IMG/VR virus record: IMGVR_UViG_3300028327_000814
DNA: 64,000 nt
Reading direction: 5' to 3' (one strand)
Origin: a virus
Under the pieces are notes generated by a model. The model ran no database searches and was not told where the DNA came from. It saw only the letters and a list, made by a program, of their open reading frames with translations. Numbering within the stretch: the stretch's first letter is position 1; each line of letters opens with the position of its first letter. The position numbers and the translations under genes are program-made. Below are positions 1 to 64,000 of the stretch, piece by piece.

Positions 1-216
1 TCAGGTGAGGTTTGTTGGGTTCAGTTTAGGCGTGGTCTGGTAAGGCAGGCTTGTTAAGGTTCGGCTTGCTCAGGTGTGGCATGGTGTGTTTCGGTAAGGC
101 AGGCGAGGCAAGGTCAGTTTTGGAGGGGTGAGGTTTGGCGTGTTCGGGTGGGTACTGGCGCGGCGTGATTAGGCAGGCATGGTACGTTGTGTTTAGGCGA
201 GTTATGGTTTGTAAGG
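1..216 (+). repeat. Non-coding 5-nt-period array of G(G/T)Y-NN units punctuated by 4-nt GGCA units; candidate guide-RNA array, truncated at window start and split by the Mu-like insertion
   Basis: Parses as ggt-ga ggt-tt gtt-gg gtt-ca gtt-ta ggc-gt ...; the boundary motif T(A/T)AGGCAGGC recurs at ~41-50, 95-104 and 169-178; the register resumes at 36306. Confidence 0.85.
211..216 (+). repeat. Left copy of 6-bp target-site duplication GTAAGG
   Basis: Identical hexamer at 36300-36305; these copies bound an element with symmetric end repeats. Confidence 0.85.
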
Positions 217-223
217 TGAACAC

Positions 224-258
224 GCAAGCAAACAGAACTAAAAACGCAAGAGAATAGA
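224..258 (+). promoter_or_regulatory. Left-end putative transposase-binding sites
   Basis: GCAAGCAAACAGA (224-236) and GCAAGAGAATAGA (246-258), 22 bp apart. Confidence 0.75.
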
Positions 259-297
259 ACCATATAAATAATTGCACATAGAGCAATGTCTTTACAT

Positions 298-918
298 TTA
301 TCTATATTTTTCTTCGATTTTTGTTTTTCTTGATTGATATTCTATTGCAGCATCAAAAGGTTCACCGGCGATTTCGGCCTCTTCCTTCAAACGTCTCACT
401 TCCCGTTTTGCGGCGGCCAAGGCTGCTTCCTTTTCTTCGGTTTTTTGTTCTGGGGTAAGATTTGCTAATCGTGCCGCTTCGTTTTGTTCTGCAATTTCTC
501 TTTGCTGTGTCTGGGAAAGTTTATCAGGTAATATTGCATCTTGAGGTAATGATTCTCCAATTTGTTCAATTTTTTGTTTGTTCCAACTTCCGTCTTGTAT
601 TATCCAGTATTCCGTATCCCTCCAGTCGGCTATAATATCACCTGAAAATTGTAGTCTCTCATGAGGATCTAGATTGTCTAGTATACTTTTCAATCTTTTT
701 CCCTCGTCATCATCAACATTTTTTTTCCCCTGGCCAAGATGGGAAAATACTACATTTTCTGCCAAGAGTTCTTCGCGTGTTTTTTTGAGCAAAATATCAG
801 GGGTTTTTGCAATTATAGCCTCAACCTTGGCATTTGTTTCTTCAGGATCAGGTGATGCATTTTCAATACCAATAATAATTTGATAACTTTCAATTTCTAC
901 GAAAGTAATTGTTTTCAT
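298..918 (-). CDS. Probable tail-fibre assembly chaperone (Tfa-like)
   Basis: IADWRDTEYW...KIEQIGESLP resembles tail-fibre assembly proteins; lies at the tail end of the prophage. Confidence 0.55.
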   Translation of the reverse strand: MKTITFVEIESYQIIIGIENASPDPEETNAKVEAIIAKTPDILLKKTREELLAENVVFSHLGQGKKNVDDDEGKRLKSILDNLDPHERLQFSGDIIADWRDTEYWIIQDGSWNKQKIEQIGESLPQDAILPDKLSQTQQREIAEQNEAARLANLTPEQKTEEKEAALAAAKREVRRLKEEAEIAGEPFDAAIEYQSRKTKIEEKYR

Positions 919-1081
919 TAAAAAACCTCCATAATTGTTACCATGTTAAATCTTAATATGCTCCTAATCATAATAACCGTCATTATTGTAAATAATCCTT
1001 ATTTATGGAGCATTGCAGAAGTTTGCCCATGCCATGCTTTTTTTGCTTATGTTCTGCTATGGTCAACAGCAGGAGGCTTTT

Positions 1082-2056
1082 ATGCAGATAAAAAATTATG
1101 CGGATTTATTTTCGCAAGACGGTTTCTGGCGTGTCAAACGCGCAGAAAAGAAAAAATTTTACACGGACAAGTCGATGGACACAAGGGACGCTGTAATGCG
1201 AAACTGGGTGGTTCCGCTATGGGGAGAAATTAACCCCAAGCGGCTTACTGTCAAAATGATTGACCGAGCGATGATGGGCACCACGTCGAAGCTGACCAAG
1301 CGCACATTGGCGGGAGCGACACGGAACAGAATTTTGTCGGTGTTATCGGAAATGTATGTTCACTTAATCGAGGAAGGAAAATCGCGGATAAACCCTGTTA
1401 GGGACGTTGTGCGGTGTAATTCATACCCCGAACACCCCAGAGGCGTATTGCCGTTAAATGATTTGAAATTACTGTTTCCTGATAATCTTGCAGAATTAAA
1501 ACAAATATGGCGGACGCAAAAATACATCTGCGCGTTTTTGATACTCAGGGACACGGGTATACGCCCTGGGGAATTAGTCGCGCTCAGATGGGGTGATTGG
1601 GATTCAGATATTAAATTCTTTCCAATTTTAAAAGCGCTTGAATCGGGCAGCAAAAATAAAATTAAAGGGACAAAAACAGGTTCAACCAAGCCAGCGATTA
1701 TTACGGATCAGACCGCAGAGGAAATAGAGCGTCTGAAGAAAAAAGTAAAGCCCAAACCTGAAGATTATATTTTTGCCAACAAACACGGCATACCTTACGG
1801 CACCCACCGTCTGTCGTGGAATTTCCGCAAGTCTGTGGAACGCGCCGGAATTGACAAGCCGTATCTCACGCCCTACTGGCTGCGGCACACGTTTAATTCC
1901 ATTTTACTAGAAACTAACTCTACTAAGGTGGTACAGCTCTTAATGGGGCATAACACCGAAGCCATGACGCGCCATTACCGCCACGCGGGGGTTGAATCAT
2001 TGGCGCGAACCGCTGTAAAAATTAGAGATGAGGTTAACGCCTGTAGATTGTACTGA
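1082..2056 (+). CDS. Tyrosine recombinase, candidate shufflon invertase
   Basis: RDTGIRPGE, GTKT, YWLRH, LMGH and RHY catalytic motifs; AGGAGG before ATG 1082 (ORF track starts at TTG 1013); adjacent to the cassette array. Confidence 0.9.
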   Translation: MQIKNYADLFSQDGFWRVKRAEKKKFYTDKSMDTRDAVMRNWVVPLWGEINPKRLTVKMIDRAMMGTTSKLTKRTLAGATRNRILSVLSEMYVHLIEEGKSRINPVRDVVRCNSYPEHPRGVLPLNDLKLLFPDNLAELKQIWRTQKYICAFLILRDTGIRPGELVALRWGDWDSDIKFFPILKALESGSKNKIKGTKTGSTKPAIITDQTAEEIERLKKKVKPKPEDYIFANKHGIPYGTHRLSWNFRKSVERAGIDKPYLTPYWLRHTFNSILLETNSTKVVQLLMGHNTEAMTRHYRHAGVESLARTAVKIRDEVNACRLY

Positions 2057-2259
2057 CCCTTGAGGATTGGGAGGGGAAATTATTTAATAAACCGAATCTG
2101 GTATTATTGCATTACCGACAATACTTTGAAATGTAGTAGCAGGAGTCCACCACACAAAAGGCCTACTATTAGGTGGATGTCTTTAAAATTGACCACTAAT
2201 AAAAAATTTTCCAATTTCATAACGGCATTGTTTGCCTTCTTTTTTATGGGTGCATTCGT

Positions 2260-2448
2260 TCATTGTATATTTAACCCTTTTGAGAAATCTATTTTTTTCC
2301 AGTTTTCAGGGATTTTAGCCCCCTCTAAGCAACAATGCATTTGGCCGTTTTCGTCTATGTAATAATAATACCGAATACCTAACGGCGGACAAGCTTCAAA
2401 GCTGTCCACTATCGTCTTCAACATAATTTCCCCCTCATGCTTAAGCAT
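2260..2448 (-). CDS. Small hypothetical protein with its own promoter
   Basis: 62-aa ORF with a sigma70-like promoter immediately upstream. Confidence 0.45.
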   Translation of the reverse strand: MLKHEGEIMLKTIVDSFEACPPLGIRYYYYIDENGQMHCCLEGAKIPENWKKIDFSKGLNIQ

Positions 2449-2454
2449 ACTATT

Positions 2455-2483
2455 ATAGTAATTCCTCTATAATTTTTTGTCAA
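2455..2483 (-). promoter_or_regulatory. sigma70-type promoter
   Basis: TTGACA-17-TACTAT on the minus strand. Confidence 0.6.
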
Positions 2484-2492
2484 GCAATTTCT

Positions 2493-2757
2493 TTATGATG
2501 GAAATTCCATTGGAGCATACAATAGTGATAAAATACTGACACAAGTAGGATCGTTTGATGTACCAAGTTTTTGGAGCGGTCGTCTAGTGGTAAATCCAAC
2601 TGGAATTATACAAATATTAGGCACAAATACAAATTATGATAGCATCGTAAGCAACCCTTCTCAACAACAGTTACAGTACAAAATACAAGTGGGCTTTGGC
2701 TCCGGGTCGGAGACTAAACCAGTATCTACCTCCGTTTTAGTTTGTATTGCCTATTAA
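2493..2757 (+). other. Silent fibre C-terminal cassette D (87 aa, no start codon)
   Basis: Hand translation is open: YDGNSIGAYNSDKILTQVGS...GSETKPVSTSVLVCIAY-stop. Confidence 0.88.
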
Positions 2758-2761
2758 TTCT

Positions 2762-3017
2762 TTATGATGGAAACGCAATAGGAAGTATAATTGGGGACGC
2801 TATACGGAATATGGAAGGTTCTGTCGGATCGGGAATTGGGCTGTTTGCTAATATACAATCTGGGGTTTTTTCTTTAGACACCACAACAACAGATGTGTAT
2901 CAAGTCGGTACTGGAAACGGCTATAAAACATTAAAATTTAGAGCAAGTAACGTTGTGCCAACCGCTTACGAAAATCGTCCTGCCAGCATCAGTTTTTTGG
3001 TCTGTGTTACCTATTGA
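2762..3017 (+). other. Silent fibre C-terminal cassette C
   Basis: YDGNAIGSIIGDAIRN...YENRPASISFLVCVTY-stop. Confidence 0.88.
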
Positions 3018-3038
3018 TCATTCCGTCAGCGGAAAACT

Positions 3039-3261
3039 TTAATAGGTAATGCAAACTAGAGCGGATATTGACGCGGGGCGGTTTTCGTAGCTTCCGTTAA
3101 AATTTGATGTAGCGTATGTAACTGTATCAAAGCTGTAAACACCAAATTCATGCCCCCCTAAATTATAAGAGGCACTATTTTTATGTGCAAATCCATCTAA
3201 GGGATGCAAATGTGTTTTTAACGCGTCACTGATAAACGCCCCAATCGAATTTCCATCATAA
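3039..3261 (-). other. Silent fibre C-terminal cassette B
   Basis: YDGNSIGAFISDALKTHLH...YENRPASISALVCITY-stop. Confidence 0.88.
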
Positions 3262-3268
3262 GGAATTA

Positions 3269-4057
3269 TCAGTAAGTGATGCAAACAAGGACTGAAAAAG
3301 ACACAGGTTTTGTTTCCGAGTCGCCGTAATAACCTGTATAAGCTTCAGTGTTTGTTACACTCCCGTCAGTTCGCGGCCAATACCTTACATCTCCGAAAAG
3401 ATTATTTCCGACATCTGCAACGCCTATAGATTTGGTATGCAGGTGTGAGCGAACCGCGTCACTCTGATATGTCCCAATTGCGTTTCCATCATAAGGCGTG
3501 GATAATGGATTATTCATATTAGTACGGTAATATGAATTCTGTCCGGCTGCTCGAGGGAAAAGACCACTTATGTCCAAAAGTCTAAAATATAAACCTGTTA
3601 TACTTCTTGTACCGTCTATATTGCATCTATACCACCAAAGAGCATTATTGTTATTGTCATCACCTACATACATTAAATCAAACAAATCTTGATACAACTC
3701 TATTTTAAAAATTTCACCTTTAAGAGGTAAAAGATGCATCTTAATAAGCTGCTCTACAGATGGTTCATAAGCTAACATTACAAGTTCACCAACTCTTCGT
3801 GGTGCAAATCCTTTCTGCATAGCTTTTTTAAGTTGTTCCGGATCCGTATTGTTTGGATCTAACCCAATTTCACTGATTAGATTTTCCATGTTATCAATCA
3901 AGAGATTGAATGTTGCTGCAGGGATATGGGACGGTTTTTTCAGCGGGTCGGAAAAATCCCCGTCGGTAAATTTATGCGTTTCCGGGTCAAGACCGGGATA
4001 CATAACTTGTTCCCCGAAAATTTCAAGTAACTGATCATCTGGATACATTCCTGGCAT
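3269..4057 (-). CDS. Tail fibre (constant N-terminus plus currently expressed cassette A)
   Basis: Follows the gp48-like gene; Mu-type fibre N-terminus; collar-like LPLKG and GLFPRAAG; ends ETKPVSFSVLVCITY. Confidence 0.85.
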   Translation of the reverse strand: MPGMYPDDQLLEIFGEQVMYPGLDPETHKFTDGDFSDPLKKPSHIPAATFNLLIDNMENLISEIGLDPNNTDPEQLKKAMQKGFAPRRVGELVMLAYEPSVEQLIKMHLLPLKGEIFKIELYQDLFDLMYVGDDNNNNALWWYRCNIDGTRSITGLYFRLLDISGLFPRAAGQNSYYRTNMNNPLSTPYDGNAIGTYQSDAVRSHLHTKSIGVADVGNNLFGDVRYWPRTDGSVTNTEAYTGYYGDSETKPVSFSVLVCITY

Positions 4058-4068
4058 TTTAATTCCTC

Positions 4069-4764
4069 CTAAAGTTTATATAAAAAATAAGCAATATTGC
4101 TTGCTATTAATTTGTCGTTTACATCCCGCTCAAAATCATCAAGTATTTCTATTTCTGAAAAAATGCGACTTGAGTAGTCCTTAATAAAAAAAGAACGTCT
4201 AAAAAAATGACCTATACCAAAGCAGCCTTGGCCAAATGAAGAGTTTTTTATCAATTTAGTTATACAATTTTTTGCTTCAATTCTTAATTCTTCATTTTGA
4301 AACGCCGCTATAACATAAAACACCGAATAAAAAGCGGGACGTGAAAATATAGAACGGCCAAATTTGGAGAACCCAAAAAACGAAGGTTTAAACGGAAAAA
4401 TTATATCAATCAATGTCAGACCGTATTTTTGAGCAATATCCGCAATCAATATGCGGTTAATTAATGGAGTTTTTTTTGTCGCTAATATTTTCCGGCGTTC
4501 TTCGATAGGCAGGTGAATATTTGTATATCCCAAAAGGACACGTTCCCAATCGTCTATGCTTTCAACCGCGGTTTGATAATCACTCTCTGCAAGTAAATCA
4601 CTCATTCGTTTTCGCAAATTAATAATTTCTTTTGATTTTGCTTTACAAAATAAATTTAAGTCGGATTCAGGATCAGCAAATTGTTTTTTCCAATATTCAC
4701 CCTGGGGAAACAGATCGCGGATTGCTCCGCTGTAATCTTTTTCAGTAGCCACATTTATACCCAT
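4069..4764 (-). CDS. Baseplate wedge protein (Mu gp48-like, DUF2313)
   Basis: LFPQGEYW and ESIDDWERVLLG; position after the J-like gene. Confidence 0.75.
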   Translation of the reverse strand: MGINVATEKDYSGAIRDLFPQGEYWKKQFADPESDLNLFCKAKSKEIINLRKRMSDLLAESDYQTAVESIDDWERVLLGYTNIHLPIEERRKILATKKTPLINRILIADIAQKYGLTLIDIIFPFKPSFFGFSKFGRSIFSRPAFYSVFYVIAAFQNEELRIEAKNCITKLIKNSSFGQGCFGIGHFFRRSFFIKDYSSRIFSEIEILDDFERDVNDKLIASNIAYFLYKL

Positions 4765-5822
4765 GTTATAGTCCCCAGTACCGGATATTCCAATATTGTT
4801 GTCGATATAATACCGATGATATTCCCCGACAGTTTTATTACTGCGTCTGTTATTGTTACGCCATCAATGACGGCAGTTTTCAACATTCCGGAAGTTATCT
4901 GAATACCCGGCTTTGCGATTTGCTGGAGATATGCTTTTAAGCGCGTTTCCACCAGTTCAATGTTTTTCTGGGTATTCTCAAACGGCATCAATTTTATTTC
5001 AGGATTTAAGGGAATAAGCGAAGGCGTACGCACGTCAAAAATGACCGGAGGAGATACCGTGCTGATATAATTCCGTACTGCCGCAAGGTTTTTTACCTGA
5101 TGGACGCCGCTCATTTGATTGCCGTTTATCACCTGTATAAGCAATGCCCCAAACACCCCGAAATTTCTGAATTCCCATGCGGCGGAAACTTCCGGTGTCG
5201 CGTCCAGCGCCCATGCCTCAAAATCTTTATACTGACCATACCTGTTGGGATTACGCAAAGTAACAAGGACTCTGACAAGATATTCTTCATCGCTTTCAGC
5301 GTCTACCCCCCCAAGAATACCTTCGTCACCAACTTTGGCGTCTGAATCAATGCCAGCCGGAATTGAGGAGACAATACTTAACGGGCTGCCTGTTTCAAGA
5401 TTAGAATCTTTCCCCGCATTTTCCGCTTTTACATTGACAATCACTTTACCGTTACTCGAAATATTATAAGCTTTTTCAGTGAAGTATCTTTTACCTGAAG
5501 CGCTTTTAAAGACAATGCCGGCCGGCGCTGGTTTTCCTGCAATGCCGTTTACTTCGACATTTCCAATTGCCGCTACCGCATACAACGGCGGTACTATCAT
5601 GGACCAATGAGATCTCAAATATTCGCCTTCGGCGGTATCCGGAAACAGTTGTTTTGACAGAAAAACCAAATCACCTTGCAAAAGATGAGACAGGCCGGCA
5701 TCGACATTCGCCATCACTGAAACAAGGTTATAACGCGGCGTCCTGTCCATCGGTTTGAACAGGCTCAAATAATTGGCTGCCGTCCTTTCTTTCAGGACTT
5801 GTAAACTATCTCTGTTAAACAT
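4755..5822 (-). CDS. Baseplate J-like protein (Mu gp47)
   Basis: QLFPDTAEGEYL, GGVDAESDEEY and DFEAWAL motifs; start placed at ATG 5822. Confidence 0.88.
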   Translation of the reverse strand: MFNRDSLQVLKERTAANYLSLFKPMDRTPRYNLVSVMANVDAGLSHLLQGDLVFLSKQLFPDTAEGEYLRSHWSMIVPPLYAVAAIGNVEVNGIAGKPAPAGIVFKSASGKRYFTEKAYNISSNGKVIVNVKAENAGKDSNLETGSPLSIVSSIPAGIDSDAKVGDEGILGGVDAESDEEYLVRVLVTLRNPNRYGQYKDFEAWALDATPEVSAAWEFRNFGVFGALLIQVINGNQMSGVHQVKNLAAVRNYISTVSPPVIFDVRTPSLIPLNPEIKLMPFENTQKNIELVETRLKAYLQQIAKPGIQITSGMLKTAVIDGVTITDAVIKLSGNIIGIISTTILEYPVLGTITWV

Positions 5823-6156
5823 CTTTCCAAACATCCTTAATAAAAATACTGCCGCCGTCTGGCTGTATTGTTTCAACGGTGTATGAAATTACATTTTTGC
5901 CGGTACGTTCAACGGCACAATTTATTTGCCGGGCAAGTCCGTCAGTTACAATCCATGAAAGACATTCCTGCAGCATCCGTTTAAAATTCCCCGCTGTTTT
6001 TTCGTCAACTTTGCCGTTCTCCCTTAATAAGTAAAGTTCGCTTCCGAAATTTGGATCTGCCCACCACGAGCCTTTATCAGTGCCGATACTCATTTGCACA
6101 AGTTCGCGGATGTCTGTCCAGTTTTCGACAGCTACCGTTTTATTTGCCTGTTCCAT
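5815..6156 (-). CDS. Mu gp46-like baseplate protein
   Basis: GSWWAD...GSELYLL, LSWIVTDGLA. Confidence 0.8.
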   Translation of the reverse strand: MEQANKTVAVENWTDIRELVQMSIGTDKGSWWADPNFGSELYLLRENGKVDEKTAGNFKRMLQECLSWIVTDGLARQINCAVERTGKNVISYTVETIQPDGGSIFIKDVWKDV

Positions 6157-6709
6157 GCAACACCTTTTTATTTTCCAAGTTTGAAAAATCTTCTTTATTA
6201 ACCAATGCAGCTAACATTGCGGCAATTTGCGCTTTATATGTCGCGCCGCCGTCCTGTACGGCAGTCTGCGAATTTTTGAGCGCGTCTATAATCCCGTCAA
6301 CACGAGCCGACAATTTATTAAGCTGGCTTTCAAGCTCGGCGGCTTTGACTACGCCGCCGGCATCGGTTCCAAAAAGTTCCAGCGTCCCTTTTTCCCGCGC
6401 TATTATCCAACCGCCTTCTTGGGTATACAGCGCGGAATCGCCTTCTTCCAATTGCGGCGGGCATACTTCGTCATCAGCCGTTAGTGGCATAATTTCAAAG
6501 CCGCCGAAATCCCCTCCCTGACAAAAAACAAACGTCTTGCCTGTTTTAGCTTTGGCGGTAAAGCCATAGGGAAACGCTTCTTTTTTTTCTATGACCCTGC
6601 CGGAATGTGTTTTTACCTGCAGTCTGCCGTCATCATAACGTTTTTCAAATTTGGCTATTGAGAAAGTGTTACGAATTTTGGCTCTTATTTGACCAAACAA
6701 ATCATTCAC
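6140..6709 (-). CDS. Baseplate spike (Mu gp45-like)
   Basis: PYGFTA...LEEGDSALY; synteny. Confidence 0.75.
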   Translation of the reverse strand: MNDLFGQIRAKIRNTFSIAKFEKRYDDGRLQVKTHSGRVIEKKEAFPYGFTAKAKTGKTFVFCQGGDFGGFEIMPLTADDEVCPPQLEEGDSALYTQEGGWIIAREKGTLELFGTDAGGVVKAAELESQLNKLSARVDGIIDALKNSQTAVQDGGATYKAQIAAMLAALVNKEDFSNLENKKVLHGTGK

Positions 6710-7725
6710 AAATATGCCTCTTTTTTTACCAGCGTTATGTCACTGCTTATCGCATCGGCGTTCGCGGTCAATTCCACTTCGGATATTAACAGATTAGCCT
6801 TGAGACCAAGCGTTGGCATACTAACGGGAATTATTGATTTTGGAAACCAAAAAAGTTCCGGTTTATCTATTGATGCTCCCAATCTTTTTATCTGCTCATC
6901 GGTAAGTCCCCAACCGGGAACTGTAGCCGTAATTTTACTTTCTCTTCTGCGCTTCACTTCCATTTTTGCCCGCCGTTTAACAGCGTCTTCACCAATATGC
7001 GTATCGGACAAATCAATGGTAAGAATGCGGCCCTTCGGGCATGAAGTATCAATTTCTCGCGCTTCATAATCTTCGCCGATTACAACATATTCATAAAATT
7101 GCTCGGAACCGTTTTCCGTCCATTTAATATTTTTGACGTTTACGCCTTCAGTAATATGAAATCCTTCATGCCTGACGCCGCCGTCTATTTTCCAAAGATA
7201 AAGTTTTCCCGCTTGGTTACTGGTTAATATATACCCCTGATTGTCCGCTTCATTTATCAGTTTAGTCCATGGGCTTTCGTTATTCCACTCAAAGTCATAA
7301 ACCGGATCCGTTGGATCAGGTTTATCAGGCGGAAGGGTATCGCATTCAATACCAAATCTTTTCCCTATATAGTTTATTAATGTCCGAAGTTGCCTGTCGT
7401 CGCCGGTATCAGACCATGTTGAGTCTATTATATTCCGCGCCGGAGAGCGCCCTATAACCATGAGGCTGTTTTTCGTAACATCAGCGTTAGACGTAACTTC
7501 GTCAACAAGAACGGTCGTAATTAATCTGCTCCAGTTAGGATTCCTTATTATTGGATTATCAAAGGTGACCGTTATTCTATTATGTTTTCTGACTTTGGGC
7601 CGTTCAGACAGCGGTATTTCCAGCTCAAGCGTATGACATATTTCATCAAGTGACTTTCTAATTTTTATGGAACGCCATAACAGTTCATTGCCGGTATTTT
7701 CGTTTTTGACAATTATTTTAGACAT
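6706..7725 (-). CDS. Baseplate hub (Mu gp44/gpP-like)
   Basis: Size and synteny; VIGRSPARNIIDS, ESPWTKLINEA. Confidence 0.75.
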   Translation of the reverse strand: MSKIIVKNENTGNELLWRSIKIRKSLDEICHTLELEIPLSERPKVRKHNRITVTFDNPIIRNPNWSRLITTVLVDEVTSNADVTKNSLMVIGRSPARNIIDSTWSDTGDDRQLRTLINYIGKRFGIECDTLPPDKPDPTDPVYDFEWNNESPWTKLINEADNQGYILTSNQAGKLYLWKIDGGVRHEGFHITEGVNVKNIKWTENGSEQFYEYVVIGEDYEAREIDTSCPKGRILTIDLSDTHIGEDAVKRRAKMEVKRRRESKITATVPGWGLTDEQIKRLGASIDKPELFWFPKSIIPVSMPTLGLKANLLISEVELTANADAISSDITLVKKEAYL

Positions 7726-8986
7726 AGGACACGTCTCCTGAAACTAATAACGAATCTTCAATAAAATTTAAAATTCTTAATTGATCTTCATCGCAGCCCA
7801 GATAATGCGAGAGAAAAAGTAATGGTACGGGTTTTTCAATTGTTTTTTTCAGTTCACGGTTCATGTCGCTTTGCCGCAGCTTTAAGGAAAGCGCGGAACG
7901 CATATTAACAACAGCTTCGTACATATCAGGGTCTTCAAGGTTTATACTGTTTTCAAGTTTTGTATATAATGACCAATATCCGATCATTTGATCATGCGTT
8001 GTGTTATCATCCATCGACATTAAAATTTCTGCAGCCACGCACAGGCTTACTGTGCGATATAGGTTTTCAGAGGCTTCTTTTGTTTTATTTTGCATTATCG
8101 TCACCGCTTCAATTGGGAGCGTCCAAGTACTGGCTGATAAAAATTCCAATACGGATTTTTTTTTGTTATTCCGACCTGAAAAATATATGCCAACGGTTTG
8201 CGCTGATTCGCCAATTGAAATAACTGCCGCTGCTATTGAAAAACCGACATTGACAAACGCCTGTGCCAATTGCATGGGCGTCTGTACTCCTTGAGCTATA
8301 AGGTTCGTTATACCGGTAATCTCGTTGGTTATACCATTTAGAATATTTTGGGGTAGTTGAAGTATGCCTGTAATAGCGAGTAACCGCGCTTTTATTGCGC
8401 CAAACACCTGTAGTAACATTTGGGGATCAAAGTAGGTTTTAGTAAATATTTCGACAGCGGTAAGCGCGACATCTTCCGGTTTGGCAAGCTCTTGCGGGCT
8501 TAACTCAAGCGCGCGGTTTTCAAGCGAAACTCCGGCCCGTTTGAGTGTAAGTGTTAGTTCACACTGGCCGTTTTCATTTGCCGATTCAGAGACGTTGTAA
8601 TTATCGACTACGACTTTGAACCGTCCCCAGAGGGGATGATCAAAAAAGCCGGGCTCGTCATCGGATGTGCGAACCATCAACGCATTAAGAAAATCCATTC
8701 GCTGCTGCAAATAATATTCGCCGCGTAAATATCCGTGTACAGTAATGCTTTGTGGTTTTTGGTTCAATGCCTCATTAGACCATAAACCGTCAAACGGATA
8801 TTCGGCGGTGTCAACTGACTGACCGCCAGAGAATTCAATGCTTTTATAAATAAAAGGAATAGGTTTGCCATTAGGCGCCTGATAACTGGACAGACGCGGA
8901 GCATCGTCTTTATCCGCCCTGTAAGCCTCCCGCCATTTATCTTTATATGGAGTGGGAAGCTTAATGTCAAAACGCGCTTCGCTCAT
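7718..8986 (-). CDS. DNA circularisation protein (Mu gp43/N-like)
   Basis: VDTAEYPF, PGFFDHPLWG, CELTLTLKRAG. Confidence 0.8.
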   Translation of the reverse strand: MSEARFDIKLPTPYKDKWREAYRADKDDAPRLSSYQAPNGKPIPFIYKSIEFSGGQSVDTAEYPFDGLWSNEALNQKPQSITVHGYLRGEYYLQQRMDFLNALMVRTSDDEPGFFDHPLWGRFKVVVDNYNVSESANENGQCELTLTLKRAGVSLENRALELSPQELAKPEDVALTAVEIFTKTYFDPQMLLQVFGAIKARLLAITGILQLPQNILNGITNEITGITNLIAQGVQTPMQLAQAFVNVGFSIAAAVISIGESAQTVGIYFSGRNNKKKSVLEFLSASTWTLPIEAVTIMQNKTKEASENLYRTVSLCVAAEILMSMDDNTTHDQMIGYWSLYTKLENSINLEDPDMYEAVVNMRSALSLKLRQSDMNRELKKTIEKPVPLLFLSHYLGCDEDQLRILNFIEDSLLVSGDVSYV

Positions 8987-11058
8987 CGGAGATACCTCGC
9001 AATTTTCGCATAACCGGGATTGAATTGAATGTCCGTGGTATTATCCCGTATGGCCACGGAAGCAGTCGGGTTGACTCCAGAAAGATTAACATTAACGTCC
9101 ATAACCGCCTGTCCGCCAAGTTCTACTTTTTGTGGCGTAACGCTTGAGCCTGGCTGCGTGATCTGGGGAGGCAAATCGGAAACAGGCATTGCTCGCCGAT
9201 ACCTTTGTTTATAACGCTTATGGCTTGGGGATTCGCGCCAATCGGTTTCTTTACTTGTCTGTACTTCCGAATCATCGGCTGCTAGAGACTCGCCGATGCC
9301 TTCGCCAATTTTGCGACCTGCTTTTCCGCCAAGCCACATGCCAAGTGCACCTACTCCGGCGCCGACCAGAGCGCCAACCGCCGTACCAAGTACCGGAACA
9401 ACAGATCCAACTGCAGCTCCGACTGCGGCTCCAGCCGCAATACCGGCTGCACCGCCTACCGCCGCTCCGGCAATACTGCCTGAAGCGTCTCCTATCGCTC
9501 CACCTTTGGCCTTGCCGCGTTCTTTTGCCGTTAAGCTTTCATTCTTTTTTATTTCGTCTAACTCGTTTATCATTTGGGGGATTTTAATAAATGCGGCTGT
9601 AAGTGCTGCACCCCCAGCGGCTCCGGCGTATTGTTTAGGCGTTATATTTTTTACAGCGTTTTGCGCTGATGTTAAAGGATTGTTCGATAATTGGGGGGCT
9701 TGCGCTTGCGGCTGTTGAAATTGTCCGCCGGCGCCGATTCCAGGAGCTCCCATCCCTCCGCCCCAGTTGGTTACATACACCGGCATTGCCGTCGCCATGT
9801 TCAACGATTCGGTTATATTTACATTGCCGCTTTTCAGTTGCAATAAACTACCTACAAGCCGCGATATTCCGGCAATGCCTTTTACTGCAGCAATCGCTCC
9901 AATCCCAACGGCGATTCCGGTAAACACTTTTTTTAAGCGTTCTGGATCTTCGGATAATTTATTCAGAAGCCCTGTCAGGTGTTCAAGTGGTTTTGCCAAA
10001 TTGGTATCGGCAAAACTGTTAAAAGCAGTTTGCAGATTTTTTAGGTTTGATTGCATGGTTCCGGCCATTGCCGCCGATTGTTTTTGCAATAAACCTGTGG
10101 TATCACCGAGATCGTTCAAAGAATTCTTCAGCCTATCACCTTGCGAAATATAAGAATTTATCGCCACCATTGAAGATGAATCAAACATCCTGTTAATAGA
10201 ATTGGTGAAACGTGAGTCTTTTGCTTTTTCAGCAATCTCAAACATAATATCATTGAAGTCTCTAAAATTTCCGTTAGAATCCTTAACACTAATCCCCAAC
10301 TTTCTAAAATCTTTTCGTTTATCAGGATCGGTTATTTCTTTAAACACGGAATCGAAAGCGGCAAATGCTTTTGTTGGATTTTTTGCGCCCGCATTGATAA
10401 TTTGTAAGGCGGCGTGGATGTTTTCTATTTTTTCCGGCGTGGCTCCCATTCCTTTTGCCTCTAACGCTGAAAATATTGTAGAAGCATTTTTTGCAAAATC
10501 AGCTAACGAAAATGCGCCCTGATTAGCCTGTGCGACCATATCATCCATGAGCGATGATATTTGTTCGGTAGAATATCCAAAATTTCTGAATTGGGAAAAA
10601 AGAATTCCCATTGATTCGCCGGATTCGCCTGTCGCCTGTATTGCAAGAGCGATGTTTCTGATGTTATCCTCGGCGAATTTCAAATCGCCGGTTTGATCTT
10701 TTATTTTTTCAAAAGCGTTAACAATTTTATCTGGATCAATTTTGATATCTGGAGCTTGAGCTACGTCAAATATTGCTCTTTTCAATTTTGAGATTTGTTC
10801 AGCTGACGCATTTGTGGATATACCGAGCCGCGTCATGCGGTGATCCATCTCAATAACGCCTTTTGCCGCGGCGCCAACGGAAAGCGTTAAGCCAAGTGCC
10901 GCGAGTTTTGCGGTAGTGCCCGAAATAGCTTTGTCTACTTTTTCTATCGCGCCAAGCGTTTTACCGGCAAAACTCGAAGCCGCTCCCGCGGCTTTGTTCA
11001 TGCCTTGTGAAAATAAATCTTTCAGCGATAAAAGAACGCCGCTTTTAATTTCAGCCAC
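8983..11058 (-). CDS. Tape measure protein
   Basis: 691 aa, helical TP901-like core, Gly/Ala-rich hydrophobic C-terminal half; follows the chaperone. Confidence 0.88.
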   Translation of the reverse strand: MAEIKSGVLLSLKDLFSQGMNKAAGAASSFAGKTLGAIEKVDKAISGTTAKLAALGLTLSVGAAAKGVIEMDHRMTRLGISTNASAEQISKLKRAIFDVAQAPDIKIDPDKIVNAFEKIKDQTGDLKFAEDNIRNIALAIQATGESGESMGILFSQFRNFGYSTEQISSLMDDMVAQANQGAFSLADFAKNASTIFSALEAKGMGATPEKIENIHAALQIINAGAKNPTKAFAAFDSVFKEITDPDKRKDFRKLGISVKDSNGNFRDFNDIMFEIAEKAKDSRFTNSINRMFDSSSMVAINSYISQGDRLKNSLNDLGDTTGLLQKQSAAMAGTMQSNLKNLQTAFNSFADTNLAKPLEHLTGLLNKLSEDPERLKKVFTGIAVGIGAIAAVKGIAGISRLVGSLLQLKSGNVNITESLNMATAMPVYVTNWGGGMGAPGIGAGGQFQQPQAQAPQLSNNPLTSAQNAVKNITPKQYAGAAGGAALTAAFIKIPQMINELDEIKKNESLTAKERGKAKGGAIGDASGSIAGAAVGGAAGIAAGAAVGAAVGSVVPVLGTAVGALVGAGVGALGMWLGGKAGRKIGEGIGESLAADDSEVQTSKETDWRESPSHKRYKQRYRRAMPVSDLPPQITQPGSSVTPQKVELGGQAVMDVNVNLSGVNPTASVAIRDNTTDIQFNPGYAKIARYLR

Positions 11059-11282
11059 TAATTTCCCCCGCGTATCGCCTTTGTCACACTCACGGCTTTT
11101 TCATGCCAAAAAGACAGTTGCTCCCAATACATATCCATAAGTGTCGTAAAATCCATTCCCGGAAGCAGCATAAGAATTTCCGCGACCATTTCAGCAACAC
11201 GGTTACAGATTTCTTCTAGTGTTAGAAGGTCACCGTTGTCTCGTTTTGCGGAGCCTTCACCGCCTCCGCGCCGGTAGGGTTT
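11058..11282 (-). CDS. Frameshift extension of tail assembly chaperone (G-T type)
   Basis: -1 frame open from slippery A-AAC-CCT (11276-11282) to the tape measure start; FTTLMDMYWEQLSFWHEKA. Confidence 0.55.
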   Translation of the reverse strand, partial: KPYRRGGGEGSAKRDNGDLLTLEEICNRVAEMVAEILMLLPGMDFTTLMDMYWEQLSFWHEKAVSVTKAIRGGN

Positions 11283-11551
11283 TCGTCGTATTCCTTTGAC
11301 GTAAAATACGAAGCCCAAACAAGCGCGAGTTCGGTACGGATTATTGACCAGTCGTCAATGTCAATCTGCGAAACAACAGACATCGGCAGGCCGGACAATG
11401 AAGAAAACAGCGCGGCATCGGCGGCGGCGCTGTCAACTGGATTAGAGCCAACCGCGATAAAATCTTTTGTCTTAGGACGCTGAATAGTTACATCCGTAAT
11501 TTTCAATTCACCGACCATGAAGGGATGTTTCAGTTCAATTTTTTTTGCCAT
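11222..11551 (-). CDS. Tail assembly chaperone (Mu gp41-like)
   Basis: IELKHP...VTIQRPKTKD...SQIDIDDW. Confidence 0.82.
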   Translation of the reverse strand: MAKKIELKHPFMVGELKITDVTIQRPKTKDFIAVGSNPVDSAAADAALFSSLSGLPMSVVSQIDIDDWSIIRTELALVWASYFTSKEYDENPTGAEAVKAPQNETTVTF

Positions 11552-11560
11552 GACGTTCCC

Positions 11561-11920
11561 CTATACAAGCCTTGGGCTGGTACCGGAATTGTAGGCGATG
11601 TCCATTTCGGCATCGCCCAATTCTCCCGGTTCTGTTACCCATGCGCGTGGCATCATATACTGCTTGCCGCCTGTTGTGTAAATGGTAAGGGTGTCCTCTT
11701 CAATAGCGGAAAGTTCTTCAACGCCGAGCGAACCTGTGGCATTGAGTTTCAACTTCAATTCGGCAAAAGTCTGGCTTTCAGTGTAACCGGTGTTCTCCGG
11801 AACTTCGCCTGTCTTTGTTTCTCGTTTTGTGCCGGCAGGTTTAAAAGTAGCTCCTTTCTCCTGAATCGGCAGTTCACCTAATGCCGCCGAAATAACGCGC
11901 TGTACTCTCTCAAGTTTCAT
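11561..11920 (-). CDS. Tail tube protein
   Basis: Between sheath and chaperone; GGKQYMMPRAWV. Confidence 0.8.
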   Translation of the reverse strand: MKLERVQRVISAALGELPIQEKGATFKPAGTKRETKTGEVPENTGYTESQTFAELKLKLNATGSLGVEELSAIEEDTLTIYTTGGKQYMMPRAWVTEPGELGDAEMDIAYNSGTSPRLV

Positions 11921-11930
11921 TTTCCGCCTC

Positions 11931-13388
11931 CTATTTGAATTGCGTCAGACCCGCGCCGATATAGAACTGGCCTATCAGATTGGGCTGATGGGAATATTCA
12001 AGACGGGTTTTACTTCCCGCTTTGATCTCGACTATGACCGATTTTTTATAACCGTCAAAATCCTGACACCATTGTTTTTCCTTGATGAAAACTTCCTGAT
12101 ACAATTCCGCAAGGAATGAGCGGAAAACACCCGCGGTCATCACCCGCGCGCCAGAACCGAAGTTTTCTTCAGTGCTTGCCAGTTTCCATGTCTTAAACTT
12201 TTTCTTTGCATCGGCGTTGATGTAGGTACGGACGGCATCCACCGTTTCGGTAACCTGCACGTCGAGGTAACTCGTATCACGCCCGCCGTCCGTGTTTTCC
12301 GTGTAACTGGTTACGAGCCGTTCAATCAGCACATGGCCAGTTGTAGCCAAACGGTATGTGGCAATACCGGCTTCGAGTAATTTCTGCCGTTCATCAGCGT
12401 TAAATTCTACGCCGCCGATTAAGCCGGTTATTTTGGTGTCGTAAGTGTTGGCTGCGGGATCATCGGCAAGGATACGGCAAGCGACCGCGCACCATGCCGC
12501 AGCCCAAACGCAGGGAAGATCGGGATTCTTACTTCGGGGAATGAGAATGACGTGAGGTGAATTAACTTCACCCGCTTTTGCTAGCATTGTTCCCGCTTCG
12601 GTTTTGCTTCCCAATTCGCCGGAAAGAGCGACGTACATTCTGCCGCCGATTTGCCTCATCGCGCCGTAACGGGATTCAAGTTCATCGGAACTTGCCCGTA
12701 TGTTTCCGGCATCGTTGAAATCGCTTGCGATAAAATTGTAGCGGATTTCGCCTAACCCTTTAAGAAACGGTTTGATGTTGGTAACGCCGGTTCCAACGGT
12801 AGTCGCTGTTTCCTCAACGGAAACGCCGGCTGCCAGGGCGGTGATAAAAACGCAGTTGGAATTTCCCACCTCCCCCTTTACGTTAGCTGAAACTGTAATA
12901 ACGCCTGAATCAGCCTCGGCGGTAACTGGTAGGGTAATCTCCGCGTTGATTCTGGCGGTGATGGCGGCGGCTACGGCCTCCGCGTTTGCTCCGGCTGTAA
13001 TCGCCGCGTCAAAACCATGACCGTTTACCGCTATACGGATCGCTCCAGCGGCTGCGGCGGTTACGCTGACCGTGAATTGCTTTTTCCACGCGGTTCCAGC
13101 CGCAGGTTCGGGGATGGGAAGTACGTACAATTCTTCGACTTTGTTAAGAGCGAGGAATGTTTCCGCCATAATCGCGGCGGGACTTCCGTATCCGAAAAGC
13201 TGATGCGCCTTCGCCGCCGAAAGCACGTTGACCGGCTTTCCGTTTTCGGCTTCCGACGTGGCAAGTTTATACCCTATCATCAAAGCCTTTTTGACGTCGC
13301 CTTGCGAACCCGCAAGTGAATTGTCAATCTCATTGTACTGTCCGGGAACCAGCAGGTTCGCCGGAATTTGTCTAATCGGTACTGGCAT
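11931..13388 (-). CDS. Tail sheath protein (Mu gpL-like)
   Basis: NLLVPGQYNEIDNS, LFGYGS, IERLVTSY, SYLDV. Confidence 0.92.
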   Translation of the reverse strand: MPVPIRQIPANLLVPGQYNEIDNSLAGSQGDVKKALMIGYKLATSEAENGKPVNVLSAAKAHQLFGYGSPAAIMAETFLALNKVEELYVLPIPEPAAGTAWKKQFTVSVTAAAAGAIRIAVNGHGFDAAITAGANAEAVAAAITARINAEITLPVTAEADSGVITVSANVKGEVGNSNCVFITALAAGVSVEETATTVGTGVTNIKPFLKGLGEIRYNFIASDFNDAGNIRASSDELESRYGAMRQIGGRMYVALSGELGSKTEAGTMLAKAGEVNSPHVILIPRSKNPDLPCVWAAAWCAVACRILADDPAANTYDTKITGLIGGVEFNADERQKLLEAGIATYRLATTGHVLIERLVTSYTENTDGGRDTSYLDVQVTETVDAVRTYINADAKKKFKTWKLASTEENFGSGARVMTAGVFRSFLAELYQEVFIKEKQWCQDFDGYKKSVIVEIKAGSKTRLEYSHQPNLIGQFYIGAGLTQFK

Positions 13389-13929
13389 TTGTAACCTCCA
13401 AATTTACATTATCTTTTGCGACCGCGCTTCCAATATTGTGCGTCGCGTCATAGCCTTCAAAATATTCAAGATCGGGAAACATTATCCCGCCTTCGCCTTC
13501 ATAAGGCGTTAAATTCGTTATGTGCCATTTCCACCTGATCCCCCAAAGCGTTATATTAATCTGGTCAAGCGTTCCGGAATATAAGCATTCCGCCGCAATG
13601 TCCTTTCCAGCGCCGATACTCCATTCAGCGTCCAAATTTCCGATAACCGGAATGAGAGCCGAAACGATTTTTAACGCGCCGTCGTACAAACGATCTTTGC
13701 CGTCGGCGCGATACAATACCCAGCTCACAAAGTCTACGGTATGATCCTCATCGGTATACCGCATAAACGAAGTAAGTATTGACGGAGTCTGGTTGGCAAG
13801 CCTTTTAATTTCCGTATCATCGAACCTGCCCGGATGCGCCGCTATGTGCAATTTTTTATCTTTCGCAAAAGCCGTTTTTATCTGATTGATCGCCTCATCG
13901 CGAACATCCACTAAAGTAATAATTTTCAC
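13372..13929 (-). CDS. Tail terminator (Mu gp37-like)
   Basis: AHPGRFDDTEIKRL; synteny. Confidence 0.7.
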   Translation of the reverse strand: MKIITLVDVRDEAINQIKTAFAKDKKLHIAAHPGRFDDTEIKRLANQTPSILTSFMRYTDEDHTVDFVSWVLYRADGKDRLYDGALKIVSALIPVIGNLDAEWSIGAGKDIAAECLYSGTLDQINITLWGIRWKWHITNLTPYEGEGGIMFPDLEYFEGYDATHNIGSAVAKDNVNLEVTNASTD

Positions 13930-14375
13930 GCTACTTGCTCCTTCATAAATTCGTCAACCGCGTTTTGCAGTTCGATGATGTTATCAGTGCCGAAGCCCAA
14001 AAATTTACGTGCAACCATTTTTTTTGTACCTTCCTGAAGATAACCCGCATATTCCTTTGAAGAACCAACGAGTACCGCGTCACTTCCCTTCATCTGATGT
14101 TCAATTGAATCAAGCAAGCCACCTTCGCGGTTTAACAAACTGGAGCCTTTAGAATATTTTTGCATAAATTTTTGCGTTGCTTCTTTCCACGGGTCCCATT
14201 TTTTGTTGTCCGGGTCTTGCTTGGTTATATCAATTCGTTCTTTTGTCTGTTCCTCAATTACCATGCCCAGACTGTTGAGGAGCCGCTTTTTATCTCCACC
14301 AGATAAAACAAACTCGTCAAGTTTGCGCAGGAGTTTGTATATCTCTTGCACTTTAACATCAACGGCTGCGCCCAT
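13926..14375 (-). CDS. Virion morphogenesis protein (Mu gpG / P2 gpS family)
   Basis: VGSSKEYAGYLQEGT..MVARKFLG. Confidence 0.85.
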   Translation of the reverse strand: MGAAVDVKVQEIYKLLRKLDEFVLSGGDKKRLLNSLGMVIEEQTKERIDITKQDPDNKKWDPWKEATQKFMQKYSKGSSLLNREGGLLDSIEHQMKGSDAVLVGSSKEYAGYLQEGTKKMVARKFLGFGTDNIIELQNAVDEFMKEQVA

Positions 14376-14815
14376 TAGTACATCCCGCCTTTTTTAAAAA
14401 ACCTGCCGTCAGTGATGCCCTCTGCCTCGTTAGGTGTAACTACGGCAGACGATTGCAAACCGGGACCTTCAAGCCCTCCCTGGTATTCGCGGTTGATTTT
14501 ATTTAACAGGCTCATGTTGTCGCGGTATTTCTCCCGCGCGTCTTCGCTGCCTGAAACACCATCTGTCAGCCTGTATAAAGCGATGTCCGTACAAATGCTG
14601 TTAAGCGCGTCAGCGAACTGCGGATTGACCGGTAGCGCGATCTCCCCTGTTTTATTATCTAAAAGCCAGGGGAGATTTGCGGTAATGATACCCGTAGCGT
14701 CCCGTAAAGCAATTTCAATCAGAGCGGTTTCCGGTTCACCTAAATCATCGGTCGGTAAAATAACGGATTGCGGTTTTCTCAAAAGAAACTGATCTACGGA
14801 AACAAGTGGAATCAT
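14375..14815 (-). CDS. Head-tail adaptor (Mu gp36, DUF1320)
   Basis: IALRDATGII...ICTDIALYRL. Confidence 0.8.
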   Translation of the reverse strand: MIPLVSVDQFLLRKPQSVILPTDDLGEPETALIEIALRDATGIITANLPWLLDNKTGEIALPVNPQFADALNSICTDIALYRLTDGVSGSEDAREKYRDNMSLLNKINREYQGGLEGPGLQSSAVVTPNEAEGITDGRFFKKGGMY

Positions 14816-15090
14816 TTACCGTCTCCGATTACTACCCACGGATCTTTTTTAAGCGCGGCAAGCTGCTCATCGGTTACCTCGTAGGTTTGCGCCTTCTGCG
14901 TCAGTACCAAACCGGCGCGGCGGTATCTGGGATATTCGGTTTTATGCCAAAGAATGACTGATTGTTTTTTTGCGGAATCATCTCCGCTCTTGGCGGCGCC
15001 AGAACCTGAATTTGCGCTCAAAACTGATTCTGCACCAAGAGCGGAGCTTTCATCCTTATTTCCATTGTTCAATTTTTTTTCTTCTTTCAT
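14812..15090 (-). CDS. Mu gp35-like small protein
   Basis: RYRRAGLVLT...EVTDEQLAALKKDP. Confidence 0.65.
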   Translation of the reverse strand: MKEEKKLNNGNKDESSALGAESVLSANSGSGAAKSGDDSAKKQSVILWHKTEYPRYRRAGLVLTQKAQTYEVTDEQLAALKKDPWVVIGDGK

Positions 15091-15100
15091 ACCACACCCC

Positions 15101-16018
15101 TTACGCCAGATGCGGAATAACTATAAGTTCCGCCGTCCTGTAATAGATGTTTGACGCGCCGTTTGCCAAGAACTGCGCCTCCACGATTTTACGCGCCTCC
15201 GCCTCGTTTGACGGGCCGACTATCAAATGGGTTGGAACGATGCCCAAAGGATCGCCGCCGTCCCTCTTGAGCGATTGCATTTTTTCGCGGGCCTGTTTGT
15301 AGGTGTTTTCAGCTAACGCCATTTTTGAACCGACAGCCTGCTGCCAAAGCCCGTAACCGAAATTGCCGCGGTAACGGATGCCGTACAGGTATATGTCCTG
15401 CATGAACACCTTGTCATTTTTGGTGTCGGTGATTTCTTCAAACTCCGGCGTTGTGCGCTGTTGAAGAATAAGCGGCTTGAGGCTGCCTGAAAGCGACAGA
15501 AGGAACCAAGGAGGGCTATTATCGTCAACAGATCCGACAATGTTGGAAAATAGCGTAACGGCTCCCGTGCCGTCCGTTTTTTCATATATCGGATGTTCCG
15601 CGTCAAAGAAATTTTGCCCGTCATAACAGGTGTTGGTAAAGCCCTCTTTTAACAATAGGGCGATATTCCTGTTGAAGAACGCCTCGACTTCATCGGCCAT
15701 CGCAGCCACCAGTACGCGGTACTGTCCAAGGTTGTCATCTTCAATGTCGGTACGCTCAACGCCAAGCGTGGATTCGTACTTTTTATTGACGATCTGGTAT
15801 GCGGCTTCCGCAATGTCCCTTATAACGCGGTCGCCTACCCATTCCCGAAGCTGCGGGAACGCGCCAAGCCACCCGTAAGTGTTGCTTTTGGTGTTGGAAG
15901 TGATGATAGTCGCCAACAGTTTCCAAATGGAATTTGCGGCAAGTTCGGACATCCTTTTACGGAACTCGTCACGTAACGCGGTCCGCAGTCCGTTTAATAT
16001 GGGAGTTGTTATAATCAT
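15101..16018 (-). CDS. Major capsid protein (Mu gpT-like)
   Basis: TYGWLGAFPQLREWVGDR, IEDDNLG, CYDGQNFFDAEHP. Confidence 0.95.
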   Translation of the reverse strand: MIITTPILNGLRTALRDEFRKRMSELAANSIWKLLATIITSNTKSNTYGWLGAFPQLREWVGDRVIRDIAEAAYQIVNKKYESTLGVERTDIEDDNLGQYRVLVAAMADEVEAFFNRNIALLLKEGFTNTCYDGQNFFDAEHPIYEKTDGTGAVTLFSNIVGSVDDNSPPWFLLSLSGSLKPLILQQRTTPEFEEITDTKNDKVFMQDIYLYGIRYRGNFGYGLWQQAVGSKMALAENTYKQAREKMQSLKRDGGDPLGIVPTHLIVGPSNEAEARKIVEAQFLANGASNIYYRTAELIVIPHLA

Positions 16019-17001
16019 TTTGATCCCTCCATGATTTTTGCGAATTCTTCAGGCGTATAGCCCATAGATTTGGCAAGCTGTGTCTGTTCGGCGTTAAGCG
16101 CCACGCCATCCGACTTGGGAGGCGTACCTTGCGACGCTTGCCCTTCGGTGATAATGGCGGGACTTGCCTCGGCGATTTTTTTAAAGGATTCAAGCCCTTC
16201 CTTTGTCGCGCACATGGCAAGATATACCGCCCTGCTTGCGGGCGCAAACTTGCGGGCTTTGATCGCCTCGTCCACCGCCGTCTCCGCGTCCTTTTTAAGC
16301 TGGGCCGCATTCAAATCGGCAAGCTGTTTTTCCGCCGTGACGGCCCTTGCTTCCATCGCGTTCAAATCGGCGCGAGGCGCGTATGCGGTAAGATCAACAG
16401 ACGATTTGTCAGTCTGCGGCGCGGTAGCGGTCTTTGCAGCGTTCAGCGATTTTGCCATCGCAAGCGCTTCCGCTTCGGTCGCGGTTTCGGGCAAACCCAA
16501 AGCCGCTAATAATTCTTTATTCATTGAAACCTCCGTATTCATATTTTCTAACCGCTCCGAATTCAGGGCGGGAAGATTCAGGTTTGGCGAATTGGTGAGC
16601 GCGGCGCGTACTATGCAGGCGATCTCACCTTCTTTGTTATGCAAAAAAACAGGGGAAATAAACCGGTATTCTTTTTTTGAAAGCGCGTTGAGTCCCAATT
16701 CAGTCCATTCGACATCAGCCCATATTTCACCTAACTCATTGGCGCAAAGGTTTTTCATCCAGCCGAAAGCCGGTGACGGTCCGCCTTTTGGCGCCGATAA
16801 ATCCGTGGAATGATTTTCGTCTATCACTAACGCCGGAAGACGCGTGTTGGAATTAAGCGCGAGCAGTTTGGGATCGGGATTTTTCCATTCCCTGCCGTCA
16901 CGCCCTTTCACCGTCGCGCCGGAAGGAACGACTTTGACACGTTTGGGAATTTCTTCGCCTTCAAAATTGAGGGATAAAAAAAGACTGCCCGTTGTTTCCA
17001 T
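16015..17001 (-). CDS. Protease/scaffold (Mu gpI-like)
   Basis: IDENHST, PAFGW, EYRFISPVF, AALTNSPNL. Confidence 0.93.
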   Translation of the reverse strand: METTGSLFLSLNFEGEEIPKRVKVVPSGATVKGRDGREWKNPDPKLLALNSNTRLPALVIDENHSTDLSAPKGGPSPAFGWMKNLCANELGEIWADVEWTELGLNALSKKEYRFISPVFLHNKEGEIACIVRAALTNSPNLNLPALNSERLENMNTEVSMNKELLAALGLPETATEAEALAMAKSLNAAKTATAPQTDKSSVDLTAYAPRADLNAMEARAVTAEKQLADLNAAQLKKDAETAVDEAIKARKFAPASRAVYLAMCATKEGLESFKKIAEASPAIITEGQASQGTPPKSDGVALNAEQTQLAKSMGYTPEEFAKIMEGSK

Positions 17002-17037
17002 TAAGGCAGTCTATGATTTAAAATATGCGTTTTTACA

Positions 17038-17511
17038 TTAATCGGAATTATTGTATGAAAGTTCCAGAAACGGCAGATATGGAATAGATTGGTGATATTT
17101 TTCACTCCGGCCTTCACGCCACAGCGTATAAGTATGGGTAAAGCTGATATTGTACTCGCGGGCAAGAGCGTTTATGGGTTTGCCGTTTTCATAATTCTGC
17201 TTGTAAATTTCAAGTGCGATTATTTTACGGAACGCGCAACGCTCAAGGGGGATGTATATTTGCAGGCTACCGAAACGTAACATGAGTTTTTCCAACATGG
17301 CCGCCGCGTCCTTATCGCCTACCGCGTCGGCAAGAACGCCGCGTATTTTATCGGCGCTTTGTCCCGCGTCGTTTTTTAGCGGAACATAAATGAGCTGCCC
17401 GCCGAAATACCGGCATAACGCCCTGATGCCTTTCTGCGCGGCTTGCGATCCCACGGCGGTACTGCAAAGGATGATCATGTCTTCGGCAAGAGAATTATCC
17501 CTTTTACCCAT
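17038..17511 (-). CDS. Mor/C-family transcriptional activator with duplicated N-terminal module
   Basis: FGGQLIYVP and FGSLQIYIP followed by the HTH LAREYNIS. Confidence 0.8.
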   Translation of the reverse strand: MGKRDNSLAEDMIILCSTAVGSQAAQKGIRALCRYFGGQLIYVPLKNDAGQSADKIRGVLADAVGDKDAAAMLEKLMLRFGSLQIYIPLERCAFRKIIALEIYKQNYENGKPINALAREYNISFTHTYTLWREGRSEKYHQSIPYLPFLELSYNNSD

Positions 17512-17531
17512 GTTATTAATCTCCCATACCC

Positions 17532-17693
17532 TTACGGCAACAGCCGTTTGTATTCCCTGATTAATTTAAGCAATTCACTCGGTTGTAAAAAAAATTGGCA
17601 TCCCTTAAAGCAATGTTTTTTTTGGCACTTTAAGCAGGTTTCAATTTTTTTTTCCAGTTCTTCTAATGATTCTTTCGTTGTTTTAAATATCAT
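17532..17693 (-). CDS. Small Cys-rich hypothetical protein (53 aa)
   Basis: Hand-translated MIFKTTKESLEELEKKIETCLKCQKKHCFKGC...; overlaps the upstream stop. Confidence 0.45.
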   Translation of the reverse strand: MIFKTTKESLEELEKKIETCLKCQKKHCFKGCQFFLQPSELLKLIREYKRLLP

Positions 17694-18327
17694 AATTTAC
17701 CACCTTTAAATTAAACTGCTTTTCAAATTCGGTTCGATATTCCTTGTCGTATTTCAACCTCATGCAACACTCCCTTAAATGTATTATCTGTAACCTGTTA
17801 AATACGTCCCTTGGCAGTCTGGGGATATTTTCATTAATATATTGCTCGGCTTCTTCCATTTCCCTTTCTGTTCTTTCACTGCCCGCAAGCCCGTCCGTTT
17901 TGCCTTCAGCGTCTACCAGCCTGTAAACCCTAAAGCCTAGATCAAGCTCTTTGCTTTCACTTTCTCCCAATATGCCTAAAAAATCGTCAGCGGGTTCGGG
18001 CGGCTCTTCGGGTTTTTCCGCCTCTATTTTCTGCGCCTGTTTCCGCCGTTTCTCCAGTTTGGGGTATTCCTTCCAGCGCCGCCACAATCTGTAAGGTATG
18101 TCGCCCGCGCCTTCTTTTACCAATTTCTTATACGTGTCTAAAACCTCATCGCCCAAAATAAAGCCGATTTCTTTTTGCCCTTTTAACACGTTGTTTATCG
18201 TCTTAAAACGTAACGCGAAATAAAGAAATTCATCGTAGTCAGCCTGATGCAAATACGCTATTGGCTTTTTTTGCCACGCCACCCTGACCTGACAAGAGCA
18301 ATTTTGTTTGGTTTTTTTTATTCCCAT
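17683..18327 (-). CDS. Hypothetical protein
   Basis: 214-aa ORF coupled to neighbours in the early/middle operon. Confidence 0.6.
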   Translation of the reverse strand: MGIKKTKQNCSCQVRVAWQKKPIAYLHQADYDEFLYFALRFKTINNVLKGQKEIGFILGDEVLDTYKKLVKEGAGDIPYRLWRRWKEYPKLEKRRKQAQKIEAEKPEEPPEPADDFLGILGESESKELDLGFRVYRLVDAEGKTDGLAGSERTEREMEEAEQYINENIPRLPRDVFNRLQIIHLRECCMRLKYDKEYRTEFEKQFNLKVVNYDI

Positions 18328-18776
18328 TACGCTAACCTCTCCGAAGTGTCGGGATCAAACCCAGCCTTTGTCATCATGTCGCGTAATGCCAGAATGACTT
18401 TTTGAGCCGACTCCACGTTAAGAAAACGTAACGCGTCAACGCGGGTGATGCGTTTTACAAACCTCGTGAGCGCCGCGTCGCTTTTATTACGGGCGCAGAC
18501 TGCCCACATGCCTTTGATGTACTCAAGCTGATCCAAAGTCGCTTTGCCTTTTTCTTCCGGCTTTACCCTGTTTGGCGTTCCTTCAAAGCCGTTTCCTCTC
18601 ATGGCTTTGAGCGCCTTTTCCAGTTGGCGGATCGTCATTTTCGCGGCTGAATCCCTGCCGCAGACTCCGGTCAAAAACGCCCGGTACGCCTCCTCATTCA
18701 TGCCCATTTTTCCCTTGCCAATATGAATAAGCTGGATAAGCTTTTTACGCCTGTTTTCGCTTGCCACTGACCTCAT
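18327..18776 (-). CDS. Mu gp16/GemA-like protein (DUF1018)
   Basis: LIQLIHIGKGKMGMNEEAYRAFL, QLEKALKAMR, AQKVILAL. Confidence 0.85.
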   Translation of the reverse strand: MRSVASENRRKKLIQLIHIGKGKMGMNEEAYRAFLTGVCGRDSAAKMTIRQLEKALKAMRGNGFEGTPNRVKPEEKGKATLDQLEYIKGMWAVCARNKSDAALTRFVKRITRVDALRFLNVESAQKVILALRDMMTKAGFDPDTSERLA

Positions 18777-18811
18777 TTAAATCCCCTTTTAGAGCCGTTA
18801 GGCTGTACAGC

Positions 18812-19144
18812 CTAGACACGCGTATCGGCATCGCCTATATTTTTATCGTTTTGCCGTTTATGACCTTCTGTAAGCGGATATTTGGTCATGTATTGCTTCA
18901 TTGCAAAACCAACAAAAACTTCTACGCTGCCAAACCGTTTTGCTTCGACATACGCCTCAATCTCGCGCCAGTCTTTAGCTGTGATGGTGTATGCTTTTGA
19001 TTCCGCATTGTTATTAAACCTGCTAAATTGCTCGTGCAAAATCATCCGAATTAAGATGCCTGATGAAATACCTTTTTTTGTCGCGGCGGTTTTTATCGCC
19101 TCAATTGTTTCTTCAGATAAGTCAACTCTTATTTGTTTTCTCAT
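18812..19144 (-). CDS. Ribbon-helix-helix DNA-binding protein
   Basis: IRVDLSEETIEAIKTAATKKGISSGILIRMIL. Confidence 0.6.
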   Translation of the reverse strand: MRKQIRVDLSEETIEAIKTAATKKGISSGILIRMILHEQFSRFNNNAESKAYTITAKDWREIEAYVEAKRFGSVEVFVGFAMKQYMTKYPLTEGHKRQNDKNIGDADTRV

Positions 19145-19167
19145 GATTCCCCTCCCTAATAATTTTT

Positions 19168-20025
19168 TTACAAAGCGTTCACCACTTCGGCATCAACGCA
19201 TTTAGCGCCGAGTTCGCAGGCGGCGTTCATCGCCTTCATGCACCAGTTGTTGATCAACAGCGGATAGGCGACCGAATAGATTTGCTGGGTTCGCGTCTGT
19301 CGTCTTAGTTTGGCGGCAAGCGCGGCGCAGCCCGAATCATTGATAATGTCAAGACGGTTTTTGTTGAGCCTTGCGAATTTAATGTCAAGATATTTCGCGA
19401 TCTCTTCGCCGCTTCCAAGCGGTTCCAGTTCCAGAACTTCCATGCGCCGGATAACTTCCCGCGCTTCCCAGTTTTTGGATTCGTCAAGTTTCATTTTCAT
19501 TTCAATCTGTCCGATTAAAACGATTGACAACAGCTTTTTGTAGCCGTCTTCAAGTTCCCAAAACCGTTTCAGGTACTTGAGGGTGTTGATGTTCAAATCA
19601 TGCGCTTCCTCGATCATCAGTACGTGGCTCCATCCGGCGCGGCTGGAGTTTGTTAAAATCCGTTCTATCTGCCGTGCTTTCGCTTCCAATGTCCGCTTCG
19701 GCGCTTCCGTGGAACAGTCGTTTATAATCGCGTCACAGATGCCGCCCGTTGAAAGACGCGTCTTGTCGATACAGCGCGGCGCGATTACGCGCACTTTCTG
19801 GCCTTCGGCGGCCATGCGGTCTATCGCGTAACGGCGGATCGTGCTTTTTCCGCTCCCGCTTTCTCCTACCAGCGCGACCATGCCTCCGGCCTTCGCCGAT
19901 TGCAAAATGTATTCCGCTATAAACCGGGTGTCCTCGGTCAGGTACACGTCCTCGGCTTTCACCACATCACCCGAAAAGGGATCGGCTTTCAGCCCGAATT
20001 TTTTAAAAGTTTTTAGTGTTAACAT
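19168..20025 (-). CDS. Transposition AAA+ ATPase (MuB functional equivalent, ExeA-type)
   Basis: Walker A GESGSGKS, Walker B MIEEAH; follows the transposase. Confidence 0.9.
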   Translation of the reverse strand: MLTLKTFKKFGLKADPFSGDVVKAEDVYLTEDTRFIAEYILQSAKAGGMVALVGESGSGKSTIRRYAIDRMAAEGQKVRVIAPRCIDKTRLSTGGICDAIINDCSTEAPKRTLEAKARQIERILTNSSRAGWSHVLMIEEAHDLNINTLKYLKRFWELEDGYKKLLSIVLIGQIEMKMKLDESKNWEAREVIRRMEVLELEPLGSGEEIAKYLDIKFARLNKNRLDIINDSGCAALAAKLRRQTRTQQIYSVAYPLLINNWCMKAMNAACELGAKCVDAEVVNAL

Positions 20026-20034
20026 ATTTTCTCC

Positions 20035-21726
20035 TTATGCAAATTTAAGAATCTTCTCAAAGGGCTTTTCTTCCTGTTGCCCTTTGTACTTGTTTACCAA
20101 ATCATCAAGCAGGTTGGACGGCGTTCCTTCGGGATACGCTTCCTTCAACCATTCGATGAAACCTTCCGGCACATAACCGAGTACCGGCTTAATCCGTTTC
20201 GCCATTTCGGTCGCGCTGATTAAAATCTCGTGGGTATGAATTGTTTCTGCGATCTCTATTCTGCTTCCTTCGGTCTGACGCATAAACGGATTTTCCGGTT
20301 GTATGAAGCTGTGCGCCGGACCCATGACCGATTCAAGAGCAGGATTTTCAAGAGACTTCTTTTGTTTTTCCCTCGCCGTGTCCTTATGCCGTTTGTAATT
20401 CACGCCGAATACGGGAGCGGTGATGTCAAAACCGGCTTCGTCAAATTCAATCGGTTCAATCTCAAAACTCAATTCTTCGCCCTTGTATTCGTAACTTACG
20501 ATGCAGACGGGATCTTCCGTCACCAGCACAGGCTGTAGGCTCACTTCCATTCCAACCAGTACGCCCTGCAAATCGCGGAGGCTGTATTTCAGAGACCGCT
20601 TTGCCCTCGGATGCACGATGCTTACGGTTAAATCCCCCGCGACCTTTCTAGTCTGTATGCCGCTTGCAAAAACCTGACGGCAAATTTCCTCATCGGGCAA
20701 TTCCCGCAGGTTTTCTTTTGCGATACGCTGCCAAAGCACAACTCGGCTTTGATTAATGCCGCTACGGCGCAAACGTGTATCAAGGTGAGGGATCATGTTG
20801 GCGTTATACGCCGCGCACCACCGCTCAACAGATTCATTCAATTCTTCAATGCTGTTTACAGGTTCAAAGCGCAAGCGGCTTTCAAACTGCGTTTCAACGA
20901 TGTTATTCGCATTTTCTACTTGCCCTTTTGCTCTTGGGTTACCAGGCATATGCGGATTTGTTTTAACATTAAACGCCTTGAGAGCGTTGGTGATTGGTTT
21001 GGCGATGTTACCAGTACCGCAGTCCCAAATCAACAATTCAGGGATTCCGTGAAAAACATAAGTGTTGTTCTCTTTCCGTCCCCAAGCGTATAACAGGAAG
21101 TCGTACATATTGGCGGCGGTTTCGCCCATCGCCGCGTAATAGCGGACGCATATTGAGCCGGAGTAATGATCTGTAAGCACATAACGTAAACACTTTTGGC
21201 GCCCTTCAAGAAAATTTTTATTTTTGTATAATTCGTCATCGTTAATGATTTTCTGTTTTCCGTTAGGCGCGAAATATAAAAGACATACTGACGGGTCTGT
21301 AAAATGAACCTGATTCGGGTATTCGCTTCTCATGCTTTGATGCGGCGTTGGAATCTTGCTGTCTGCTACAGACAGGTGATTTTCGCGTAACAGCATACGC
21401 AAGCGGCTGTCGCTTACCGGCACATCGATCCCCCGCGATTGAAGTATTGATCTTGCGACGTTCACAGGGAGAGTCGCCTTGCCGTTTTTTCGTATGCACT
21501 GTTTGACCATATCGGCGACCGCCAACAGGAGTTTTTCATCAAGGCTGGTTTCTCCGACATCTTTGCGTTTTTCACGCCCGGATTCCCAGCCGTTTTCTTT
21601 TAACACCTTGTAGGCTTTCGCCGGTGAGAAAGCGAACATACGGCACATATCGGCGACCACCGCCTTATGTTCAGCGTTGGTTTCGGCGGCGTTCATCCTA
21701 TCGACATACGGCTGATACACAGGCAA
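20035..21726 (-). CDS. DDE transposase (MuA functional equivalent)
   Basis: VHFTDPS, LIWDCGTGN, PRAKGQVENAN. Confidence 0.92.
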   Translation of the reverse strand: MPVYQPYVDRMNAAETNAEHKAVVADMCRMFAFSPAKAYKVLKENGWESGREKRKDVGETSLDEKLLLAVADMVKQCIRKNGKATLPVNVARSILQSRGIDVPVSDSRLRMLLRENHLSVADSKIPTPHQSMRSEYPNQVHFTDPSVCLLYFAPNGKQKIINDDELYKNKNFLEGRQKCLRYVLTDHYSGSICVRYYAAMGETAANMYDFLLYAWGRKENNTYVFHGIPELLIWDCGTGNIAKPITNALKAFNVKTNPHMPGNPRAKGQVENANNIVETQFESRLRFEPVNSIEELNESVERWCAAYNANMIPHLDTRLRRSGINQSRVVLWQRIAKENLRELPDEEICRQVFASGIQTRKVAGDLTVSIVHPRAKRSLKYSLRDLQGVLVGMEVSLQPVLVTEDPVCIVSYEYKGEELSFEIEPIEFDEAGFDITAPVFGVNYKRHKDTAREKQKKSLENPALESVMGPAHSFIQPENPFMRQTEGSRIEIAETIHTHEILISATEMAKRIKPVLGYVPEGFIEWLKEAYPEGTPSNLLDDLVNKYKGQQEEKPFEKILKFA

Positions 21727-21729
21727 CCC

Positions 21730-22581
21730 CTACAAATCGCTGATGCGCCAGTCTTTCTGCGGACCTAAATTGTCGAGTACGTCTGTCCAACATTCACTCA
21801 ACCCGCGGAAAGTATTCATTTCCATATCAAACTGACCCATCCAGTCATTCAATTGTTGGACATTAACGTCTTCGATTTTCTCGGCTTTTGCGATTAAAGA
21901 AAGAACGTTGCGGATGCTGCTGTTTACTTCCGCTAATGCGATAGTGTATTCTTTGTTAAGTCCATAAAGCGCAGCTTGTGCTACTTGTTCCTTTGTAGGA
22001 GGTAAACGATTTTCATTTTCTAATTCAAGATGGGCAATTTGTTCATCTTTTTGCCTTATTTTTTCTTTTACTACAGCTTCCGTTTTTTTTACTTTTTCTC
22101 GTAGCTTTCGGACTTCATCCTCAAGTTCCCGTGTCGTCATTTCAGCAACATCATCGTGAGGTATTTCTCCCAGATTGCCACCTTTTAGGTATTCATCAAC
22201 AACTGGCTTTTCAAGTACAGATAAAAGTTTAAATTTGGTGGTTCCCAAATTGTTCAGCGCCGAACAATTTACCCCTTCAGCGACAAGTTGAGCCGCACGT
22301 ATTGCAAACCATGAACCTGTATGATTTACTCCCATTCGTTTTAACGATTCAAGAAATTCTCCATGTTCAACGTATGCCTTAATCCAAAGATAACACCTTC
22401 CAGCTTCTACCATTTCCTGCGCCCAATTTGCCGTATGAGTTTTTCCAATTGTTTCTACTCGAGTCAGATCAAATGGAAGCCCATCGCCATATAAACGATC
22501 CGCCATTTCTCTGTTTGCTTGCATTTTATCTAGAGCCTTTGTTTCAGGCGCAATTTTGTTTTTCGTTCTCGCCATCTTCAT
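21730..22581 (-). CDS. Hypothetical phage protein (DUF3102-like)
   Basis: EAGRCYLWIKAYVEHGEFLESL, LGTTKFKLL. Confidence 0.65.
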   Translation of the reverse strand: MKMARTKNKIAPETKALDKMQANREMADRLYGDGLPFDLTRVETIGKTHTANWAQEMVEAGRCYLWIKAYVEHGEFLESLKRMGVNHTGSWFAIRAAQLVAEGVNCSALNNLGTTKFKLLSVLEKPVVDEYLKGGNLGEIPHDDVAEMTTRELEDEVRKLREKVKKTEAVVKEKIRQKDEQIAHLELENENRLPPTKEQVAQAALYGLNKEYTIALAEVNSSIRNVLSLIAKAEKIEDVNVQQLNDWMGQFDMEMNTFRGLSECWTDVLDNLGPQKDWRISDL

Positions 22582-22587
22582 TTCCCC

Positions 22588-22884
22588 TTATTGCATTTCG
22601 GCGGCGTACCGCGCTTCCTCTTCGGTCAAGCGCAGTTTTGCCAACTGATACGAGCGCATAATGCGCCCGGAAAATCCCCCGAAGGTTGGCGATAAACGCC
22701 ACCTTGATCCGTTGCCCTGGACAACCCAATCGTTAGTTTTGAAAAGCGCCATGTCACGGCAGATGTTTGTTTCGCTGGTTTTAATGCGAACCGCAAGTTC
22801 TTTGTTTGTAAGCCCTGAAACATGGTTGTCGCATAACAGACGGATAATCTCAAATATCCGTTCCTGACTATTTAATTTTTCCAT
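22588..22884 (-). CDS. Winged-helix (IclR-like) DNA-binding protein
   Basis: GLTNKELAVRIKTSETNICRDM. Confidence 0.7.
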   Translation of the reverse strand: MEKLNSQERIFEIIRLLCDNHVSGLTNKELAVRIKTSETNICRDMALFKTNDWVVQGNGSRWRLSPTFGGFSGRIMRSYQLAKLRLTEEEARYAAEMQ

Positions 22885-23002
22885 GCTTCAACGCCACCTC
22901 CCTGATACTATAGCCGAGACTGATAAGCCAACCCCAATTCCATTGTTCGCCCTTGTCTTTAAGGCTGACGCCTAACCTTAAAATGAATCCCATAACAGCC
23001 TC

Positions 23003-23611
23003 CTACAAAGCCGCCACGTCCAGCGGTATCATCTGATACTCGCCGTTGGCGTCGCGTTCATAAATCCGCAGATATTGCTTTGTTCCCGTTATGTGAACGC
23101 TCTCGGTGATTGCCGTCATCGCCTTTTGCCAGTCCGCGTCTTGTATATCAAGGCGGCGCAAACCCAAAACCCTAGCCGTGGATATTTTCCCTTGCTTGTC
23201 AACTTGGAACGCGTCATTTACCAACACGCGAATTTCGTCACGAGCGCCCTTGCTCCATTTGGTCAGACACTTGCCGATTAAATCGCGCGCCACTTGCAGG
23301 CGCTCGTCAAAGGTGATGTTGTCATTCATGGCGATTATCAATTTGAATTGACCGTCATAAGAGGTGAGGGATATATTTCCTTTTTTCCCGCCCCACTCAA
23401 CACCATAGTCCTTGGCAGATTTTTTTACAAAGTCAAGAATGTCATCGCGTATGCGGCTCTTAAATTCACCTAACACGCTTTTTATTTCTCTTGCTTCGTC
23501 TGCAATACGGCGGACTACCTGATCCCGCAGTATGTCGATTTCTTTGACCATTTTTATAGGGACTTGCCGTCCCATGCTGTCGGTCATAAATTCCTGTTTG
23601 CTTTTACTCAT
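23003..23611 (-). CDS. DUF3164 family Mu-like early protein
   Basis: GGKKGNISLTSYDG, FDERLQVA, VLGLRRLDI. Confidence 0.82.
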   Translation of the reverse strand: MSKSKQEFMTDSMGRQVPIKMVKEIDILRDQVVRRIADEAREIKSVLGEFKSRIRDDILDFVKKSAKDYGVEWGGKKGNISLTSYDGQFKLIIAMNDNITFDERLQVARDLIGKCLTKWSKGARDEIRVLVNDAFQVDKQGKISTARVLGLRRLDIQDADWQKAMTAITESVHITGTKQYLRIYERDANGEYQMIPLDVAAL

Positions 23612-23903
23612 AATTTTTCCCTCCTAAAGTTTCTTGCGGATAGGCTAAAAGATATTCCACAACAGCCAATGCCTTTTTTGGTTCGTTATTTTCCAAAAAA
23701 GTTTTTACTAATTCAATGCGTCTTTTTATTTCCCTGAAAACATCACACTCTATAGACCCTCTAATGGATAATTCAAAAAGTCCCATGTCAGATAATTTTC
23801 CCTCTCTAATGTGTTCGAGGCTTTTGTGAATTTTCATTGTGTACGGTAGTTCTTCTTTGACTTTCTTTGTGATTTTTCTAGGGGAAGGATATGCGCTTTT
23901 CAT
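23604..23903 (-). CDS. Hypothetical protein
   Basis: Translationally coupled ORF in the early operon. Confidence 0.55.
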   Translation of the reverse strand: MKSAYPSPRKITKKVKEELPYTMKIHKSLEHIREGKLSDMGLFELSIRGSIECDVFREIKRRIELVKTFLENNEPKKALAVVEYLLAYPQETLGGKNYE

Positions 23904-24139
23904 AGCCTCACCCCTGCTGCCACGTCTTTGATTGCTTGGGCCGGACTGTCGGCTTCAATGCAGATGAGTTTGTTTCTGGTTTTATTTTTGTTTGTGACAT
24001 CCACCATCTTGTTGTTTAACGGATCGACAAAACAGCGGAAGCTGACAGGCAAGTCTGCCAAACTAAAAGCGTTTTCAAGTTGGCGTAACGAGTCTTCGTA
24101 ATCCGCAAAAGCGGCTTTGTGTTGTTCGTCAAGGATCAT
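23900..24139 (-). CDS. Hypothetical protein
   Basis: Overlapping stop/start with both neighbours. Confidence 0.55.
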   Translation of the reverse strand: MILDEQHKAAFADYEDSLRQLENAFSLADLPVSFRCFVDPLNNKMVDVTNKNKTRNKLICIEADSPAQAIKDVAAGVRL

Positions 24140-24405
24140 ACAGCTTCCTTCCCACGGCTTGCCGCTATCAGTTTCTCGAAAGATTCGTAACCTAAGACTT
24201 CAGCCAAAGCCTTTTTGACCTTTTCAGAGTTCTTGCGTCCACGCAAAAAATCTGATACCATACGATTATTGCAGCCTGCCTTTGCGGCGACTTCAATTTG
24301 AGTGATGCTGCGTAATCTCAACATATAGTTGATATAGCAGCCCTTCTGTGGAGTAATTGTGATTCCCATCGCTTTTCTCCTTGCACGACTTAGTTTCTGT
24401 GCCAT
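24136..24405 (-). CDS. Ner/Cro-like HTH regulator
   Basis: ITQIEVAAKAGCNNRMVSDFLRG; first gene divergent from the repressor. Confidence 0.75.
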   Translation of the reverse strand: MAQKLSRARRKAMGITITPQKGCYINYMLRLRSITQIEVAAKAGCNNRMVSDFLRGRKNSEKVKKALAEVLGYESFEKLIAASRGKEAV

Positions 24406-24518
24406 CTTGGACTCCTTCCCGCGTAAGCGGGTTTTGGTTTGGTTTGCAGGGTTTTCGCGTCCGGCTGGAACCCTGCAATTTTTTACTTGCGGATGTGGAA
24501 ACTTCCGCAGATAGTTTA

Positions 24519-24547
24519 TTATTGTCGGATTTTTTCTAATATGTCAA
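24519..24547 (-). promoter_or_regulatory. Early leftward promoter
   Basis: TTGACA (24542-24547 reversed) with CAATAA(T) 17 bp downstream; dyad TTGCAGGGTT..AACCCTGCAA nearby. Confidence 0.5.
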
Positions 24548-24568
24548 GGAGAAAATAAGAAAAATTCT

Positions 24569-25267
24569 ATGAATTTTGCAAAAAGTATAGAAAAAATACG
24601 AACACAATTAAACGTTTCTACGGCAGCCTTAGAAAAATTCTTAGGCTTGTCAAATGGGTATATTTCGAATATTGAAAAAAATGGAACAGATAACCCTGGA
24701 AAACTCCTAATTGCCCTCAAAGAAAAAGGTATAAGTACGGATTGGTTCCTGACTGGCGAAGGCGAAATGTTCAGGAATCAAGAACCTGAGAGCACTGCGC
24801 CGGAGAAACCTGCCAAAACTGTTTTTGAAATCCCTCTTTTGACCAAAGAACATCTATTGTCCTTTGACCCCGAAAAAGAAATCCCTGAAAGGGAGCGGAA
24901 GGCGAATTCCGGGGATTATCCGGACTTAACTTATATCCCTGTTCCTATGCGTGTTATGGAATACAGTACCGACCTCCGCGCGGCGGTGGCGTTCGACAGC
25001 CGCATGGCTCCCATTATCCGCTCAGGCGACATCGCCATTTTCGAGGCTACCGGCTGGGGTGGCAACGGCATTTACCTCTATCGGATGGGCGGCAAACTTC
25101 ATATCGGCTACGTCGGGCATTATGATAACACGCATCATTTATTTGATGAACGGAAAAACGATGAACTGCCGTATGACGAGACATTTAAGGCGATAGGCAG
25201 AGTCCGCGCCGTGGTCAGCGATTTATCCGGCAACGACTGGAAAGGCGGCAAGCAGCCGCCAAATTGA
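24569..25267 (+). CDS. CI-like repressor (HTH plus S24-like C-terminal domain)
   Basis: LGLSNGYISNIEK, ISTDWFLTGEGEM, RMAPIIRSGDIAIF. Confidence 0.85.
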   Translation: MNFAKSIEKIRTQLNVSTAALEKFLGLSNGYISNIEKNGTDNPGKLLIALKEKGISTDWFLTGEGEMFRNQEPESTAPEKPAKTVFEIPLLTKEHLLSFDPEKEIPERERKANSGDYPDLTYIPVPMRVMEYSTDLRAAVAFDSRMAPIIRSGDIAIFEATGWGGNGIYLYRMGGKLHIGYVGHYDNTHHLFDERKNDELPYDETFKAIGRVRAVVSDLSGNDWKGGKQPPN

Positions 25268-25270
25268 GGA

Positions 25271-26269
25271 GTGATGATGAAAAAATTAATATTTCTTATT
25301 ACTTTTATTTTTTTGGCTTATTCGACATATGCACAAAAATTTGATTTTCCTATTGTCAGCAATACAGTTCCTTCTGTGCAAAATGCTTTCATTGCATTGT
25401 TGCATAACATGGCCTATTTAAGCGAAAAATCTACAATGGTAGATAATATAAAATATGAAAATACAAACATTAGATATATTGAATACATTGATTTTATATT
25501 AAATAAAATGACGTTTGAAAATATACGAAATTATTTTTTAAGTATTTCTCAAAACATTGAAAGAATAGATTATTTAAGTTTATCTAAGAAACAACAAGAA
25601 AATTTTGAATATTTTTTACGAACTGCAATAGTAGATAGTTGGACATTTGGAACAGGAAGCATTGATTTTGTTAATCTTCCCATTATTGAAAATAGCGATA
25701 TAAATCTGGATGCGTTTAACGATAAAATAATACAAGAACAAAATAATATTACGAACTATGAAACGCAATTAAATGCCCTGCCTAAACTTGAAGCTATCCA
25801 AAAAATGATAGATGATGCAGTTATAGAATATCGTGAATTACAAAACAGTACCCCCAAGACAGCAAGAGCTGTTCAGAATAAAGAAAACCGCATGGCTGAG
25901 TTAAAAAATATTGAGGCAAAAGCACGCAAGCAACATATAGAAGTTTCTGATCAAATAAAAATTTTAAAAAGCAGAATTTCATCATCAAGAACAAATATAC
26001 GAAATATTGAATTACAGAGAGAAAATGAAATAAAAAATTTAAATGAAAAAGCAAAACAAAACTACATAAAGAATCTGCATGATAATATAAACAACTTTTA
26101 CCAGTGGAAAGATTTTTTTAATAACAAAAACAATATTATAAGAGAATATTTAATAGCTATTGATATCCGCGGTCATCTTACTGGAGTTATTAATGATTAT
26201 ATACCGCAAAGGCAGGTTCAAAGTTTCCGTACAAGGCTTGATGCTTTTTGTGCAGGATGGGGAATATAA
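25271..26269 (+). CDS. Exported coiled-coil protein (moron)
   Basis: Signal peptide MKKLIFLITFIFLAYSTYA; AT-rich; 3 bp after the repressor. Confidence 0.7.
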   Translation: MMMKKLIFLITFIFLAYSTYAQKFDFPIVSNTVPSVQNAFIALLHNMAYLSEKSTMVDNIKYENTNIRYIEYIDFILNKMTFENIRNYFLSISQNIERIDYLSLSKKQQENFEYFLRTAIVDSWTFGTGSIDFVNLPIIENSDINLDAFNDKIIQEQNNITNYETQLNALPKLEAIQKMIDDAVIEYRELQNSTPKTARAVQNKENRMAELKNIEAKARKQHIEVSDQIKILKSRISSSRTNIRNIELQRENEIKNLNEKAKQNYIKNLHDNINNFYQWKDFFNNKNNIIREYLIAIDIRGHLTGVINDYIPQRQVQSFRTRLDAFCAGWGI

Positions 26270-26286
26270 AAGGAGGATAATTTTTT

Positions 26287-26463
26287 ATGGAAAACGATTC
26301 TGTAAAACGCAAAGAGGCAATGGAACTGGCGATAAAGACCGTTGCAGTCTGCCCTGAATTTTTTTCAAAATCAGCAACACCCACAGAACGGACTTTAGGA
26401 GCGATGATAGTGCGTGAAGCAAAAACTATTTACGACTATCTTTATCCGGAGGGAAAACAGTAA
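26287..26463 (+). CDS. Small hypothetical protein (58 aa)
   Basis: AGGAGG upstream; MENDSVKRKEAMELAIK... Confidence 0.45.
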   Translation: MENDSVKRKEAMELAIKTVAVCPEFFSKSATPTERTLGAMIVREAKTIYDYLYPEGKQ

Positions 26464-26651
26464 TTGCCAAAGCCTGGTTAAATTGTTCATCTTTCTTTAC
26501 GGCAATTACATCGTATCCGAATTTGGCCAGCAGATTGGCGGCGCGGATCAAGTCGTTTTTGTTTTTCTTGCGTTTTTTATTTTCAGCCATATTCACATGG
26601 TAGCGTATGGCAGGGCTGTTATTACAATAATGACTAATATTAATTAAAGCT

Positions 26652-26684
26652 AAAAAAAAGGCGAGGATAACCCCCGCCTTTTTT
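26652..26684. terminator. Bidirectional intrinsic terminator
   Basis: AAAAAAAGGCG-loop-CGCCTTTTTT between convergent genes. Confidence 0.65.
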
Positions 26685-26697
26685 GGTCCCTTTGCTG

Positions 26698-27009
26698 CTA
26701 GTAAAAAACCTGTCCGGGACTGAAATTAATGAAACTTGTCTTTTCGGTTTTAATGTTCTTTGTCAAACCGATAAAACTAATTTCCGGCACTGCTGTCTCA
26801 TACGGGATTGTTTCCGAGGATATAATACGGGAATCCGTCGATAGATTAACCGTACACCCTAAGAATTCCCCGATATCAAAACCTTCATCCAACGAAAGCT
26901 GGATTAAAACAGGTTCAGCATCGACAGTGTAGCTTGCCCTTTCATCCGCCATTACGCCCATAAGGGCAATCAGGCAAAAGAACAAGGCAAAAAGTAAAAT
27001 ACGTTTCAT
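26698..27009 (-). CDS. Exported hypothetical protein
   Basis: Signal peptide MKRILLFALFFCLIALMGVMA; AGGAGG upstream. Confidence 0.6.
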   Translation of the reverse strand: MKRILLFALFFCLIALMGVMADERASYTVDAEPVLIQLSLDEGFDIGEFLGCTVNLSTDSRIISSETIPYETAVPEISFIGLTKNIKTEKTSFINFSPGQVFY

Positions 27010-27176
27010 GTAACGCCTCCTATAAAAAATTAGCGGTCACGAGTCCGACCGCCAAGGACATCAAACCAATTAAAGGAGTAAAGTAGGCATTGTCAGAATA
27101 ACCTGACAACAGCCAAAAAATACAATAATTATAATTATTGTAAATCGCGGCCCGTAAATCGGTACGATTTTACAAT

Positions 27177-27494
27177 ATGGTAGAAAATAAGAAGTTTTCG
27201 TTTTCAATTTTCTTAATCAAGATAACATCCCGCGCATTCTGGGTTTGGCTCATTACTACGGGGATAGTTTGTTATGTAATTTACAAAATATTAAACGCTG
27301 AAAAACCCCAAACTTACACATGGATTCCTATTCTCCTGTGGATATGGGGAGGAACGGCGCTTCTTTTTATCGGCGGTAGGGTACTGCTAGACGCGTTAGG
27401 CAAAATGGTAGAAAAGGCAAACCTGACCATAAACCAAAATAACAACATCAGCGCAAGCACGCAAATCTCCGGAACTCTGGGAGCGACAAAATGA
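27177..27494 (+). CDS. Holin-like protein
   Basis: Two TM segments; immediately before the endolysin. Confidence 0.65.
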   Translation: MVENKKFSFSIFLIKITSRAFWVWLITTGIVCYVIYKILNAEKPQTYTWIPILLWIWGGTALLFIGGRVLLDALGKMVEKANLTINQNNNISASTQISGTLGATK

Positions 27495-28135
27495 AAATCG
27501 TCAATAACAGTGACGGCAAGCCGTATTATACCCAGCGCAATAATGAATTATTCCCAAGCTCCGCATGTAACGTGACGAGCATGGTTTCAGGTCTGGCAGC
27601 CGCGGGCTGGCCTTTTGCCGCCGGAAAATATAGGCAGCCCGAAGACAACCTGATGGATTTTATTCGTAGCAACCCGACGGTAAAAAAGAGATGGGACGTT
27701 ATTGATCCGCAGCATACAACGCCGCCAAACCAGATTCATGAATTGATTTGTCTTGGAACCAATCTTTGGATCGAACATCTTAAAGGACCGAAAATTGAAC
27801 TGCTTTGGCAATTGTACCCTTCCGATGTCGTCAAAATAATTGACGAAGGCGGGGCCGTGGTCATGTCAGGCAGGTTTCAAGACTCTAAGATCGGCTACTT
27901 GGGGCATATCGTCGCCGTGGTCGGATACCAGGCTACGGATGCCGGAGAGATAACTCATTTTATCATTGACGATCCCTGGGGAGATTACGAAACACTTTAC
28001 AGAGTTCAGCGCGGCGATGATGTGTTTATGCCGTTATCTGATTGGCTGTCTATGATGAGGGAGCAAAAAAACCCGTATAAATTCGGTCATGTCATTAAGA
28101 AGTTTAAGACGCAGGGGACGGAATGTGGCGGCTAA
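27491..28135 (+). CDS. Endolysin candidate, C39-like cysteine peptidase
   Basis: QRNN..SACNVTS (Cys), GHIVAVVGY (His), IIDDPWG. Confidence 0.75.
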   Translation: MKIVNNSDGKPYYTQRNNELFPSSACNVTSMVSGLAAAGWPFAAGKYRQPEDNLMDFIRSNPTVKKRWDVIDPQHTTPPNQIHELICLGTNLWIEHLKGPKIELLWQLYPSDVVKIIDEGGAVVMSGRFQDSKIGYLGHIVAVVGYQATDAGEITHFIIDDPWGDYETLYRVQRGDDVFMPLSDWLSMMREQKNPYKFGHVIKKFKTQGTECGG

Positions 28136-28560
28136 ACTCAAAAAAACTATTTTTTATATCGCTGTTACTGTGCTTGTTTTCGGCGCGGGTTTTTTCGCAA
28201 GGGGTCTATTTGACCGAAAGCGAATATCGGGAACTGTTGAACCTTATCAAAACATCCAAAACGAACTCCGAAGCGCAGACGAAGCTCATAACAGAATTGA
28301 AGAGAGTATTGGCGGAGCAAGAAACGGAGTTACGTCAGGCATTGAACTTTCTGGAACAATCGGAAGCGGACTTGACGGAATTGAAAGCCTCGCTGTCGAG
28401 AATACGGACTTACTCGGAAGAGCTGAACGAATACTGCTTAACGCTGGAGCAAGAGAACAAAGCCCTTAACAAAAAAAACAAGGGATTAAAGATAGGGCTT
28501 GGAATATCATCCGGCGCAGCCGGAGCTTTATTAGTTGCACTTTTAATATTGATTTTATAA
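28123..28560 (+). CDS. Signal peptide, coiled coil and C-terminal TM protein (spanin-like)
   Basis: MWRLNSKKLFFISLLLCLFS...; heptads; GLKIGLGISSGAAGALLVALLILIL. Confidence 0.6.
   Translation: MWRLNSKKLFFISLLLCLFSARVFSQGVYLTESEYRELLNLIKTSKTNSEAQTKLITELKRVLAEQETELRQALNFLEQSEADLTELKASLSRIRTYSEELNEYCLTLEQENKALNKKNKGLKIGLGISSGAAGALLVALLILIL
28125..28469 (+). CDS. Embedded N-anchored coiled-coil protein (i-spanin-like)
   Basis: GTG overlaps the ATG of the partner (ATGTG); TM IFYIAVTVLVFGAGFFA. Confidence 0.5.
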   Translation: MAAKLKKTIFYIAVTVLVFGAGFFARGLFDRKRISGTVEPYQNIQNELRSADEAHNRIEESIGGARNGVTSGIELSGTIGSGLDGIESLAVENTDLLGRAERILLNAGAREQSP

Positions 28561-28626
28561 ATACAATAACCGCCATTAGGGGAAATATAACGGCGGCCTG
28601 TTTTAAATTATAAAGCGGAGGGATTT

Positions 28627-28950
28627 GTGGAAATAGCGAAATTTGTATTGACGGCGATTGGCACTTTTTTGTCGGTCTTCGCGCTTTCGTTTACGGTATT
28701 TCAATACTGGCGGAAAAAGCAGGATGAAAAATTTGATCTGCTCAAAAAGTCTTTGGAAAACATCATACAGAAAGAAATCGACAACCGTAAGGAATCAATA
28801 GCGCACATGGAAGGGCGTGTTAGTTCCCTTGAAAATACCATGTCACAGAGGTTTGAAAACCGTCTAAGCGTGATTGAAGGCGAACTACGCGGAATCAAAC
28901 CGATTTTACAATCAATTCAAAACTGGTTCATCAATAACAAAAAGGGGTAA
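28627..28950 (+). CDS. Membrane-anchored coiled-coil protein (Mu gp25-like position)
   Basis: N-terminal TM; synteny before gp26. Confidence 0.6.
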   Translation: MEIAKFVLTAIGTFLSVFALSFTVFQYWRKKQDEKFDLLKKSLENIIQKEIDNRKESIAHMEGRVSSLENTMSQRFENRLSVIEGELRGIKPILQSIQNWFINNKKG

Positions 28951-28953
28951 ACA

Positions 28954-29247
28954 ATGGCAGACATTTTTTTACCTCTCCGCCGTATCATTATACTCCAAGG
29001 GATAGAAGCAGCACCCGGGCGTGAACTGTCCAACGAAATGATACAGCGACTTTTAAAATCCCACTGCCACGCTTGTTCCATCGCCGAGATCAACGAACAA
29101 ATAAACTGGCTTGAGAACCGTGGTTATGTGAAGGCGACGCGCATGGGCGATTCCGGTTTTATTAACGTACATATTACCCGACCGGGAATTGACGTAGCCC
29201 AGGGCAACACCCGCGCCGAAGGCATCGACCCGCCTCCGGAGGTATAG
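28954..29247 (+). CDS. Mu gp26-like winged-helix protein
   Basis: QINWLENRGYV, ITRPGIDVAQG. Confidence 0.75.
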   Translation: MADIFLPLRRIIILQGIEAAPGRELSNEMIQRLLKSHCHACSIAEINEQINWLENRGYVKATRMGDSGFINVHITRPGIDVAQGNTRAEGIDPPPEV

Positions 29248-29248
29248 A

Positions 29249-29800
29249 ATGGGCCAAAAAAGCTCCATTGACAAACTGCCGAAAAAACTCCGTGACAAGC
29301 TGATAGAGATGTTACAAAACCCAGCCGTAACACAGGCTGAAATTGTTGACGCGATAAACGCCGAGGCAGGCGAGCCGCTTATTTCAAAATCGTCAATGAA
29401 CCGCTACGCGCAAAAAATGAAACACTTCACGGAAAAGAACCGGCAGGCGAAAGAGATCGCCGACGCGTACATTGAGAAATACGGCAGCGAAAACCGGCAG
29501 AACCTCGGCAAAGTAATCAACCAGCAAATGCGCGTGGCGATATTCGACCTTATGGGCGAGTTTGAAGAAATCCTTGCCGACCCTGAAACAAAAAGCGTGG
29601 AAGCGGCGGACATACTCTACAAAATATCGCGCGGTCTTAAAGAGCTTGAGCAAGCGGAAAAACTGAACGCAGAGCGTACCCAGCACATACGCCAAGAAGC
29701 GTTAGCCGATGCCGCCGAGATTGTGGAGAAAGAAGCGAAATCAGCAGGGCTTGACGAATCCGCACTGGAGATTATCAAGCGTAAAATTTTGGGAATATAA
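29249..29800 (+). CDS. Terminase small subunit (Mu gp27, DUF3486)
   Basis: MGQKSSIDKLP, ISKSSMNRY. Confidence 0.85.
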   Translation: MGQKSSIDKLPKKLRDKLIEMLQNPAVTQAEIVDAINAEAGEPLISKSSMNRYAQKMKHFTEKNRQAKEIADAYIEKYGSENRQNLGKVINQQMRVAIFDLMGEFEEILADPETKSVEAADILYKISRGLKELEQAEKLNAERTQHIRQEALADAAEIVEKEAKSAGLDESALEIIKRKILGI

Positions 29801-29811
29801 GGAGAGACAAG

Positions 29812-30051
29812 ATGAATCCACAATTTATTAAGTATGGAACACCGTCAATAAAGCTTATTGAGGAATGTTCAGAGGTAATTCATGCTCTGTGCAAGGCTGA
29901 CCGCTTCGGGCTTGACGACCACCACCCTGAAAAAAACATCACAAATCGCGATTCCATAAATTCGGAAATTAACGACTTGCAAATAGCAATTAAAAATTTT
30001 CAAGAATGGGAAAAAAGCATTCCTGTCGGAAGTGACAGGAAAAGGAAATAA
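29812..30051 (+). CDS. MazG-like nucleotide pyrophosphohydrolase
   Basis: KLIEECSEVIHALCK ... EINDL acidic helices. Confidence 0.55.
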   Translation: MNPQFIKYGTPSIKLIEECSEVIHALCKADRFGLDDHHPEKNITNRDSINSEINDLQIAIKNFQEWEKSIPVGSDRKRK

Positions 30052-30057
30052 AACCCC

Positions 30058-30261
30058 ATGAATGAAAATTTACTACCATGCCCATTTTGCGGTGAAATTC
30101 CTATATTAAGTAAATATAAAAATCTAAAAAATAAATCGTTTTACTACACATATCATGTTTGTGGCGATGGTTCAATGATTTGGATAAAAACCGCATTTTT
30201 CAAAACAAAAAAAGAAGCCATTGCCGCATGGAATAAGAGGACTGATAAACCTCATGAATGA
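30058..30261 (+). CDS. Lar-like restriction alleviation protein
   Basis: LLPCPFCG ... EAIAAWNKR. Confidence 0.75.
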   Translation: MNENLLPCPFCGEIPILSKYKNLKNKSFYYTYHVCGDGSMIWIKTAFFKTKKEAIAAWNKRTDKPHE

Positions 30262-31723
30262 AGACGTACTCCTTCCTTACCAAAAAGCGTGGATAGAAGA
30301 CAAGTCCAGCGTCAAAGTCTGGGAGAAATCCCGGCGCATTGGAGCGTCTTATGTCGAAGCGTTGGACTCGGTACTGGAAGGCGCAAAGTCAAAAGAGGCG
30401 GGCGGTCAATCTACATATTACCTTTCCTATTCCAAAGAAATGACACAGCAATTTGCGAGGGACTGCGCGTTCTGGGCAAAACACATAAACGCCGCCGCTT
30501 CCGAACTTGAAGAAATCGTACTCAATGATGAGGACAAAGATATTACCGTCTACCGCATACGTTTCGCATCAGGCTTTGAAATATGGTGTCTGCCGTCTGT
30601 CGCTCGTTCGCTCCGTTCCAAACAGGGACGGGTTATCATTGACGAAGCGGCGTTTGTCGAAGATTTGGGTGCACTCTTAAAAGCGGCGATGGCGCTTCTT
30701 ATGTGGGGCGGTTGCGTCAGGATTTTATCAACGCATAACGGCGATGATAATCCGTTCAACGAACTTATCAAAGAGATAAAAGAAGGGAAAAAAGACTACA
30801 GCCTCCACCATACCACATTTGACGAAGCTCTGGCGCAGGGTTTATATAAACGAATTTGCCTTGTTCAAAAAAAAGAATGGTCGCCTGAAGCGCAGGAAGT
30901 TTGGCGGCAGAAAATTATTGACGAATACGGCGAAGACGCCGATGAAGAATTATTTTGTATTCCCGTCCGTGCCGGAACACGATACTTCCCATCGGCGTTG
31001 CTTGAGGCAGTTTCCGATCCTAGCGCAAAAGTTCTGCGTAAAACCTGCGATGACGGCTTCACTTTCGTAGAAAAAGAAAAGCGTGTCAAAGAATTTGACA
31101 CTTGGCTTAAAAACGAAGTCCGTGACACATTGCTGCTTCATACCAATCCAGTATATCTGGGCGAAGACTTTGCCCGTTCCGGCGACCTGACCGCCATATT
31201 CCTTGACGAGCTGATGCCTGACGGAAAACTGCTTACATTCCTTGTAATCGAATTGCGTAACGTGCCGTTTGACCAACAGTTGCAAGTCATTTTGTATCTT
31301 ATGAATACCGTGCCGAATTTCGGCGGCGGAGCGTTTGACTCACGAGGTAACGGTCAGATGATCGCCGAATACGCGGCGCAGGAATATCCGGGCTATGTGT
31401 ATCAGGTAATGATCACTATGGCATGGTACGGGCAAACATTCCCCAAACTGAAAGAACGAATGGAAGACGCTACCACTACCATTCCCGATGACGCTTCTAT
31501 CCGTGAGGATTTTCGGGTTGTCGGAATCAAAGCGGGCGTTCCCTGCGTGCTTGAGCGTTCCGGCGGTATCCGAGAACGGCGGCACGGCGACGGAGCGATT
31601 GCGAAACTTATGGCGGTCTACGCCGCTGACAATGACGAAGAAAAAGGCTACCAGCCTATGACATACGAATCGGTAGAAACACCTAACAGATATAAAACAG
31701 GAGGTAAAGACCCGTGGGACTGA
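30254..31723 (+). CDS. Terminase large subunit (Mu gp28-like)
   Basis: LLPYQKAW, EKSRRIGAS, IIDEAAF, GEDFARSGD, HGDGAIA. Confidence 0.93.
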   Translation: MNEDVLLPYQKAWIEDKSSVKVWEKSRRIGASYVEALDSVLEGAKSKEAGGQSTYYLSYSKEMTQQFARDCAFWAKHINAAASELEEIVLNDEDKDITVYRIRFASGFEIWCLPSVARSLRSKQGRVIIDEAAFVEDLGALLKAAMALLMWGGCVRILSTHNGDDNPFNELIKEIKEGKKDYSLHHTTFDEALAQGLYKRICLVQKKEWSPEAQEVWRQKIIDEYGEDADEELFCIPVRAGTRYFPSALLEAVSDPSAKVLRKTCDDGFTFVEKEKRVKEFDTWLKNEVRDTLLLHTNPVYLGEDFARSGDLTAIFLDELMPDGKLLTFLVIELRNVPFDQQLQVILYLMNTVPNFGGGAFDSRGNGQMIAEYAAQEYPGYVYQVMITMAWYGQTFPKLKERMEDATTTIPDDASIREDFRVVGIKAGVPCVLERSGGIRERRHGDGAIAKLMAVYAADNDEEKGYQPMTYESVETPNRYKTGGKDPWD

Positions 31724-33303
31724 TAGAGGATATAAAAAAACGGTTTAACAAAAAAGACGCTTCCAATTCAAGCGACAGCGATGAGCAGGCAAGCGCCGTT
31801 CAATATACAAACCGCCACCCTTGGGGTGATTTTTCGCTATTGAACAGTTTAACGCCGGAACGCCTTGCGACAATTCTCAACGATGTCAGGCGTGGCGAAT
31901 GCCCTGCCGAATATTTGGAACTGTCGCAGGATATTGAACTGCGTGATCTGCATTACCGCTCCGTGCTTTCCACACGCAAAGACGCTATTACAGGGCTTGA
32001 AATAAAAGTCATTCCGGCAGGCGAAGGTGAAAAAGAAAAGGAACTTGCCGAGGCTGTAGAACGTGACATCGTTAAAAACTCAAGCGCAAAACTTCGTTCA
32101 TTGCTACGAAATATGCTTGACGCTCTTGGCAAAGGTTTTTCCGTCAATGAAATTATCTGGGATACAGGAAGCGTTCCGTGGAAACCGAAAGCGTACAAAT
32201 TCCGGGACCCCCGCTGGTTTCAATACGACAGGGAAACCGGAGACAATCTTATGTTACGCGCTCCATACGGAAACGATCTTGAACAGCTCAAGCCTTTTCA
32301 ATTTGTCGTACACGAGCCGCACTTAATCAGCGGAAAACAAATCACCGCAGGGCTTGCGCTTCCGGCGTTATTTTATTGGATGCTCAAAACTTACAACGTA
32401 ACAAGCTGGGCGGCGTTCATTGACCGCTACGGCTATCCGATCCGCATCGGCAAATACGGCAAAAAATTCACCGAAGAGGATCGAGTTACGCTCAAAAGAG
32501 CGGTCGCCGCCATTGGTCAGGATTTCGGCGCTATCATTCCCGAAAGCGCACAGCTTGAAATTATCGAATCCAAAAGCACCGGCGAAAAGTCAAACGTATA
32601 TAACAACATGGCGGACTGGATCGACAAACAGATCAGCAAACTTGTACTCGGTCAGACTATGACCACAGACGAAGGCGCAAGCAGGGCGCAGAGCGAGACT
32701 CACGAAAAAGTTCGTGACGATATTGCCGACAGCGACATTCAGCAGATTGTCGATACGTTGAACGCCGCATTGACCGTTCCTTACATTAACCTTAACTTTG
32801 GCGAGCAGAGCGAATACCCAAAGATAGACCTTTTCAAACCCGATGAAAAAAACATAGAGCAGATAATTACGGCGGTTAAAGAATTGGGACCGCTAGGGTT
32901 AGAAGTCAAAGCTGATGAAGTCCGCTCGCTTATCGGTCTATCCAATCCCGATCCCAAAGATGAAGTAATCGGCGGCAGATCATCCTATCCGCAAGACCCC
33001 TCTACAAATCTTGACGATTTAAATTCGGCTCGGAAAATCGCGCTCAACTCCGCCGCAAATAATGAACCTGCCGACAGTGTTGACGAACTGGACGCTGAAA
33101 ACGAGAACGGTTATGTCGCAATCTCCGACGAGATCGCAAGCGTGATTGAAAAAGCGGCTGATGCCGCTGTCGATTTTGAGTCATTCCAAAAGGAACTGAC
33201 AAAACTGGTTACCGGCTGGGCGCCGGATAAAATCGCCGAATGTATCGCCGTGGCGACATTCAAAGCAAGAGCGCTTGGAAGCGCAGAGTTTGACGATGAA
33301 TAA
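31714..33303 (+). CDS. Portal protein (Mu gp29, DUF935)
   Basis: DLHYRSVLSTRK, WAAFIDRYGYP, ISKLVLGQTMTT. Confidence 0.93.
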   Translation: MGLIEDIKKRFNKKDASNSSDSDEQASAVQYTNRHPWGDFSLLNSLTPERLATILNDVRRGECPAEYLELSQDIELRDLHYRSVLSTRKDAITGLEIKVIPAGEGEKEKELAEAVERDIVKNSSAKLRSLLRNMLDALGKGFSVNEIIWDTGSVPWKPKAYKFRDPRWFQYDRETGDNLMLRAPYGNDLEQLKPFQFVVHEPHLISGKQITAGLALPALFYWMLKTYNVTSWAAFIDRYGYPIRIGKYGKKFTEEDRVTLKRAVAAIGQDFGAIIPESAQLEIIESKSTGEKSNVYNNMADWIDKQISKLVLGQTMTTDEGASRAQSETHEKVRDDIADSDIQQIVDTLNAALTVPYINLNFGEQSEYPKIDLFKPDEKNIEQIITAVKELGPLGLEVKADEVRSLIGLSNPDPKDEVIGGRSSYPQDPSTNLDDLNSARKIALNSAANNEPADSVDELDAENENGYVAISDEIASVIEKAADAAVDFESFQKELTKLVTGWAPDKIAECIAVATFKARALGSAEFDDE

Positions 33304-33622
33304 AATTACGCGGATGGTATTTGGTCAAAATATAAAATATTACCGCAAAAAAAAAGACTGGACGCAACTTCGCTTGGGTATGGAATTAGGATTATCCCAG
33401 CCTACTATAGCACAATACGAATTGGGGATATATAGAAAAATGACAAGTAAAAAAAGTTTACAGTTTGCAAACGCGCTCGATGTTGAAGTATGGCAGTTAT
33501 TCGATTCAAACAATAATTCTTCAGGCAACGAAGATTTAGGTTTAACCGCCTATAGCAGAGAAATTAAAAGAAAAAGGCGGCAAAAGGATCGGTGTACAAA
33601 ACGTCTTGGACGTTTTATATAA
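33296..33622 (+). CDS. XRE-family HTH protein
   Basis: NIKYYRKKKDWTQLRLGMELGLSQPTIAQYELG. Confidence 0.7.
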   Translation: MNKITRMVFGQNIKYYRKKKDWTQLRLGMELGLSQPTIAQYELGIYRKMTSKKSLQFANALDVEVWQLFDSNNNSSGNEDLGLTAYSREIKRKRRQKDRCTKRLGRFI

Positions 33623-33638
33623 AAGCAAGGAGTAAGTT

Positions 33639-33908
33639 ATGAAAACATCGTTGGAAGAATTAAACACGCATCTGTTTGAAACTATTGAATGGCTGACAGA
33701 CAGGGACATCAGAAATGAAGAACTTGATCAAGAAATCAGAAGGGCTGAAACGGTTTGTAAGGTTGCAAGCGCAATTATCAGCAATGCCCAAACGGTTTTA
33801 TCGGCTTATAGGACAGCCGATGAAGTGGCGAATAATTTGCCGGAATGGATCGAAGGCAAAAAAATAAAACAACAACAACTTACCGATAAAACAAAAGGAC
33901 AAAAATAA
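33639..33908 (+). CDS. Hypothetical protein preceding the HNH gene
   Basis: LEELNTHLFETIEWL; AAGGAG upstream. Confidence 0.65.
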   Translation: MKTSLEELNTHLFETIEWLTDRDIRNEELDQEIRRAETVCKVASAIISNAQTVLSAYRTADEVANNLPEWIEGKKIKQQQLTDKTKGQK

Positions 33909-34519
33909 TGCGCATGAACCGCTGGTACACGCCGGAAGAAATCCAGTTCGTTAAAAAGAACATCAAAGGACGCACTTACCTTAAATTGCTTGCGATGTTC
34001 AATAAGCGGTTTAAACTCAGTTTGTCTTTGAAACAATTTCAAACCCTGACGTATAAGCATGGATTACGTAACGGCATCGGTAAATTTAAACCTGGCCATA
34101 AACCTTTTAATAAAGGGATAGATACAAAACAATGGAAAAAAATCTGTAAGGTGCGAAAAGATTATATACCCATTGGGAGCGAAAGAACCTCTAAGAATCA
34201 ATGCAAAGAATATGTCGATGTTAAAATCGGAGAAGCAAAATGGAAAAGAAAGCATGTTTTAATTTGGGAAGAGGCAAACGGTAAAGTGCCTAAAGGCCAT
34301 GTTGTTATTTTTGCGGACGGAAATCAAAAAAACTTCGCTCTGGAAAACCTCTTATTGGTGTCAAGGAAGGAACTTGGAGTGATGAATAGTTCCGGACTTA
34401 TATTTAATAATGGAGAATTTACCAAAATTGGTAAAACAATCGCGAATGTTAAAATGACTATTGAAAAACAAAAGAGAAAAATTAAAAAGAAAGGGAAGAG
34501 GAAAAAAGAGGTGTGCTAA
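33908..34519 (+). CDS. HNH endonuclease (HNH_3-like)
   Basis: KHVLIWEEANGKVPKGHVVIFADGNQKNFALENL. Confidence 0.82.
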   Translation: MRMNRWYTPEEIQFVKKNIKGRTYLKLLAMFNKRFKLSLSLKQFQTLTYKHGLRNGIGKFKPGHKPFNKGIDTKQWKKICKVRKDYIPIGSERTSKNQCKEYVDVKIGEAKWKRKHVLIWEEANGKVPKGHVVIFADGNQKNFALENLLLVSRKELGVMNSSGLIFNNGEFTKIGKTIANVKMTIEKQKRKIKKKGKRKKEVC

Positions 34520-35982
34520 TGGCAGACATAATTCCAAAAGTCGCATTGGACTACATAAAAAATAAAAATCTCAAGGTTGGTTTTTCTTACAAAGACGTAT
34601 GGAACGAAGAACACGCCACCGCTTTCACAATCGCCAAAGCCATGCAGATTGACGTACTTTCCGATTTACATAACGCCGTAATTCAGGCTGTTGAAAAAGG
34701 GCAGTCTTTTGAGTCATTCAAAAAAAATATAAAACCAACGCTTCAACAAAAAGGCTGGTGGGGTCGCAAAAAAATGGAAGATCCGCTTACCGGAAAAACA
34801 GTTGACGCATTGCAAGGTAGCGATCGCAGATTGAAAACCATCTATAGCACCAATATGCGTTTCGCATATCAAGAAGCGCAATATAAACGAACAATGGAAA
34901 GCGATCTTCATCCGTATTTCAGATATTGCTTGGGTGTCAGCGATAAGCATCGCAAAGAACACGAAAACTGGAATGGTATAGTTCTTCCAAAAGATGATCC
35001 GTGGTGGGATTCCCATTTTCCGCCAAAAGGTTGGGGTTGCAAATGCTACACCAGAGCCGTAACGGAAAGCCAAAAGAAAAAATATGAAGCCGAAGGTATA
35101 CCGGTTCCGACTCGGGCAGACGGTACTGGCGGCGGAAATATTAAAATAAAAACCAAAGCGCCGCCGGAAGAGTACACAACCTTTTTCAACGAACGCAAAG
35201 GCACTGTTGAGAAAGTTCCTAAAGGTGTCGATCCTGCGTTTAATAGTAAGCCGGGGAGGGTTTCACGGCAGGAAGCGGCAAAACAAAAACTCGCAGATTC
35301 GGAACGCAATTACAAGGCGAGTGCGGCAGGGTTTACAGATGAAATACCAAGTCCACCTAAAGTTGATGCAAAGGCAAGACGCATTCCCGACAGTGAGGAC
35401 ATAAAGAAAAAATTCTCCGAAATCGGAATCAGTTATATTGACCTTCAAGGTTTACCGGATGAAGTAAAGAAAATGATTTTTGAAAAAACAAAAAATGTCG
35501 TTGAGCGCTTCCCATTGGCTCGGAAAGCAGTGCCCGGAATTGTAGCTGACTTTGAGATGCCAGACGCTGACTTTGCTAAAACTAACAAGAAAACAGGGGA
35601 AATCAGGTTGAATGGAAACTGGTTTGCAAACATCTCGCAGTTTAGAAAATATTTTAACTCCCTTGTCCAGAAAGGAGACTTTCCGGCAGGGACAGACTGT
35701 CTTGATAACGTGACGCACGAATTTGGTCACGCAATAGTTCGAAAGCTCGCAGAAAATGGTAAAGTTGATAAATTTTGCGCTGGACTCCAAGACTATGTTC
35801 TGGTAAAATTAAAGAAAGATATTGCCGATATTGGAACAGGGCTTTCTAAAAATGCCTTGGAATGTCCGGCAGAATTTGTTGCTGATGGTTTCAATGAATT
35901 TGTAAACGTGGTGTCGGCACGAAAAATGGCAAAAGAACTTGGCAGGGCTTTAATCTATCTTTTGGGAGCAAAAAAATGGTGA
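34519..35982 (+). CDS. MuF head morphogenesis protein with C-terminal HExxH domain
   Basis: RRLKTIYSTNM, FPPKGWGCKC; C-terminal VTHEFGH ... AEFVADGF. Confidence 0.85.
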   Translation: MADIIPKVALDYIKNKNLKVGFSYKDVWNEEHATAFTIAKAMQIDVLSDLHNAVIQAVEKGQSFESFKKNIKPTLQQKGWWGRKKMEDPLTGKTVDALQGSDRRLKTIYSTNMRFAYQEAQYKRTMESDLHPYFRYCLGVSDKHRKEHENWNGIVLPKDDPWWDSHFPPKGWGCKCYTRAVTESQKKKYEAEGIPVPTRADGTGGGNIKIKTKAPPEEYTTFFNERKGTVEKVPKGVDPAFNSKPGRVSRQEAAKQKLADSERNYKASAAGFTDEIPSPPKVDAKARRIPDSEDIKKKFSEIGISYIDLQGLPDEVKKMIFEKTKNVVERFPLARKAVPGIVADFEMPDADFAKTNKKTGEIRLNGNWFANISQFRKYFNSLVQKGDFPAGTDCLDNVTHEFGHAIVRKLAENGKVDKFCAGLQDYVLVKLKKDIADIGTGLSKNALECPAEFVADGFNEFVNVVSARKMAKELGRALIYLLGAKKW

Positions 35983-36161
35983 GAGTACAAAGTTGGTGGC
36001 ATTCTAAATATCTTGAACCCGGAACTATAAAGATAAAAGACGGCACGCCCGCCGATGAACGTCGTAAACTTGAAACCGCTATTGCAACATGGCAATCTCC
36101 GCCTGTAGAAAACCCAATGACAGCGCAAGATATTGCAAAACTTATGGGCGAAAAACTTTAA
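35976..36161 (+). CDS. Small protein overlapping the MuF stop (candidate immunity)
   Basis: 61 aa, last gene of the prophage. Confidence 0.45.
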   Translation: MVRVQSWWHSKYLEPGTIKIKDGTPADERRKLETAIATWQSPPVENPMTAQDIAKLMGEKL

Positions 36162-36257
36162 TTTTTTAATAAAGATTGACTGCTTTTTTATTACACTATA
36201 TGCAAAGTCTTTACATTCTCTATCCCTATAAATTCCGCTAAATTCCTCAAATTCCCG

Positions 36258-36291
36258 TCTATTCTCTTGCATTTATAAATCTATTCTCTGC
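36258..36291 (-). promoter_or_regulatory. Right-end putative transposase-binding sites
   Basis: Reverse complements GCAAGAGAATAGA (36258-36270) and GCAGAGAATAGA (36280-36291). Confidence 0.75.
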
Positions 36292-36299
36292 TGTGATGA

Positions 36300-36323
36300 G
36301 TAAGGCAAGGTTTGGCGGGGCAA
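36300..36323 (+). repeat. Right TSD copy plus distal remnant of the GGY-NN array
   Basis: GTAAGG-c aa ggt tt ggc gg ggc aa. Confidence 0.8.
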
Positions 36324-36350
36324 TCTATTTTAATTCTTAAGGAGTGGTTT

Positions 36351-36854
36351 ATGAAAGGGATTTATTCATGGAAAACAGGCAGTCATTGTAAAGGTGACGC
36401 CTCTAAAGTCGGCGCGGAATTGGAAACAATAGGCGAACAGGTAACGCCTGAAAATGTTGTCGCTTTTGCCGCGAAACATAAAAAGTCGGAATTGCACGGC
36501 GAGTTTGAATGGGACAATGAAACCGCAGGTCATTTACACCGCCTTAATCAGGCGAGGCATTTACTGGCTTGCATTATCATTGAACGGGAAGTGCAAACGC
36601 CTAAAGGGAAAAAAGAAGTCGTTATTACAAGGGCTTATGAAAATGTGAAAGTGGCGGATAATGACGAAACTGAAAAGCGCGTGTATGTGCCGATTGACGT
36701 TGCATTGACCGTACCCGAACATAGGGACTTTGTAATCAGCGGCATTTTCAAGGCTATTCAAGACTTGCAAGACAAGGCGCGTGTATATGACGGCTATTTG
36801 AAAAATCCAGTCAAGTTTAATACCGGGCTTAATACGGCGTTAAAAGCGGTTTGA
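36351..36854 (+). CDS. Conserved phage protein of unknown function downstream of the pentamer array
   Basis: AAGGAG before ATG 36351; VTPENVV..ELHGEFEWDN..AGHLHRLNQAR motif, which I recall occurring beside such arrays. Confidence 0.75.
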   Translation: MKGIYSWKTGSHCKGDASKVGAELETIGEQVTPENVVAFAAKHKKSELHGEFEWDNETAGHLHRLNQARHLLACIIIEREVQTPKGKKEVVITRAYENVKVADNDETEKRVYVPIDVALTVPEHRDFVISGIFKAIQDLQDKARVYDGYLKNPVKFNTGLNTALKAV

Positions 36855-36856
36855 CT

Positions 36857-36902
36857 ATATGGCAGATATTGTTAAATAAAACGTATCTGCCATATTTTCT
36901 TT
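36857..36902 (+). terminator. 12-bp inverted repeat with T-tract, overlapping the portal promoter
   Basis: ATATGGCAGATA (36857-36868) / TATCTGCCATAT (36884-36895), then TTTCTTT. Confidence 0.5.
36867..36896 (+). promoter_or_regulatory. Putative late promoter (first of six)
   Basis: TATTGTTAAA with CATATT 24 bp after motif start; same geometry at 41054, 46962, 49059, 49911 and 62163. Confidence 0.65.
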
Positions 36903-38348
36903 ATGACAATTTATGAAGTATTAGCCAAATTCGGGCAGAGGACGGACAGGCTTAATAAAACGCCTTTTACTTTTGACTTTGACGCAATAGCCGAAGCGAG
37001 AAACGAATACAACAAGTTTGTGGAGGAATGGCAAAATTACTATAACGGCACGGTAACTGACATTCATTCCTACAAAAGATTTAACGGCATAAGAACCCAT
37101 GACGTTAAAAGACGCTCCATGAGATTAGCAAAACAGATAACCAAAAAATGGGCGGCCACCCTTTTTAGCGAGGCTTTTCAAGTTACGCTGAAAGATGATG
37201 ACGAAACGGAGAAATTCAACAAACTTGCTAAGGCGGTGGGGTTCAGGGCGAAACTTAACAACGCCGCCATATCGGGTTACGCTCTGGGGACTTCGGTACT
37301 TTTGGCGAGCGCGGACATAATCAAAACGGGCGAAAAGACAAGCGGGGGGAAAGTAAAGTTAGACCTTATCCGTTATCCCAACATCTACCCCATATCCTAC
37401 ACCCAGGACGAGGTTTTAACCGTGGCTTTTGTAAGGACTGAAAAATCAAAAGACGCTGAAAAGTTTTATATAAGCATACACACCGTGGGAGACAAAACGA
37501 CGATTGAGAACACGATAGCGACCGTTAAAAATAACGAGGTTACATGGGAAGACTTGCCGCTGGTGGAAATGCTGACTTCCCCTTTCGCTTGGATTAAGCC
37601 CAACACGTTAAACGACTACTCCGAAACCCTGCCTTTCGGCCAATCAATTTTCGCCGACGCTCTAGCCCCCATTGTTGACGTTGATCTTGCCGCCGCAGGA
37701 TTAAGGCGGGACTTGAAAGAGGGCGATCAGGTTACGTTCATTGGGCGGGATTTGTTACTGGAAAAAATGAAGGGGGACGACGGGGAGACGGAGAGAATAT
37801 TCGACAATTCCGAAGGCCAGTTTTTCGCCATTCCCCAAGACAACCTAAACAACGGCGAAAAGAAAAAACAGCTTTTTGAACAGCACACTCCCGAAATAAG
37901 AACCCAGCAATTCACGCAGGCGATTAAAGACTCGTTAAATTGGGCTTCCGTCAATTCAGGGCTGGGCAAAGACTCCCTAGACATACAGCCGATGGCGACC
38001 GCGACACAGGTGGTTCATTCGTCGGCAGAAAAAATGCAAAACAAGTCATTGCACGAAGCCTATCTTGAGGGCGAGATTATAAAACTGGTCAAGGCGTTAT
38101 GTGAACTTTCTACGACGGTGTTAAACCCGATAGACGCGAGCGAAGTAAGCATTGTTTGGGAAGATTCCGTGATAGTTGACACCGCCGAGCAGAAAAAACT
38201 GGCGATGATGGAAGTGGACAACGGCTTAATATCAAAAGAGGAATACCGCATGAAGTTTTACGGGGAAACGCCGGAACAGGCGCAAGAGAAGATAGCGGGG
38301 ATTGGTGAAACATCGGACGGTTTTAATTTTGAGGGCGAGAATGAATAA
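36903..38348 (+). CDS. Portal protein (A118/SPP1-like)
   Basis: 481 aa; WIKPN, GQSIFAD, TATQV, WEDSVIVD, RMKFYGET. Confidence 0.88.
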   Translation: MTIYEVLAKFGQRTDRLNKTPFTFDFDAIAEARNEYNKFVEEWQNYYNGTVTDIHSYKRFNGIRTHDVKRRSMRLAKQITKKWAATLFSEAFQVTLKDDDETEKFNKLAKAVGFRAKLNNAAISGYALGTSVLLASADIIKTGEKTSGGKVKLDLIRYPNIYPISYTQDEVLTVAFVRTEKSKDAEKFYISIHTVGDKTTIENTIATVKNNEVTWEDLPLVEMLTSPFAWIKPNTLNDYSETLPFGQSIFADALAPIVDVDLAAAGLRRDLKEGDQVTFIGRDLLLEKMKGDDGETERIFDNSEGQFFAIPQDNLNNGEKKKQLFEQHTPEIRTQQFTQAIKDSLNWASVNSGLGKDSLDIQPMATATQVVHSSAEKMQNKSLHEAYLEGEIIKLVKALCELSTTVLNPIDASEVSIVWEDSVIVDTAEQKKLAMMEVDNGLISKEEYRMKFYGETPEQAQEKIAGIGETSDGFNFEGENE

Positions 38349-38361
38349 ATATGGGGAGAAA

Positions 38362-38577
38362 ATGAAACACGTTTATCACGTTTGCTGTCAATTTATTAAA
38401 TCAGAAAAATCTGCCTATTTGGATACAGTTTTCACATCGGAAAAAAGAATTGATTGTAATAACTATGACAGTGTAAAGCAACAAATATGGGATAAATCGC
38501 CGGATAACATCCATGAAAACTTTGAAAAAATCAACATGAGCATAATATCATTGTCGTATTTACACGCAGAGGCATAA
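38362..38577 (+). CDS. Hypothetical protein
   Basis: GGGGAG upstream of ATG 38362. Confidence 0.5.
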   Translation: MKHVYHVCCQFIKSEKSAYLDTVFTSEKRIDCNNYDSVKQQIWDKSPDNIHENFEKINMSIISLSYLHAEA

Positions 38578-38578
38578 A

Positions 38579-40657
38579 ATGCCCCCACAAACTAACATTG
38601 AACAATCAAGCGACGCAATCCAAAACCGCCTGACCTCCGTAGAGCTTTACGCTATGACTATAGCGGGTCAAAGGTTAGCCAAGATTTACGGCAAGGAAGA
38701 TTTAACCACTTATCTCTACTCCGCCGAAGCGTTATCCGACAGCCAAACCGATTTGCGGAAAATCGAGAAAGCCCTTAATAAAGCCCACCGTGAAAATCTA
38801 GCCGAGATGAATTCCCTTTTCAAAACCGTTACCGCCGAAGTCTATACTTCAGGTCAGGAAATGGCGGAGCATAAAAACACCCGATTATCACCATTGACCA
38901 GTTACCGCCAAGAGGCAAGCCCGCTGTTGAGGCAGGCGGTCAGGGATTACGAGGTAATGTCTAGATCAACGACATTAAACAGCGACTATAAAAAAACTAT
39001 TAGGCAATACGTCAACAGGCTTGTAATTGGCGATGAAGACAACGCGCCTACCGCTTTAAGAAAAGCCGTGAAAGAATTGACGGCGCAGGGCATATCGACC
39101 ATTGACTATGAATCTGGGCGCAGTGTTCGCATGGATACGGCTGTTAGAAACAGTTTGATGACCGAGTATACAAATATAGTCCAGCAGGTACAAAACAAGG
39201 TAGGGCAAGAGATCGGGGCGGACGCTGTTGAAATATCAGGACACCAGCATAGCGCAGAGGATCACGAACCGATACAAGGCAGGATTTTTACGCTGGAAGA
39301 ATTTGAGAAACTTCAAAACGGAGAGGAAGCGAGGGACGTTGACTTTGAAAAATACGAGGCGGGGGAAGCGGATTATTTAGGCGAGACTTTCCAGACCGAC
39401 CGACCGATAGGTATGTGGAATTGCCGCCATATTTGGTTCCCGTTTATTTTAGGCGTTTCAATACCGTCTTTCTCAAAAGACGAACTGGAAGCTATGCAAG
39501 ACCGCAATGAGGACGGCATAGACTTTAAGGGCGAGCATTACACGCTGTATGAAGGCGAACAAGCCCAAAGAAAACTGGAAGCGCAAATGCGAGCCGAGCG
39601 GGAAAACCTTAATTTATATAAAGAGGTCAGGGAAACAAGCCCGCAGGCGGAGCATGACTACCAAAAAAGTAAGGCAAGATTAGCCGAGTTAAGGAATGAG
39701 TACAAAGAATTAGGGGCGGCGTTAGAACCAAAAGCGATAAGAATGAAGTGGGACAGGGCAAGCGTGCCGAAGGGGTCTACAGGCGGGGCGGTTTTACCTA
39801 ACGCGCCCAATTCCCCCAACTCGCCAGAAATCAGAGACGGCTGGTCTCCTAATTTTCAAGAGAAAATTGACAGAATCAGAAATTATAACAGTCCGCATAA
39901 TGTAGACACCGACCTATTAGACGCAATAGCAAGACAAGAGGGATATAAGAGCGGGCAGGAATTTACCGCTTCGGTTAATGGTTATATTAAAGAAAATCAA
40001 GTTATGATGAGATTTGATAATAATTTGTTGGATAATTTAAAATATTGGGCAGACGATCCAGTAATAAAAAATAAATTTGAGACGGTCTTTCCGCAAGCCA
40101 AGATGGATAATATAGACGACAGATATATAAATTTAAATACTTCGTCATGGAATAGGGACTATCTAAAAGCAAGATTAACATGGGAAAACAAAATAGCCGG
40201 AGAGGATATAAATTTTCCTACAAGGGAACGCCCTGTTTACGGGTTTGTGGGAAACAGATTGGATATTCAAAATAACACGGCGCGTGAATACGGCGAATCT
40301 TTTTTGGTATTCAAGGAAACGGTAAAAGCGCGTTCAACATTTATGCTTGATAACAGCAGTAATCCGATAGGCGCGTTTACAAATGATGTTTCTGCAATGT
40401 TTAATAAAGGGCGTTCTATCAGCAACGCCGCCGCCGAAGTGGGCATATACAATTCACGCCTTATATTAAACCATAGCGGGGAAAAATACATGGAAGCGCA
40501 AATTTGGGGAAGCGCCGATATTAGGAAAGACGTGGAAAAAATAGTTTTAGGCAAAAAAGACCTTGACTTTGTAAGGAAAAATGAAGTATTATTAAATAAA
40601 TTGAAGTCCAAAATCGGAAATGTGCCTATAGAGGATATGGCGGGCAACAGATTATGA
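38579..40657 (+). CDS. Minor capsid (MuF-family) protein with C-terminal DUF3626-like extension
   Basis: EISGHQHSAEDHEPIQG, WNCRHIWFP; extension ERPVYGF..YGESFLVFKETVKARSTF..EAQIWG. Confidence 0.8.
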   Translation: MPPQTNIEQSSDAIQNRLTSVELYAMTIAGQRLAKIYGKEDLTTYLYSAEALSDSQTDLRKIEKALNKAHRENLAEMNSLFKTVTAEVYTSGQEMAEHKNTRLSPLTSYRQEASPLLRQAVRDYEVMSRSTTLNSDYKKTIRQYVNRLVIGDEDNAPTALRKAVKELTAQGISTIDYESGRSVRMDTAVRNSLMTEYTNIVQQVQNKVGQEIGADAVEISGHQHSAEDHEPIQGRIFTLEEFEKLQNGEEARDVDFEKYEAGEADYLGETFQTDRPIGMWNCRHIWFPFILGVSIPSFSKDELEAMQDRNEDGIDFKGEHYTLYEGEQAQRKLEAQMRAERENLNLYKEVRETSPQAEHDYQKSKARLAELRNEYKELGAALEPKAIRMKWDRASVPKGSTGGAVLPNAPNSPNSPEIRDGWSPNFQEKIDRIRNYNSPHNVDTDLLDAIARQEGYKSGQEFTASVNGYIKENQVMMRFDNNLLDNLKYWADDPVIKNKFETVFPQAKMDNIDDRYINLNTSSWNRDYLKARLTWENKIAGEDINFPTRERPVYGFVGNRLDIQNNTAREYGESFLVFKETVKARSTFMLDNSSNPIGAFTNDVSAMFNKGRSISNAAAEVGIYNSRLILNHSGEKYMEAQIWGSADIRKDVEKIVLGKKDLDFVRKNEVLLNKLKSKIGNVPIEDMAGNRL

Positions 40658-40854
40658 ACATACTGGCGGAAAACAGCGAATTTAACATCATGGAAGACGA
40701 TGATAATTGGATTATCGTCTGGAAAGAAAACGGTAAGGAGTTAAAACGCTATTCCAAAAAAAAAGAGCCGATGTACCCCATTGCGGCAGTGGCAAAATGG
40801 GGCTATACCCCCGTAGACACCGTAAGAATGAATGAATTATTAAAGACCGCTTAA
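40654..40854 (+). CDS. Small protein overlapping the MuF stop (candidate immunity)
   Basis: 66 aa, 4-bp overlap, followed by a terminator. Confidence 0.5.
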   Translation: MNILAENSEFNIMEDDDNWIIVWKENGKELKRYSKKKEPMYPIAAVAKWGYTPVDTVRMNELLKTA

Positions 40855-40874
40855 TCCAAACAAGCCCTTTACAG

Positions 40875-40899
40875 AGCCGTCCTTCGGGGCGGCTTTTTT
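40875..40899 (+). terminator. Intrinsic terminator
   Basis: AGCCGTCC-TTCG-GGGCGGCT-TTTTT. Confidence 0.8.
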
Positions 40900-41187
40900 A
40901 TGCCCTAAATATCGTTTAACCCACACTACTCCCTTAAACTGCCCCTAGCGCGGTTTTAGAGTGCCTTCGGGCAAGGGTATCATCTCCCTATCCTGCTCTA
41001 AAGCCGCGTTTTTTTCTTAAAAGACTTGACAAGTTAAATTATTTTTCCGCTGATATTGTTTAATTTTTTGCATTTGTTACTTTGTATTTGTTGAGCGTGA
41101 ACAACGATTAAAAACACGCATTGTTGAACAGGCAACATATAAAAACCTGAATTGCCCTCTATGGCGTTAAAACTGGAAGGAGTGATT

Positions 41188-41838
41188 ATGGATTTTCTAA
41201 AGGAACTTTTTGAGACTGAGGAGGCGTTTAATAATTTCGTTAAAAAGGTGAAGGAAAAGGGGCTTAATTTAGCCGACCTGTCAAAAGGCGAGTATGTGAG
41301 CAAGGGTAAGCATGAAAGCGAAGCCAAGAAACTACAGGCCGACATGGAGGCGAAAATAAAAGCCCTGACCGACGAATTCGCCAAAAAGGAAGCCGACTAT
41401 AAGGCGCAGGCCGACAAATCGACCGCTACCTTGACCGAAGGCGAAAAGGCGGCGAAGGCGTTGCAGGATCAGCTTGCGAAGTTTGAAAAGGAACAGGAAA
41501 AGGCGAAAAAAGAGATTGAGAAGCTCCAAGCCGACAACGAGGCGGCGAAGAGGGAAAGCGTAACCGCTACTCATAGGGCATTGTATATCGAGGCGGGGGG
41601 AAAGTCAAAGAACGTATTGCGGGACATTGATTTTCTTTCCAAGCAGGTTAACGACGACGTTACTTTTGAAGCCGCCCTTGAATCCTACAAAAAAGAAAAT
41701 CCCGAATTATTCAAAGAAGAAAAGACGGAGGTAATATCCACCTCCCTTGACGTAAAAGGCGGTCAAAAGCCTACCAGTGAGGAACAGGCTGAAATAGACC
41801 GCGTAAGGTCTAACGTAGGATTAGACAAAAAAACCTAA
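41188..41838 (+). CDS. Capsid scaffolding protein
   Basis: Charged coiled coil; GEYVSKGK; precedes the capsid gene. Confidence 0.8.
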   Translation: MDFLKELFETEEAFNNFVKKVKEKGLNLADLSKGEYVSKGKHESEAKKLQADMEAKIKALTDEFAKKEADYKAQADKSTATLTEGEKAAKALQDQLAKFEKEQEKAKKEIEKLQADNEAAKRESVTATHRALYIEAGGKSKNVLRDIDFLSKQVNDDVTFEAALESYKKENPELFKEEKTEVISTSLDVKGGQKPTSEEQAEIDRVRSNVGLDKKT

Positions 41839-41850
41839 TAGGAGTTATTT

Positions 41851-42738
41851 ATGCCAAATACAATTATTCCGGCGAAAGAATATCAGAGGATAATCCTTGA
41901 TATTTACGAAATCGACAGTCTGACCAAACAGCTTGACAGCCAAACGAGGCAGTTGCCTGTCGGACAGGGAAACCCCAACGAGATTTTGATTAAAAAAGTC
42001 AAAACGTCGAGTTTGGGCGACTATGTGAGGGACGGCGGCTTTAAGTCCGGCACCGTCAATATCGGGTGGGAAACCATCAAACTTGAACAGGACAGGGGCG
42101 TTAAATTCCTGCTCGACCGCGTGGACAGCATTGAAACGCTTAACACCACAATCGGCGACGTGGTTGCGGACTTTACAAGGCGGCACATGACCCCCGAAAT
42201 TGACGCTTTCCGCTTCGCGAGGTACGCCGCGAACGCGGGAACTAAAAAGACAGTCATTCCCACGGTGGACAATATTCTTCCTGAGATTGATCTGGCGACC
42301 GCCACCCTGAGCAACAAAAAAGTCCCCGTAGCGGGCAGGGTGTTGTTTGTAAACCAGCTTTTACAGCCGATACTCAACGCCGCCTTAAAGAGAATGTGGG
42401 GCAACGACGCGATGATCAACACCAACACGGTAAGATACAACGGCATGGACATCGTATACGTCCCGTCCGACCGTTTCTACAACGGCATTGTGTTGCAGGG
42501 CGATTCGGGAGACGCGGGATTCATTCCCGATGTTGGCGCGAAGAAAGTGAACTTCATCATGGGCGACCCCAAAGCCATTTGGCAAGCCGTGAAAGTCAAC
42601 GTGCCGAAATTCCTGTCGGCGGACGACCCCGCCAACGAGATTGACAGCCACAGGTTCAACCTCCGCATTTTCCATGATGCGGGAGTTATTGACTATAACA
42701 AAGACGGCATTTACGCCAACGAAGGTGAGGCGGCTTAA
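41851..42738 (+). CDS. Major capsid protein
   Basis: LGDYVRDGG, LEQDRG, VDSIET, PEIDAFRFA, FHDAGV. Confidence 0.88.
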   Translation: MPNTIIPAKEYQRIILDIYEIDSLTKQLDSQTRQLPVGQGNPNEILIKKVKTSSLGDYVRDGGFKSGTVNIGWETIKLEQDRGVKFLLDRVDSIETLNTTIGDVVADFTRRHMTPEIDAFRFARYAANAGTKKTVIPTVDNILPEIDLATATLSNKKVPVAGRVLFVNQLLQPILNAALKRMWGNDAMINTNTVRYNGMDIVYVPSDRFYNGIVLQGDSGDAGFIPDVGAKKVNFIMGDPKAIWQAVKVNVPKFLSADDPANEIDSHRFNLRIFHDAGVIDYNKDGIYANEGEAA

Positions 42739-42905
42739 TGGAACAGGCGAAAGAACAGGCAAAGCCTGAAACCAAACCCGAAAAACCCGAAGTAAAATCG
42801 GAAAAGCCCGCAAAGGGCGAAGGCGTGAAAGTTACCAAAGGCGGGATCAGCAAGTATGTTGATCCCTCCCAAGTGGCGGCTTACAAAGCCAACGGCTGGA
42901 AATAG
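42738..42905 (+). CDS. Small Lys/Glu/Pro-rich protein (55 aa)
   Basis: TAATG coupling to the capsid stop; ends AYKANGWK. Confidence 0.55.
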   Translation: MEQAKEQAKPETKPEKPEVKSEKPAKGEGVKVTKGGISKYVDPSQVAAYKANGWK

Positions 42906-42909
42906 AGAT

Positions 42910-42932
42910 AGGGGGCGCAAGCCCCCTGTTTT
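42910..42932 (+). terminator. Intrinsic terminator
   Basis: AGGGGGC-GCAA-GCCCCCT-GTTTT. Confidence 0.6.
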
Positions 42933-42937
42933 AAGGA

Positions 42938-43285
42938 TTGAGTATGTACCTTCAATTCACCGAATACCAATCGCTGGGCGGCGATTTAGAACAGCCGGAA
43001 TTTAACCGCCAAGAATTCGCCGCCAGAAAAGAAATTGACTTTTACACGTTTAACAGGTTACGGGAGATTGATCCCATACCGGAGAATTTGAAAATGTGCG
43101 TATTGGAATTGATACAGCGCGGCTTTTGCGGTTCCCTTGACGGCCAGGACTTCATATCGCAGGGCAGCGGAAAATTATCAGGGACTAAAGAATCAATAAA
43201 AGGCAGGGCGGCGGAATTGATCCGCAAGTACCTTGACGGGATGACGGTTAACGGGGTTCCCGTATTTTACGCGGGGAACGCATGA
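42938..43285 (+). CDS. Head-tail connector (A118 gp8-like)
   Basis: YLQFTEY, IDFYTFNR, KMCVLELI. Confidence 0.7.
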   Translation: MSMYLQFTEYQSLGGDLEQPEFNRQEFAARKEIDFYTFNRLREIDPIPENLKMCVLELIQRGFCGSLDGQDFISQGSGKLSGTKESIKGRAAELIRKYLDGMTVNGVPVFYAGNA

Positions 43286-43605
43286 AACCGGAAACCCTTA
43301 ATATTCTGGGCATACCCTACAAAATAAGGTATGTCGATAAACTTACAGACGTAACCAAAAATGACAGGACTACCGGAGTAATCGGGGAGATTGATTATGT
43401 AGACAAAATAATCAGTATCTATGACAACGGCAGATCAATAAACGATATATGGGAAACCATCATACATGAAGTCATACACGGGATAGCCGAATCATTGTAC
43501 ATAAAGCCGTTAATTGGGGAAGAAAACGAAACCGCCGTAGATTTATTGGGGTTGGCGTTAAGCGATTTTCTTTTCAGAAATGATTTATTTAAGGCTGGGA
43601 ATTAA
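43282..43605 (+). CDS. HExxH-containing small protein
   Basis: GEIDYVDKII..ETIIHEVIHGI. Confidence 0.65.
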   Translation: MKPETLNILGIPYKIRYVDKLTDVTKNDRTTGVIGEIDYVDKIISIYDNGRSINDIWETIIHEVIHGIAESLYIKPLIGEENETAVDLLGLALSDFLFRNDLFKAGN

Positions 43606-43607
43606 AA

Positions 43608-44048
43608 ATGACTTTGGCAAAACACGTCTTGACCGTTTATAACAAATACGCGAAGTTGCCCGACAATTGGCAGGGCGGCGTTCCCCCGTCCAATATAGAG
43701 GCGTGGAACAGAACCGTTATAAAATTCGGACAATGGGAAGATTCAACGGATAAAAACGCGGACACCGGAGGAAAGAATTTTATTGACAAGCATATATCAA
43801 TTATTATCCCAAAAACAGCTAACGCGGGCGGCAAGAAATACGTCAAGCCTCTTGAATGGGCATCCCCTTTTAATACGGCATGGACTTTAAACGTGGGCGC
43901 GATAATAGCTTTTGGGGAGGCTCCGGAAATTACAGGCGCGTACACGATGGCGGCCATGAAAGCTAACTTTAAGAATTGTGAAATTCGGGCAATAGAGGAT
44001 TTAACGGATCAGCCGATTATGCCGCATTTTGAAATTTTGGGGGTATAA
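43608..44048 (+). CDS. Head closure protein (A118 gp9-like)
   Basis: LTVYNK, WTLNVGAIIAFG, HFEILGV. Confidence 0.65.
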   Translation: MTLAKHVLTVYNKYAKLPDNWQGGVPPSNIEAWNRTVIKFGQWEDSTDKNADTGGKNFIDKHISIIIPKTANAGGKKYVKPLEWASPFNTAWTLNVGAIIAFGEAPEITGAYTMAAMKANFKNCEIRAIEDLTDQPIMPHFEILGV

Positions 44049-44049
44049 A

Positions 44050-44268
44050 ATGAGCGACACATTATCCCAAGATGAAATAAACGAATTGCTAACCGAAACC
44101 GAAGCGGAAGCGTTTGACAGAAAAAGGCGGTGGGTACTGGAAAACATCGAATATATAAAAACTTTTAGTTACGACAAATACGAAGACCAATTACATCTTG
44201 ACACCCTAACTAATTTAATAAAACTTATGAAAAATTATCATGGAGCGCAAAAATGTCCGTTTATGTAA
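44050..44268 (+). CDS. Small protein with FliM-like N-terminal motif
   Basis: MSDTLSQDEINELL. Confidence 0.55.
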   Translation: MSDTLSQDEINELLTETEAEAFDRKRRWVLENIEYIKTFSYDKYEDQLHLDTLTNLIKLMKNYHGAQKCPFM

Positions 44269-44705
44269 GCATAGTAACATGGCTTAATTCCATACTGCTG
44301 GAATTAAAAGACGAATTCCCCCACCCGTTCACGATTATCGACCTAGAAAAAATCCCCCTGCCCTCCGACTACCCCCAGATAGACTTCCAAGCCGCAGGGT
44401 TATTTTCAAGCCCCAACGACTTGACGACAGAGCTAATGGGCGGACAGGTAAAACATACTGATTTTAAAAGTTTTTATTTGCGCAGACCATTCAAGGAATT
44501 TTCCTCTAGGCTGGAAAATGAAAACTTTTTTGAAAAGCTGGCGAAAAAAATCCATGAGCGGAATTTAGACAGTAATTTTCCGCATGACGGCAGATGGTGG
44601 AGCGCGATAAAAATCAACGCAGGAACATATCCGGCGCAGAGAGACGAAGCCTCATTATTTGCCGACTATTTAATTCCGTTAAAGTTAATTTATCTTGACG
44701 GTTAA
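44253..44705 (+). CDS. Tail terminator (A118 gp11-like)
   Basis: Size and position; ends YLIPLKLIY. Confidence 0.6.
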   Translation: MSVYVSIVTWLNSILLELKDEFPHPFTIIDLEKIPLPSDYPQIDFQAAGLFSSPNDLTTELMGGQVKHTDFKSFYLRRPFKEFSSRLENENFFEKLAKKIHERNLDSNFPHDGRWWSAIKINAGTYPAQRDEASLFADYLIPLKLIYLDG

Positions 44706-44806
44706 TATAGCAGAAAACCGCCTTTTTACCTCAAAACTACTATACAACCATTAAGTAAAACCTCAAAAAATCTGTAAAAAAAATGAAAATATTTTCTCCA
44801 AAACGC

Positions 44807-44888
44807 TTGACAAACCTATCATGTTGGGTTATTATTATAATATAAGGATTAAATAAAATCCTTAAATAAAACGACCTGCTGGCAGGTA
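44807..44888 (+). promoter_or_regulatory. Moron promoter with two dyads
   Basis: TTGACA-18-TATTAT; TAAGGATT-N6-AATCCTTA (44844-44865); ACCTGC-TG-GCAGGT (44875-44888). Confidence 0.55.
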
Positions 44889-44906
44889 AGTATACCAGAC
44901 AAGAAA

Positions 44907-45224
44907 ATGGAAAAGATTATCGAGGCAAAATCAGAAAAACAAAAAGCCTATGCCGTTGACATGATCAACAGCATGGAAGCGCGTTACAACAGCCGTATCA
45001 ATGAGGCGAAAAAGAGAATAGAGGAAGGCAGTTATGAGAAAGGAAACGGCTGGTATTCAAAAAGATTTTTTGTAGAACTGGCGACCTTTTACATTACGGA
45101 TGCGGCGGTAAGGCGGCAACAACTTGACAGACTGGATGACGCAGGCGAGATCATTAATTTTGTCAAAAACATAAATTTTGACGCGCTGGACGCTGAGGCG
45201 CGGACAAAATGCGGAAAAGAATAA
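44907..45224 (+). CDS. Hypothetical protein
   Basis: First ORF after the promoter; SEKQKAYA motif. Confidence 0.55.
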   Translation: MEKIIEAKSEKQKAYAVDMINSMEARYNSRINEAKKRIEEGSYEKGNGWYSKRFFVELATFYITDAAVRRQQLDRLDDAGEIINFVKNINFDALDAEARTKCGKE

Positions 45225-45235
45225 GGAGCGAAAAC

Positions 45236-45679
45236 ATGAAAAAATTCAACATGAAAATCTGTCCGTGGAAAGACGGACAAGGTTGGCAGGAACATTGTAT
45301 CGCGGACAGGCAAGCGGACACAATCGCCGACTTATTCGTACAGCTTAACCGCCTACAATTAGACATGGACTGCGGCGACGGCAACGATTACAGCGTGGAT
45401 ATTTACAACAGCAAAATTAAAATCGTTGAATTTTGGCTGTCTGAATATTTACAGAACGGCGTTGAAATTGACGGCGTTAAGTACGGCATAGAAACAAAGA
45501 CAGAAAAAGAGAAATTTTTTGACTGGCTTGATGGACTGGTAAAAGAAGAATGTAAAACCGACAAATTCCGTGAAGCGTCATGGAGCGAAGCGCAAGAAAA
45601 AGACGCTTGCGGCATGAGCTTTGAATTAAGCGCGCGGCACACCTTATCAGGCAGACCGTACTCATACCGACTGTCATAA
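45236..45679 (+). CDS. Hypothetical protein
   Basis: AAGGAG before ATG 45236. Confidence 0.55.
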   Translation: MKKFNMKICPWKDGQGWQEHCIADRQADTIADLFVQLNRLQLDMDCGDGNDYSVDIYNSKIKIVEFWLSEYLQNGVEIDGVKYGIETKTEKEKFFDWLDGLVKEECKTDKFREASWSEAQEKDACGMSFELSARHTLSGRPYSYRLS

Positions 45680-45695
45680 TAGGAGCGGCTTTATA

Positions 45696-46685
45696 ATGCT
45701 TTTTAGAAAAATGACCATTAAGAATTGCATTGACGGTCTATATAATCTTGACGGTTATCTAATGCGTAAGAGGCGGCAAAAAAGCAGACCGCTTACAGAC
45801 AAGTCGGCTGATATTCGTAATGGATATATAAAAAATTACATTATCCCTTTATGGGGAAACTTGAGCATAAAAGAATTAACGGTAAAAAAAATTGATGACG
45901 GTCTTTTAAGCCTTATGTCGGTGCGGAGCGGCAAGGATTTGTCAGGTACGGCAAAAAATACAATCCTTCTTATATTGGACAGTATGTTTTCAATCGCCAT
46001 AGAAAACGGCGTGACGGAAAACAATCCGGCAAAGTCCGTAATGCGCTTTTCGCAAGCCGTCCGCAACCAGCGCGGGGCGATTCCAAAAGACGAAATGAGG
46101 CTATTGTTTCCGGCATCGCATGACAGGCTTGTTAAAATATGGCGCAAACAGATTTATGCGGCAGCCTATCTTGTCCTTCGTGATACCGGCTTGCGCCCGG
46201 GGGAACTTCGGGCTTTACAATGGGGCGACTGGTATCCAGAATTAAAATTCTTTCCGATTACGAAAGCTATTGAAAGCGGCAAGCGGGACAAGATAAAAGG
46301 AACTAAAACAGGCTCTGTTAAACCTGCGGTAGTCAGCGAACAAACGGCGGCGGAGTTGGAAATTTTACGGAAAAGCGTCAAAGACTATGCGCCCGAAAAA
46401 TTTATATTTGCGGACAGGAGCGGACTGCCGTTTACAATTTGGACTATCGCCTATAATTTTAAGGCTGGGGTTTTTAGGGCGGGGCTGGATAAGCCGTATT
46501 CCCCGTACTGGTTAAGGCACACGTTTAATACGCGGATGTTGGATATTCTCCCAGACGAGACTGTGCGCCTTTTAATGGGACACGCAACCGAAGCCATGAC
46601 GCGGCATTACAGACACCCTGATATTGAATCGCTTAAACAAGAGGCGATAAAAATTCAAAAGGTGCTAAAAAGGAAAAACACATGA
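45696..46685 (+). CDS. Tyrosine recombinase homologous to 1082-2056
   Basis: RDTGLRPGE, GTKTGS, YWLRHTFN, LMGHATEAMTRHYRH. Confidence 0.9.
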   Translation: MLFRKMTIKNCIDGLYNLDGYLMRKRRQKSRPLTDKSADIRNGYIKNYIIPLWGNLSIKELTVKKIDDGLLSLMSVRSGKDLSGTAKNTILLILDSMFSIAIENGVTENNPAKSVMRFSQAVRNQRGAIPKDEMRLLFPASHDRLVKIWRKQIYAAAYLVLRDTGLRPGELRALQWGDWYPELKFFPITKAIESGKRDKIKGTKTGSVKPAVVSEQTAAELEILRKSVKDYAPEKFIFADRSGLPFTIWTIAYNFKAGVFRAGLDKPYSPYWLRHTFNTRMLDILPDETVRLLMGHATEAMTRHYRHPDIESLKQEAIKIQKVLKRKNT

Positions 46686-46716
46686 CAAAAACCATTATAA
46701 TATGATATAATAAACC

Positions 46717-46950
46717 ATGCCCGATTTTCCTAAAACAGAAAGAATAGAAATCCGCCTGCGTCAAGATTTAGCTGACCGCTTGCCAAAAGAGAAAGGCAAG
46801 AAAAACGCTTTTATTAACCAAGCTGTAGAACATGAACTGGATGGCCCGGAATGGTTAAGCCGAGCCGGAAGAACGATCACTCCGGCAAAGTCTGCCGCTG
46901 CGCGGGAAAACGGCAAGAAGGGCGGAAGACCTAAAAAACAAAAAGACTGA
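46717..46950 (+). CDS. Small RHH-like DNA-binding protein
   Basis: RIEIRLRQDL..FINQAV; basic tail KSAAARENGKKGGRPKK. Confidence 0.65.
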   Translation: MPDFPKTERIEIRLRQDLADRLPKEKGKKNAFINQAVEHELDGPEWLSRAGRTITPAKSAAARENGKKGGRPKKQKD

Positions 46951-47043
46951 TTATCTCTTTATATTGTTAAATTAAACCATTTCTTTACCCTTATCTTTAA
47001 TCAATCATTAGATTGAAATTCCATTGCAATAGGAGTAATTATT

Positions 47044-47850
47044 ATGAGTAAAATTTGGAACGCGGACTTTGCCAAAGTAGTCCCCGAAGGCGCGGCGGGA
47101 AATCAAGCGCAGTTGGGCATTTTCTACAGGGACTTTAAGGGGCTTATTAAGAGGCTTACTCAGGCGGAGGGGAATGAAAGAAGCCTTAACCCCGAAGAGA
47201 AAGAGACAAACCCCATCGGGCAGGAAGCCCCGTCAACGGTTATCAGAAGCTACAGCATGGCTTTTGATAAAGACGTGATTATCGAGAAGGGGGAGGAAAA
47301 CTACGAATTCTTCTCGGAGTTTGCCCGCCTCCGTCCGACAGGCAAAAACGCCGTATTGGAAACCTACCTTGTGGACTTCCGGAAAGAAGAGGCGGGAGAA
47401 AAACACAACAGGTATTACGCCGAAAAAATGGACGCGACCGTTACGGTCAACACCATCAATGAAACTGACGGGATTATATCCGTCCATTTCGCGCAAGACG
47501 GCGATTTGACAATCGGCGTTATGGAAAGAACGGATACCAGCGTTGTTGACGATCCGTCCACCTTCACTTACGGCTTCACTTCATCGGAACAGATCGCCGT
47601 TACTGGCATTACCACCAGCCTTGACGAGGTTGAAATCTCCGCAGGCGAACAGGCGAGGGCGGCGGTGTCTTTCTCCCCTCTGGGCTGTCCGTATGACTTC
47701 AAAGTGGAGAGCGACAGCGATGCGGTGGCGGTGAGCAGGTGGAACCAGTCCGTTGACATCAAAGGGCGCAAGGCTGGGACGGCGACCGTTACCATAACGA
47801 GCGTATCTAACCCGACAATCAAAGCCGATATTGAGGTTACGGTCAGTTGA
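47044..47850 (+). CDS. Major tail protein with C-terminal Ig-like (Big_2) domain
   Basis: SLNPEEKE, GRKAGTATVTITS. Confidence 0.82.
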   Translation: MSKIWNADFAKVVPEGAAGNQAQLGIFYRDFKGLIKRLTQAEGNERSLNPEEKETNPIGQEAPSTVIRSYSMAFDKDVIIEKGEENYEFFSEFARLRPTGKNAVLETYLVDFRKEEAGEKHNRYYAEKMDATVTVNTINETDGIISVHFAQDGDLTIGVMERTDTSVVDDPSTFTYGFTSSEQIAVTGITTSLDEVEISAGEQARAAVSFSPLGCPYDFKVESDSDAVAVSRWNQSVDIKGRKAGTATVTITSVSNPTIKADIEVTVS

Positions 47851-48413
47851 TCCCCCTCGACAAGGCGGACAGGTCAAGGCAATCCAGTATATGGGTGGAC
47901 GGGAATGAACACTTAATTCACACCGCCTTCCCATACTGGATAGGCTTCGGCAAAAAACTTGAAACCCTGACGGAATTTCCCATTAACCAATTAACGCCGT
48001 ATTTTAAGATTATTAAAGACGGCGATAAAGAGTACGGGCTTCCCGAAAACTGGAATTCCGCCTATGAGGAATTAGTCAAGTTTTACGTCAACAAACAGCC
48101 GCTTCCTAAAGACACGGGCAAGGAAAACAAAAAGCTGATTGACTGGGACGTTGACTCAGAGAGAATTTACTGCGCCTTTTTGGAGCGGTATAATATCAAC
48201 CTGATTACTACCGATCTTCATTGGCACGACTTTTTAGCCTTATATCATAATTTATTCTGGACGCTTAAAGACGTGATAGGGGCAAGGCAGTACGAGAAAC
48301 CCACTAAAAAAACCACCAAGCAGATAGAGGCGGAAACCGAGCAGAGGGAGCTTCAAAACAGGTATATGTGGGAACTGGAAACGGAAAAGAAAGAAGCGTT
48401 TAAGATGAGGTGA
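47847..48413 (+). CDS. A118 Gp15-like tail protein
   Basis: IDWDVDSERIYCAFLERYNINL..LHWHDFLAL. Confidence 0.8.
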   Translation: MIPLDKADRSRQSSIWVDGNEHLIHTAFPYWIGFGKKLETLTEFPINQLTPYFKIIKDGDKEYGLPENWNSAYEELVKFYVNKQPLPKDTGKENKKLIDWDVDSERIYCAFLERYNINLITTDLHWHDFLALYHNLFWTLKDVIGARQYEKPTKKTTKQIEAETEQRELQNRYMWELETEKKEAFKMR

Positions 48414-48738
48414 TTATATATTCCTTATTGCAGTCAGGACAGGCGTATTTTTTCCGCCCCGCCTTGTTAAGTGGAATAAGTTTTGAAGTGGAAGCATAAC
48501 AATCGGCGCAGAAAATCCCTTTTTTGTCGTCCGATACGGTATATAAATAACCATTAGGAGATGTGAATATGGGCAGACCGCCGGTAAAAACAGTATTTTT
48601 TTCCATCATTGCTTTTCTTCTATGCGCTTTAACAGCCAATGCTATAGTTTTCTTTATTTTGGGAAAATTATTAAACATTATTTCTATCACGCGCACTAAT
48701 ACAGCCGTTATAGCCGCCGTAATTATTGTTTCAACCAT
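48400..48738 (-). CDS. Membrane-anchored zinc-ribbon protein (moron; paralogue of 61723-62064)
   Basis: N-terminal TM; FCADCY..YACPDCNKEY. Confidence 0.7.
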   Translation of the reverse strand: MVETIITAAITAVLVRVIEIMFNNFPKIKKTIALAVKAHRRKAMMEKNTVFTGGLPIFTSPNGYLYTVSDDKKGIFCADCYASTSKLIPLNKAGRKKYACPDCNKEYIITSS

Positions 48739-48814
48739 AGAATATGCTTATGAAAATATAATCGGCATAAAAAAGACAAAAGATAAATTACAAAATTCGC
48801 CGATAGAAGCGGAT

Positions 48815-49057
48815 ATGGTAGGTCAAGACATATATGGGGAGTATATAAAGAGAGCCGACCGTCATATAGAAAAAATTCACAAAGCGTTAGCCCGCGCGGA
48901 TTATGCCCATTCCCCTTTTATTTCTCCCTATGTGGACGAATACGGCATAGTCTGGTTTAACGTATCGGTCGCATGGGACAAACTAAGCGAAGTCAAGAAA
49001 CGGATTAGGGAAGGCTTGCCCGACACGACGATAGAACAAAGGCTGGACGTTGAATAA
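48815..49057 (+). CDS. Hypothetical protein
   Basis: Start moved to ATG 48815 to avoid overlap with the antisense gene. Confidence 0.4.
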   Translation: MVGQDIYGEYIKRADRHIEKIHKALARADYAHSPFISPYVDEYGIVWFNVSVAWDKLSEVKKRIREGLPDTTIEQRLDVE

Positions 49058-49094
49058 ATCTTGTTTAATCCCCTTTATCCGTTACCCTTAAATT

Positions 49095-49472
49095 ATGACC
49101 AAAGCCAAAGGAACGGTTAAAGTAAAGATCAACACAAAGATAAGGGATAAATTACTGGCTTCGTACAATAAGGGTGGTGCTCTACAGAAATTTATTGATA
49201 TGTCCGTTGCTAGGCACTCTGATTTTTACGCGCCTTCGGATACTACCGCTTTAAGGAAAAGCGTTTTTGCAAATACCACTTTTGGCAGTGGGGAATTAAT
49301 CTATACAGTTTATGGCAACCCCGCCCCCGGACGCAACACATGGAATGATGACACTTCACTCTTTCAAGACCGACCGACTAGGGGATCGAGGTGGGTGGAG
49401 AGGTGGTGGAACGGCGGCGGTCGGGAAACTTTGATAGAAGAAATCAAAAGGTTTATTGATAGGTTTAAATAA
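49095..49472 (+). CDS. A118 gp10-like (Minor_capsid_2) neck protein, displaced
   Basis: FYAPSDTTALRKS..GSGELIY..RGSRWVER. Confidence 0.7.
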   Translation: MTKAKGTVKVKINTKIRDKLLASYNKGGALQKFIDMSVARHSDFYAPSDTTALRKSVFANTTFGSGELIYTVYGNPAPGRNTWNDDTSLFQDRPTRGSRWVERWWNGGGRETLIEEIKRFIDRFK

Positions 49473-49486
49473 TTCTCATTATTATT

Positions 49487-49855
49487 TTAATCCCACAAAA
49501 ATTCAGTTGAGCCGCAATATGGGCATTTTTCCAAATTCGCACCTATTCTCTTGGAACATTGCTTGCATTTTTTGGTCTGGCTTTCCGTGGAACTGTTTGT
49601 ATTAACCGTGGGCGTGGGATTTACTGGGCGCGTATCCTCTTTTCTCAGGGAGTCTTTAAGGGAATAAATGGACGAATTTAATTCTTCAAAATGCCTTTTG
49701 ATTGATATTAGAATAACCCCGCCCAAAATAAGAACGACGCTGATTAAAAAGCCCAAGTATTGGACGGTTTGATGAAAAGCCGATTCCGTCTTCATCGTCA
49801 TGTTTACGATAACGAAAATAGCCCCTAAAATTATAGAAATAATGCCTATTATCAT
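49487..49855 (-). CDS. Two-TM protein with C-terminal double CxxC zinc ribbon (moron)
   Basis: KKCKQCSK..KCPYCGS; own promoter. Confidence 0.7.
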   Translation of the reverse strand: MIIGIISIILGAIFVIVNMTMKTESAFHQTVQYLGFLISVVLILGGVILISIKRHFEELNSSIYSLKDSLRKEDTRPVNPTPTVNTNSSTESQTKKCKQCSKRIGANLEKCPYCGSTEFLWD

Positions 49856-49872
49856 ATTTTACCTCTTTTTTA

Positions 49873-49901
49873 ATTATAATCATTAAAAATACGGCGGTCA
49901 A
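49873..49901 (-). promoter_or_regulatory. sigma70-type promoter for the moron
   Basis: TTGACC-17-TATAAT. Confidence 0.7.
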
Positions 49902-49946
49902 TAATCAAAATATTGTTTAATTCCCCAGTTTTAATATGATTTTGTC

Positions 49947-50420
49947 ATGTCTGGACAAATAAACAATGTAATAGAAATGATTGATACGGTTGAACAAGCC
50001 AACGCCCAATTAGACAAAATAAACGAGGCGTGGGACAAATACAACCAGTTAAAAATTGACATACTTTCAGCGGGAAAAACTAACCCTTATATGAACGAAC
50101 GGGACATAAGGCAGGTGTTAAAATACGTTGACAATTTCAAGTCCGAATTCGGCAATATTTTATTAATTGAATCGGCTATTTATTTAATAAACCAAAACAG
50201 GACGCAAGAGCAAATTATCAAAATTATAAAAGCCGCTTATCTAATGGCTGAAAAAAAATTATCCGACTATTTGACGGCGGTCAAAATATTGGACGCTACT
50301 TTAAGCGGTATAAATTCGCTTAAAGCCATGCCGGAATTAAGCGGTCTTTCAGTGGTAGAACTGGCTGGCGGGAAAGCGATAGAAATTATTGAAAATATGT
50401 TAGGGGCAAATAATGGCTGA
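49947..50420 (+). CDS. Probable tail assembly chaperone or hypothetical protein
   Basis: Immediately before the tape measure gene. Confidence 0.5.
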   Translation: MSGQINNVIEMIDTVEQANAQLDKINEAWDKYNQLKIDILSAGKTNPYMNERDIRQVLKYVDNFKSEFGNILLIESAIYLINQNRTQEQIIKIIKAAYLMAEKKLSDYLTAVKILDATLSGINSLKAMPELSGLSVVELAGGKAIEIIENMLGANNG

Positions 50421-53208
50421 TAATGTTTATGACGTAGGAATAGGAACATCAGTAGACAACAACGGCTTAAAAAAGGATTTAAACAAAGCCGAGAAAAATA
50501 TAAAAGACTTCGCTGGCAAGGCTGGCAAGGCGTTATCAGGGATTGACTTTTCAAAAATAATGGGAGTGGCTGGCGGGGCTATCGCCGTGGCTGGCATAAA
50601 GCGGATAGTGGGCGCGTTAAACGAATGGGGCGCGGTGGCGGCTGAACACCAGAGAACGATTGAAAAACTGGACGTGGTTGTAAAAGCCTCCGGCGCGGCG
50701 GCGTGGACTAGCTCAAAACAGCTTCAGCAATTAGCGACGGAACAATCCAACGCGACGGGGAAAGCGAGGGACGAAATAGTCCAAATGCAGACCGTAATGC
50801 TGGGGTTTAATAATATAACCCAAGACGTATTTAAGGACGCGACTACGGCAGCTATGGGAATGGCCGCCGTAATGGGCAGCGACTTAAAAAGCGCGGCAAA
50901 CACTTTAGGCAAAGCCCTTGACGTGCCCTCACAGGGATTATCCGCATTAACAAAACAGGGATTTAGATTTACCGAACAGCAAAAAGCGATGGTAGTAGAA
51001 CTTGAAAGGCAAGGCAAAATACAAGAGGCGCAAAGGGTCATATTAAACAGCGTCCAGTCCGCTTACGGGGACGCTGCGGTTACGCAGGACAAATCGCTTA
51101 AAGCGCAAACGGCGTATAACAACGCGATGACCGATTTTAAGATCATTATCGGCACTGGTTGGAATAAAGCCATAGCGGGATTAAAGCAGGGAATGGCTGA
51201 GGCTGTTCAAGCGATAGTGGACGCTAACAATAAAATACAGGCAACAAAAGCGGCACAAGCCGAAGTACATAAACTTACAGAGGAACAACAACAAAGAATA
51301 AACGAATTACAGAAAAGATCGCTGGAGTTACAAAAGCAAGCGGCTTCGGCGACGGGAGAAAAGTTTAATTTATTAAAAATTGAATATGAAGAAATTGAAC
51401 GGCAAATAAAAATAATTCAAGATGAAGCCGTGGCAATGAATAAATATACAAGGGCTAATTTATTTTTAGTAGAAGAACAGTTAAAGGCGTATCAAAAAGA
51501 AGCTGACAGATTAAAAGGATTGAAAAAAGAAGCTAAAGACACAGGCGAGGCATGGAGCGCGGCGGAAGAAGGGCGATTAAGACGCGCCGTTGATTTATAT
51601 AACGAACAGAGAAAATTATATAATGAAGTGCGACATGAAGTGGAATTAAGAGAGGGCAATGCCGCCGCTGTTGCCGCCGCCGAAGCCGCCACCGCGAAAC
51701 AGGCGGGGGACAGGGCGACAATTAATTCTTTAATGGACGCTTACAACGCGAAACTTCAACAGCAAATAAACGAGATAAAAGAACTTGCAAAATTAAAGGG
51801 AATTGACGTTGACAGCCTAGAGGTACAAAACCAAATTCTTGACGTGCAAATATCCGCGTATAGGGAACTGGTAAACACTTCCAACGGGCTGATAAAAAAC
51901 GAATTAAGCATTGAACAGGCTATTATCAAGACTGGCGAAAGATTGAAAGAGAGAGCCGCCATTGAAAAACGCACCGATGAAGAGCGCAAAAAAGCCCTGT
52001 CCGATCTTTCCAAGCTACAGGAAGAAACCCAGTCCAAACTCAATAAAATTCTTGAGGACGCGCAAGCCGAAGCGGACAAACTTTATGACACCCGAAAAGA
52101 ACAAGCCCATCAAGACGAATTGGTAAAATTAAGAAAAAAGGCCGATTTGGAAGCGTGGGTTTTTTCAACCAAATCAGCCAAAGCCGCCATGGAACTTGAA
52201 CGGGAATACAGGGAACGGCAAAGACAAATAGAATACGACAATCAAATCGCGGATATTACCAATAACGTAATCCTGCAAAAAGAAAGGCTCGCGAAAATAA
52301 GGGACGCGGAAATTGAAGCCGCTGGGAACAATAAAACGCTTAAAGAGGAAATTAAGAAAAAATATAACGACGAAATACTGAGGCTTGACGATGATCTTAA
52401 CCTTGCAAGAAAGCAACTGGACGCTAATTTTCAAGAGCAAAAAAGACAGGCCGAAAAAGAAACCGTAAAAGCAATCGAGCAAGCCCATGTAGAAATGTAT
52501 CAAAGACTACTGTCCGCCGCGCAAGAATACCTAAACGCCGCCTCTTCAATCGCTTCTTCAATCTCCACTATCTGGACTAACAACATAGACTATGAAACCA
52601 ACGAAAAACTGAAAGCCAACGATAAACTTATTCAGAGTGATGAGGAACGGGCGGCCGCCGAAAAAAAGATTAACATCGAGGCGGCTTATGAGAGGTACAA
52701 AGCCGAGCTTTTCGCGTGGGCTACAAACGTAACTTTAGCAACGGCGCAGGCGGCAATGGCCGTGCTAAACGCCTTAAATTCCCAGCCCTTCCTTCCAATG
52801 GGGCCTGTTATGGCGGCACTGGCGACGACTATGGGGGCTATGCAGGTAGCCGCCGTAATATCGGCAAGACCGAAACCGCCCCGCTTCCACACTGGCGGTG
52901 TGGTAGAGGGTACGGGAGAAAAATCAGCGGTATTAAAAGGCGGCGAAGTAGTCCAGACGCAGAGGCAGTTCCAGAATACCATGCAAGCCATTAATAATTT
53001 AGCGCATAACGGATCGGGCGGCGGGGTGCAGATGAACGTCAAAGTGGAAAACAACGCCTCAAACAAAGTGAAAGCCGAGCCGCATATGACTGCGGACGGG
53101 TTGAAACTCGTCATCACCGAGACGGTAAACGAGGGTTTTGGCAACGGAAGTTTTGACATGGGAATAGCCCGGCAGCAGACCGGCCGGAGGGGGAACGTGT
53201 TTATATGA
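50413..53208 (+). CDS. Tape measure protein
   Basis: 931 aa; lambda H-like LGKALDVPSQGLSAL; ends PPRFHTGGVV. Confidence 0.9.
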   Translation: MADNVYDVGIGTSVDNNGLKKDLNKAEKNIKDFAGKAGKALSGIDFSKIMGVAGGAIAVAGIKRIVGALNEWGAVAAEHQRTIEKLDVVVKASGAAAWTSSKQLQQLATEQSNATGKARDEIVQMQTVMLGFNNITQDVFKDATTAAMGMAAVMGSDLKSAANTLGKALDVPSQGLSALTKQGFRFTEQQKAMVVELERQGKIQEAQRVILNSVQSAYGDAAVTQDKSLKAQTAYNNAMTDFKIIIGTGWNKAIAGLKQGMAEAVQAIVDANNKIQATKAAQAEVHKLTEEQQQRINELQKRSLELQKQAASATGEKFNLLKIEYEEIERQIKIIQDEAVAMNKYTRANLFLVEEQLKAYQKEADRLKGLKKEAKDTGEAWSAAEEGRLRRAVDLYNEQRKLYNEVRHEVELREGNAAAVAAAEAATAKQAGDRATINSLMDAYNAKLQQQINEIKELAKLKGIDVDSLEVQNQILDVQISAYRELVNTSNGLIKNELSIEQAIIKTGERLKERAAIEKRTDEERKKALSDLSKLQEETQSKLNKILEDAQAEADKLYDTRKEQAHQDELVKLRKKADLEAWVFSTKSAKAAMELEREYRERQRQIEYDNQIADITNNVILQKERLAKIRDAEIEAAGNNKTLKEEIKKKYNDEILRLDDDLNLARKQLDANFQEQKRQAEKETVKAIEQAHVEMYQRLLSAAQEYLNAASSIASSISTIWTNNIDYETNEKLKANDKLIQSDEERAAAEKKINIEAAYERYKAELFAWATNVTLATAQAAMAVLNALNSQPFLPMGPVMAALATTMGAMQVAAVISARPKPPRFHTGGVVEGTGEKSAVLKGGEVVQTQRQFQNTMQAINNLAHNGSGGGVQMNVKVENNASNKVKAEPHMTADGLKLVITETVNEGFGNGSFDMGIARQQTGRRGNVFI

Positions 53209-53693
53209 CGATAAACTGGAACCCTTTAGTAAACGCTAAATTCAGCCTTGAGGACAATTTCAGTTTACAAGACGGTTTTATAGAAGAATTAGTTTTTACG
53301 TCTGGAAAAAAAAGGACATGGCTTAGAAATTCTTATGTCCCTAAAATATTTCCTTCGTTAAGCCTTTTGCTTGACAATAAAACCCAACTGGAAAACGGCA
53401 AAACCGAATTTGAAGAGTTTGAAAACTGGTTTAACAACTCATTAAGATACGGGTCAATCTCTTTTCAAACAACAAGAATAGGCTTTAAAGACAAGTGGAA
53501 TACAAAACAGCCCGCAAAGGGAATATATAAATTTATAAGCGTGCCTGAATATGACAGGCTTGACGGTTTAGTAGCAGCCTCTTTTGGATTGGAGGAAACC
53601 GCGTCAACCTCAGAAGTTGAGCATACATATTTAACTACAAATAAAGGCGGAATATTGTTAACCAATAATAAAAATGCTATTGCAATAAATTAA
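53205..53693 (+). CDS. Distal tail protein (gpM-like position)
   Basis: Follows the tape measure; FENWFNNSLRYGSISF. Confidence 0.6.
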   Translation: MTINWNPLVNAKFSLEDNFSLQDGFIEELVFTSGKKRTWLRNSYVPKIFPSLSLLLDNKTQLENGKTEFEEFENWFNNSLRYGSISFQTTRIGFKDKWNTKQPAKGIYKFISVPEYDRLDGLVAASFGLEETASTSEVEHTYLTTNKGGILLTNNKNAIAIN

Positions 53694-53702
53694 GGAGCAT
53701 AT

Positions 53703-55757
53703 ATGCAAACTACGTTAATAGACCAATTGCCTGAAGCTAAAGAGCTGGCGGACGGTGACAGAATTATTATAAACCAGGAAGACACTGGCAGAGCCAGTCT
53801 CGGGCGGGTAAAAGAATATATGCAGGGCGACCTGCCTGAAAGAATAGACAACGCGATCAGCGAAGTTAAAGAATACACGGATCAACTGCTGTCAGGAAGA
53901 AACGAATGGCTTCCCCCCGTTAATGCCGTATCTGAATTAAAAACAGCCGGACTTGACAATAAAATAAATTATCTCTGTAAAGTAATAGCCGACGCGCATA
54001 GCGGGGTTTATCAGGCGGTGGCTGGCTGGACTGCTTCCCCTAAATGGGCATTGTTTGACGATACCGTTGATCTGGTAAACGAACAGGAATTGGCGGCTGG
54101 AATAAATAACCATGATGCAAGCGGCGCTTCTCATAATGAGATAAGGCTGGCGATAACAACCGAAGCGCGATTAAGGGCGGAAGCGGTTGACAATGAGGCG
54201 CAAGCGCGTCATCAGCAAATAACATCGGCGGTTGATCAGGAAGTCGCGGACAGAAACGCCGCTATCGGCGCACATAATACAAGCCATGAATCGCATGATG
54301 ACATTAGAGCAATTATTACAAACGAAACCCAAGAAAGACAATCGGAAGATCAAAACTTACAAACACAAATTAACAACGAAAATCAGGAAAGAGCGCAAGG
54401 AGATATTGACACCTTAAATAACTCCAAAGAATATGCCGACCAAAAAGCGGAAGAATTAAACGCGGCGGATCAAGATTTACAAGTGCAGATTGACAATGAG
54501 ATACAGGCGAGGGCGCAGGAAGACGCTAACACATTAAACAACGCCAAGGTTTATACCGATCAGGAAGCCGCCTATTTAAATTATATTCTTGACGGAGTTG
54601 GAGCGATAAAATTATCCGGCGCGTTATTGACAAGGGTAATTTTCGGCACTACCCCCGTAGCGAAAAACCTGTTTGACCCGTCAACGGTTTTTGTGGAAGA
54701 TAAAACTTTTATAAGCGACATAAACGGGACTTTTGGCGTGTGCAAGGAACAAAACAGCGCGACCGTGCTGGTTGAAACGCTGTCAATAGCCCCGATGTCA
54801 TCCAACGAACCCACCCTGTTGGGGAATGTGTCATCGTTTTCAAGGCTTCCGCTGACGGTTGAAGATGCGGTGCAAAACGGCTGGAACACCCCAAGAATCG
54901 ACGATTACGCGAGGGTGTTAAACGACGAGACAAACGGCAATAAAACGGTGGAATGGTACATCGCCGACATTGACGGCGGGGAAATTACGTGGGCAAACCC
55001 CGTCATTATTAACACTGGCGATTATCAGGCGCAAACTACCGCGCAGGACGCCGGGAAAGTGTTAATCGGCGGCGCGTCGCCGGGAACCCACGGGCAATCT
55101 AAATCCATTGACACGGAACCCACCGAGGACAGCGACAACCTGATTAATTCAAACGCCGTGTACGCCTTGATGAGGCAAGTTTTTTTATTGTCCCACCCCG
55201 TAGGAAATATATACATGACGGTTTCGGAAGATGAAGACACGGCGGAAAAAATGCACAACAAACACGGTGGGACATGGGCTGCATGGGGGCAAGGCAGGGT
55301 TCCGGTAGGCGTAAGTGATAGCGGAACGTTTAACACTGTAGAGAAAACAGGCGGCGCGGAAACGCACACATTAACCGGCGGGGAAATGCCCGCGCACAGG
55401 CACGACTTGAAAAATTCCACTGACGGGACAGGCGCGACTATAACGTCCCACGGGCACGCCTTTTCAGGAGATTTCCACGCCCACACGCAAGCGCCGCATG
55501 GCCATGGCGTAATTGGCGGGATTTATGGAGTAGAAGGATTTAATACTGTTATTGGAGGGAGTGTCACAAAAAGCCCTGGAACAGGAATGCCACTACAAGC
55601 TGTGAGTATTGTAAGCGCGACTCCAGCCATTAACCAGGAAGCGGCCGGAGGCAGTAACGCCGTACAAAACATGTCTGTGGCAAATAACGGATCAGGCAAC
55701 GCGCACAACAACCTACAGCCTTATATCACCTGTTATATGTGGAAACGGACAGCGTGA
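53703..55757 (+). CDS. Side fibre or receptor-binding protein with T4 gp10-C-like tip
   Basis: Coiled-coil repeats; HPVGNIYMT..GTW..GRVPVGV..HNNLQPYITCYMWKRTA. Confidence 0.75.
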   Translation: MQTTLIDQLPEAKELADGDRIIINQEDTGRASLGRVKEYMQGDLPERIDNAISEVKEYTDQLLSGRNEWLPPVNAVSELKTAGLDNKINYLCKVIADAHSGVYQAVAGWTASPKWALFDDTVDLVNEQELAAGINNHDASGASHNEIRLAITTEARLRAEAVDNEAQARHQQITSAVDQEVADRNAAIGAHNTSHESHDDIRAIITNETQERQSEDQNLQTQINNENQERAQGDIDTLNNSKEYADQKAEELNAADQDLQVQIDNEIQARAQEDANTLNNAKVYTDQEAAYLNYILDGVGAIKLSGALLTRVIFGTTPVAKNLFDPSTVFVEDKTFISDINGTFGVCKEQNSATVLVETLSIAPMSSNEPTLLGNVSSFSRLPLTVEDAVQNGWNTPRIDDYARVLNDETNGNKTVEWYIADIDGGEITWANPVIINTGDYQAQTTAQDAGKVLIGGASPGTHGQSKSIDTEPTEDSDNLINSNAVYALMRQVFLLSHPVGNIYMTVSEDEDTAEKMHNKHGGTWAAWGQGRVPVGVSDSGTFNTVEKTGGAETHTLTGGEMPAHRHDLKNSTDGTGATITSHGHAFSGDFHAHTQAPHGHGVIGGIYGVEGFNTVIGGSVTKSPGTGMPLQAVSIVSATPAINQEAAGGSNAVQNMSVANNGSGNAHNNLQPYITCYMWKRTA

Positions 55758-56221
55758 ACATAATTAACTTCTCAAAACTTTTTGACCGTGACGGGGGCTG
55801 CTCCCTCCCCGTGCTCATAGACCTTAAATGCCCCGGACTGCCAGATTGGCGCTTTACTTCCAATGACAGGGATATAACTTTTAACAACAATTTATACAAA
55901 TCAGCCCCCGTAAGTTATAAATTCCCTACTGCTGCAAACGGAGTTCCCCAGGGGGGTGTTTTGGAGATAGACATTGACATTCACGACGACGAAGGAAATG
56001 AACTGTTAAAATGGTTTGATGAATCAGACCATAGGGCGGCTGTTGACTTAGTTGGATTAATCAACGAACAGGGGGATATAACCCCTATAAGCCAGATGAC
56101 CCAAAGCCACGGCAACGTGTCATGGGACGGCGAGAAGATTACTTGGACTTTGGGCGCGGACGACCGTCTTAATATGCAGGTCAACCCGTGGGTAGCCGAC
56201 AATGATTTTTTAATGGGGTGA
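55739..56221 (+). CDS. Tail tip protein (gpL-like / DUF1833)
   Basis: Position before NlpC; fold guessed from FTSNDRDITFNNNLY. Confidence 0.55.
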   Translation: METDSVNIINFSKLFDRDGGCSLPVLIDLKCPGLPDWRFTSNDRDITFNNNLYKSAPVSYKFPTAANGVPQGGVLEIDIDIHDDEGNELLKWFDESDHRAAVDLVGLINEQGDITPISQMTQSHGNVSWDGEKITWTLGADDRLNMQVNPWVADNDFLMG

Positions 56222-56574
56222 TTATGGACGTGTCCGATTTAATTGGCATACCTTACAAAGTACACGGCAGGGACGAAACAGGGCTAGACTGTTTTGGTTT
56301 AATCTGGCTTATAGCCAAAAGAAACAACACGCCTGTTAAAGACCCCGTATATAAAGGCTTCGATCCCTCTCTGGTAAAACTTGCCAATTATATCGGAGTA
56401 AAACAAATAAATGAATTTCAAGCCGGCTGCGTATTGGAGATAGAAAAAGACGGCAGGTTGCATTTGGGGTACGCGATTGATCAGGAAAGAATGATACATT
56501 GCACGCATAATGAAGGCGTGACAGTCGAAGAAATTTCGAAATACAAAGTAAAGGGGCATTATCAATTTATATGA
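56218..56574 (+). CDS. NlpC/P60 tail tip protein (gpK-like)
   Basis: LIGIPYKVHGRDETGLDCFGL, HLG, IHC. Confidence 0.85.
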   Translation: MIMDVSDLIGIPYKVHGRDETGLDCFGLIWLIAKRNNTPVKDPVYKGFDPSLVKLANYIGVKQINEFQAGCVLEIEKDGRLHLGYAIDQERMIHCTHNEGVTVEEISKYKVKGHYQFI

Positions 56575-56628
56575 AAGCGTTTATTTTAATATTTATTATT
56601 TTATTTGCCCTGTCTTTTGGGGATCATA

Positions 56629-59600
56629 ATGGGTATTGTTAACTTGTACAGAAGGTTAAATTCAGAAAGAGAAATCTTTAATTTTAACGGTAAAATTAGA
56701 GACAACCTCGATCTGGACTGGAATTACGCCCTGATAACAAAAAACGGCGAAAAACTTACGCCTGATTATGAATTACAAGAGAATGAAGTTTTAACCGTAC
56801 AACAAACTCCGGGGCTTGTGGCTGCGGCGATAATTTTAGGCGTTGTATCTTTAGGCGTCGGGATTGGCGTTGGAGTATACGCTTATGAACAGGCGAAAAA
56901 CGCGCAAAAAGAAATGGAAGAGGCTGTCGCCAAGATAAAAAAAGCAAACAGCCAAAAAGACGTCGCCTCAATCCCTCAATTGGCGGACGGGAGAAACGAG
57001 AAGATAGACGGCAAGAACGTGCCGATAATTTTGGGCAAGCATTTATTCGCGCCTTATTTTTTGTCTGACCCTTACATGAAGCCTGAGGGGGAAGACGGCG
57101 CGGACTTGTACTGGTACGGCACTTTTCTTGTCGGGCAGAACGGATTGTGTTTTGAAAAGATAAGGAACGGCGTTACCGAGCTTGTAACCTTTACGGAGGA
57201 CGAACCCCAGCAGGTAAACGACAGGCGGTTTATAAGACCGCCAAATTACGACCCCGCCGACCCGCCGCCGTTTTATGACCCTGAGAATTATATAGACATA
57301 GTCCAAAAAGGGAATGAAGAAACCTCTAATAGTTTTACCGAAACGGTATTTGAAGAAAGATGGGCGGACTCCCTCGGCGGTTCTGTAGAGCTGGGCAGGA
57401 AGAAAATAGACAACGCCAAAACTGGCAACGTGATTAACGGGGCGTTTAAACCGGATGAAAACGGCATATTTACGGACGATGACGGGGCTGAACCCGTGAT
57501 AAGGGAGACCGCGAGATTCCCCATGTTAGCCGAAATTGAGATAAGTTTTCCTGACGGGCTTTTCGGCTGGGACAGCAAGAACGGGATTGCGACCCCCGCG
57601 AGCGTGGGCGTAAAACTTGAATGGTCAAAAGACGGTAAAAGCGGCTGGCTGGATATTCCAATTTCATTCCCCGACGAAAATAGTTTGACGGAAACGGAAA
57701 CCATACCCGCAAGCAGAAACGTGGCGGACTGGGTAGACCAGATGATCCCCGCCAGCCCCGGTTATGGGCGGACGCTTTCCCATACCATGACGCTGCCCAA
57801 CGGCGGGAGTTATGGCGGCTCCCCTTTAATGTTCATATTATTTGAAAAAGAATTAAGGCAGGAAAATACCAGTCAGGGGCTTACGTGGTTTACCCGCAGG
57901 AGAATTACATTCGTATATGAGGATTCAAAAAAGACGGTCAAGGCTTCGGGAACCATCGGCGGACAAGTGATAATATACGGAACGTCATCGGCGGGCAACG
58001 CGCGTATAGCCCGCGCGAGGGCGGCGCAGATGAGGTTTATTTTCAGCGTAACTTTTCCGCCGAGCGTTTATTCAAAGGCTGGCGATCCCGTATTCATAAG
58101 GGCGACAAGACTTACAAGGATGCACACCGGGAGCTACAGGGACAGGGTGTATTTAACCGCGATAAGGACGAGGCAGTATAATCCCAATACTTCAAACACC
58201 ACCCAATTAATAGCGGCAAAAAACATCAATGAAAGGTACAAAGACAAATTTTGCAGAATGGGAATAAAATTAAAAGTCAACAAGAACACTCAGGAATTCA
58301 TGGACAGGTTCAACGTGATAGCCTCAATGACTGGCAGGACGTGGAACGGGCAATGGTCAACCGATAAAACTAAAACGTCCAATTCCGCCGCCGTGTTGCT
58401 GGAATTAATTACAGGTCTTATACATGACACTTCCAAGCATAAAGATACCGAGCTTGACCAAAAAATAATGGGGAATAAAACAGTATACGGTTACACCTTC
58501 GGAAAACTTTATGAGTACTGCGCCAATCGGTCGGTACGGATTGAAGGGCAATCTTTACCTCAAAACTTCACCCTAGAGTGTAACGGGGTGCTTACTTCCG
58601 GCACAAGAAAGATTGACGCTATACAGTCAATCTTAGCGACTTGCGACGCCGGACTATATGTAAACGAATTTGGAAAGTTGGAAGTCTACTATGAAGATTA
58701 TCAGGTAACGCCGATAGCCTTACTAAACAATCAAAGGCTTATATCAATGGTAGACCAGAGATCGCTTGAAAGAAAATCGGACGGGTACACGGTAGAATTC
58801 GCGGATCAGGAAGCGGACTGGACGCAAAAAACACATAGGATATTAAGGCCGAGGGTTAAAGTAAATCCCGGGCTTAACACCTACTCACCCATGAAGTTAG
58901 ACTTCACGACAAGTTACAATCAGGCTATGTGGCACGCGAGAAGATTACTGGCGAAAGAAGAATTTAGACCGGGCGAGATAAAATGCACGGTCGGGAAAGA
59001 AGGCAGGTACTACAAGCCCGGCTCTCTTATAAAGGTGCAAAATGAGAGGCACAAAATAGGGCTGGGTTCTGGGGAGATTATACAGTTAATAAAGAACGGA
59101 AACCAGATAGTAGGTCTTAAACTAATGGAGCGTTTTGACATTTCTAAGGACAGGGATTACTGGATTGAATACTATGTGGTGGACGAAGACAGGAACTTTA
59201 TCGTACAAAAACAAATTCAGAGTGTGGGAGAATATACCGACAGGCTGATGTTCACCGTACCAATTGATCTGGACGATGAGGGCGACAGAACCAACGCCCC
59301 CGTTTTCGGGAACATCTTGTCTACCCTTTACGCCGAAGGCTTGAATACGGGCAGGGTGTGGGAATCCAAGAGATACATAGTAACCGACCTGAGCGAAAAC
59401 CAAAACGGCTATGATCTATCCCTAGCCGAGTACGCCGAAGAAATTTACTCCGACAGCGAGATGAAAGAAATAAAAGAGCGGCAGTCAAGCATACTGTCCG
59501 CGCCGCCTATGGTATTGGCAGACCAAGAAAGACGATTACAAGCCGAACTAATAAAAGCGTTACAAGAGCAGACAAGCCCCCCGAACATAGACCGTATAGC

Positions 59601-60456
59601 CTCTCAGGTATTCGACAGGGAATACGAAGATAATATATATAGTTCGGTAGGAAAATTATCACCCAGATACAGGGGCGGTTTTTACGTTATAGGATTAAAC
59701 GATGGAACTATAAATAATGAAATAATGAACCTTAATGACTGGGTTTCTTATCTTGGAACAACTGGGCAATGGGAAAACGGTTATTGTTACCAATGGACAG
59801 CGGACGGATGGAAAAAAGTAATAGTCAACGCTGATAACATGGGCAAATATACAACAGCGATACATGACTTATGTAAGGGTGCGCCAAATGGCTATTTCTC
59901 TATTCTTTTCTGCAAAACTATAGTTACCGTAGACGCATTGATTGAAAATCTGTATATGCAACGGGGGATAGTGCAAGGGGGGGGAGTTTTACAAAGTAAA
60001 AATTATATTCCCGACGTAAGCGGCTGGCTACTCACCGAAGAAAGAATATATGCGATGAGCGGATATATAGGCGGCGTGGATATTAATGCGCGTACAATAC
60101 AAGTAGAAGGAAAGGGATATTTGCCAATAGGGTTTATATATTTTCAACTAAGGGGGCAACCAGAACCAGCGTCAATATTTGCTGGTACATGGCAAAATAT
60201 AAGCTCTGAATTTGCGGGGTTATTTTTCCGAGTGGAAGGCGGCAACGCTGTTGGATTTGGGAATGATCAAGGACAGAGTATACAGCCTCACACACACACC
60301 TATATTAATAACCGATTTGGGAATATAGGTTCTAATGGGAATGGTTCTAATATTTCGTCAATTAATTCTCAGCCAACAGCAGATACAGGGTCGGCGGGTG
60401 CGGTAGAAACAAGACCAGTAAATACAACCATAAGAGTATGGAAAAGAACGGCTTAG
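56629..60456 (+). CDS. Central tail fibre / host-specificity protein (gpI+J-like)
   Basis: VPIILGKHLFAP, YECNGV-like segment, QAMWHARR; C-terminal collar ending ETRPVNTTIRVWKRTA. Confidence 0.85.
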   Translation: MGIVNLYRRLNSEREIFNFNGKIRDNLDLDWNYALITKNGEKLTPDYELQENEVLTVQQTPGLVAAAIILGVVSLGVGIGVGVYAYEQAKNAQKEMEEAVAKIKKANSQKDVASIPQLADGRNEKIDGKNVPIILGKHLFAPYFLSDPYMKPEGEDGADLYWYGTFLVGQNGLCFEKIRNGVTELVTFTEDEPQQVNDRRFIRPPNYDPADPPPFYDPENYIDIVQKGNEETSNSFTETVFEERWADSLGGSVELGRKKIDNAKTGNVINGAFKPDENGIFTDDDGAEPVIRETARFPMLAEIEISFPDGLFGWDSKNGIATPASVGVKLEWSKDGKSGWLDIPISFPDENSLTETETIPASRNVADWVDQMIPASPGYGRTLSHTMTLPNGGSYGGSPLMFILFEKELRQENTSQGLTWFTRRRITFVYEDSKKTVKASGTIGGQVIIYGTSSAGNARIARARAAQMRFIFSVTFPPSVYSKAGDPVFIRATRLTRMHTGSYRDRVYLTAIRTRQYNPNTSNTTQLIAAKNINERYKDKFCRMGIKLKVNKNTQEFMDRFNVIASMTGRTWNGQWSTDKTKTSNSAAVLLELITGLIHDTSKHKDTELDQKIMGNKTVYGYTFGKLYEYCANRSVRIEGQSLPQNFTLECNGVLTSGTRKIDAIQSILATCDAGLYVNEFGKLEVYYEDYQVTPIALLNNQRLISMVDQRSLERKSDGYTVEFADQEADWTQKTHRILRPRVKVNPGLNTYSPMKLDFTTSYNQAMWHARRLLAKEEFRPGEIKCTVGKEGRYYKPGSLIKVQNERHKIGLGSGEIIQLIKNGNQIVGLKLMERFDISKDRDYWIEYYVVDEDRNFIVQKQIQSVGEYTDRLMFTVPIDLDDEGDRTNAPVFGNILSTLYAEGLNTGRVWESKRYIVTDLSENQNGYDLSLAEYAEEIYSDSEMKEIKERQSSILSAPPMVLADQERRLQAELIKALQEQTSPPNIDRIASQVFDREYEDNIYSSVGKLSPRYRGGFYVIGLNDGTINNEIMNLNDWVSYLGTTGQWENGYCYQWTADGWKKVIVNADNMGKYTTAIHDLCKGAPNGYFSILFCKTIVTVDALIENLYMQRGIVQGGGVLQSKNYIPDVSGWLLTEERIYAMSGYIGGVDINARTIQVEGKGYLPIGFIYFQLRGQPEPASIFAGTWQNISSEFAGLFFRVEGGNAVGFGNDQGQSIQPHTHTYINNRFGNIGSNGNGSNISSINSQPTADTGSAGAVETRPVNTTIRVWKRTA

Positions 60457-61034
60457 AATTGCAAGCCGATAATTAAAGAAGGCTTAAAATAAAAATTATT
60501 AACATAATGGTCTTTAATTTCATAAATTGGCGTTGTTTGTGTTTTTGAAGTACCGTCATCAAAATTTGTAATTGTTTTTTTATATCCCGTCAATTCTTCA
60601 TATATATTATTAAAAGCATAAGTAACGCCAAGATTAAAACCAGTATAAATATATTTTGTCAATCTGTAATGTATGGCTATAAAACTACCAATTCCAATAA
60701 AATAAGTTTTGTCATTAATAAAGTCAAGACCTACCGCAAGCGGCAATCTCCATTTATCGTTATTAATAAAATAATAAATTGGGGCTAAAAATAGATGAAA
60801 AGCGGAATAATCTGTTGAAAATAAACCGCCCGCCTCTATGGTAAAACCAAATTTTTCAAACGAGTAGTATAATCTTATATCGGCTTGCGTTGCATTATTA
60901 AGATTTATGCCTAATGAATATCCAGCATTTAATTCTACCATAAAAGCTGGCAAGTCATCAGAAAACACATGGGAGGATATTGTCAAAAAGAAAAATAATA
61001 AAAAAAATATTTTATTTATTATCTTGATTTTCAT
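60453..61034 (-). CDS. Outer-membrane beta-barrel-like protein (moron)
   Basis: Signal peptide, alternating beta strands, terminal ...KPSLIIGLQF. Confidence 0.65.
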   Translation of the reverse strand: MKIKIINKIFFLLFFFLTISSHVFSDDLPAFMVELNAGYSLGINLNNATQADIRLYYSFEKFGFTIEAGGLFSTDYSAFHLFLAPIYYFINNDKWRLPLAVGLDFINDKTYFIGIGSFIAIHYRLTKYIYTGFNLGVTYAFNNIYEELTGYKKTITNFDDGTSKTQTTPIYEIKDHYVNNFYFKPSLIIGLQF

Positions 61035-61281
61035 TATGGAATTTCCATACCCTGTTTTGTAAAACAGTGAAACCGCATTTAGAGCAAGTAAAAGGCAGAA
61101 CGACAAAATCAGTCAATTTGCTAAAATAATCGGCTGGATTCATACTTTTTAATTTATCTAAATCCGTTTCTTTTACCCCAAAAAAGAAATAATTTGTATC
61201 CATATTGGGAATATTTGGGAATTCTTTATTCCCGCAAGACGGGCATTCTTTCATTTTTGACATAAATTGATATTCATTCAC
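61012..61281 (-). CDS. Small zinc-finger protein
   Basis: CPSCG ... FTCSKCG; promoter TTGACC-17-TAAAAT at 61301-61329. Confidence 0.65.
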   Translation of the reverse strand: MNEYQFMSKMKECPSCGNKEFPNIPNMDTNYFFFGVKETDLDKLKSMNPADYFSKLTDFVVLPFTCSKCGFTVLQNRVWKFHNENQDNK

Positions 61282-61722
61282 TTTACACCTCTTATGTTAA
61301 ATTTTAGGCTATTTTTAATGACAGGTCAAGTATTGTTTACTGGGCTTGCTTATTGGAAAATAAGGCTATGGGGGAAGGTATGGAAAAAGAACGGAAAGAA
61401 TGGTTAGACATTATAAAAGAGATACAGGAGGCGTTGAAACCGCTTAATTATGAAGTCGTGGGGTTTGACGTTCCCCCGCGAGAGCCTATTACGCTGAAAT
61501 TGGCTATAATTCACTAGCTATTTTTTTCGCATGGTCTATTATTGACCTTATATATTCTTCAAATGTGCTAAAATTGGATTTGTCATTCCCCTGCAACCAG
61601 CTATATTTTTGTTTGTCGGCAATCTTAAAAAGCTCAATTTTTTCAATGTTAGATAATTTGTCATAGTCCATTTTTTACCCCTTTAATTTATCATCGGCGA
61701 TTTTCAAGTATTGTTAATCTTA

Positions 61723-62064
61723 TTACTTGGCTTTATATTCCTTATTGCAAACGGGGCAAACGTATTTTTTACAGCCCGTCTTTACAAGTCGGACGTGTTT
61801 TGCATTATAACAGTCGGCGCAAAAGAAGATTTTCTTATCGCCGGACATATCGTATAAATAACCATAGGGGGATTTGAAAATGGGAACGCCGCCTTCAAAA
61901 ACAGTACCTTTCTCATACATTTGTTTTTTCTTTATTAGTTTAATCGCCAATATTATTGTCCGCTTTATTTTCTGGAAATTTGTGCATATCAGTTTTATAA
62001 GTATGCCGGAGGATATGGCGACAATTATCCCTTCGATTATTACGGCGGCGCTTAATATGACCAT
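61723..62064 (-). CDS. Membrane-anchored zinc-ribbon protein (paralogue of 48400-48738)
   Basis: FCADCY..YVCPVCNKEY. Confidence 0.7.
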   Translation of the reverse strand: MVILSAAVIIEGIIVAISSGILIKLICTNFQKIKRTIILAIKLIKKKQMYEKGTVFEGGVPIFKSPYGYLYDMSGDKKIFFCADCYNAKHVRLVKTGCKKYVCPVCNKEYKAK

Positions 62065-62273
62065 TGGATATTCCTTTGGTTATATTGACGGCAAAAAAGA
62101 GCCTAAAAATGAGAATAAATCAAAAATAAACCACAATATCCCGCCAGCTTGTTACCATTAAGTATTGTTAAATTTCCCCCATCCGCCATATTTACGAAAG
62201 AGGTTGATATGTGGGAAAACTTTTGGATTTGGGTGGACAAGAACTATGTCTATCAAACAGAGGGAGATATAAT

Positions 62274-62987
62274 ATGCACGGAGAAATAAACGCTAATCTT
62301 AGCACGATGCCGAAAGAAAACATGATAATTTTATTTACGGGTTTTGCGGTTTTGCTAATCATTACGGCGGTATTAGTTGTTATTATCGTGCGTAAATTAG
62401 GGATAAAGAGTTTCGGTCCATTTAAAACGGAATACAATAACTCGTCTGTTTTATACAATATGAACGAAAAAATAAAAGACATAGATGATACCTGTCACAG
62501 GCAAATGCGGTATATAACCGACAGAATGAAAATACATATCAGCAACATTTTCACAGAGATAAATATTTGTATTCCGGCAAGAGTGTCTATTTCATCTGCT
62601 ATTCGATTCCCGCTTTACGAAAGTATATCAAACAATCATTTTACAATAGAGCTTATGCCGGAACGTTACCCTATCTATCGTGAGCGGATTATCGACACAA
62701 TGAAGGACGAATACGTGTCCCTTGCGACGGCAAATAAAGACGAACAATGCAATCGGGATAAATTACCGCCGTGGGAGAAAATGAACGATCAAATAATCTC
62801 GTGCATAGACTTGTGGCTAAAGAGGGTTTCTAAAGAAGTTATGGACGCTTGCGATAAGAAAATTACCGTATATAAAAACTATTTACATGGTTTTGAGGAA
62901 TCGAAAGACGATTTTCGCGCCGGTATTTGTAAGACGTGTATAGAAAAAAACGAGCGGTATATCAGGGAGCTTAAACGCCTCATATAA
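62274..62987 (+). CDS. Membrane-anchored hypothetical protein at the head of the lysis module
   Basis: Single TM; GAGGGAG before ATG 62274. Confidence 0.6.
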   Translation: MHGEINANLSTMPKENMIILFTGFAVLLIITAVLVVIIVRKLGIKSFGPFKTEYNNSSVLYNMNEKIKDIDDTCHRQMRYITDRMKIHISNIFTEINICIPARVSISSAIRFPLYESISNNHFTIELMPERYPIYRERIIDTMKDEYVSLATANKDEQCNRDKLPPWEKMNDQIISCIDLWLKRVSKEVMDACDKKITVYKNYLHGFEESKDDFRAGICKTCIEKNERYIRELKRLI

Positions 62988-62998
62988 AGGAATTAAAT

Positions 62999-63193
62999 AT
63001 GGACGAAAGTGAAAAACAGGAACTGATTAAAAAACTTACCGAAAGCAGGGAGAATATAAATTTGTTGTTTAATATGTTGAAAAGAGAACAAAAAAATTTG
63101 GAGCATGAACTCCGATTGGCTGATGATGCAAAACGCGGTCTTAATGACGCGCTGTATGGATTAACTGGCAACGAATTCTACCGGAATAAATAG
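62999..63193 (+). CDS. Small coiled-coil protein
   Basis: AAAGGA upstream. Confidence 0.5.
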   Translation: MDESEKQELIKKLTESRENINLLFNMLKREQKNLEHELRLADDAKRGLNDALYGLTGNEFYRNK

Positions 63194-63203
63194 GAGGTAA
63201 TAT

Positions 63204-63632
63204 ATGATACGGCATATTCAGACTTTATGTATTGGTATTGGTGATGGGGCGTGTTACGCGCTTTCGCTGATAAAAGTGGCGGAAAGGTTCTTGGCGCGTG
63301 ATCTGGACGCGCTGAGAGCCATTGATGAGGCAATAGAAAAAAAGATTATTAAGTTCAATTGGGGAACTCCGACCGACAACGAGGCGATGTACGTCAACAC
63401 CCCGGCTGGATTTTTGCGGATGCTCACGGGGCGGAATTGGACAGTCCGCAGGGAAGACGCGGCGTATAAAACGGAGAATCCCAAAGAATACATTATCAAT
63501 TCATGGGGCATCAGCAACGCGGAAGGCGCACCGCGACATTTCACCTTTAACGCCGACGACACGCTTTACAAATCGCCTTTGAGAACCAACGGAAAACTTA
63601 TATCCGTGAGGGTGTGCAGGTTAGAAGGCTGA
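63204..63632 (+). CDS. DUF261-like protein, possible papain-fold endolysin
   Basis: IQTL..GACYALSL, MYVNTPAGFL, RHF; precedes the holin. Confidence 0.55.
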   Translation: MIRHIQTLCIGIGDGACYALSLIKVAERFLARDLDALRAIDEAIEKKIIKFNWGTPTDNEAMYVNTPAGFLRMLTGRNWTVRREDAAYKTENPKEYIINSWGISNAEGAPRHFTFNADDTLYKSPLRTNGKLISVRVCRLEG

Positions 63633-63644
63633 TGGGAAAAATAA

Positions 63645-63899
63645 ATGAATAAAAAAATAAGCAAGGGTTACGCGTTTATTTTTGGAATGATTTGCATATT
63701 AGCCCTGTTCGTGGTGACGGGTACGCTTCATTTTTTTGAGAAAGCAACGAGCCTTCCCGTCGGTTCTTTCCTTACCGCCATAGTCGGGTTGGTTACAAGT
63801 TACATGGGCATTGACGTGGTTAATAACGGCGTTAGGGGCAAGTGCTTTAATCCGGAAGTGGCAAAACTTGACGCGGAACAGAGGGGGAATAATGAATGA
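63645..63899 (+). CDS. Holin-like protein
   Basis: Two TM segments, charged C-terminus. Confidence 0.6.
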   Translation: MNKKISKGYAFIFGMICILALFVVTGTLHFFEKATSLPVGSFLTAIVGLVTSYMGIDVVNNGVRGKCFNPEVAKLDAEQRGNNE

Positions 63900-64000
63900 A
63901 AAAACTAACCGTAATCTTGTTATTACTATTATTATCCTGTCCGTCATACTCACAATCTCTGTCGGACTTAATATCGGACTTGGAAGAAGTGTCCCGGATA
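63892..64000 (+). CDS. N-anchored protein, partial (possible spanin)
   Basis: MNEKTNRNLVITIIILSVILTISVGL...; runs off the window. Confidence 0.45.
   Translation, partial: MNEKTNRNLVITIIILSVILTISVGLNIGLGRSVPD

Follow-up and report, generated by a model that had tools for sequence, protein, structure and literature searches.

A probable shufflon for the receptor-binding tip of the tail fibre at the end of a Mu-like prophage of termite-gut Treponema

The stretch of DNA analysed here (IMG/VR record IMGVR_UViG_3300028327_000814; 64,000 nucleotides, called the window throughout) carries a Mu-like prophage whose host is a termite-gut Treponema. At one end of the prophage, a tail-fibre gene, three silent cassettes and a tyrosine recombinase gene lie side by side. 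The features referred to below are as follows.

298-918, minus strand: conserved ORF of 206 aa at the end of the prophage, next to the recombinase gene on its outer side
1082-2056, plus strand: tyrosine recombinase gene, the proposed invertase; 324 aa, intact, PF00589 (E 2e-22), converging on the fibre gene
2260-2448, minus strand: small conserved ORF (62 aa) between the recombinase gene and site a
2486-2506, plus strand: site a, the outermost silent site, AATTTCT-TTATGAT-GGAAATT; dyad 6/7
2494-2757, plus strand: silent cassette D, 87 codons and a stop, in inverse orientation to the fibre gene and lacking a start codon
2755-2775, plus strand: site b, silent, beginning at the stop codon of cassette D; from the core onward, 20 of 21 nt match the in-gene site
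2763-3017, plus strand: silent cassette C, 84 codons and a stop, inverted relative to the fibre gene
3039-3260, minus strand: silent cassette B, 73 aa and a stop, direct relative to the fibre gene, with an HxH motif (THLH)
3248-3268, minus strand: site c, silent, TAATTCC-TTATGAT-GGAAATT, immediately 3' of the fibre-gene stop codon
3269-3493, minus strand: tip A, expressed, 74 aa, with an HxH motif
3269-4057, minus strand: tail-fibre gene, 262 aa; residues 1-188 constant, fused to tip A (residues 189-262)
3481-3501, minus strand: site d, in the gene, CCACGCC-TTATGAT-GGAAACG, encoding T-P-Y-D-G-N
4069-6709, minus strand: Mu-type baseplate genes (gp48-, Baseplate_J/gp47-, gp46- and gp45-like), lying directly upstream of the fibre gene and sharing its operon direction
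19168-21726, minus strand: MuB-like ATPase and MuA-like transposase genes (phrog_296, E 1e-42; phrog_310, E 7e-70; AAA_22)

Similarity to a related locus, L016 (related loci bear L numbers), begins near window 230, and the prophage end was therefore placed there. The 206-aa ORF possibly has a role in fibre assembly, judging by its sequence; its PHROG matches were all weak ('tail fiber assembly', E 0.006), and its homologues flank the recombinase gene in L016, L001, L038-L040 and L045. Profile searches with the 62-aa ORF gave no family match; a 53-aa homologue occupies the same place in L001, and it is absent from L016 and L040. A promoter-like sequence of the sigma-70 type (TTGACA-17-TACTAT, 2483-2455 on the minus strand) abuts site a. 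The gene order of the prophage is unusual, with the terminase, portal and MuF genes on the arm opposite the protease and capsid genes.

The original prediction, made from the letters of the window, described a four-cassette layout with one expressed and three silent tips, two inverted and one direct, and this layout was found in place. Four exact copies of the 12-bp core TTATGATGGAAA, and no more, are present in the 64 kb; they fall within about 1 kb (2493-3494), two per strand: 2493-2504 and 2762-2773 on the plus strand, 3250-3261 and 3483-3494 on the minus strand. Allowing one mismatch added nothing in the window to the four exact copies, and in shuffled controls the mean number of matches at this tolerance was 0.70, with four matches reached in 2 of 100. 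These four copies of one short site, in both orientations, would thus bound invertible segments, one copy above the three that a shufflon in the general sense calls for. All four cores are in frame as Y-D-G-N, and each heads an open frame of 73-87 codons. The sequence AATTTCT-TTATGAT-GGAAATT lies at 2486-2506, as had been predicted. Of the predicted dyad arms of the silent sites, those of site a are complementary at six of the seven positions flanking TTATGAT, and those of the other two at 3/7 and 5/7; the in-gene site has 3/7. Right arms follow the codon after the G (GGAAA, GGCGG or GGATT), so the dyad model is weak at many sites, and dyad arms are only a tendency of the family. TTATGAT itself would be the 7-bp spacer.

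The fibre gene comes after the Mu gp48- and Baseplate_J-like genes, and its product matched the PHROG 'tail collar fiber protein' (E 9e-4). Its last 74 residues, starting at YDGN, form tip A, in agreement with the predicted length of about 74. The silent cassettes had been described as open, with a common ending and unrelated middles. Indeed, all four frames are open, they end in SETKPVSFSVLVCITY, YENRPASISALVCITY, YENRPASISFLVCVTY and SETKPVSTSVLVCIAY with the motif (E)T/N-K/R-P-x-S-x-S-x-L-V-C-x-x-Y-stop, and their middles are only 14-26% identical to one another. Because the four tips have no more than about 12 residues at the start and about 16 at the end in common, they are expected to bind different receptors. 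Neither ATG, GTG nor TTG was found near the head of cassette D, which is why the ORF list shows only 2587-2757 for it, an omission that had been pointed out beforehand. The constant 5' part of the gene can thus be fused in frame to any of the promoter-less 3' cassettes. A search over the arrangements reachable by inversion between oppositely oriented cores gave 12 forms; tip A is expressed in the present one, C and D are reached in one step and B in two, which bears out the proposal that all four tips lie within one or two inversions.

Among 35 fibre homologues, the constant part is common as far as PYDG, as is the C-terminal motif, and the region between them is hypervariable. In a comparison of silent cassettes with expressed tips of other loci, the best identities were 28-51%, so no recently shared tip was seen. 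Structure prediction of the tips had been suggested as a check. For the fibre with tip A, the AlphaFold model was confident at residues 90-165 and 257-261, but the tip had a pLDDT below 50. A fold search of the PDB with this model gave no significant match; the top weak rows were the receptor-binding domain of T4 gp12 and cyanophage fibres (E ~0.3), a hint only, to be set beside the PHROG collar match.

The tyrosine recombinase predicted beside the array is encoded about 440 bp from the outermost site, in the order fibre, cassettes, recombinase. It is the only recombinase beside the fibre gene, and it belongs to PF00589, not to the resolvase family of serine invertases. By NCBIfam models the product is Xer-like without an equivalog match, the XerD and XerC models covering residues ~64 to ~310. 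Alignment with XerA and XerD placed Arg161, Arg268, His290 and Tyr299 at catalytic positions, and Tyr265 replaces the first His of HxxR. This substitution (motif PYWLRH) was also found in the recombinase translations of L001, L002, L016 and L025. The enzyme is not required for integration, since the prophage has Mu-type transposase genes. At 90% identity its family falls into more than 200 clusters; every one comes from termite gut or Treponema and is labelled 'integrase'. A second recombinase gene of the window (45696-46685) was considered as a similar switch and rejected, as neither an array of cassettes nor convincing inverted sites were found close to it.

Recombinase homologues that are 70-85% identical adjoin arrays of two to at least five cassettes, or lie on contigs that stop at the first core (L001, L002, L009-L013, L015, L016, L019, L020, L025 and L040). 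The module sits on at least three different phage backbones: those of the window and L016 are Mu-like, L002 has a 1257-aa protein upstream of the fibre instead of Mu-type baseplate genes, and L040 has a separate 484-aa integrase of its own. One set of homologues (L028-L032) has no cassettes downstream. In L036 the cassettes run straight into the homologue of the 206-aa ORF at the contig end, with no recombinase gene between, so the linkage is not absolute; in L002 the recombinase gene is frameshifted. These results collectively demonstrate that the association of recombinase, cassettes and fibre gene, seen in the window as a dedicated recombinase gene beside the segments, is conserved among relatives.

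We then compared 37 sites of 15 loci. The codons TAT-GAT were present in 34 sites, and the core was conserved at synonymous positions. The three remaining sites are all those of L005, and all read TACGACGGAAAGTTGCCGGG, which points to concerted change within a locus. Left flanks were conserved by class, with TTTCCT or TTTTCT at silent sites and CGCCT at five of six in-gene sites (CGCTT in L005). The invariant part of the site is CC/CT-TTATGAT-GG, beside a partly conserved right arm (GGaaa) and a left arm specific to each class (TTTCC silent, CGCC in-gene). All 27 complete silent cassettes were open, kept the C-terminal motif and had no start of their own. The core is constrained at the DNA level.

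The element of the window occurred in a single arrangement in five contigs (ENA and Logan assemblies) and in the Logan contigs of four runs, in which no strand-change joints were found at the cores. Because contigs drop minor variants and the depth was ~13x, this limits alternative arrangements only to a minority. Loose ends in Logan at 2503, 2812, 3483 and 3500 belonged to related phages with the same core. Scanning viral contigs for exact matches to the in-gene junction gave no hit, a nucleotide search of the phage collection with the 5-kb region gave no match, and a protein search for the window fibre with a different tip found none, the next match being 59% identical. The same search with the L016 fibre returned neither the fibre itself nor a chimera, and an all-versus-all nucleotide comparison of the first 24 loci yielded no pair representing the same phage in two arrangements.

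L036 and L037 share 94.8% identity over 3072 nt, which breaks off at TATGATGGAAAG of the in-gene core, and their tips are 37% identical. Pairs of the same phage in two arrangements were found through exact-protein look-ups of recombinases. Over 3.5 kb L038 matches L016 at 100% identity, and at its junction the expressed tip passes through CCTTATGATGG into the left flank of the L016 silent site at 6532, in reverse orientation. Compared with L040, the in-gene tip adjoins the left flank of site 2 in L043, and in L041 cassette 2 adjoins the left flank of site 1 in direct orientation. In L038, L043 and L041, recombinant core junctions thus stand beside flanks that are 100% identical, and the crossover identity is 11-13 nt, far under any assembly k. 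In addition, contig ends gather at cores, either in the core (L003, L011, L012, L039 and L042) or about k-1 past it (L009, L015, L020 and L034). The L015 end re-enters its own cassette at 1768 in direct orientation (126/126 nt), the L019 end likewise re-enters its own contig (89/89 nt), and the L033 contig ends 40 nt inside a cassette; k-1 contig ends alone are therefore no proof of inversion. Taken together, close relatives contain recombinant junctions exactly at the core, which upholds the predicted shufflon, the window's own copy being seen in one arrangement.

We conclude that the locus is probably a shufflon, a multiple-inversion switch for the receptor-binding tip of the tail fibre. It is mainly the relatives that support this conclusion. 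The constant part of 188 codons ends in P-Y-D-G codons whose DNA, CC-TTATGAT-GG, would double as the recombination core, and the same core heads the three silent cassettes, which lack promoter and start, two inverted and one direct. The Xer-like recombinase, assigned as catalyst by its adjacency, would pair two cores of opposite orientation, and strand exchange within the ~11 bp of identity would invert the intervening DNA. The constant part would thereby be fused in frame to a new tip and the previous tip stored as a silent cassette, with C or D expressed after one inversion and B after two. We infer that the copy in the window still switches, and tip exchange would alter host range.

Three other readings were weighed against the shufflon. 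The family may be a working shufflon of which the window prophage is a copy that switches very rarely or no longer, its cassettes a static archive. The single arrangement, seen in the five contigs and again in those of the four runs, fits with this, as does the unusual position of the terminase, portal and MuF arm, and decayed relatives are known, namely L036 without a recombinase gene by its cassettes and L002 with a frameshifted one; weak recombinase expression, the His-to-Tyr change in the active site or prophage decay could be the cause. We nevertheless consider it unlikely, as the recombinase is complete and can be aligned over its whole length with homologues whose loci have recombinant junctions, the Tyr substitution is shared by L016, whose sibling contig L038 has such a junction, the four cores are exact and every cassette is open. 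Furthermore, a 10-15% minority of other arrangements is compatible with the 13x assemblies.

Very improbable, in our view, is that the recombinase also releases cassettes flanked by direct cores as circles and captures them again through the same 11-bp core in the manner of integrons, so that arrays gain, lose and exchange tips. Long runs of cassettes in the same orientation (L009, L015 and L005), the looped contig ends of L015 and L019, the direct-orientation join of L041, the very high tip diversity and the spread of the module over several backbones would all suit such traffic. However, any left flank can meet any right flank, so each such junction can also be reached through two successive inversions; no circle and no pair with an empty site was seen, and the enzyme lacks the signature of IntI-type integrases (TIGR02249, 30 bits against a cut-off of 265; NF011946, 25 against 435). 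If true, the module would amount to a self-loading collection of receptor-binding tips, portable from one termite-gut phage to another that is unrelated. We also give little credence to an archive whose tips are exchanged at the PYDG-coding motif by general or phage recombination or gene conversion, with the tyrosine recombinase doing another job (module mobilisation, dimer resolution or integration). Tail-fibre mosaicism through homologous recombination at conserved motifs is a well-established process, and the homologue set without cassettes lies by bacterial genes, with an assembly branch at CCGTACAATGG that could be att-like. Yet efficient RecA-type exchange needs more than the 11-13 nt of identity at the crossovers, the core is invariant at its synonymous positions apart from concerted change within a locus, conservation extends to the non-coding left flanks of silent sites, and the recombinase adjoins cassettes on unrelated backbones that have a transposase or integrase of their own.

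The mechanism of the proposed shufflon is already known from the Rin and Rci systems; what is new is the host phylum and the phage type. The closest precedent, which reduces the novelty, is the phage-encoded Rin shufflon of Bifidobacterium breve and longum prophages (Mavrich et al., 2018; PMC6109161), which is also reported from Eggerthella lenta prophages (PMC8778435). Rin serves up to five tips, and its variants appear as alternative junctions in sequence data (PMC6109161). Judged on gene layout, the window has the Rin architecture: an Xer-like phage recombinase (324 aa here) without an arm-binding domain, encoded beside a constant receptor-binding-protein gene (Rc) and promoter-less variable C-terminal cassettes (Rv) in both orientations, a short asymmetric repeat ahead of each cassette, and a separate integration enzyme, here encoded by the MuA/MuB-like genes. 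In contrast, the Rin hosts are Actinomycetota and the present one belongs to the Spirochaetota, the window and L016 phages have a Mu-like contractile tail with a transposase, and the core CCTTATGATGG lies here in the P-Y-D-G codons of a collar/gp12-like fibre domain, whereas the Rin core is the 11-bp TTCCCTAACCC (rix) upstream of the Rv genes (PMC6109161). A tblastn search of the phage collection had no Bifidobacterium among the matches listed, the best of which were 25-29% identical integrases from other hosts.

The original prediction had drawn a parallel with the R64/IncI shufflon, in which Rci acts at sfx sites of pilV, each with a 7-bp core, a right arm whose 12 bp are conserved, and a left arm that is not conserved (PMC9045228). 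The geometry agrees: multiple inversion is assigned to a tyrosine recombinase, a constant N-terminal part is joined to one of several C-terminal segments, each site is asymmetric around a crossover core of 7 bp (putative here), the left arm of the in-gene site differs from the others, and the outcome is, presumably here too, a changed surface-recognition specificity. The window recombinase is no Rci orthologue: it is 23% identical to R64 Rci over 236 aa (pairwise E 1e-4), lacks the C-terminal extension of Rci and carries Tyr at the HxxR position that is His in Rci. Moreover, the R64 target is a conjugative pilus adhesin and not a phage tail fibre, and rci has the same orientation as pilV, whereas the window recombinase gene converges on its target. 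IncI plasmids usually reside in Escherichia and Salmonella, and neither was among the ten commonest organisms in the 85 plasmid matches of the recombinase. By sequence comparison Rci is no more than distantly related, and the two systems appear to have come to this solution separately.

Mu Gin with its G segment, P1 Cin and p15B Min, which PMC6109161 summarises, are serine invertases that use an enhancer and Fis, and Gin-type segments carry a matching assembly gene (U/U') inside. As in Mu, the proposed invertible region lies at the distal end of the fibre gene, close to where a Mu-type prophage ends, and is followed at once by the recombinase gene; the fibre C-terminus would be swapped for host range. 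Like Min, the system would have several crossover sites. Unlike Gin, Cin and Min, the present system has a tyrosine recombinase, four tips and no chaperone gene per cassette. Shufflons of hsdS in type I restriction systems with a tyrosine recombinase are known from Mycoplasma, Streptococcus pneumoniae and Bacteroides. There too a neighbouring tyrosine recombinase swaps silent half-genes at short inverted repeats inside coding sequence, but the target is the DNA-recognition domains of a methylase instead of a receptor-binding tip of the virion.

The 'integrase' labels on this recombinase family can mislead lifestyle calls and the placing of prophage boundaries, and the breaks of metagenome contigs from these phages at the locus would be accounted for by the system. 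With 324 aa and a core of ~11 bp, the recombinase is a compact candidate for a programmable inversion tool. A crossover in the conserved P-Y-D-G of a collar/gp12-like domain would be a natural splice point for the exchange of receptor-binding tips. Textbooks use Mu to illustrate how a serine invertase switches host range; in a Mu-type phage of spirochaetes, a tyrosine recombinase acting on four tips would fill that role.

The 64-kb window holds four copies of the 12-mer TTATGATGGAAA, at 2493(+), 2762(+), 3250(-) and 3483(-) (shuffled-sequence control: mean of 0.70 matches with <=1 mismatch). All four copies of this core encode Y-D-G-N and each heads an open frame, one in the tail-fibre gene and three silent, giving the following layout:

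1082-2056, recombinase gene, 324 aa, with a PF00589 domain
2494-2757, cassette D, inverted relative to the fibre gene, headed by core Y-D-G-N
2763-3017, cassette C, inverted relative to the fibre gene, headed by core Y-D-G-N
3039-3260, cassette B, direct relative to the fibre gene, headed by core Y-D-G-N
3269-4057, minus strand, tail-fibre gene, 262 aa, downstream of Mu gp48- and Baseplate_J-like genes; its expressed tip A (74 aa) is headed by core Y-D-G-N

The four tips share the C-terminal motif (E)T/N-K/R-P-x-S-x-S-x-L-V-C-x-x-Y, and their middles are 14-26% identical. No start codon lies near the head of cassette D, which is therefore absent from the ORF list. A computed search found 12 arrangements reachable by inversions between oppositely oriented cores; expression of tip A requires no inversion, C and D one each, and B two. 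The original prediction, which had described a tyrosine recombinase gene, two inverted cassettes and one direct, a common C-terminal motif with unrelated middles, a cassette D missed by the ORF track and tips reachable by one or two inversions, thus proved correct in every checkable detail. Just outside the outermost silent site lies a TTGACA box, found in the window at 2455-2483 (-) and in two related loci (L001, ~2630-2654; L020, ~5820-5844). The window copy, TTGACA-17-TACTAT, precedes a small 62-aa ORF, and the conserved box may be part of the site or the promoter of this ORF.

The structure model of the fibre was confident only at residues 90-165 and the last strand, and a fold search with it returned only weak gp12-like rows, which agree in direction with the PHROG match 'tail collar fiber' and the Gp10_C domains of relatives. 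An H-x-H motif, as in metal-binding gp12-type fibre heads, occurs ~17 residues past the core in tips A (SHLH) and B (THLH). Tips C and D (2494-3017) are without it, and C bears a GDAIRN-type head common among relatives; one shufflon appears to hold two structural tip classes.

The recombinase is Xer-like, scoring far under all NCBIfam equivalog cut-offs, and the NCBIfam profile search found no integron-integrase signature in it. Alignment to XerA/XerD placed its catalytic positions at Arg161, Arg268, His290 and Tyr299, with the first His of HxxR replaced by Tyr265. Its matches in the phage and plasmid collections were integrases at 23-29% identity. From its adjacency to the cassettes, we infer that this enzyme catalyses core inversion. 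A paralogue that has 49% identity over its full length and shares the His-to-Tyr change is encoded at 45696-46685 (+), within a second, siphovirus-like phage region marked by an SPP1-type portal, a tape measure and a Gp10_C fibre (53703-55757); neither a cassette array nor convincing inverted sites were found near it.

The window comes from termite-gut metagenomes, and its relatives are MAGs labelled Treponema sp. The prophage encodes a Mu-like head protease and capsid, sheath, DUF3164, a MuB-like ATPase and a MuA-like transposase; with the latter two, a tyrosine integrase is unnecessary. Similarity to L016, a related locus with a Mu-like backbone, starts near window 230, beyond which L016 carries bacterial genes, so the recombinase occupies the prophage end, the position of gin in Mu. 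Gene order between 17000 and 36000 is split: transposase, MuB-like gene, late activator (Mor/C-like), protease, capsid and tail genes occupy the minus strand, and repressor-like HTH, terminase, Mu portal and MuF genes the plus strand (24569-35982). This is due to rearrangement of the prophage, to the presence of two partial prophages or to an atypical genome layout.

A protein search returned at least 212 clusters of recombinase relatives (>120 with identities of at least 61%), nearly all of 323-325 aa and all annotated 'integrase'. In 13 loci with usable downstream sequence, either 2 to 5 or more cassettes formed an array or the contig ended at the first core. The phage backbones vary: in locus L002 a 1257-aa protein replaces the Mu-type baseplate genes upstream of the fibre, and the L040 phage encodes its own 484-aa tyrosine integrase (400-1854) apart from the shufflon recombinase. 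In this phage, the carrier of the P0090 shufflon, L040 7129-7605 and beyond also encodes a 3465-aa protein bearing LPD23 and MuF_C domains. At L002, otherwise a typical locus with three tips, the recombinase frame (58-1034) is broken into two ORFs that overlap, 58-609 and 564-1034, through a frameshift or an assembly error.

One homologue set (L028-L032, five contigs from five samples) had no cassettes beside the recombinase, which is 75% identical to that of the window and lies between bacterial genes (PGM, TAtT, DctP) and the start of a lipoprotein-like gene. Contigs assembled at k=141 and at k=31 stop 221 and 110 nt, respectively, past the stop codon, positions that imply that the graph branches at CCGTACAATGG; this core-like sequence (P-Y-N-G) is either what remains of a site or a case of the core being used in an att-like manner. 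In contig L036, no recombinase gene separates the cassettes from the homologue (3782-4303) of the conserved 206-aa ORF at the window's prophage end, which follows them directly. The Mu-like baseplate and fibre of L036 are as in the window, and at 3366-3760 it has a single silent cassette along with two cassette heads, both truncated and pointing towards one another (3629+, 3701-); it looks like a decayed, locked shufflon.

Evidence for recombination at the cores came from relatives. L036 and another contig, L037, share baseplate and fibre sequence at 94.8% identity for 3072 nt up to the in-gene TATGATGGAAAG, beyond which their tips are 37% identical. L038, from another sample, matches L016 at 100% over 3.5 kb and terminates by repeating its own 4281-4406 perfectly in reverse; there CCTTATGATGG connects the expressed tip with the left flank of silent site 6532, which is the junction that an inversion involving this site and the in-gene one is predicted to create. 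In contigs of the L040 phage, the left flank of site 2 is fused to the in-gene tip (L043), that of site 1 is fused to cassette 2 (L041), and L042 ends at the first core. The sequence shared at each of the L038, L043 and L041 junctions is 11-13 nt, far under the assembly k-mer sizes, so they should derive from reads. At many other loci the contig ends in a core or ~k-1 past one, and some of these ends loop into the same contig. Two re-enter in direct orientation, beginning precisely at a core (L015, 2820-2945 = 1768-1893, 126/126 nt; L019, 2696-2784 = 2432-2520, 89/89 nt), and are other pairings of left flank and cassette, duplicated cassettes or circles that were excised. The bacterial genes (DUF212, S4-domain) neighbouring the prophage are only 69-83% identical between the samples of L038 (1-1750) and L016 (2155-3900); identity is 100% from ~L038 1750 on, the change falling ~300 nt outside the presumed phage end. 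Five contigs and the Logan contigs from four runs (~13x) all showed the window element in a single arrangement, as expected if this particular copy were frozen and no longer switching, a reading that we consider rather unlikely.

Over 37 sites of the family, the consensus was tTTcCT-TATGATGGaaa for silent sites and CGCcT-TATGATGGAAA for in-gene sites. The synonymous codons TAT and GAT were conserved in 34; the other three were all the sites of locus L005, each bearing TACGACGG, the pattern expected if sites within one locus must match each other. The dyad arms claimed for silent sites were recovered in part, with incomplete complementarity around TTATGAT (mean 4.45/7 positions); in-gene sites were without a dyad (mean 2.67/7).

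Tyrosine-recombinase shufflons are a known class, represented by Rci/sfx of IncI plasmids (PMC9045228) and by Rin of Bifidobacterium prophages, which a 2018 paper presented as the first tyrosine invertase encoded by a phage (PMC6109161) and which was subsequently reported for Eggerthella prophages (PMC8778435). Our literature search found no tyrosine-recombinase tip shufflon for spirochaete, termite-gut or Mu-like phages. The predicted parallel with R64 Rci/sfx holds for the way of working, which also resembles that of Rin; the window recombinase lies outside the Rci family (23% identity to R64 Rci). Taken together, these results make it quite probable that the window locus is a tyrosine-recombinase tip shufflon.
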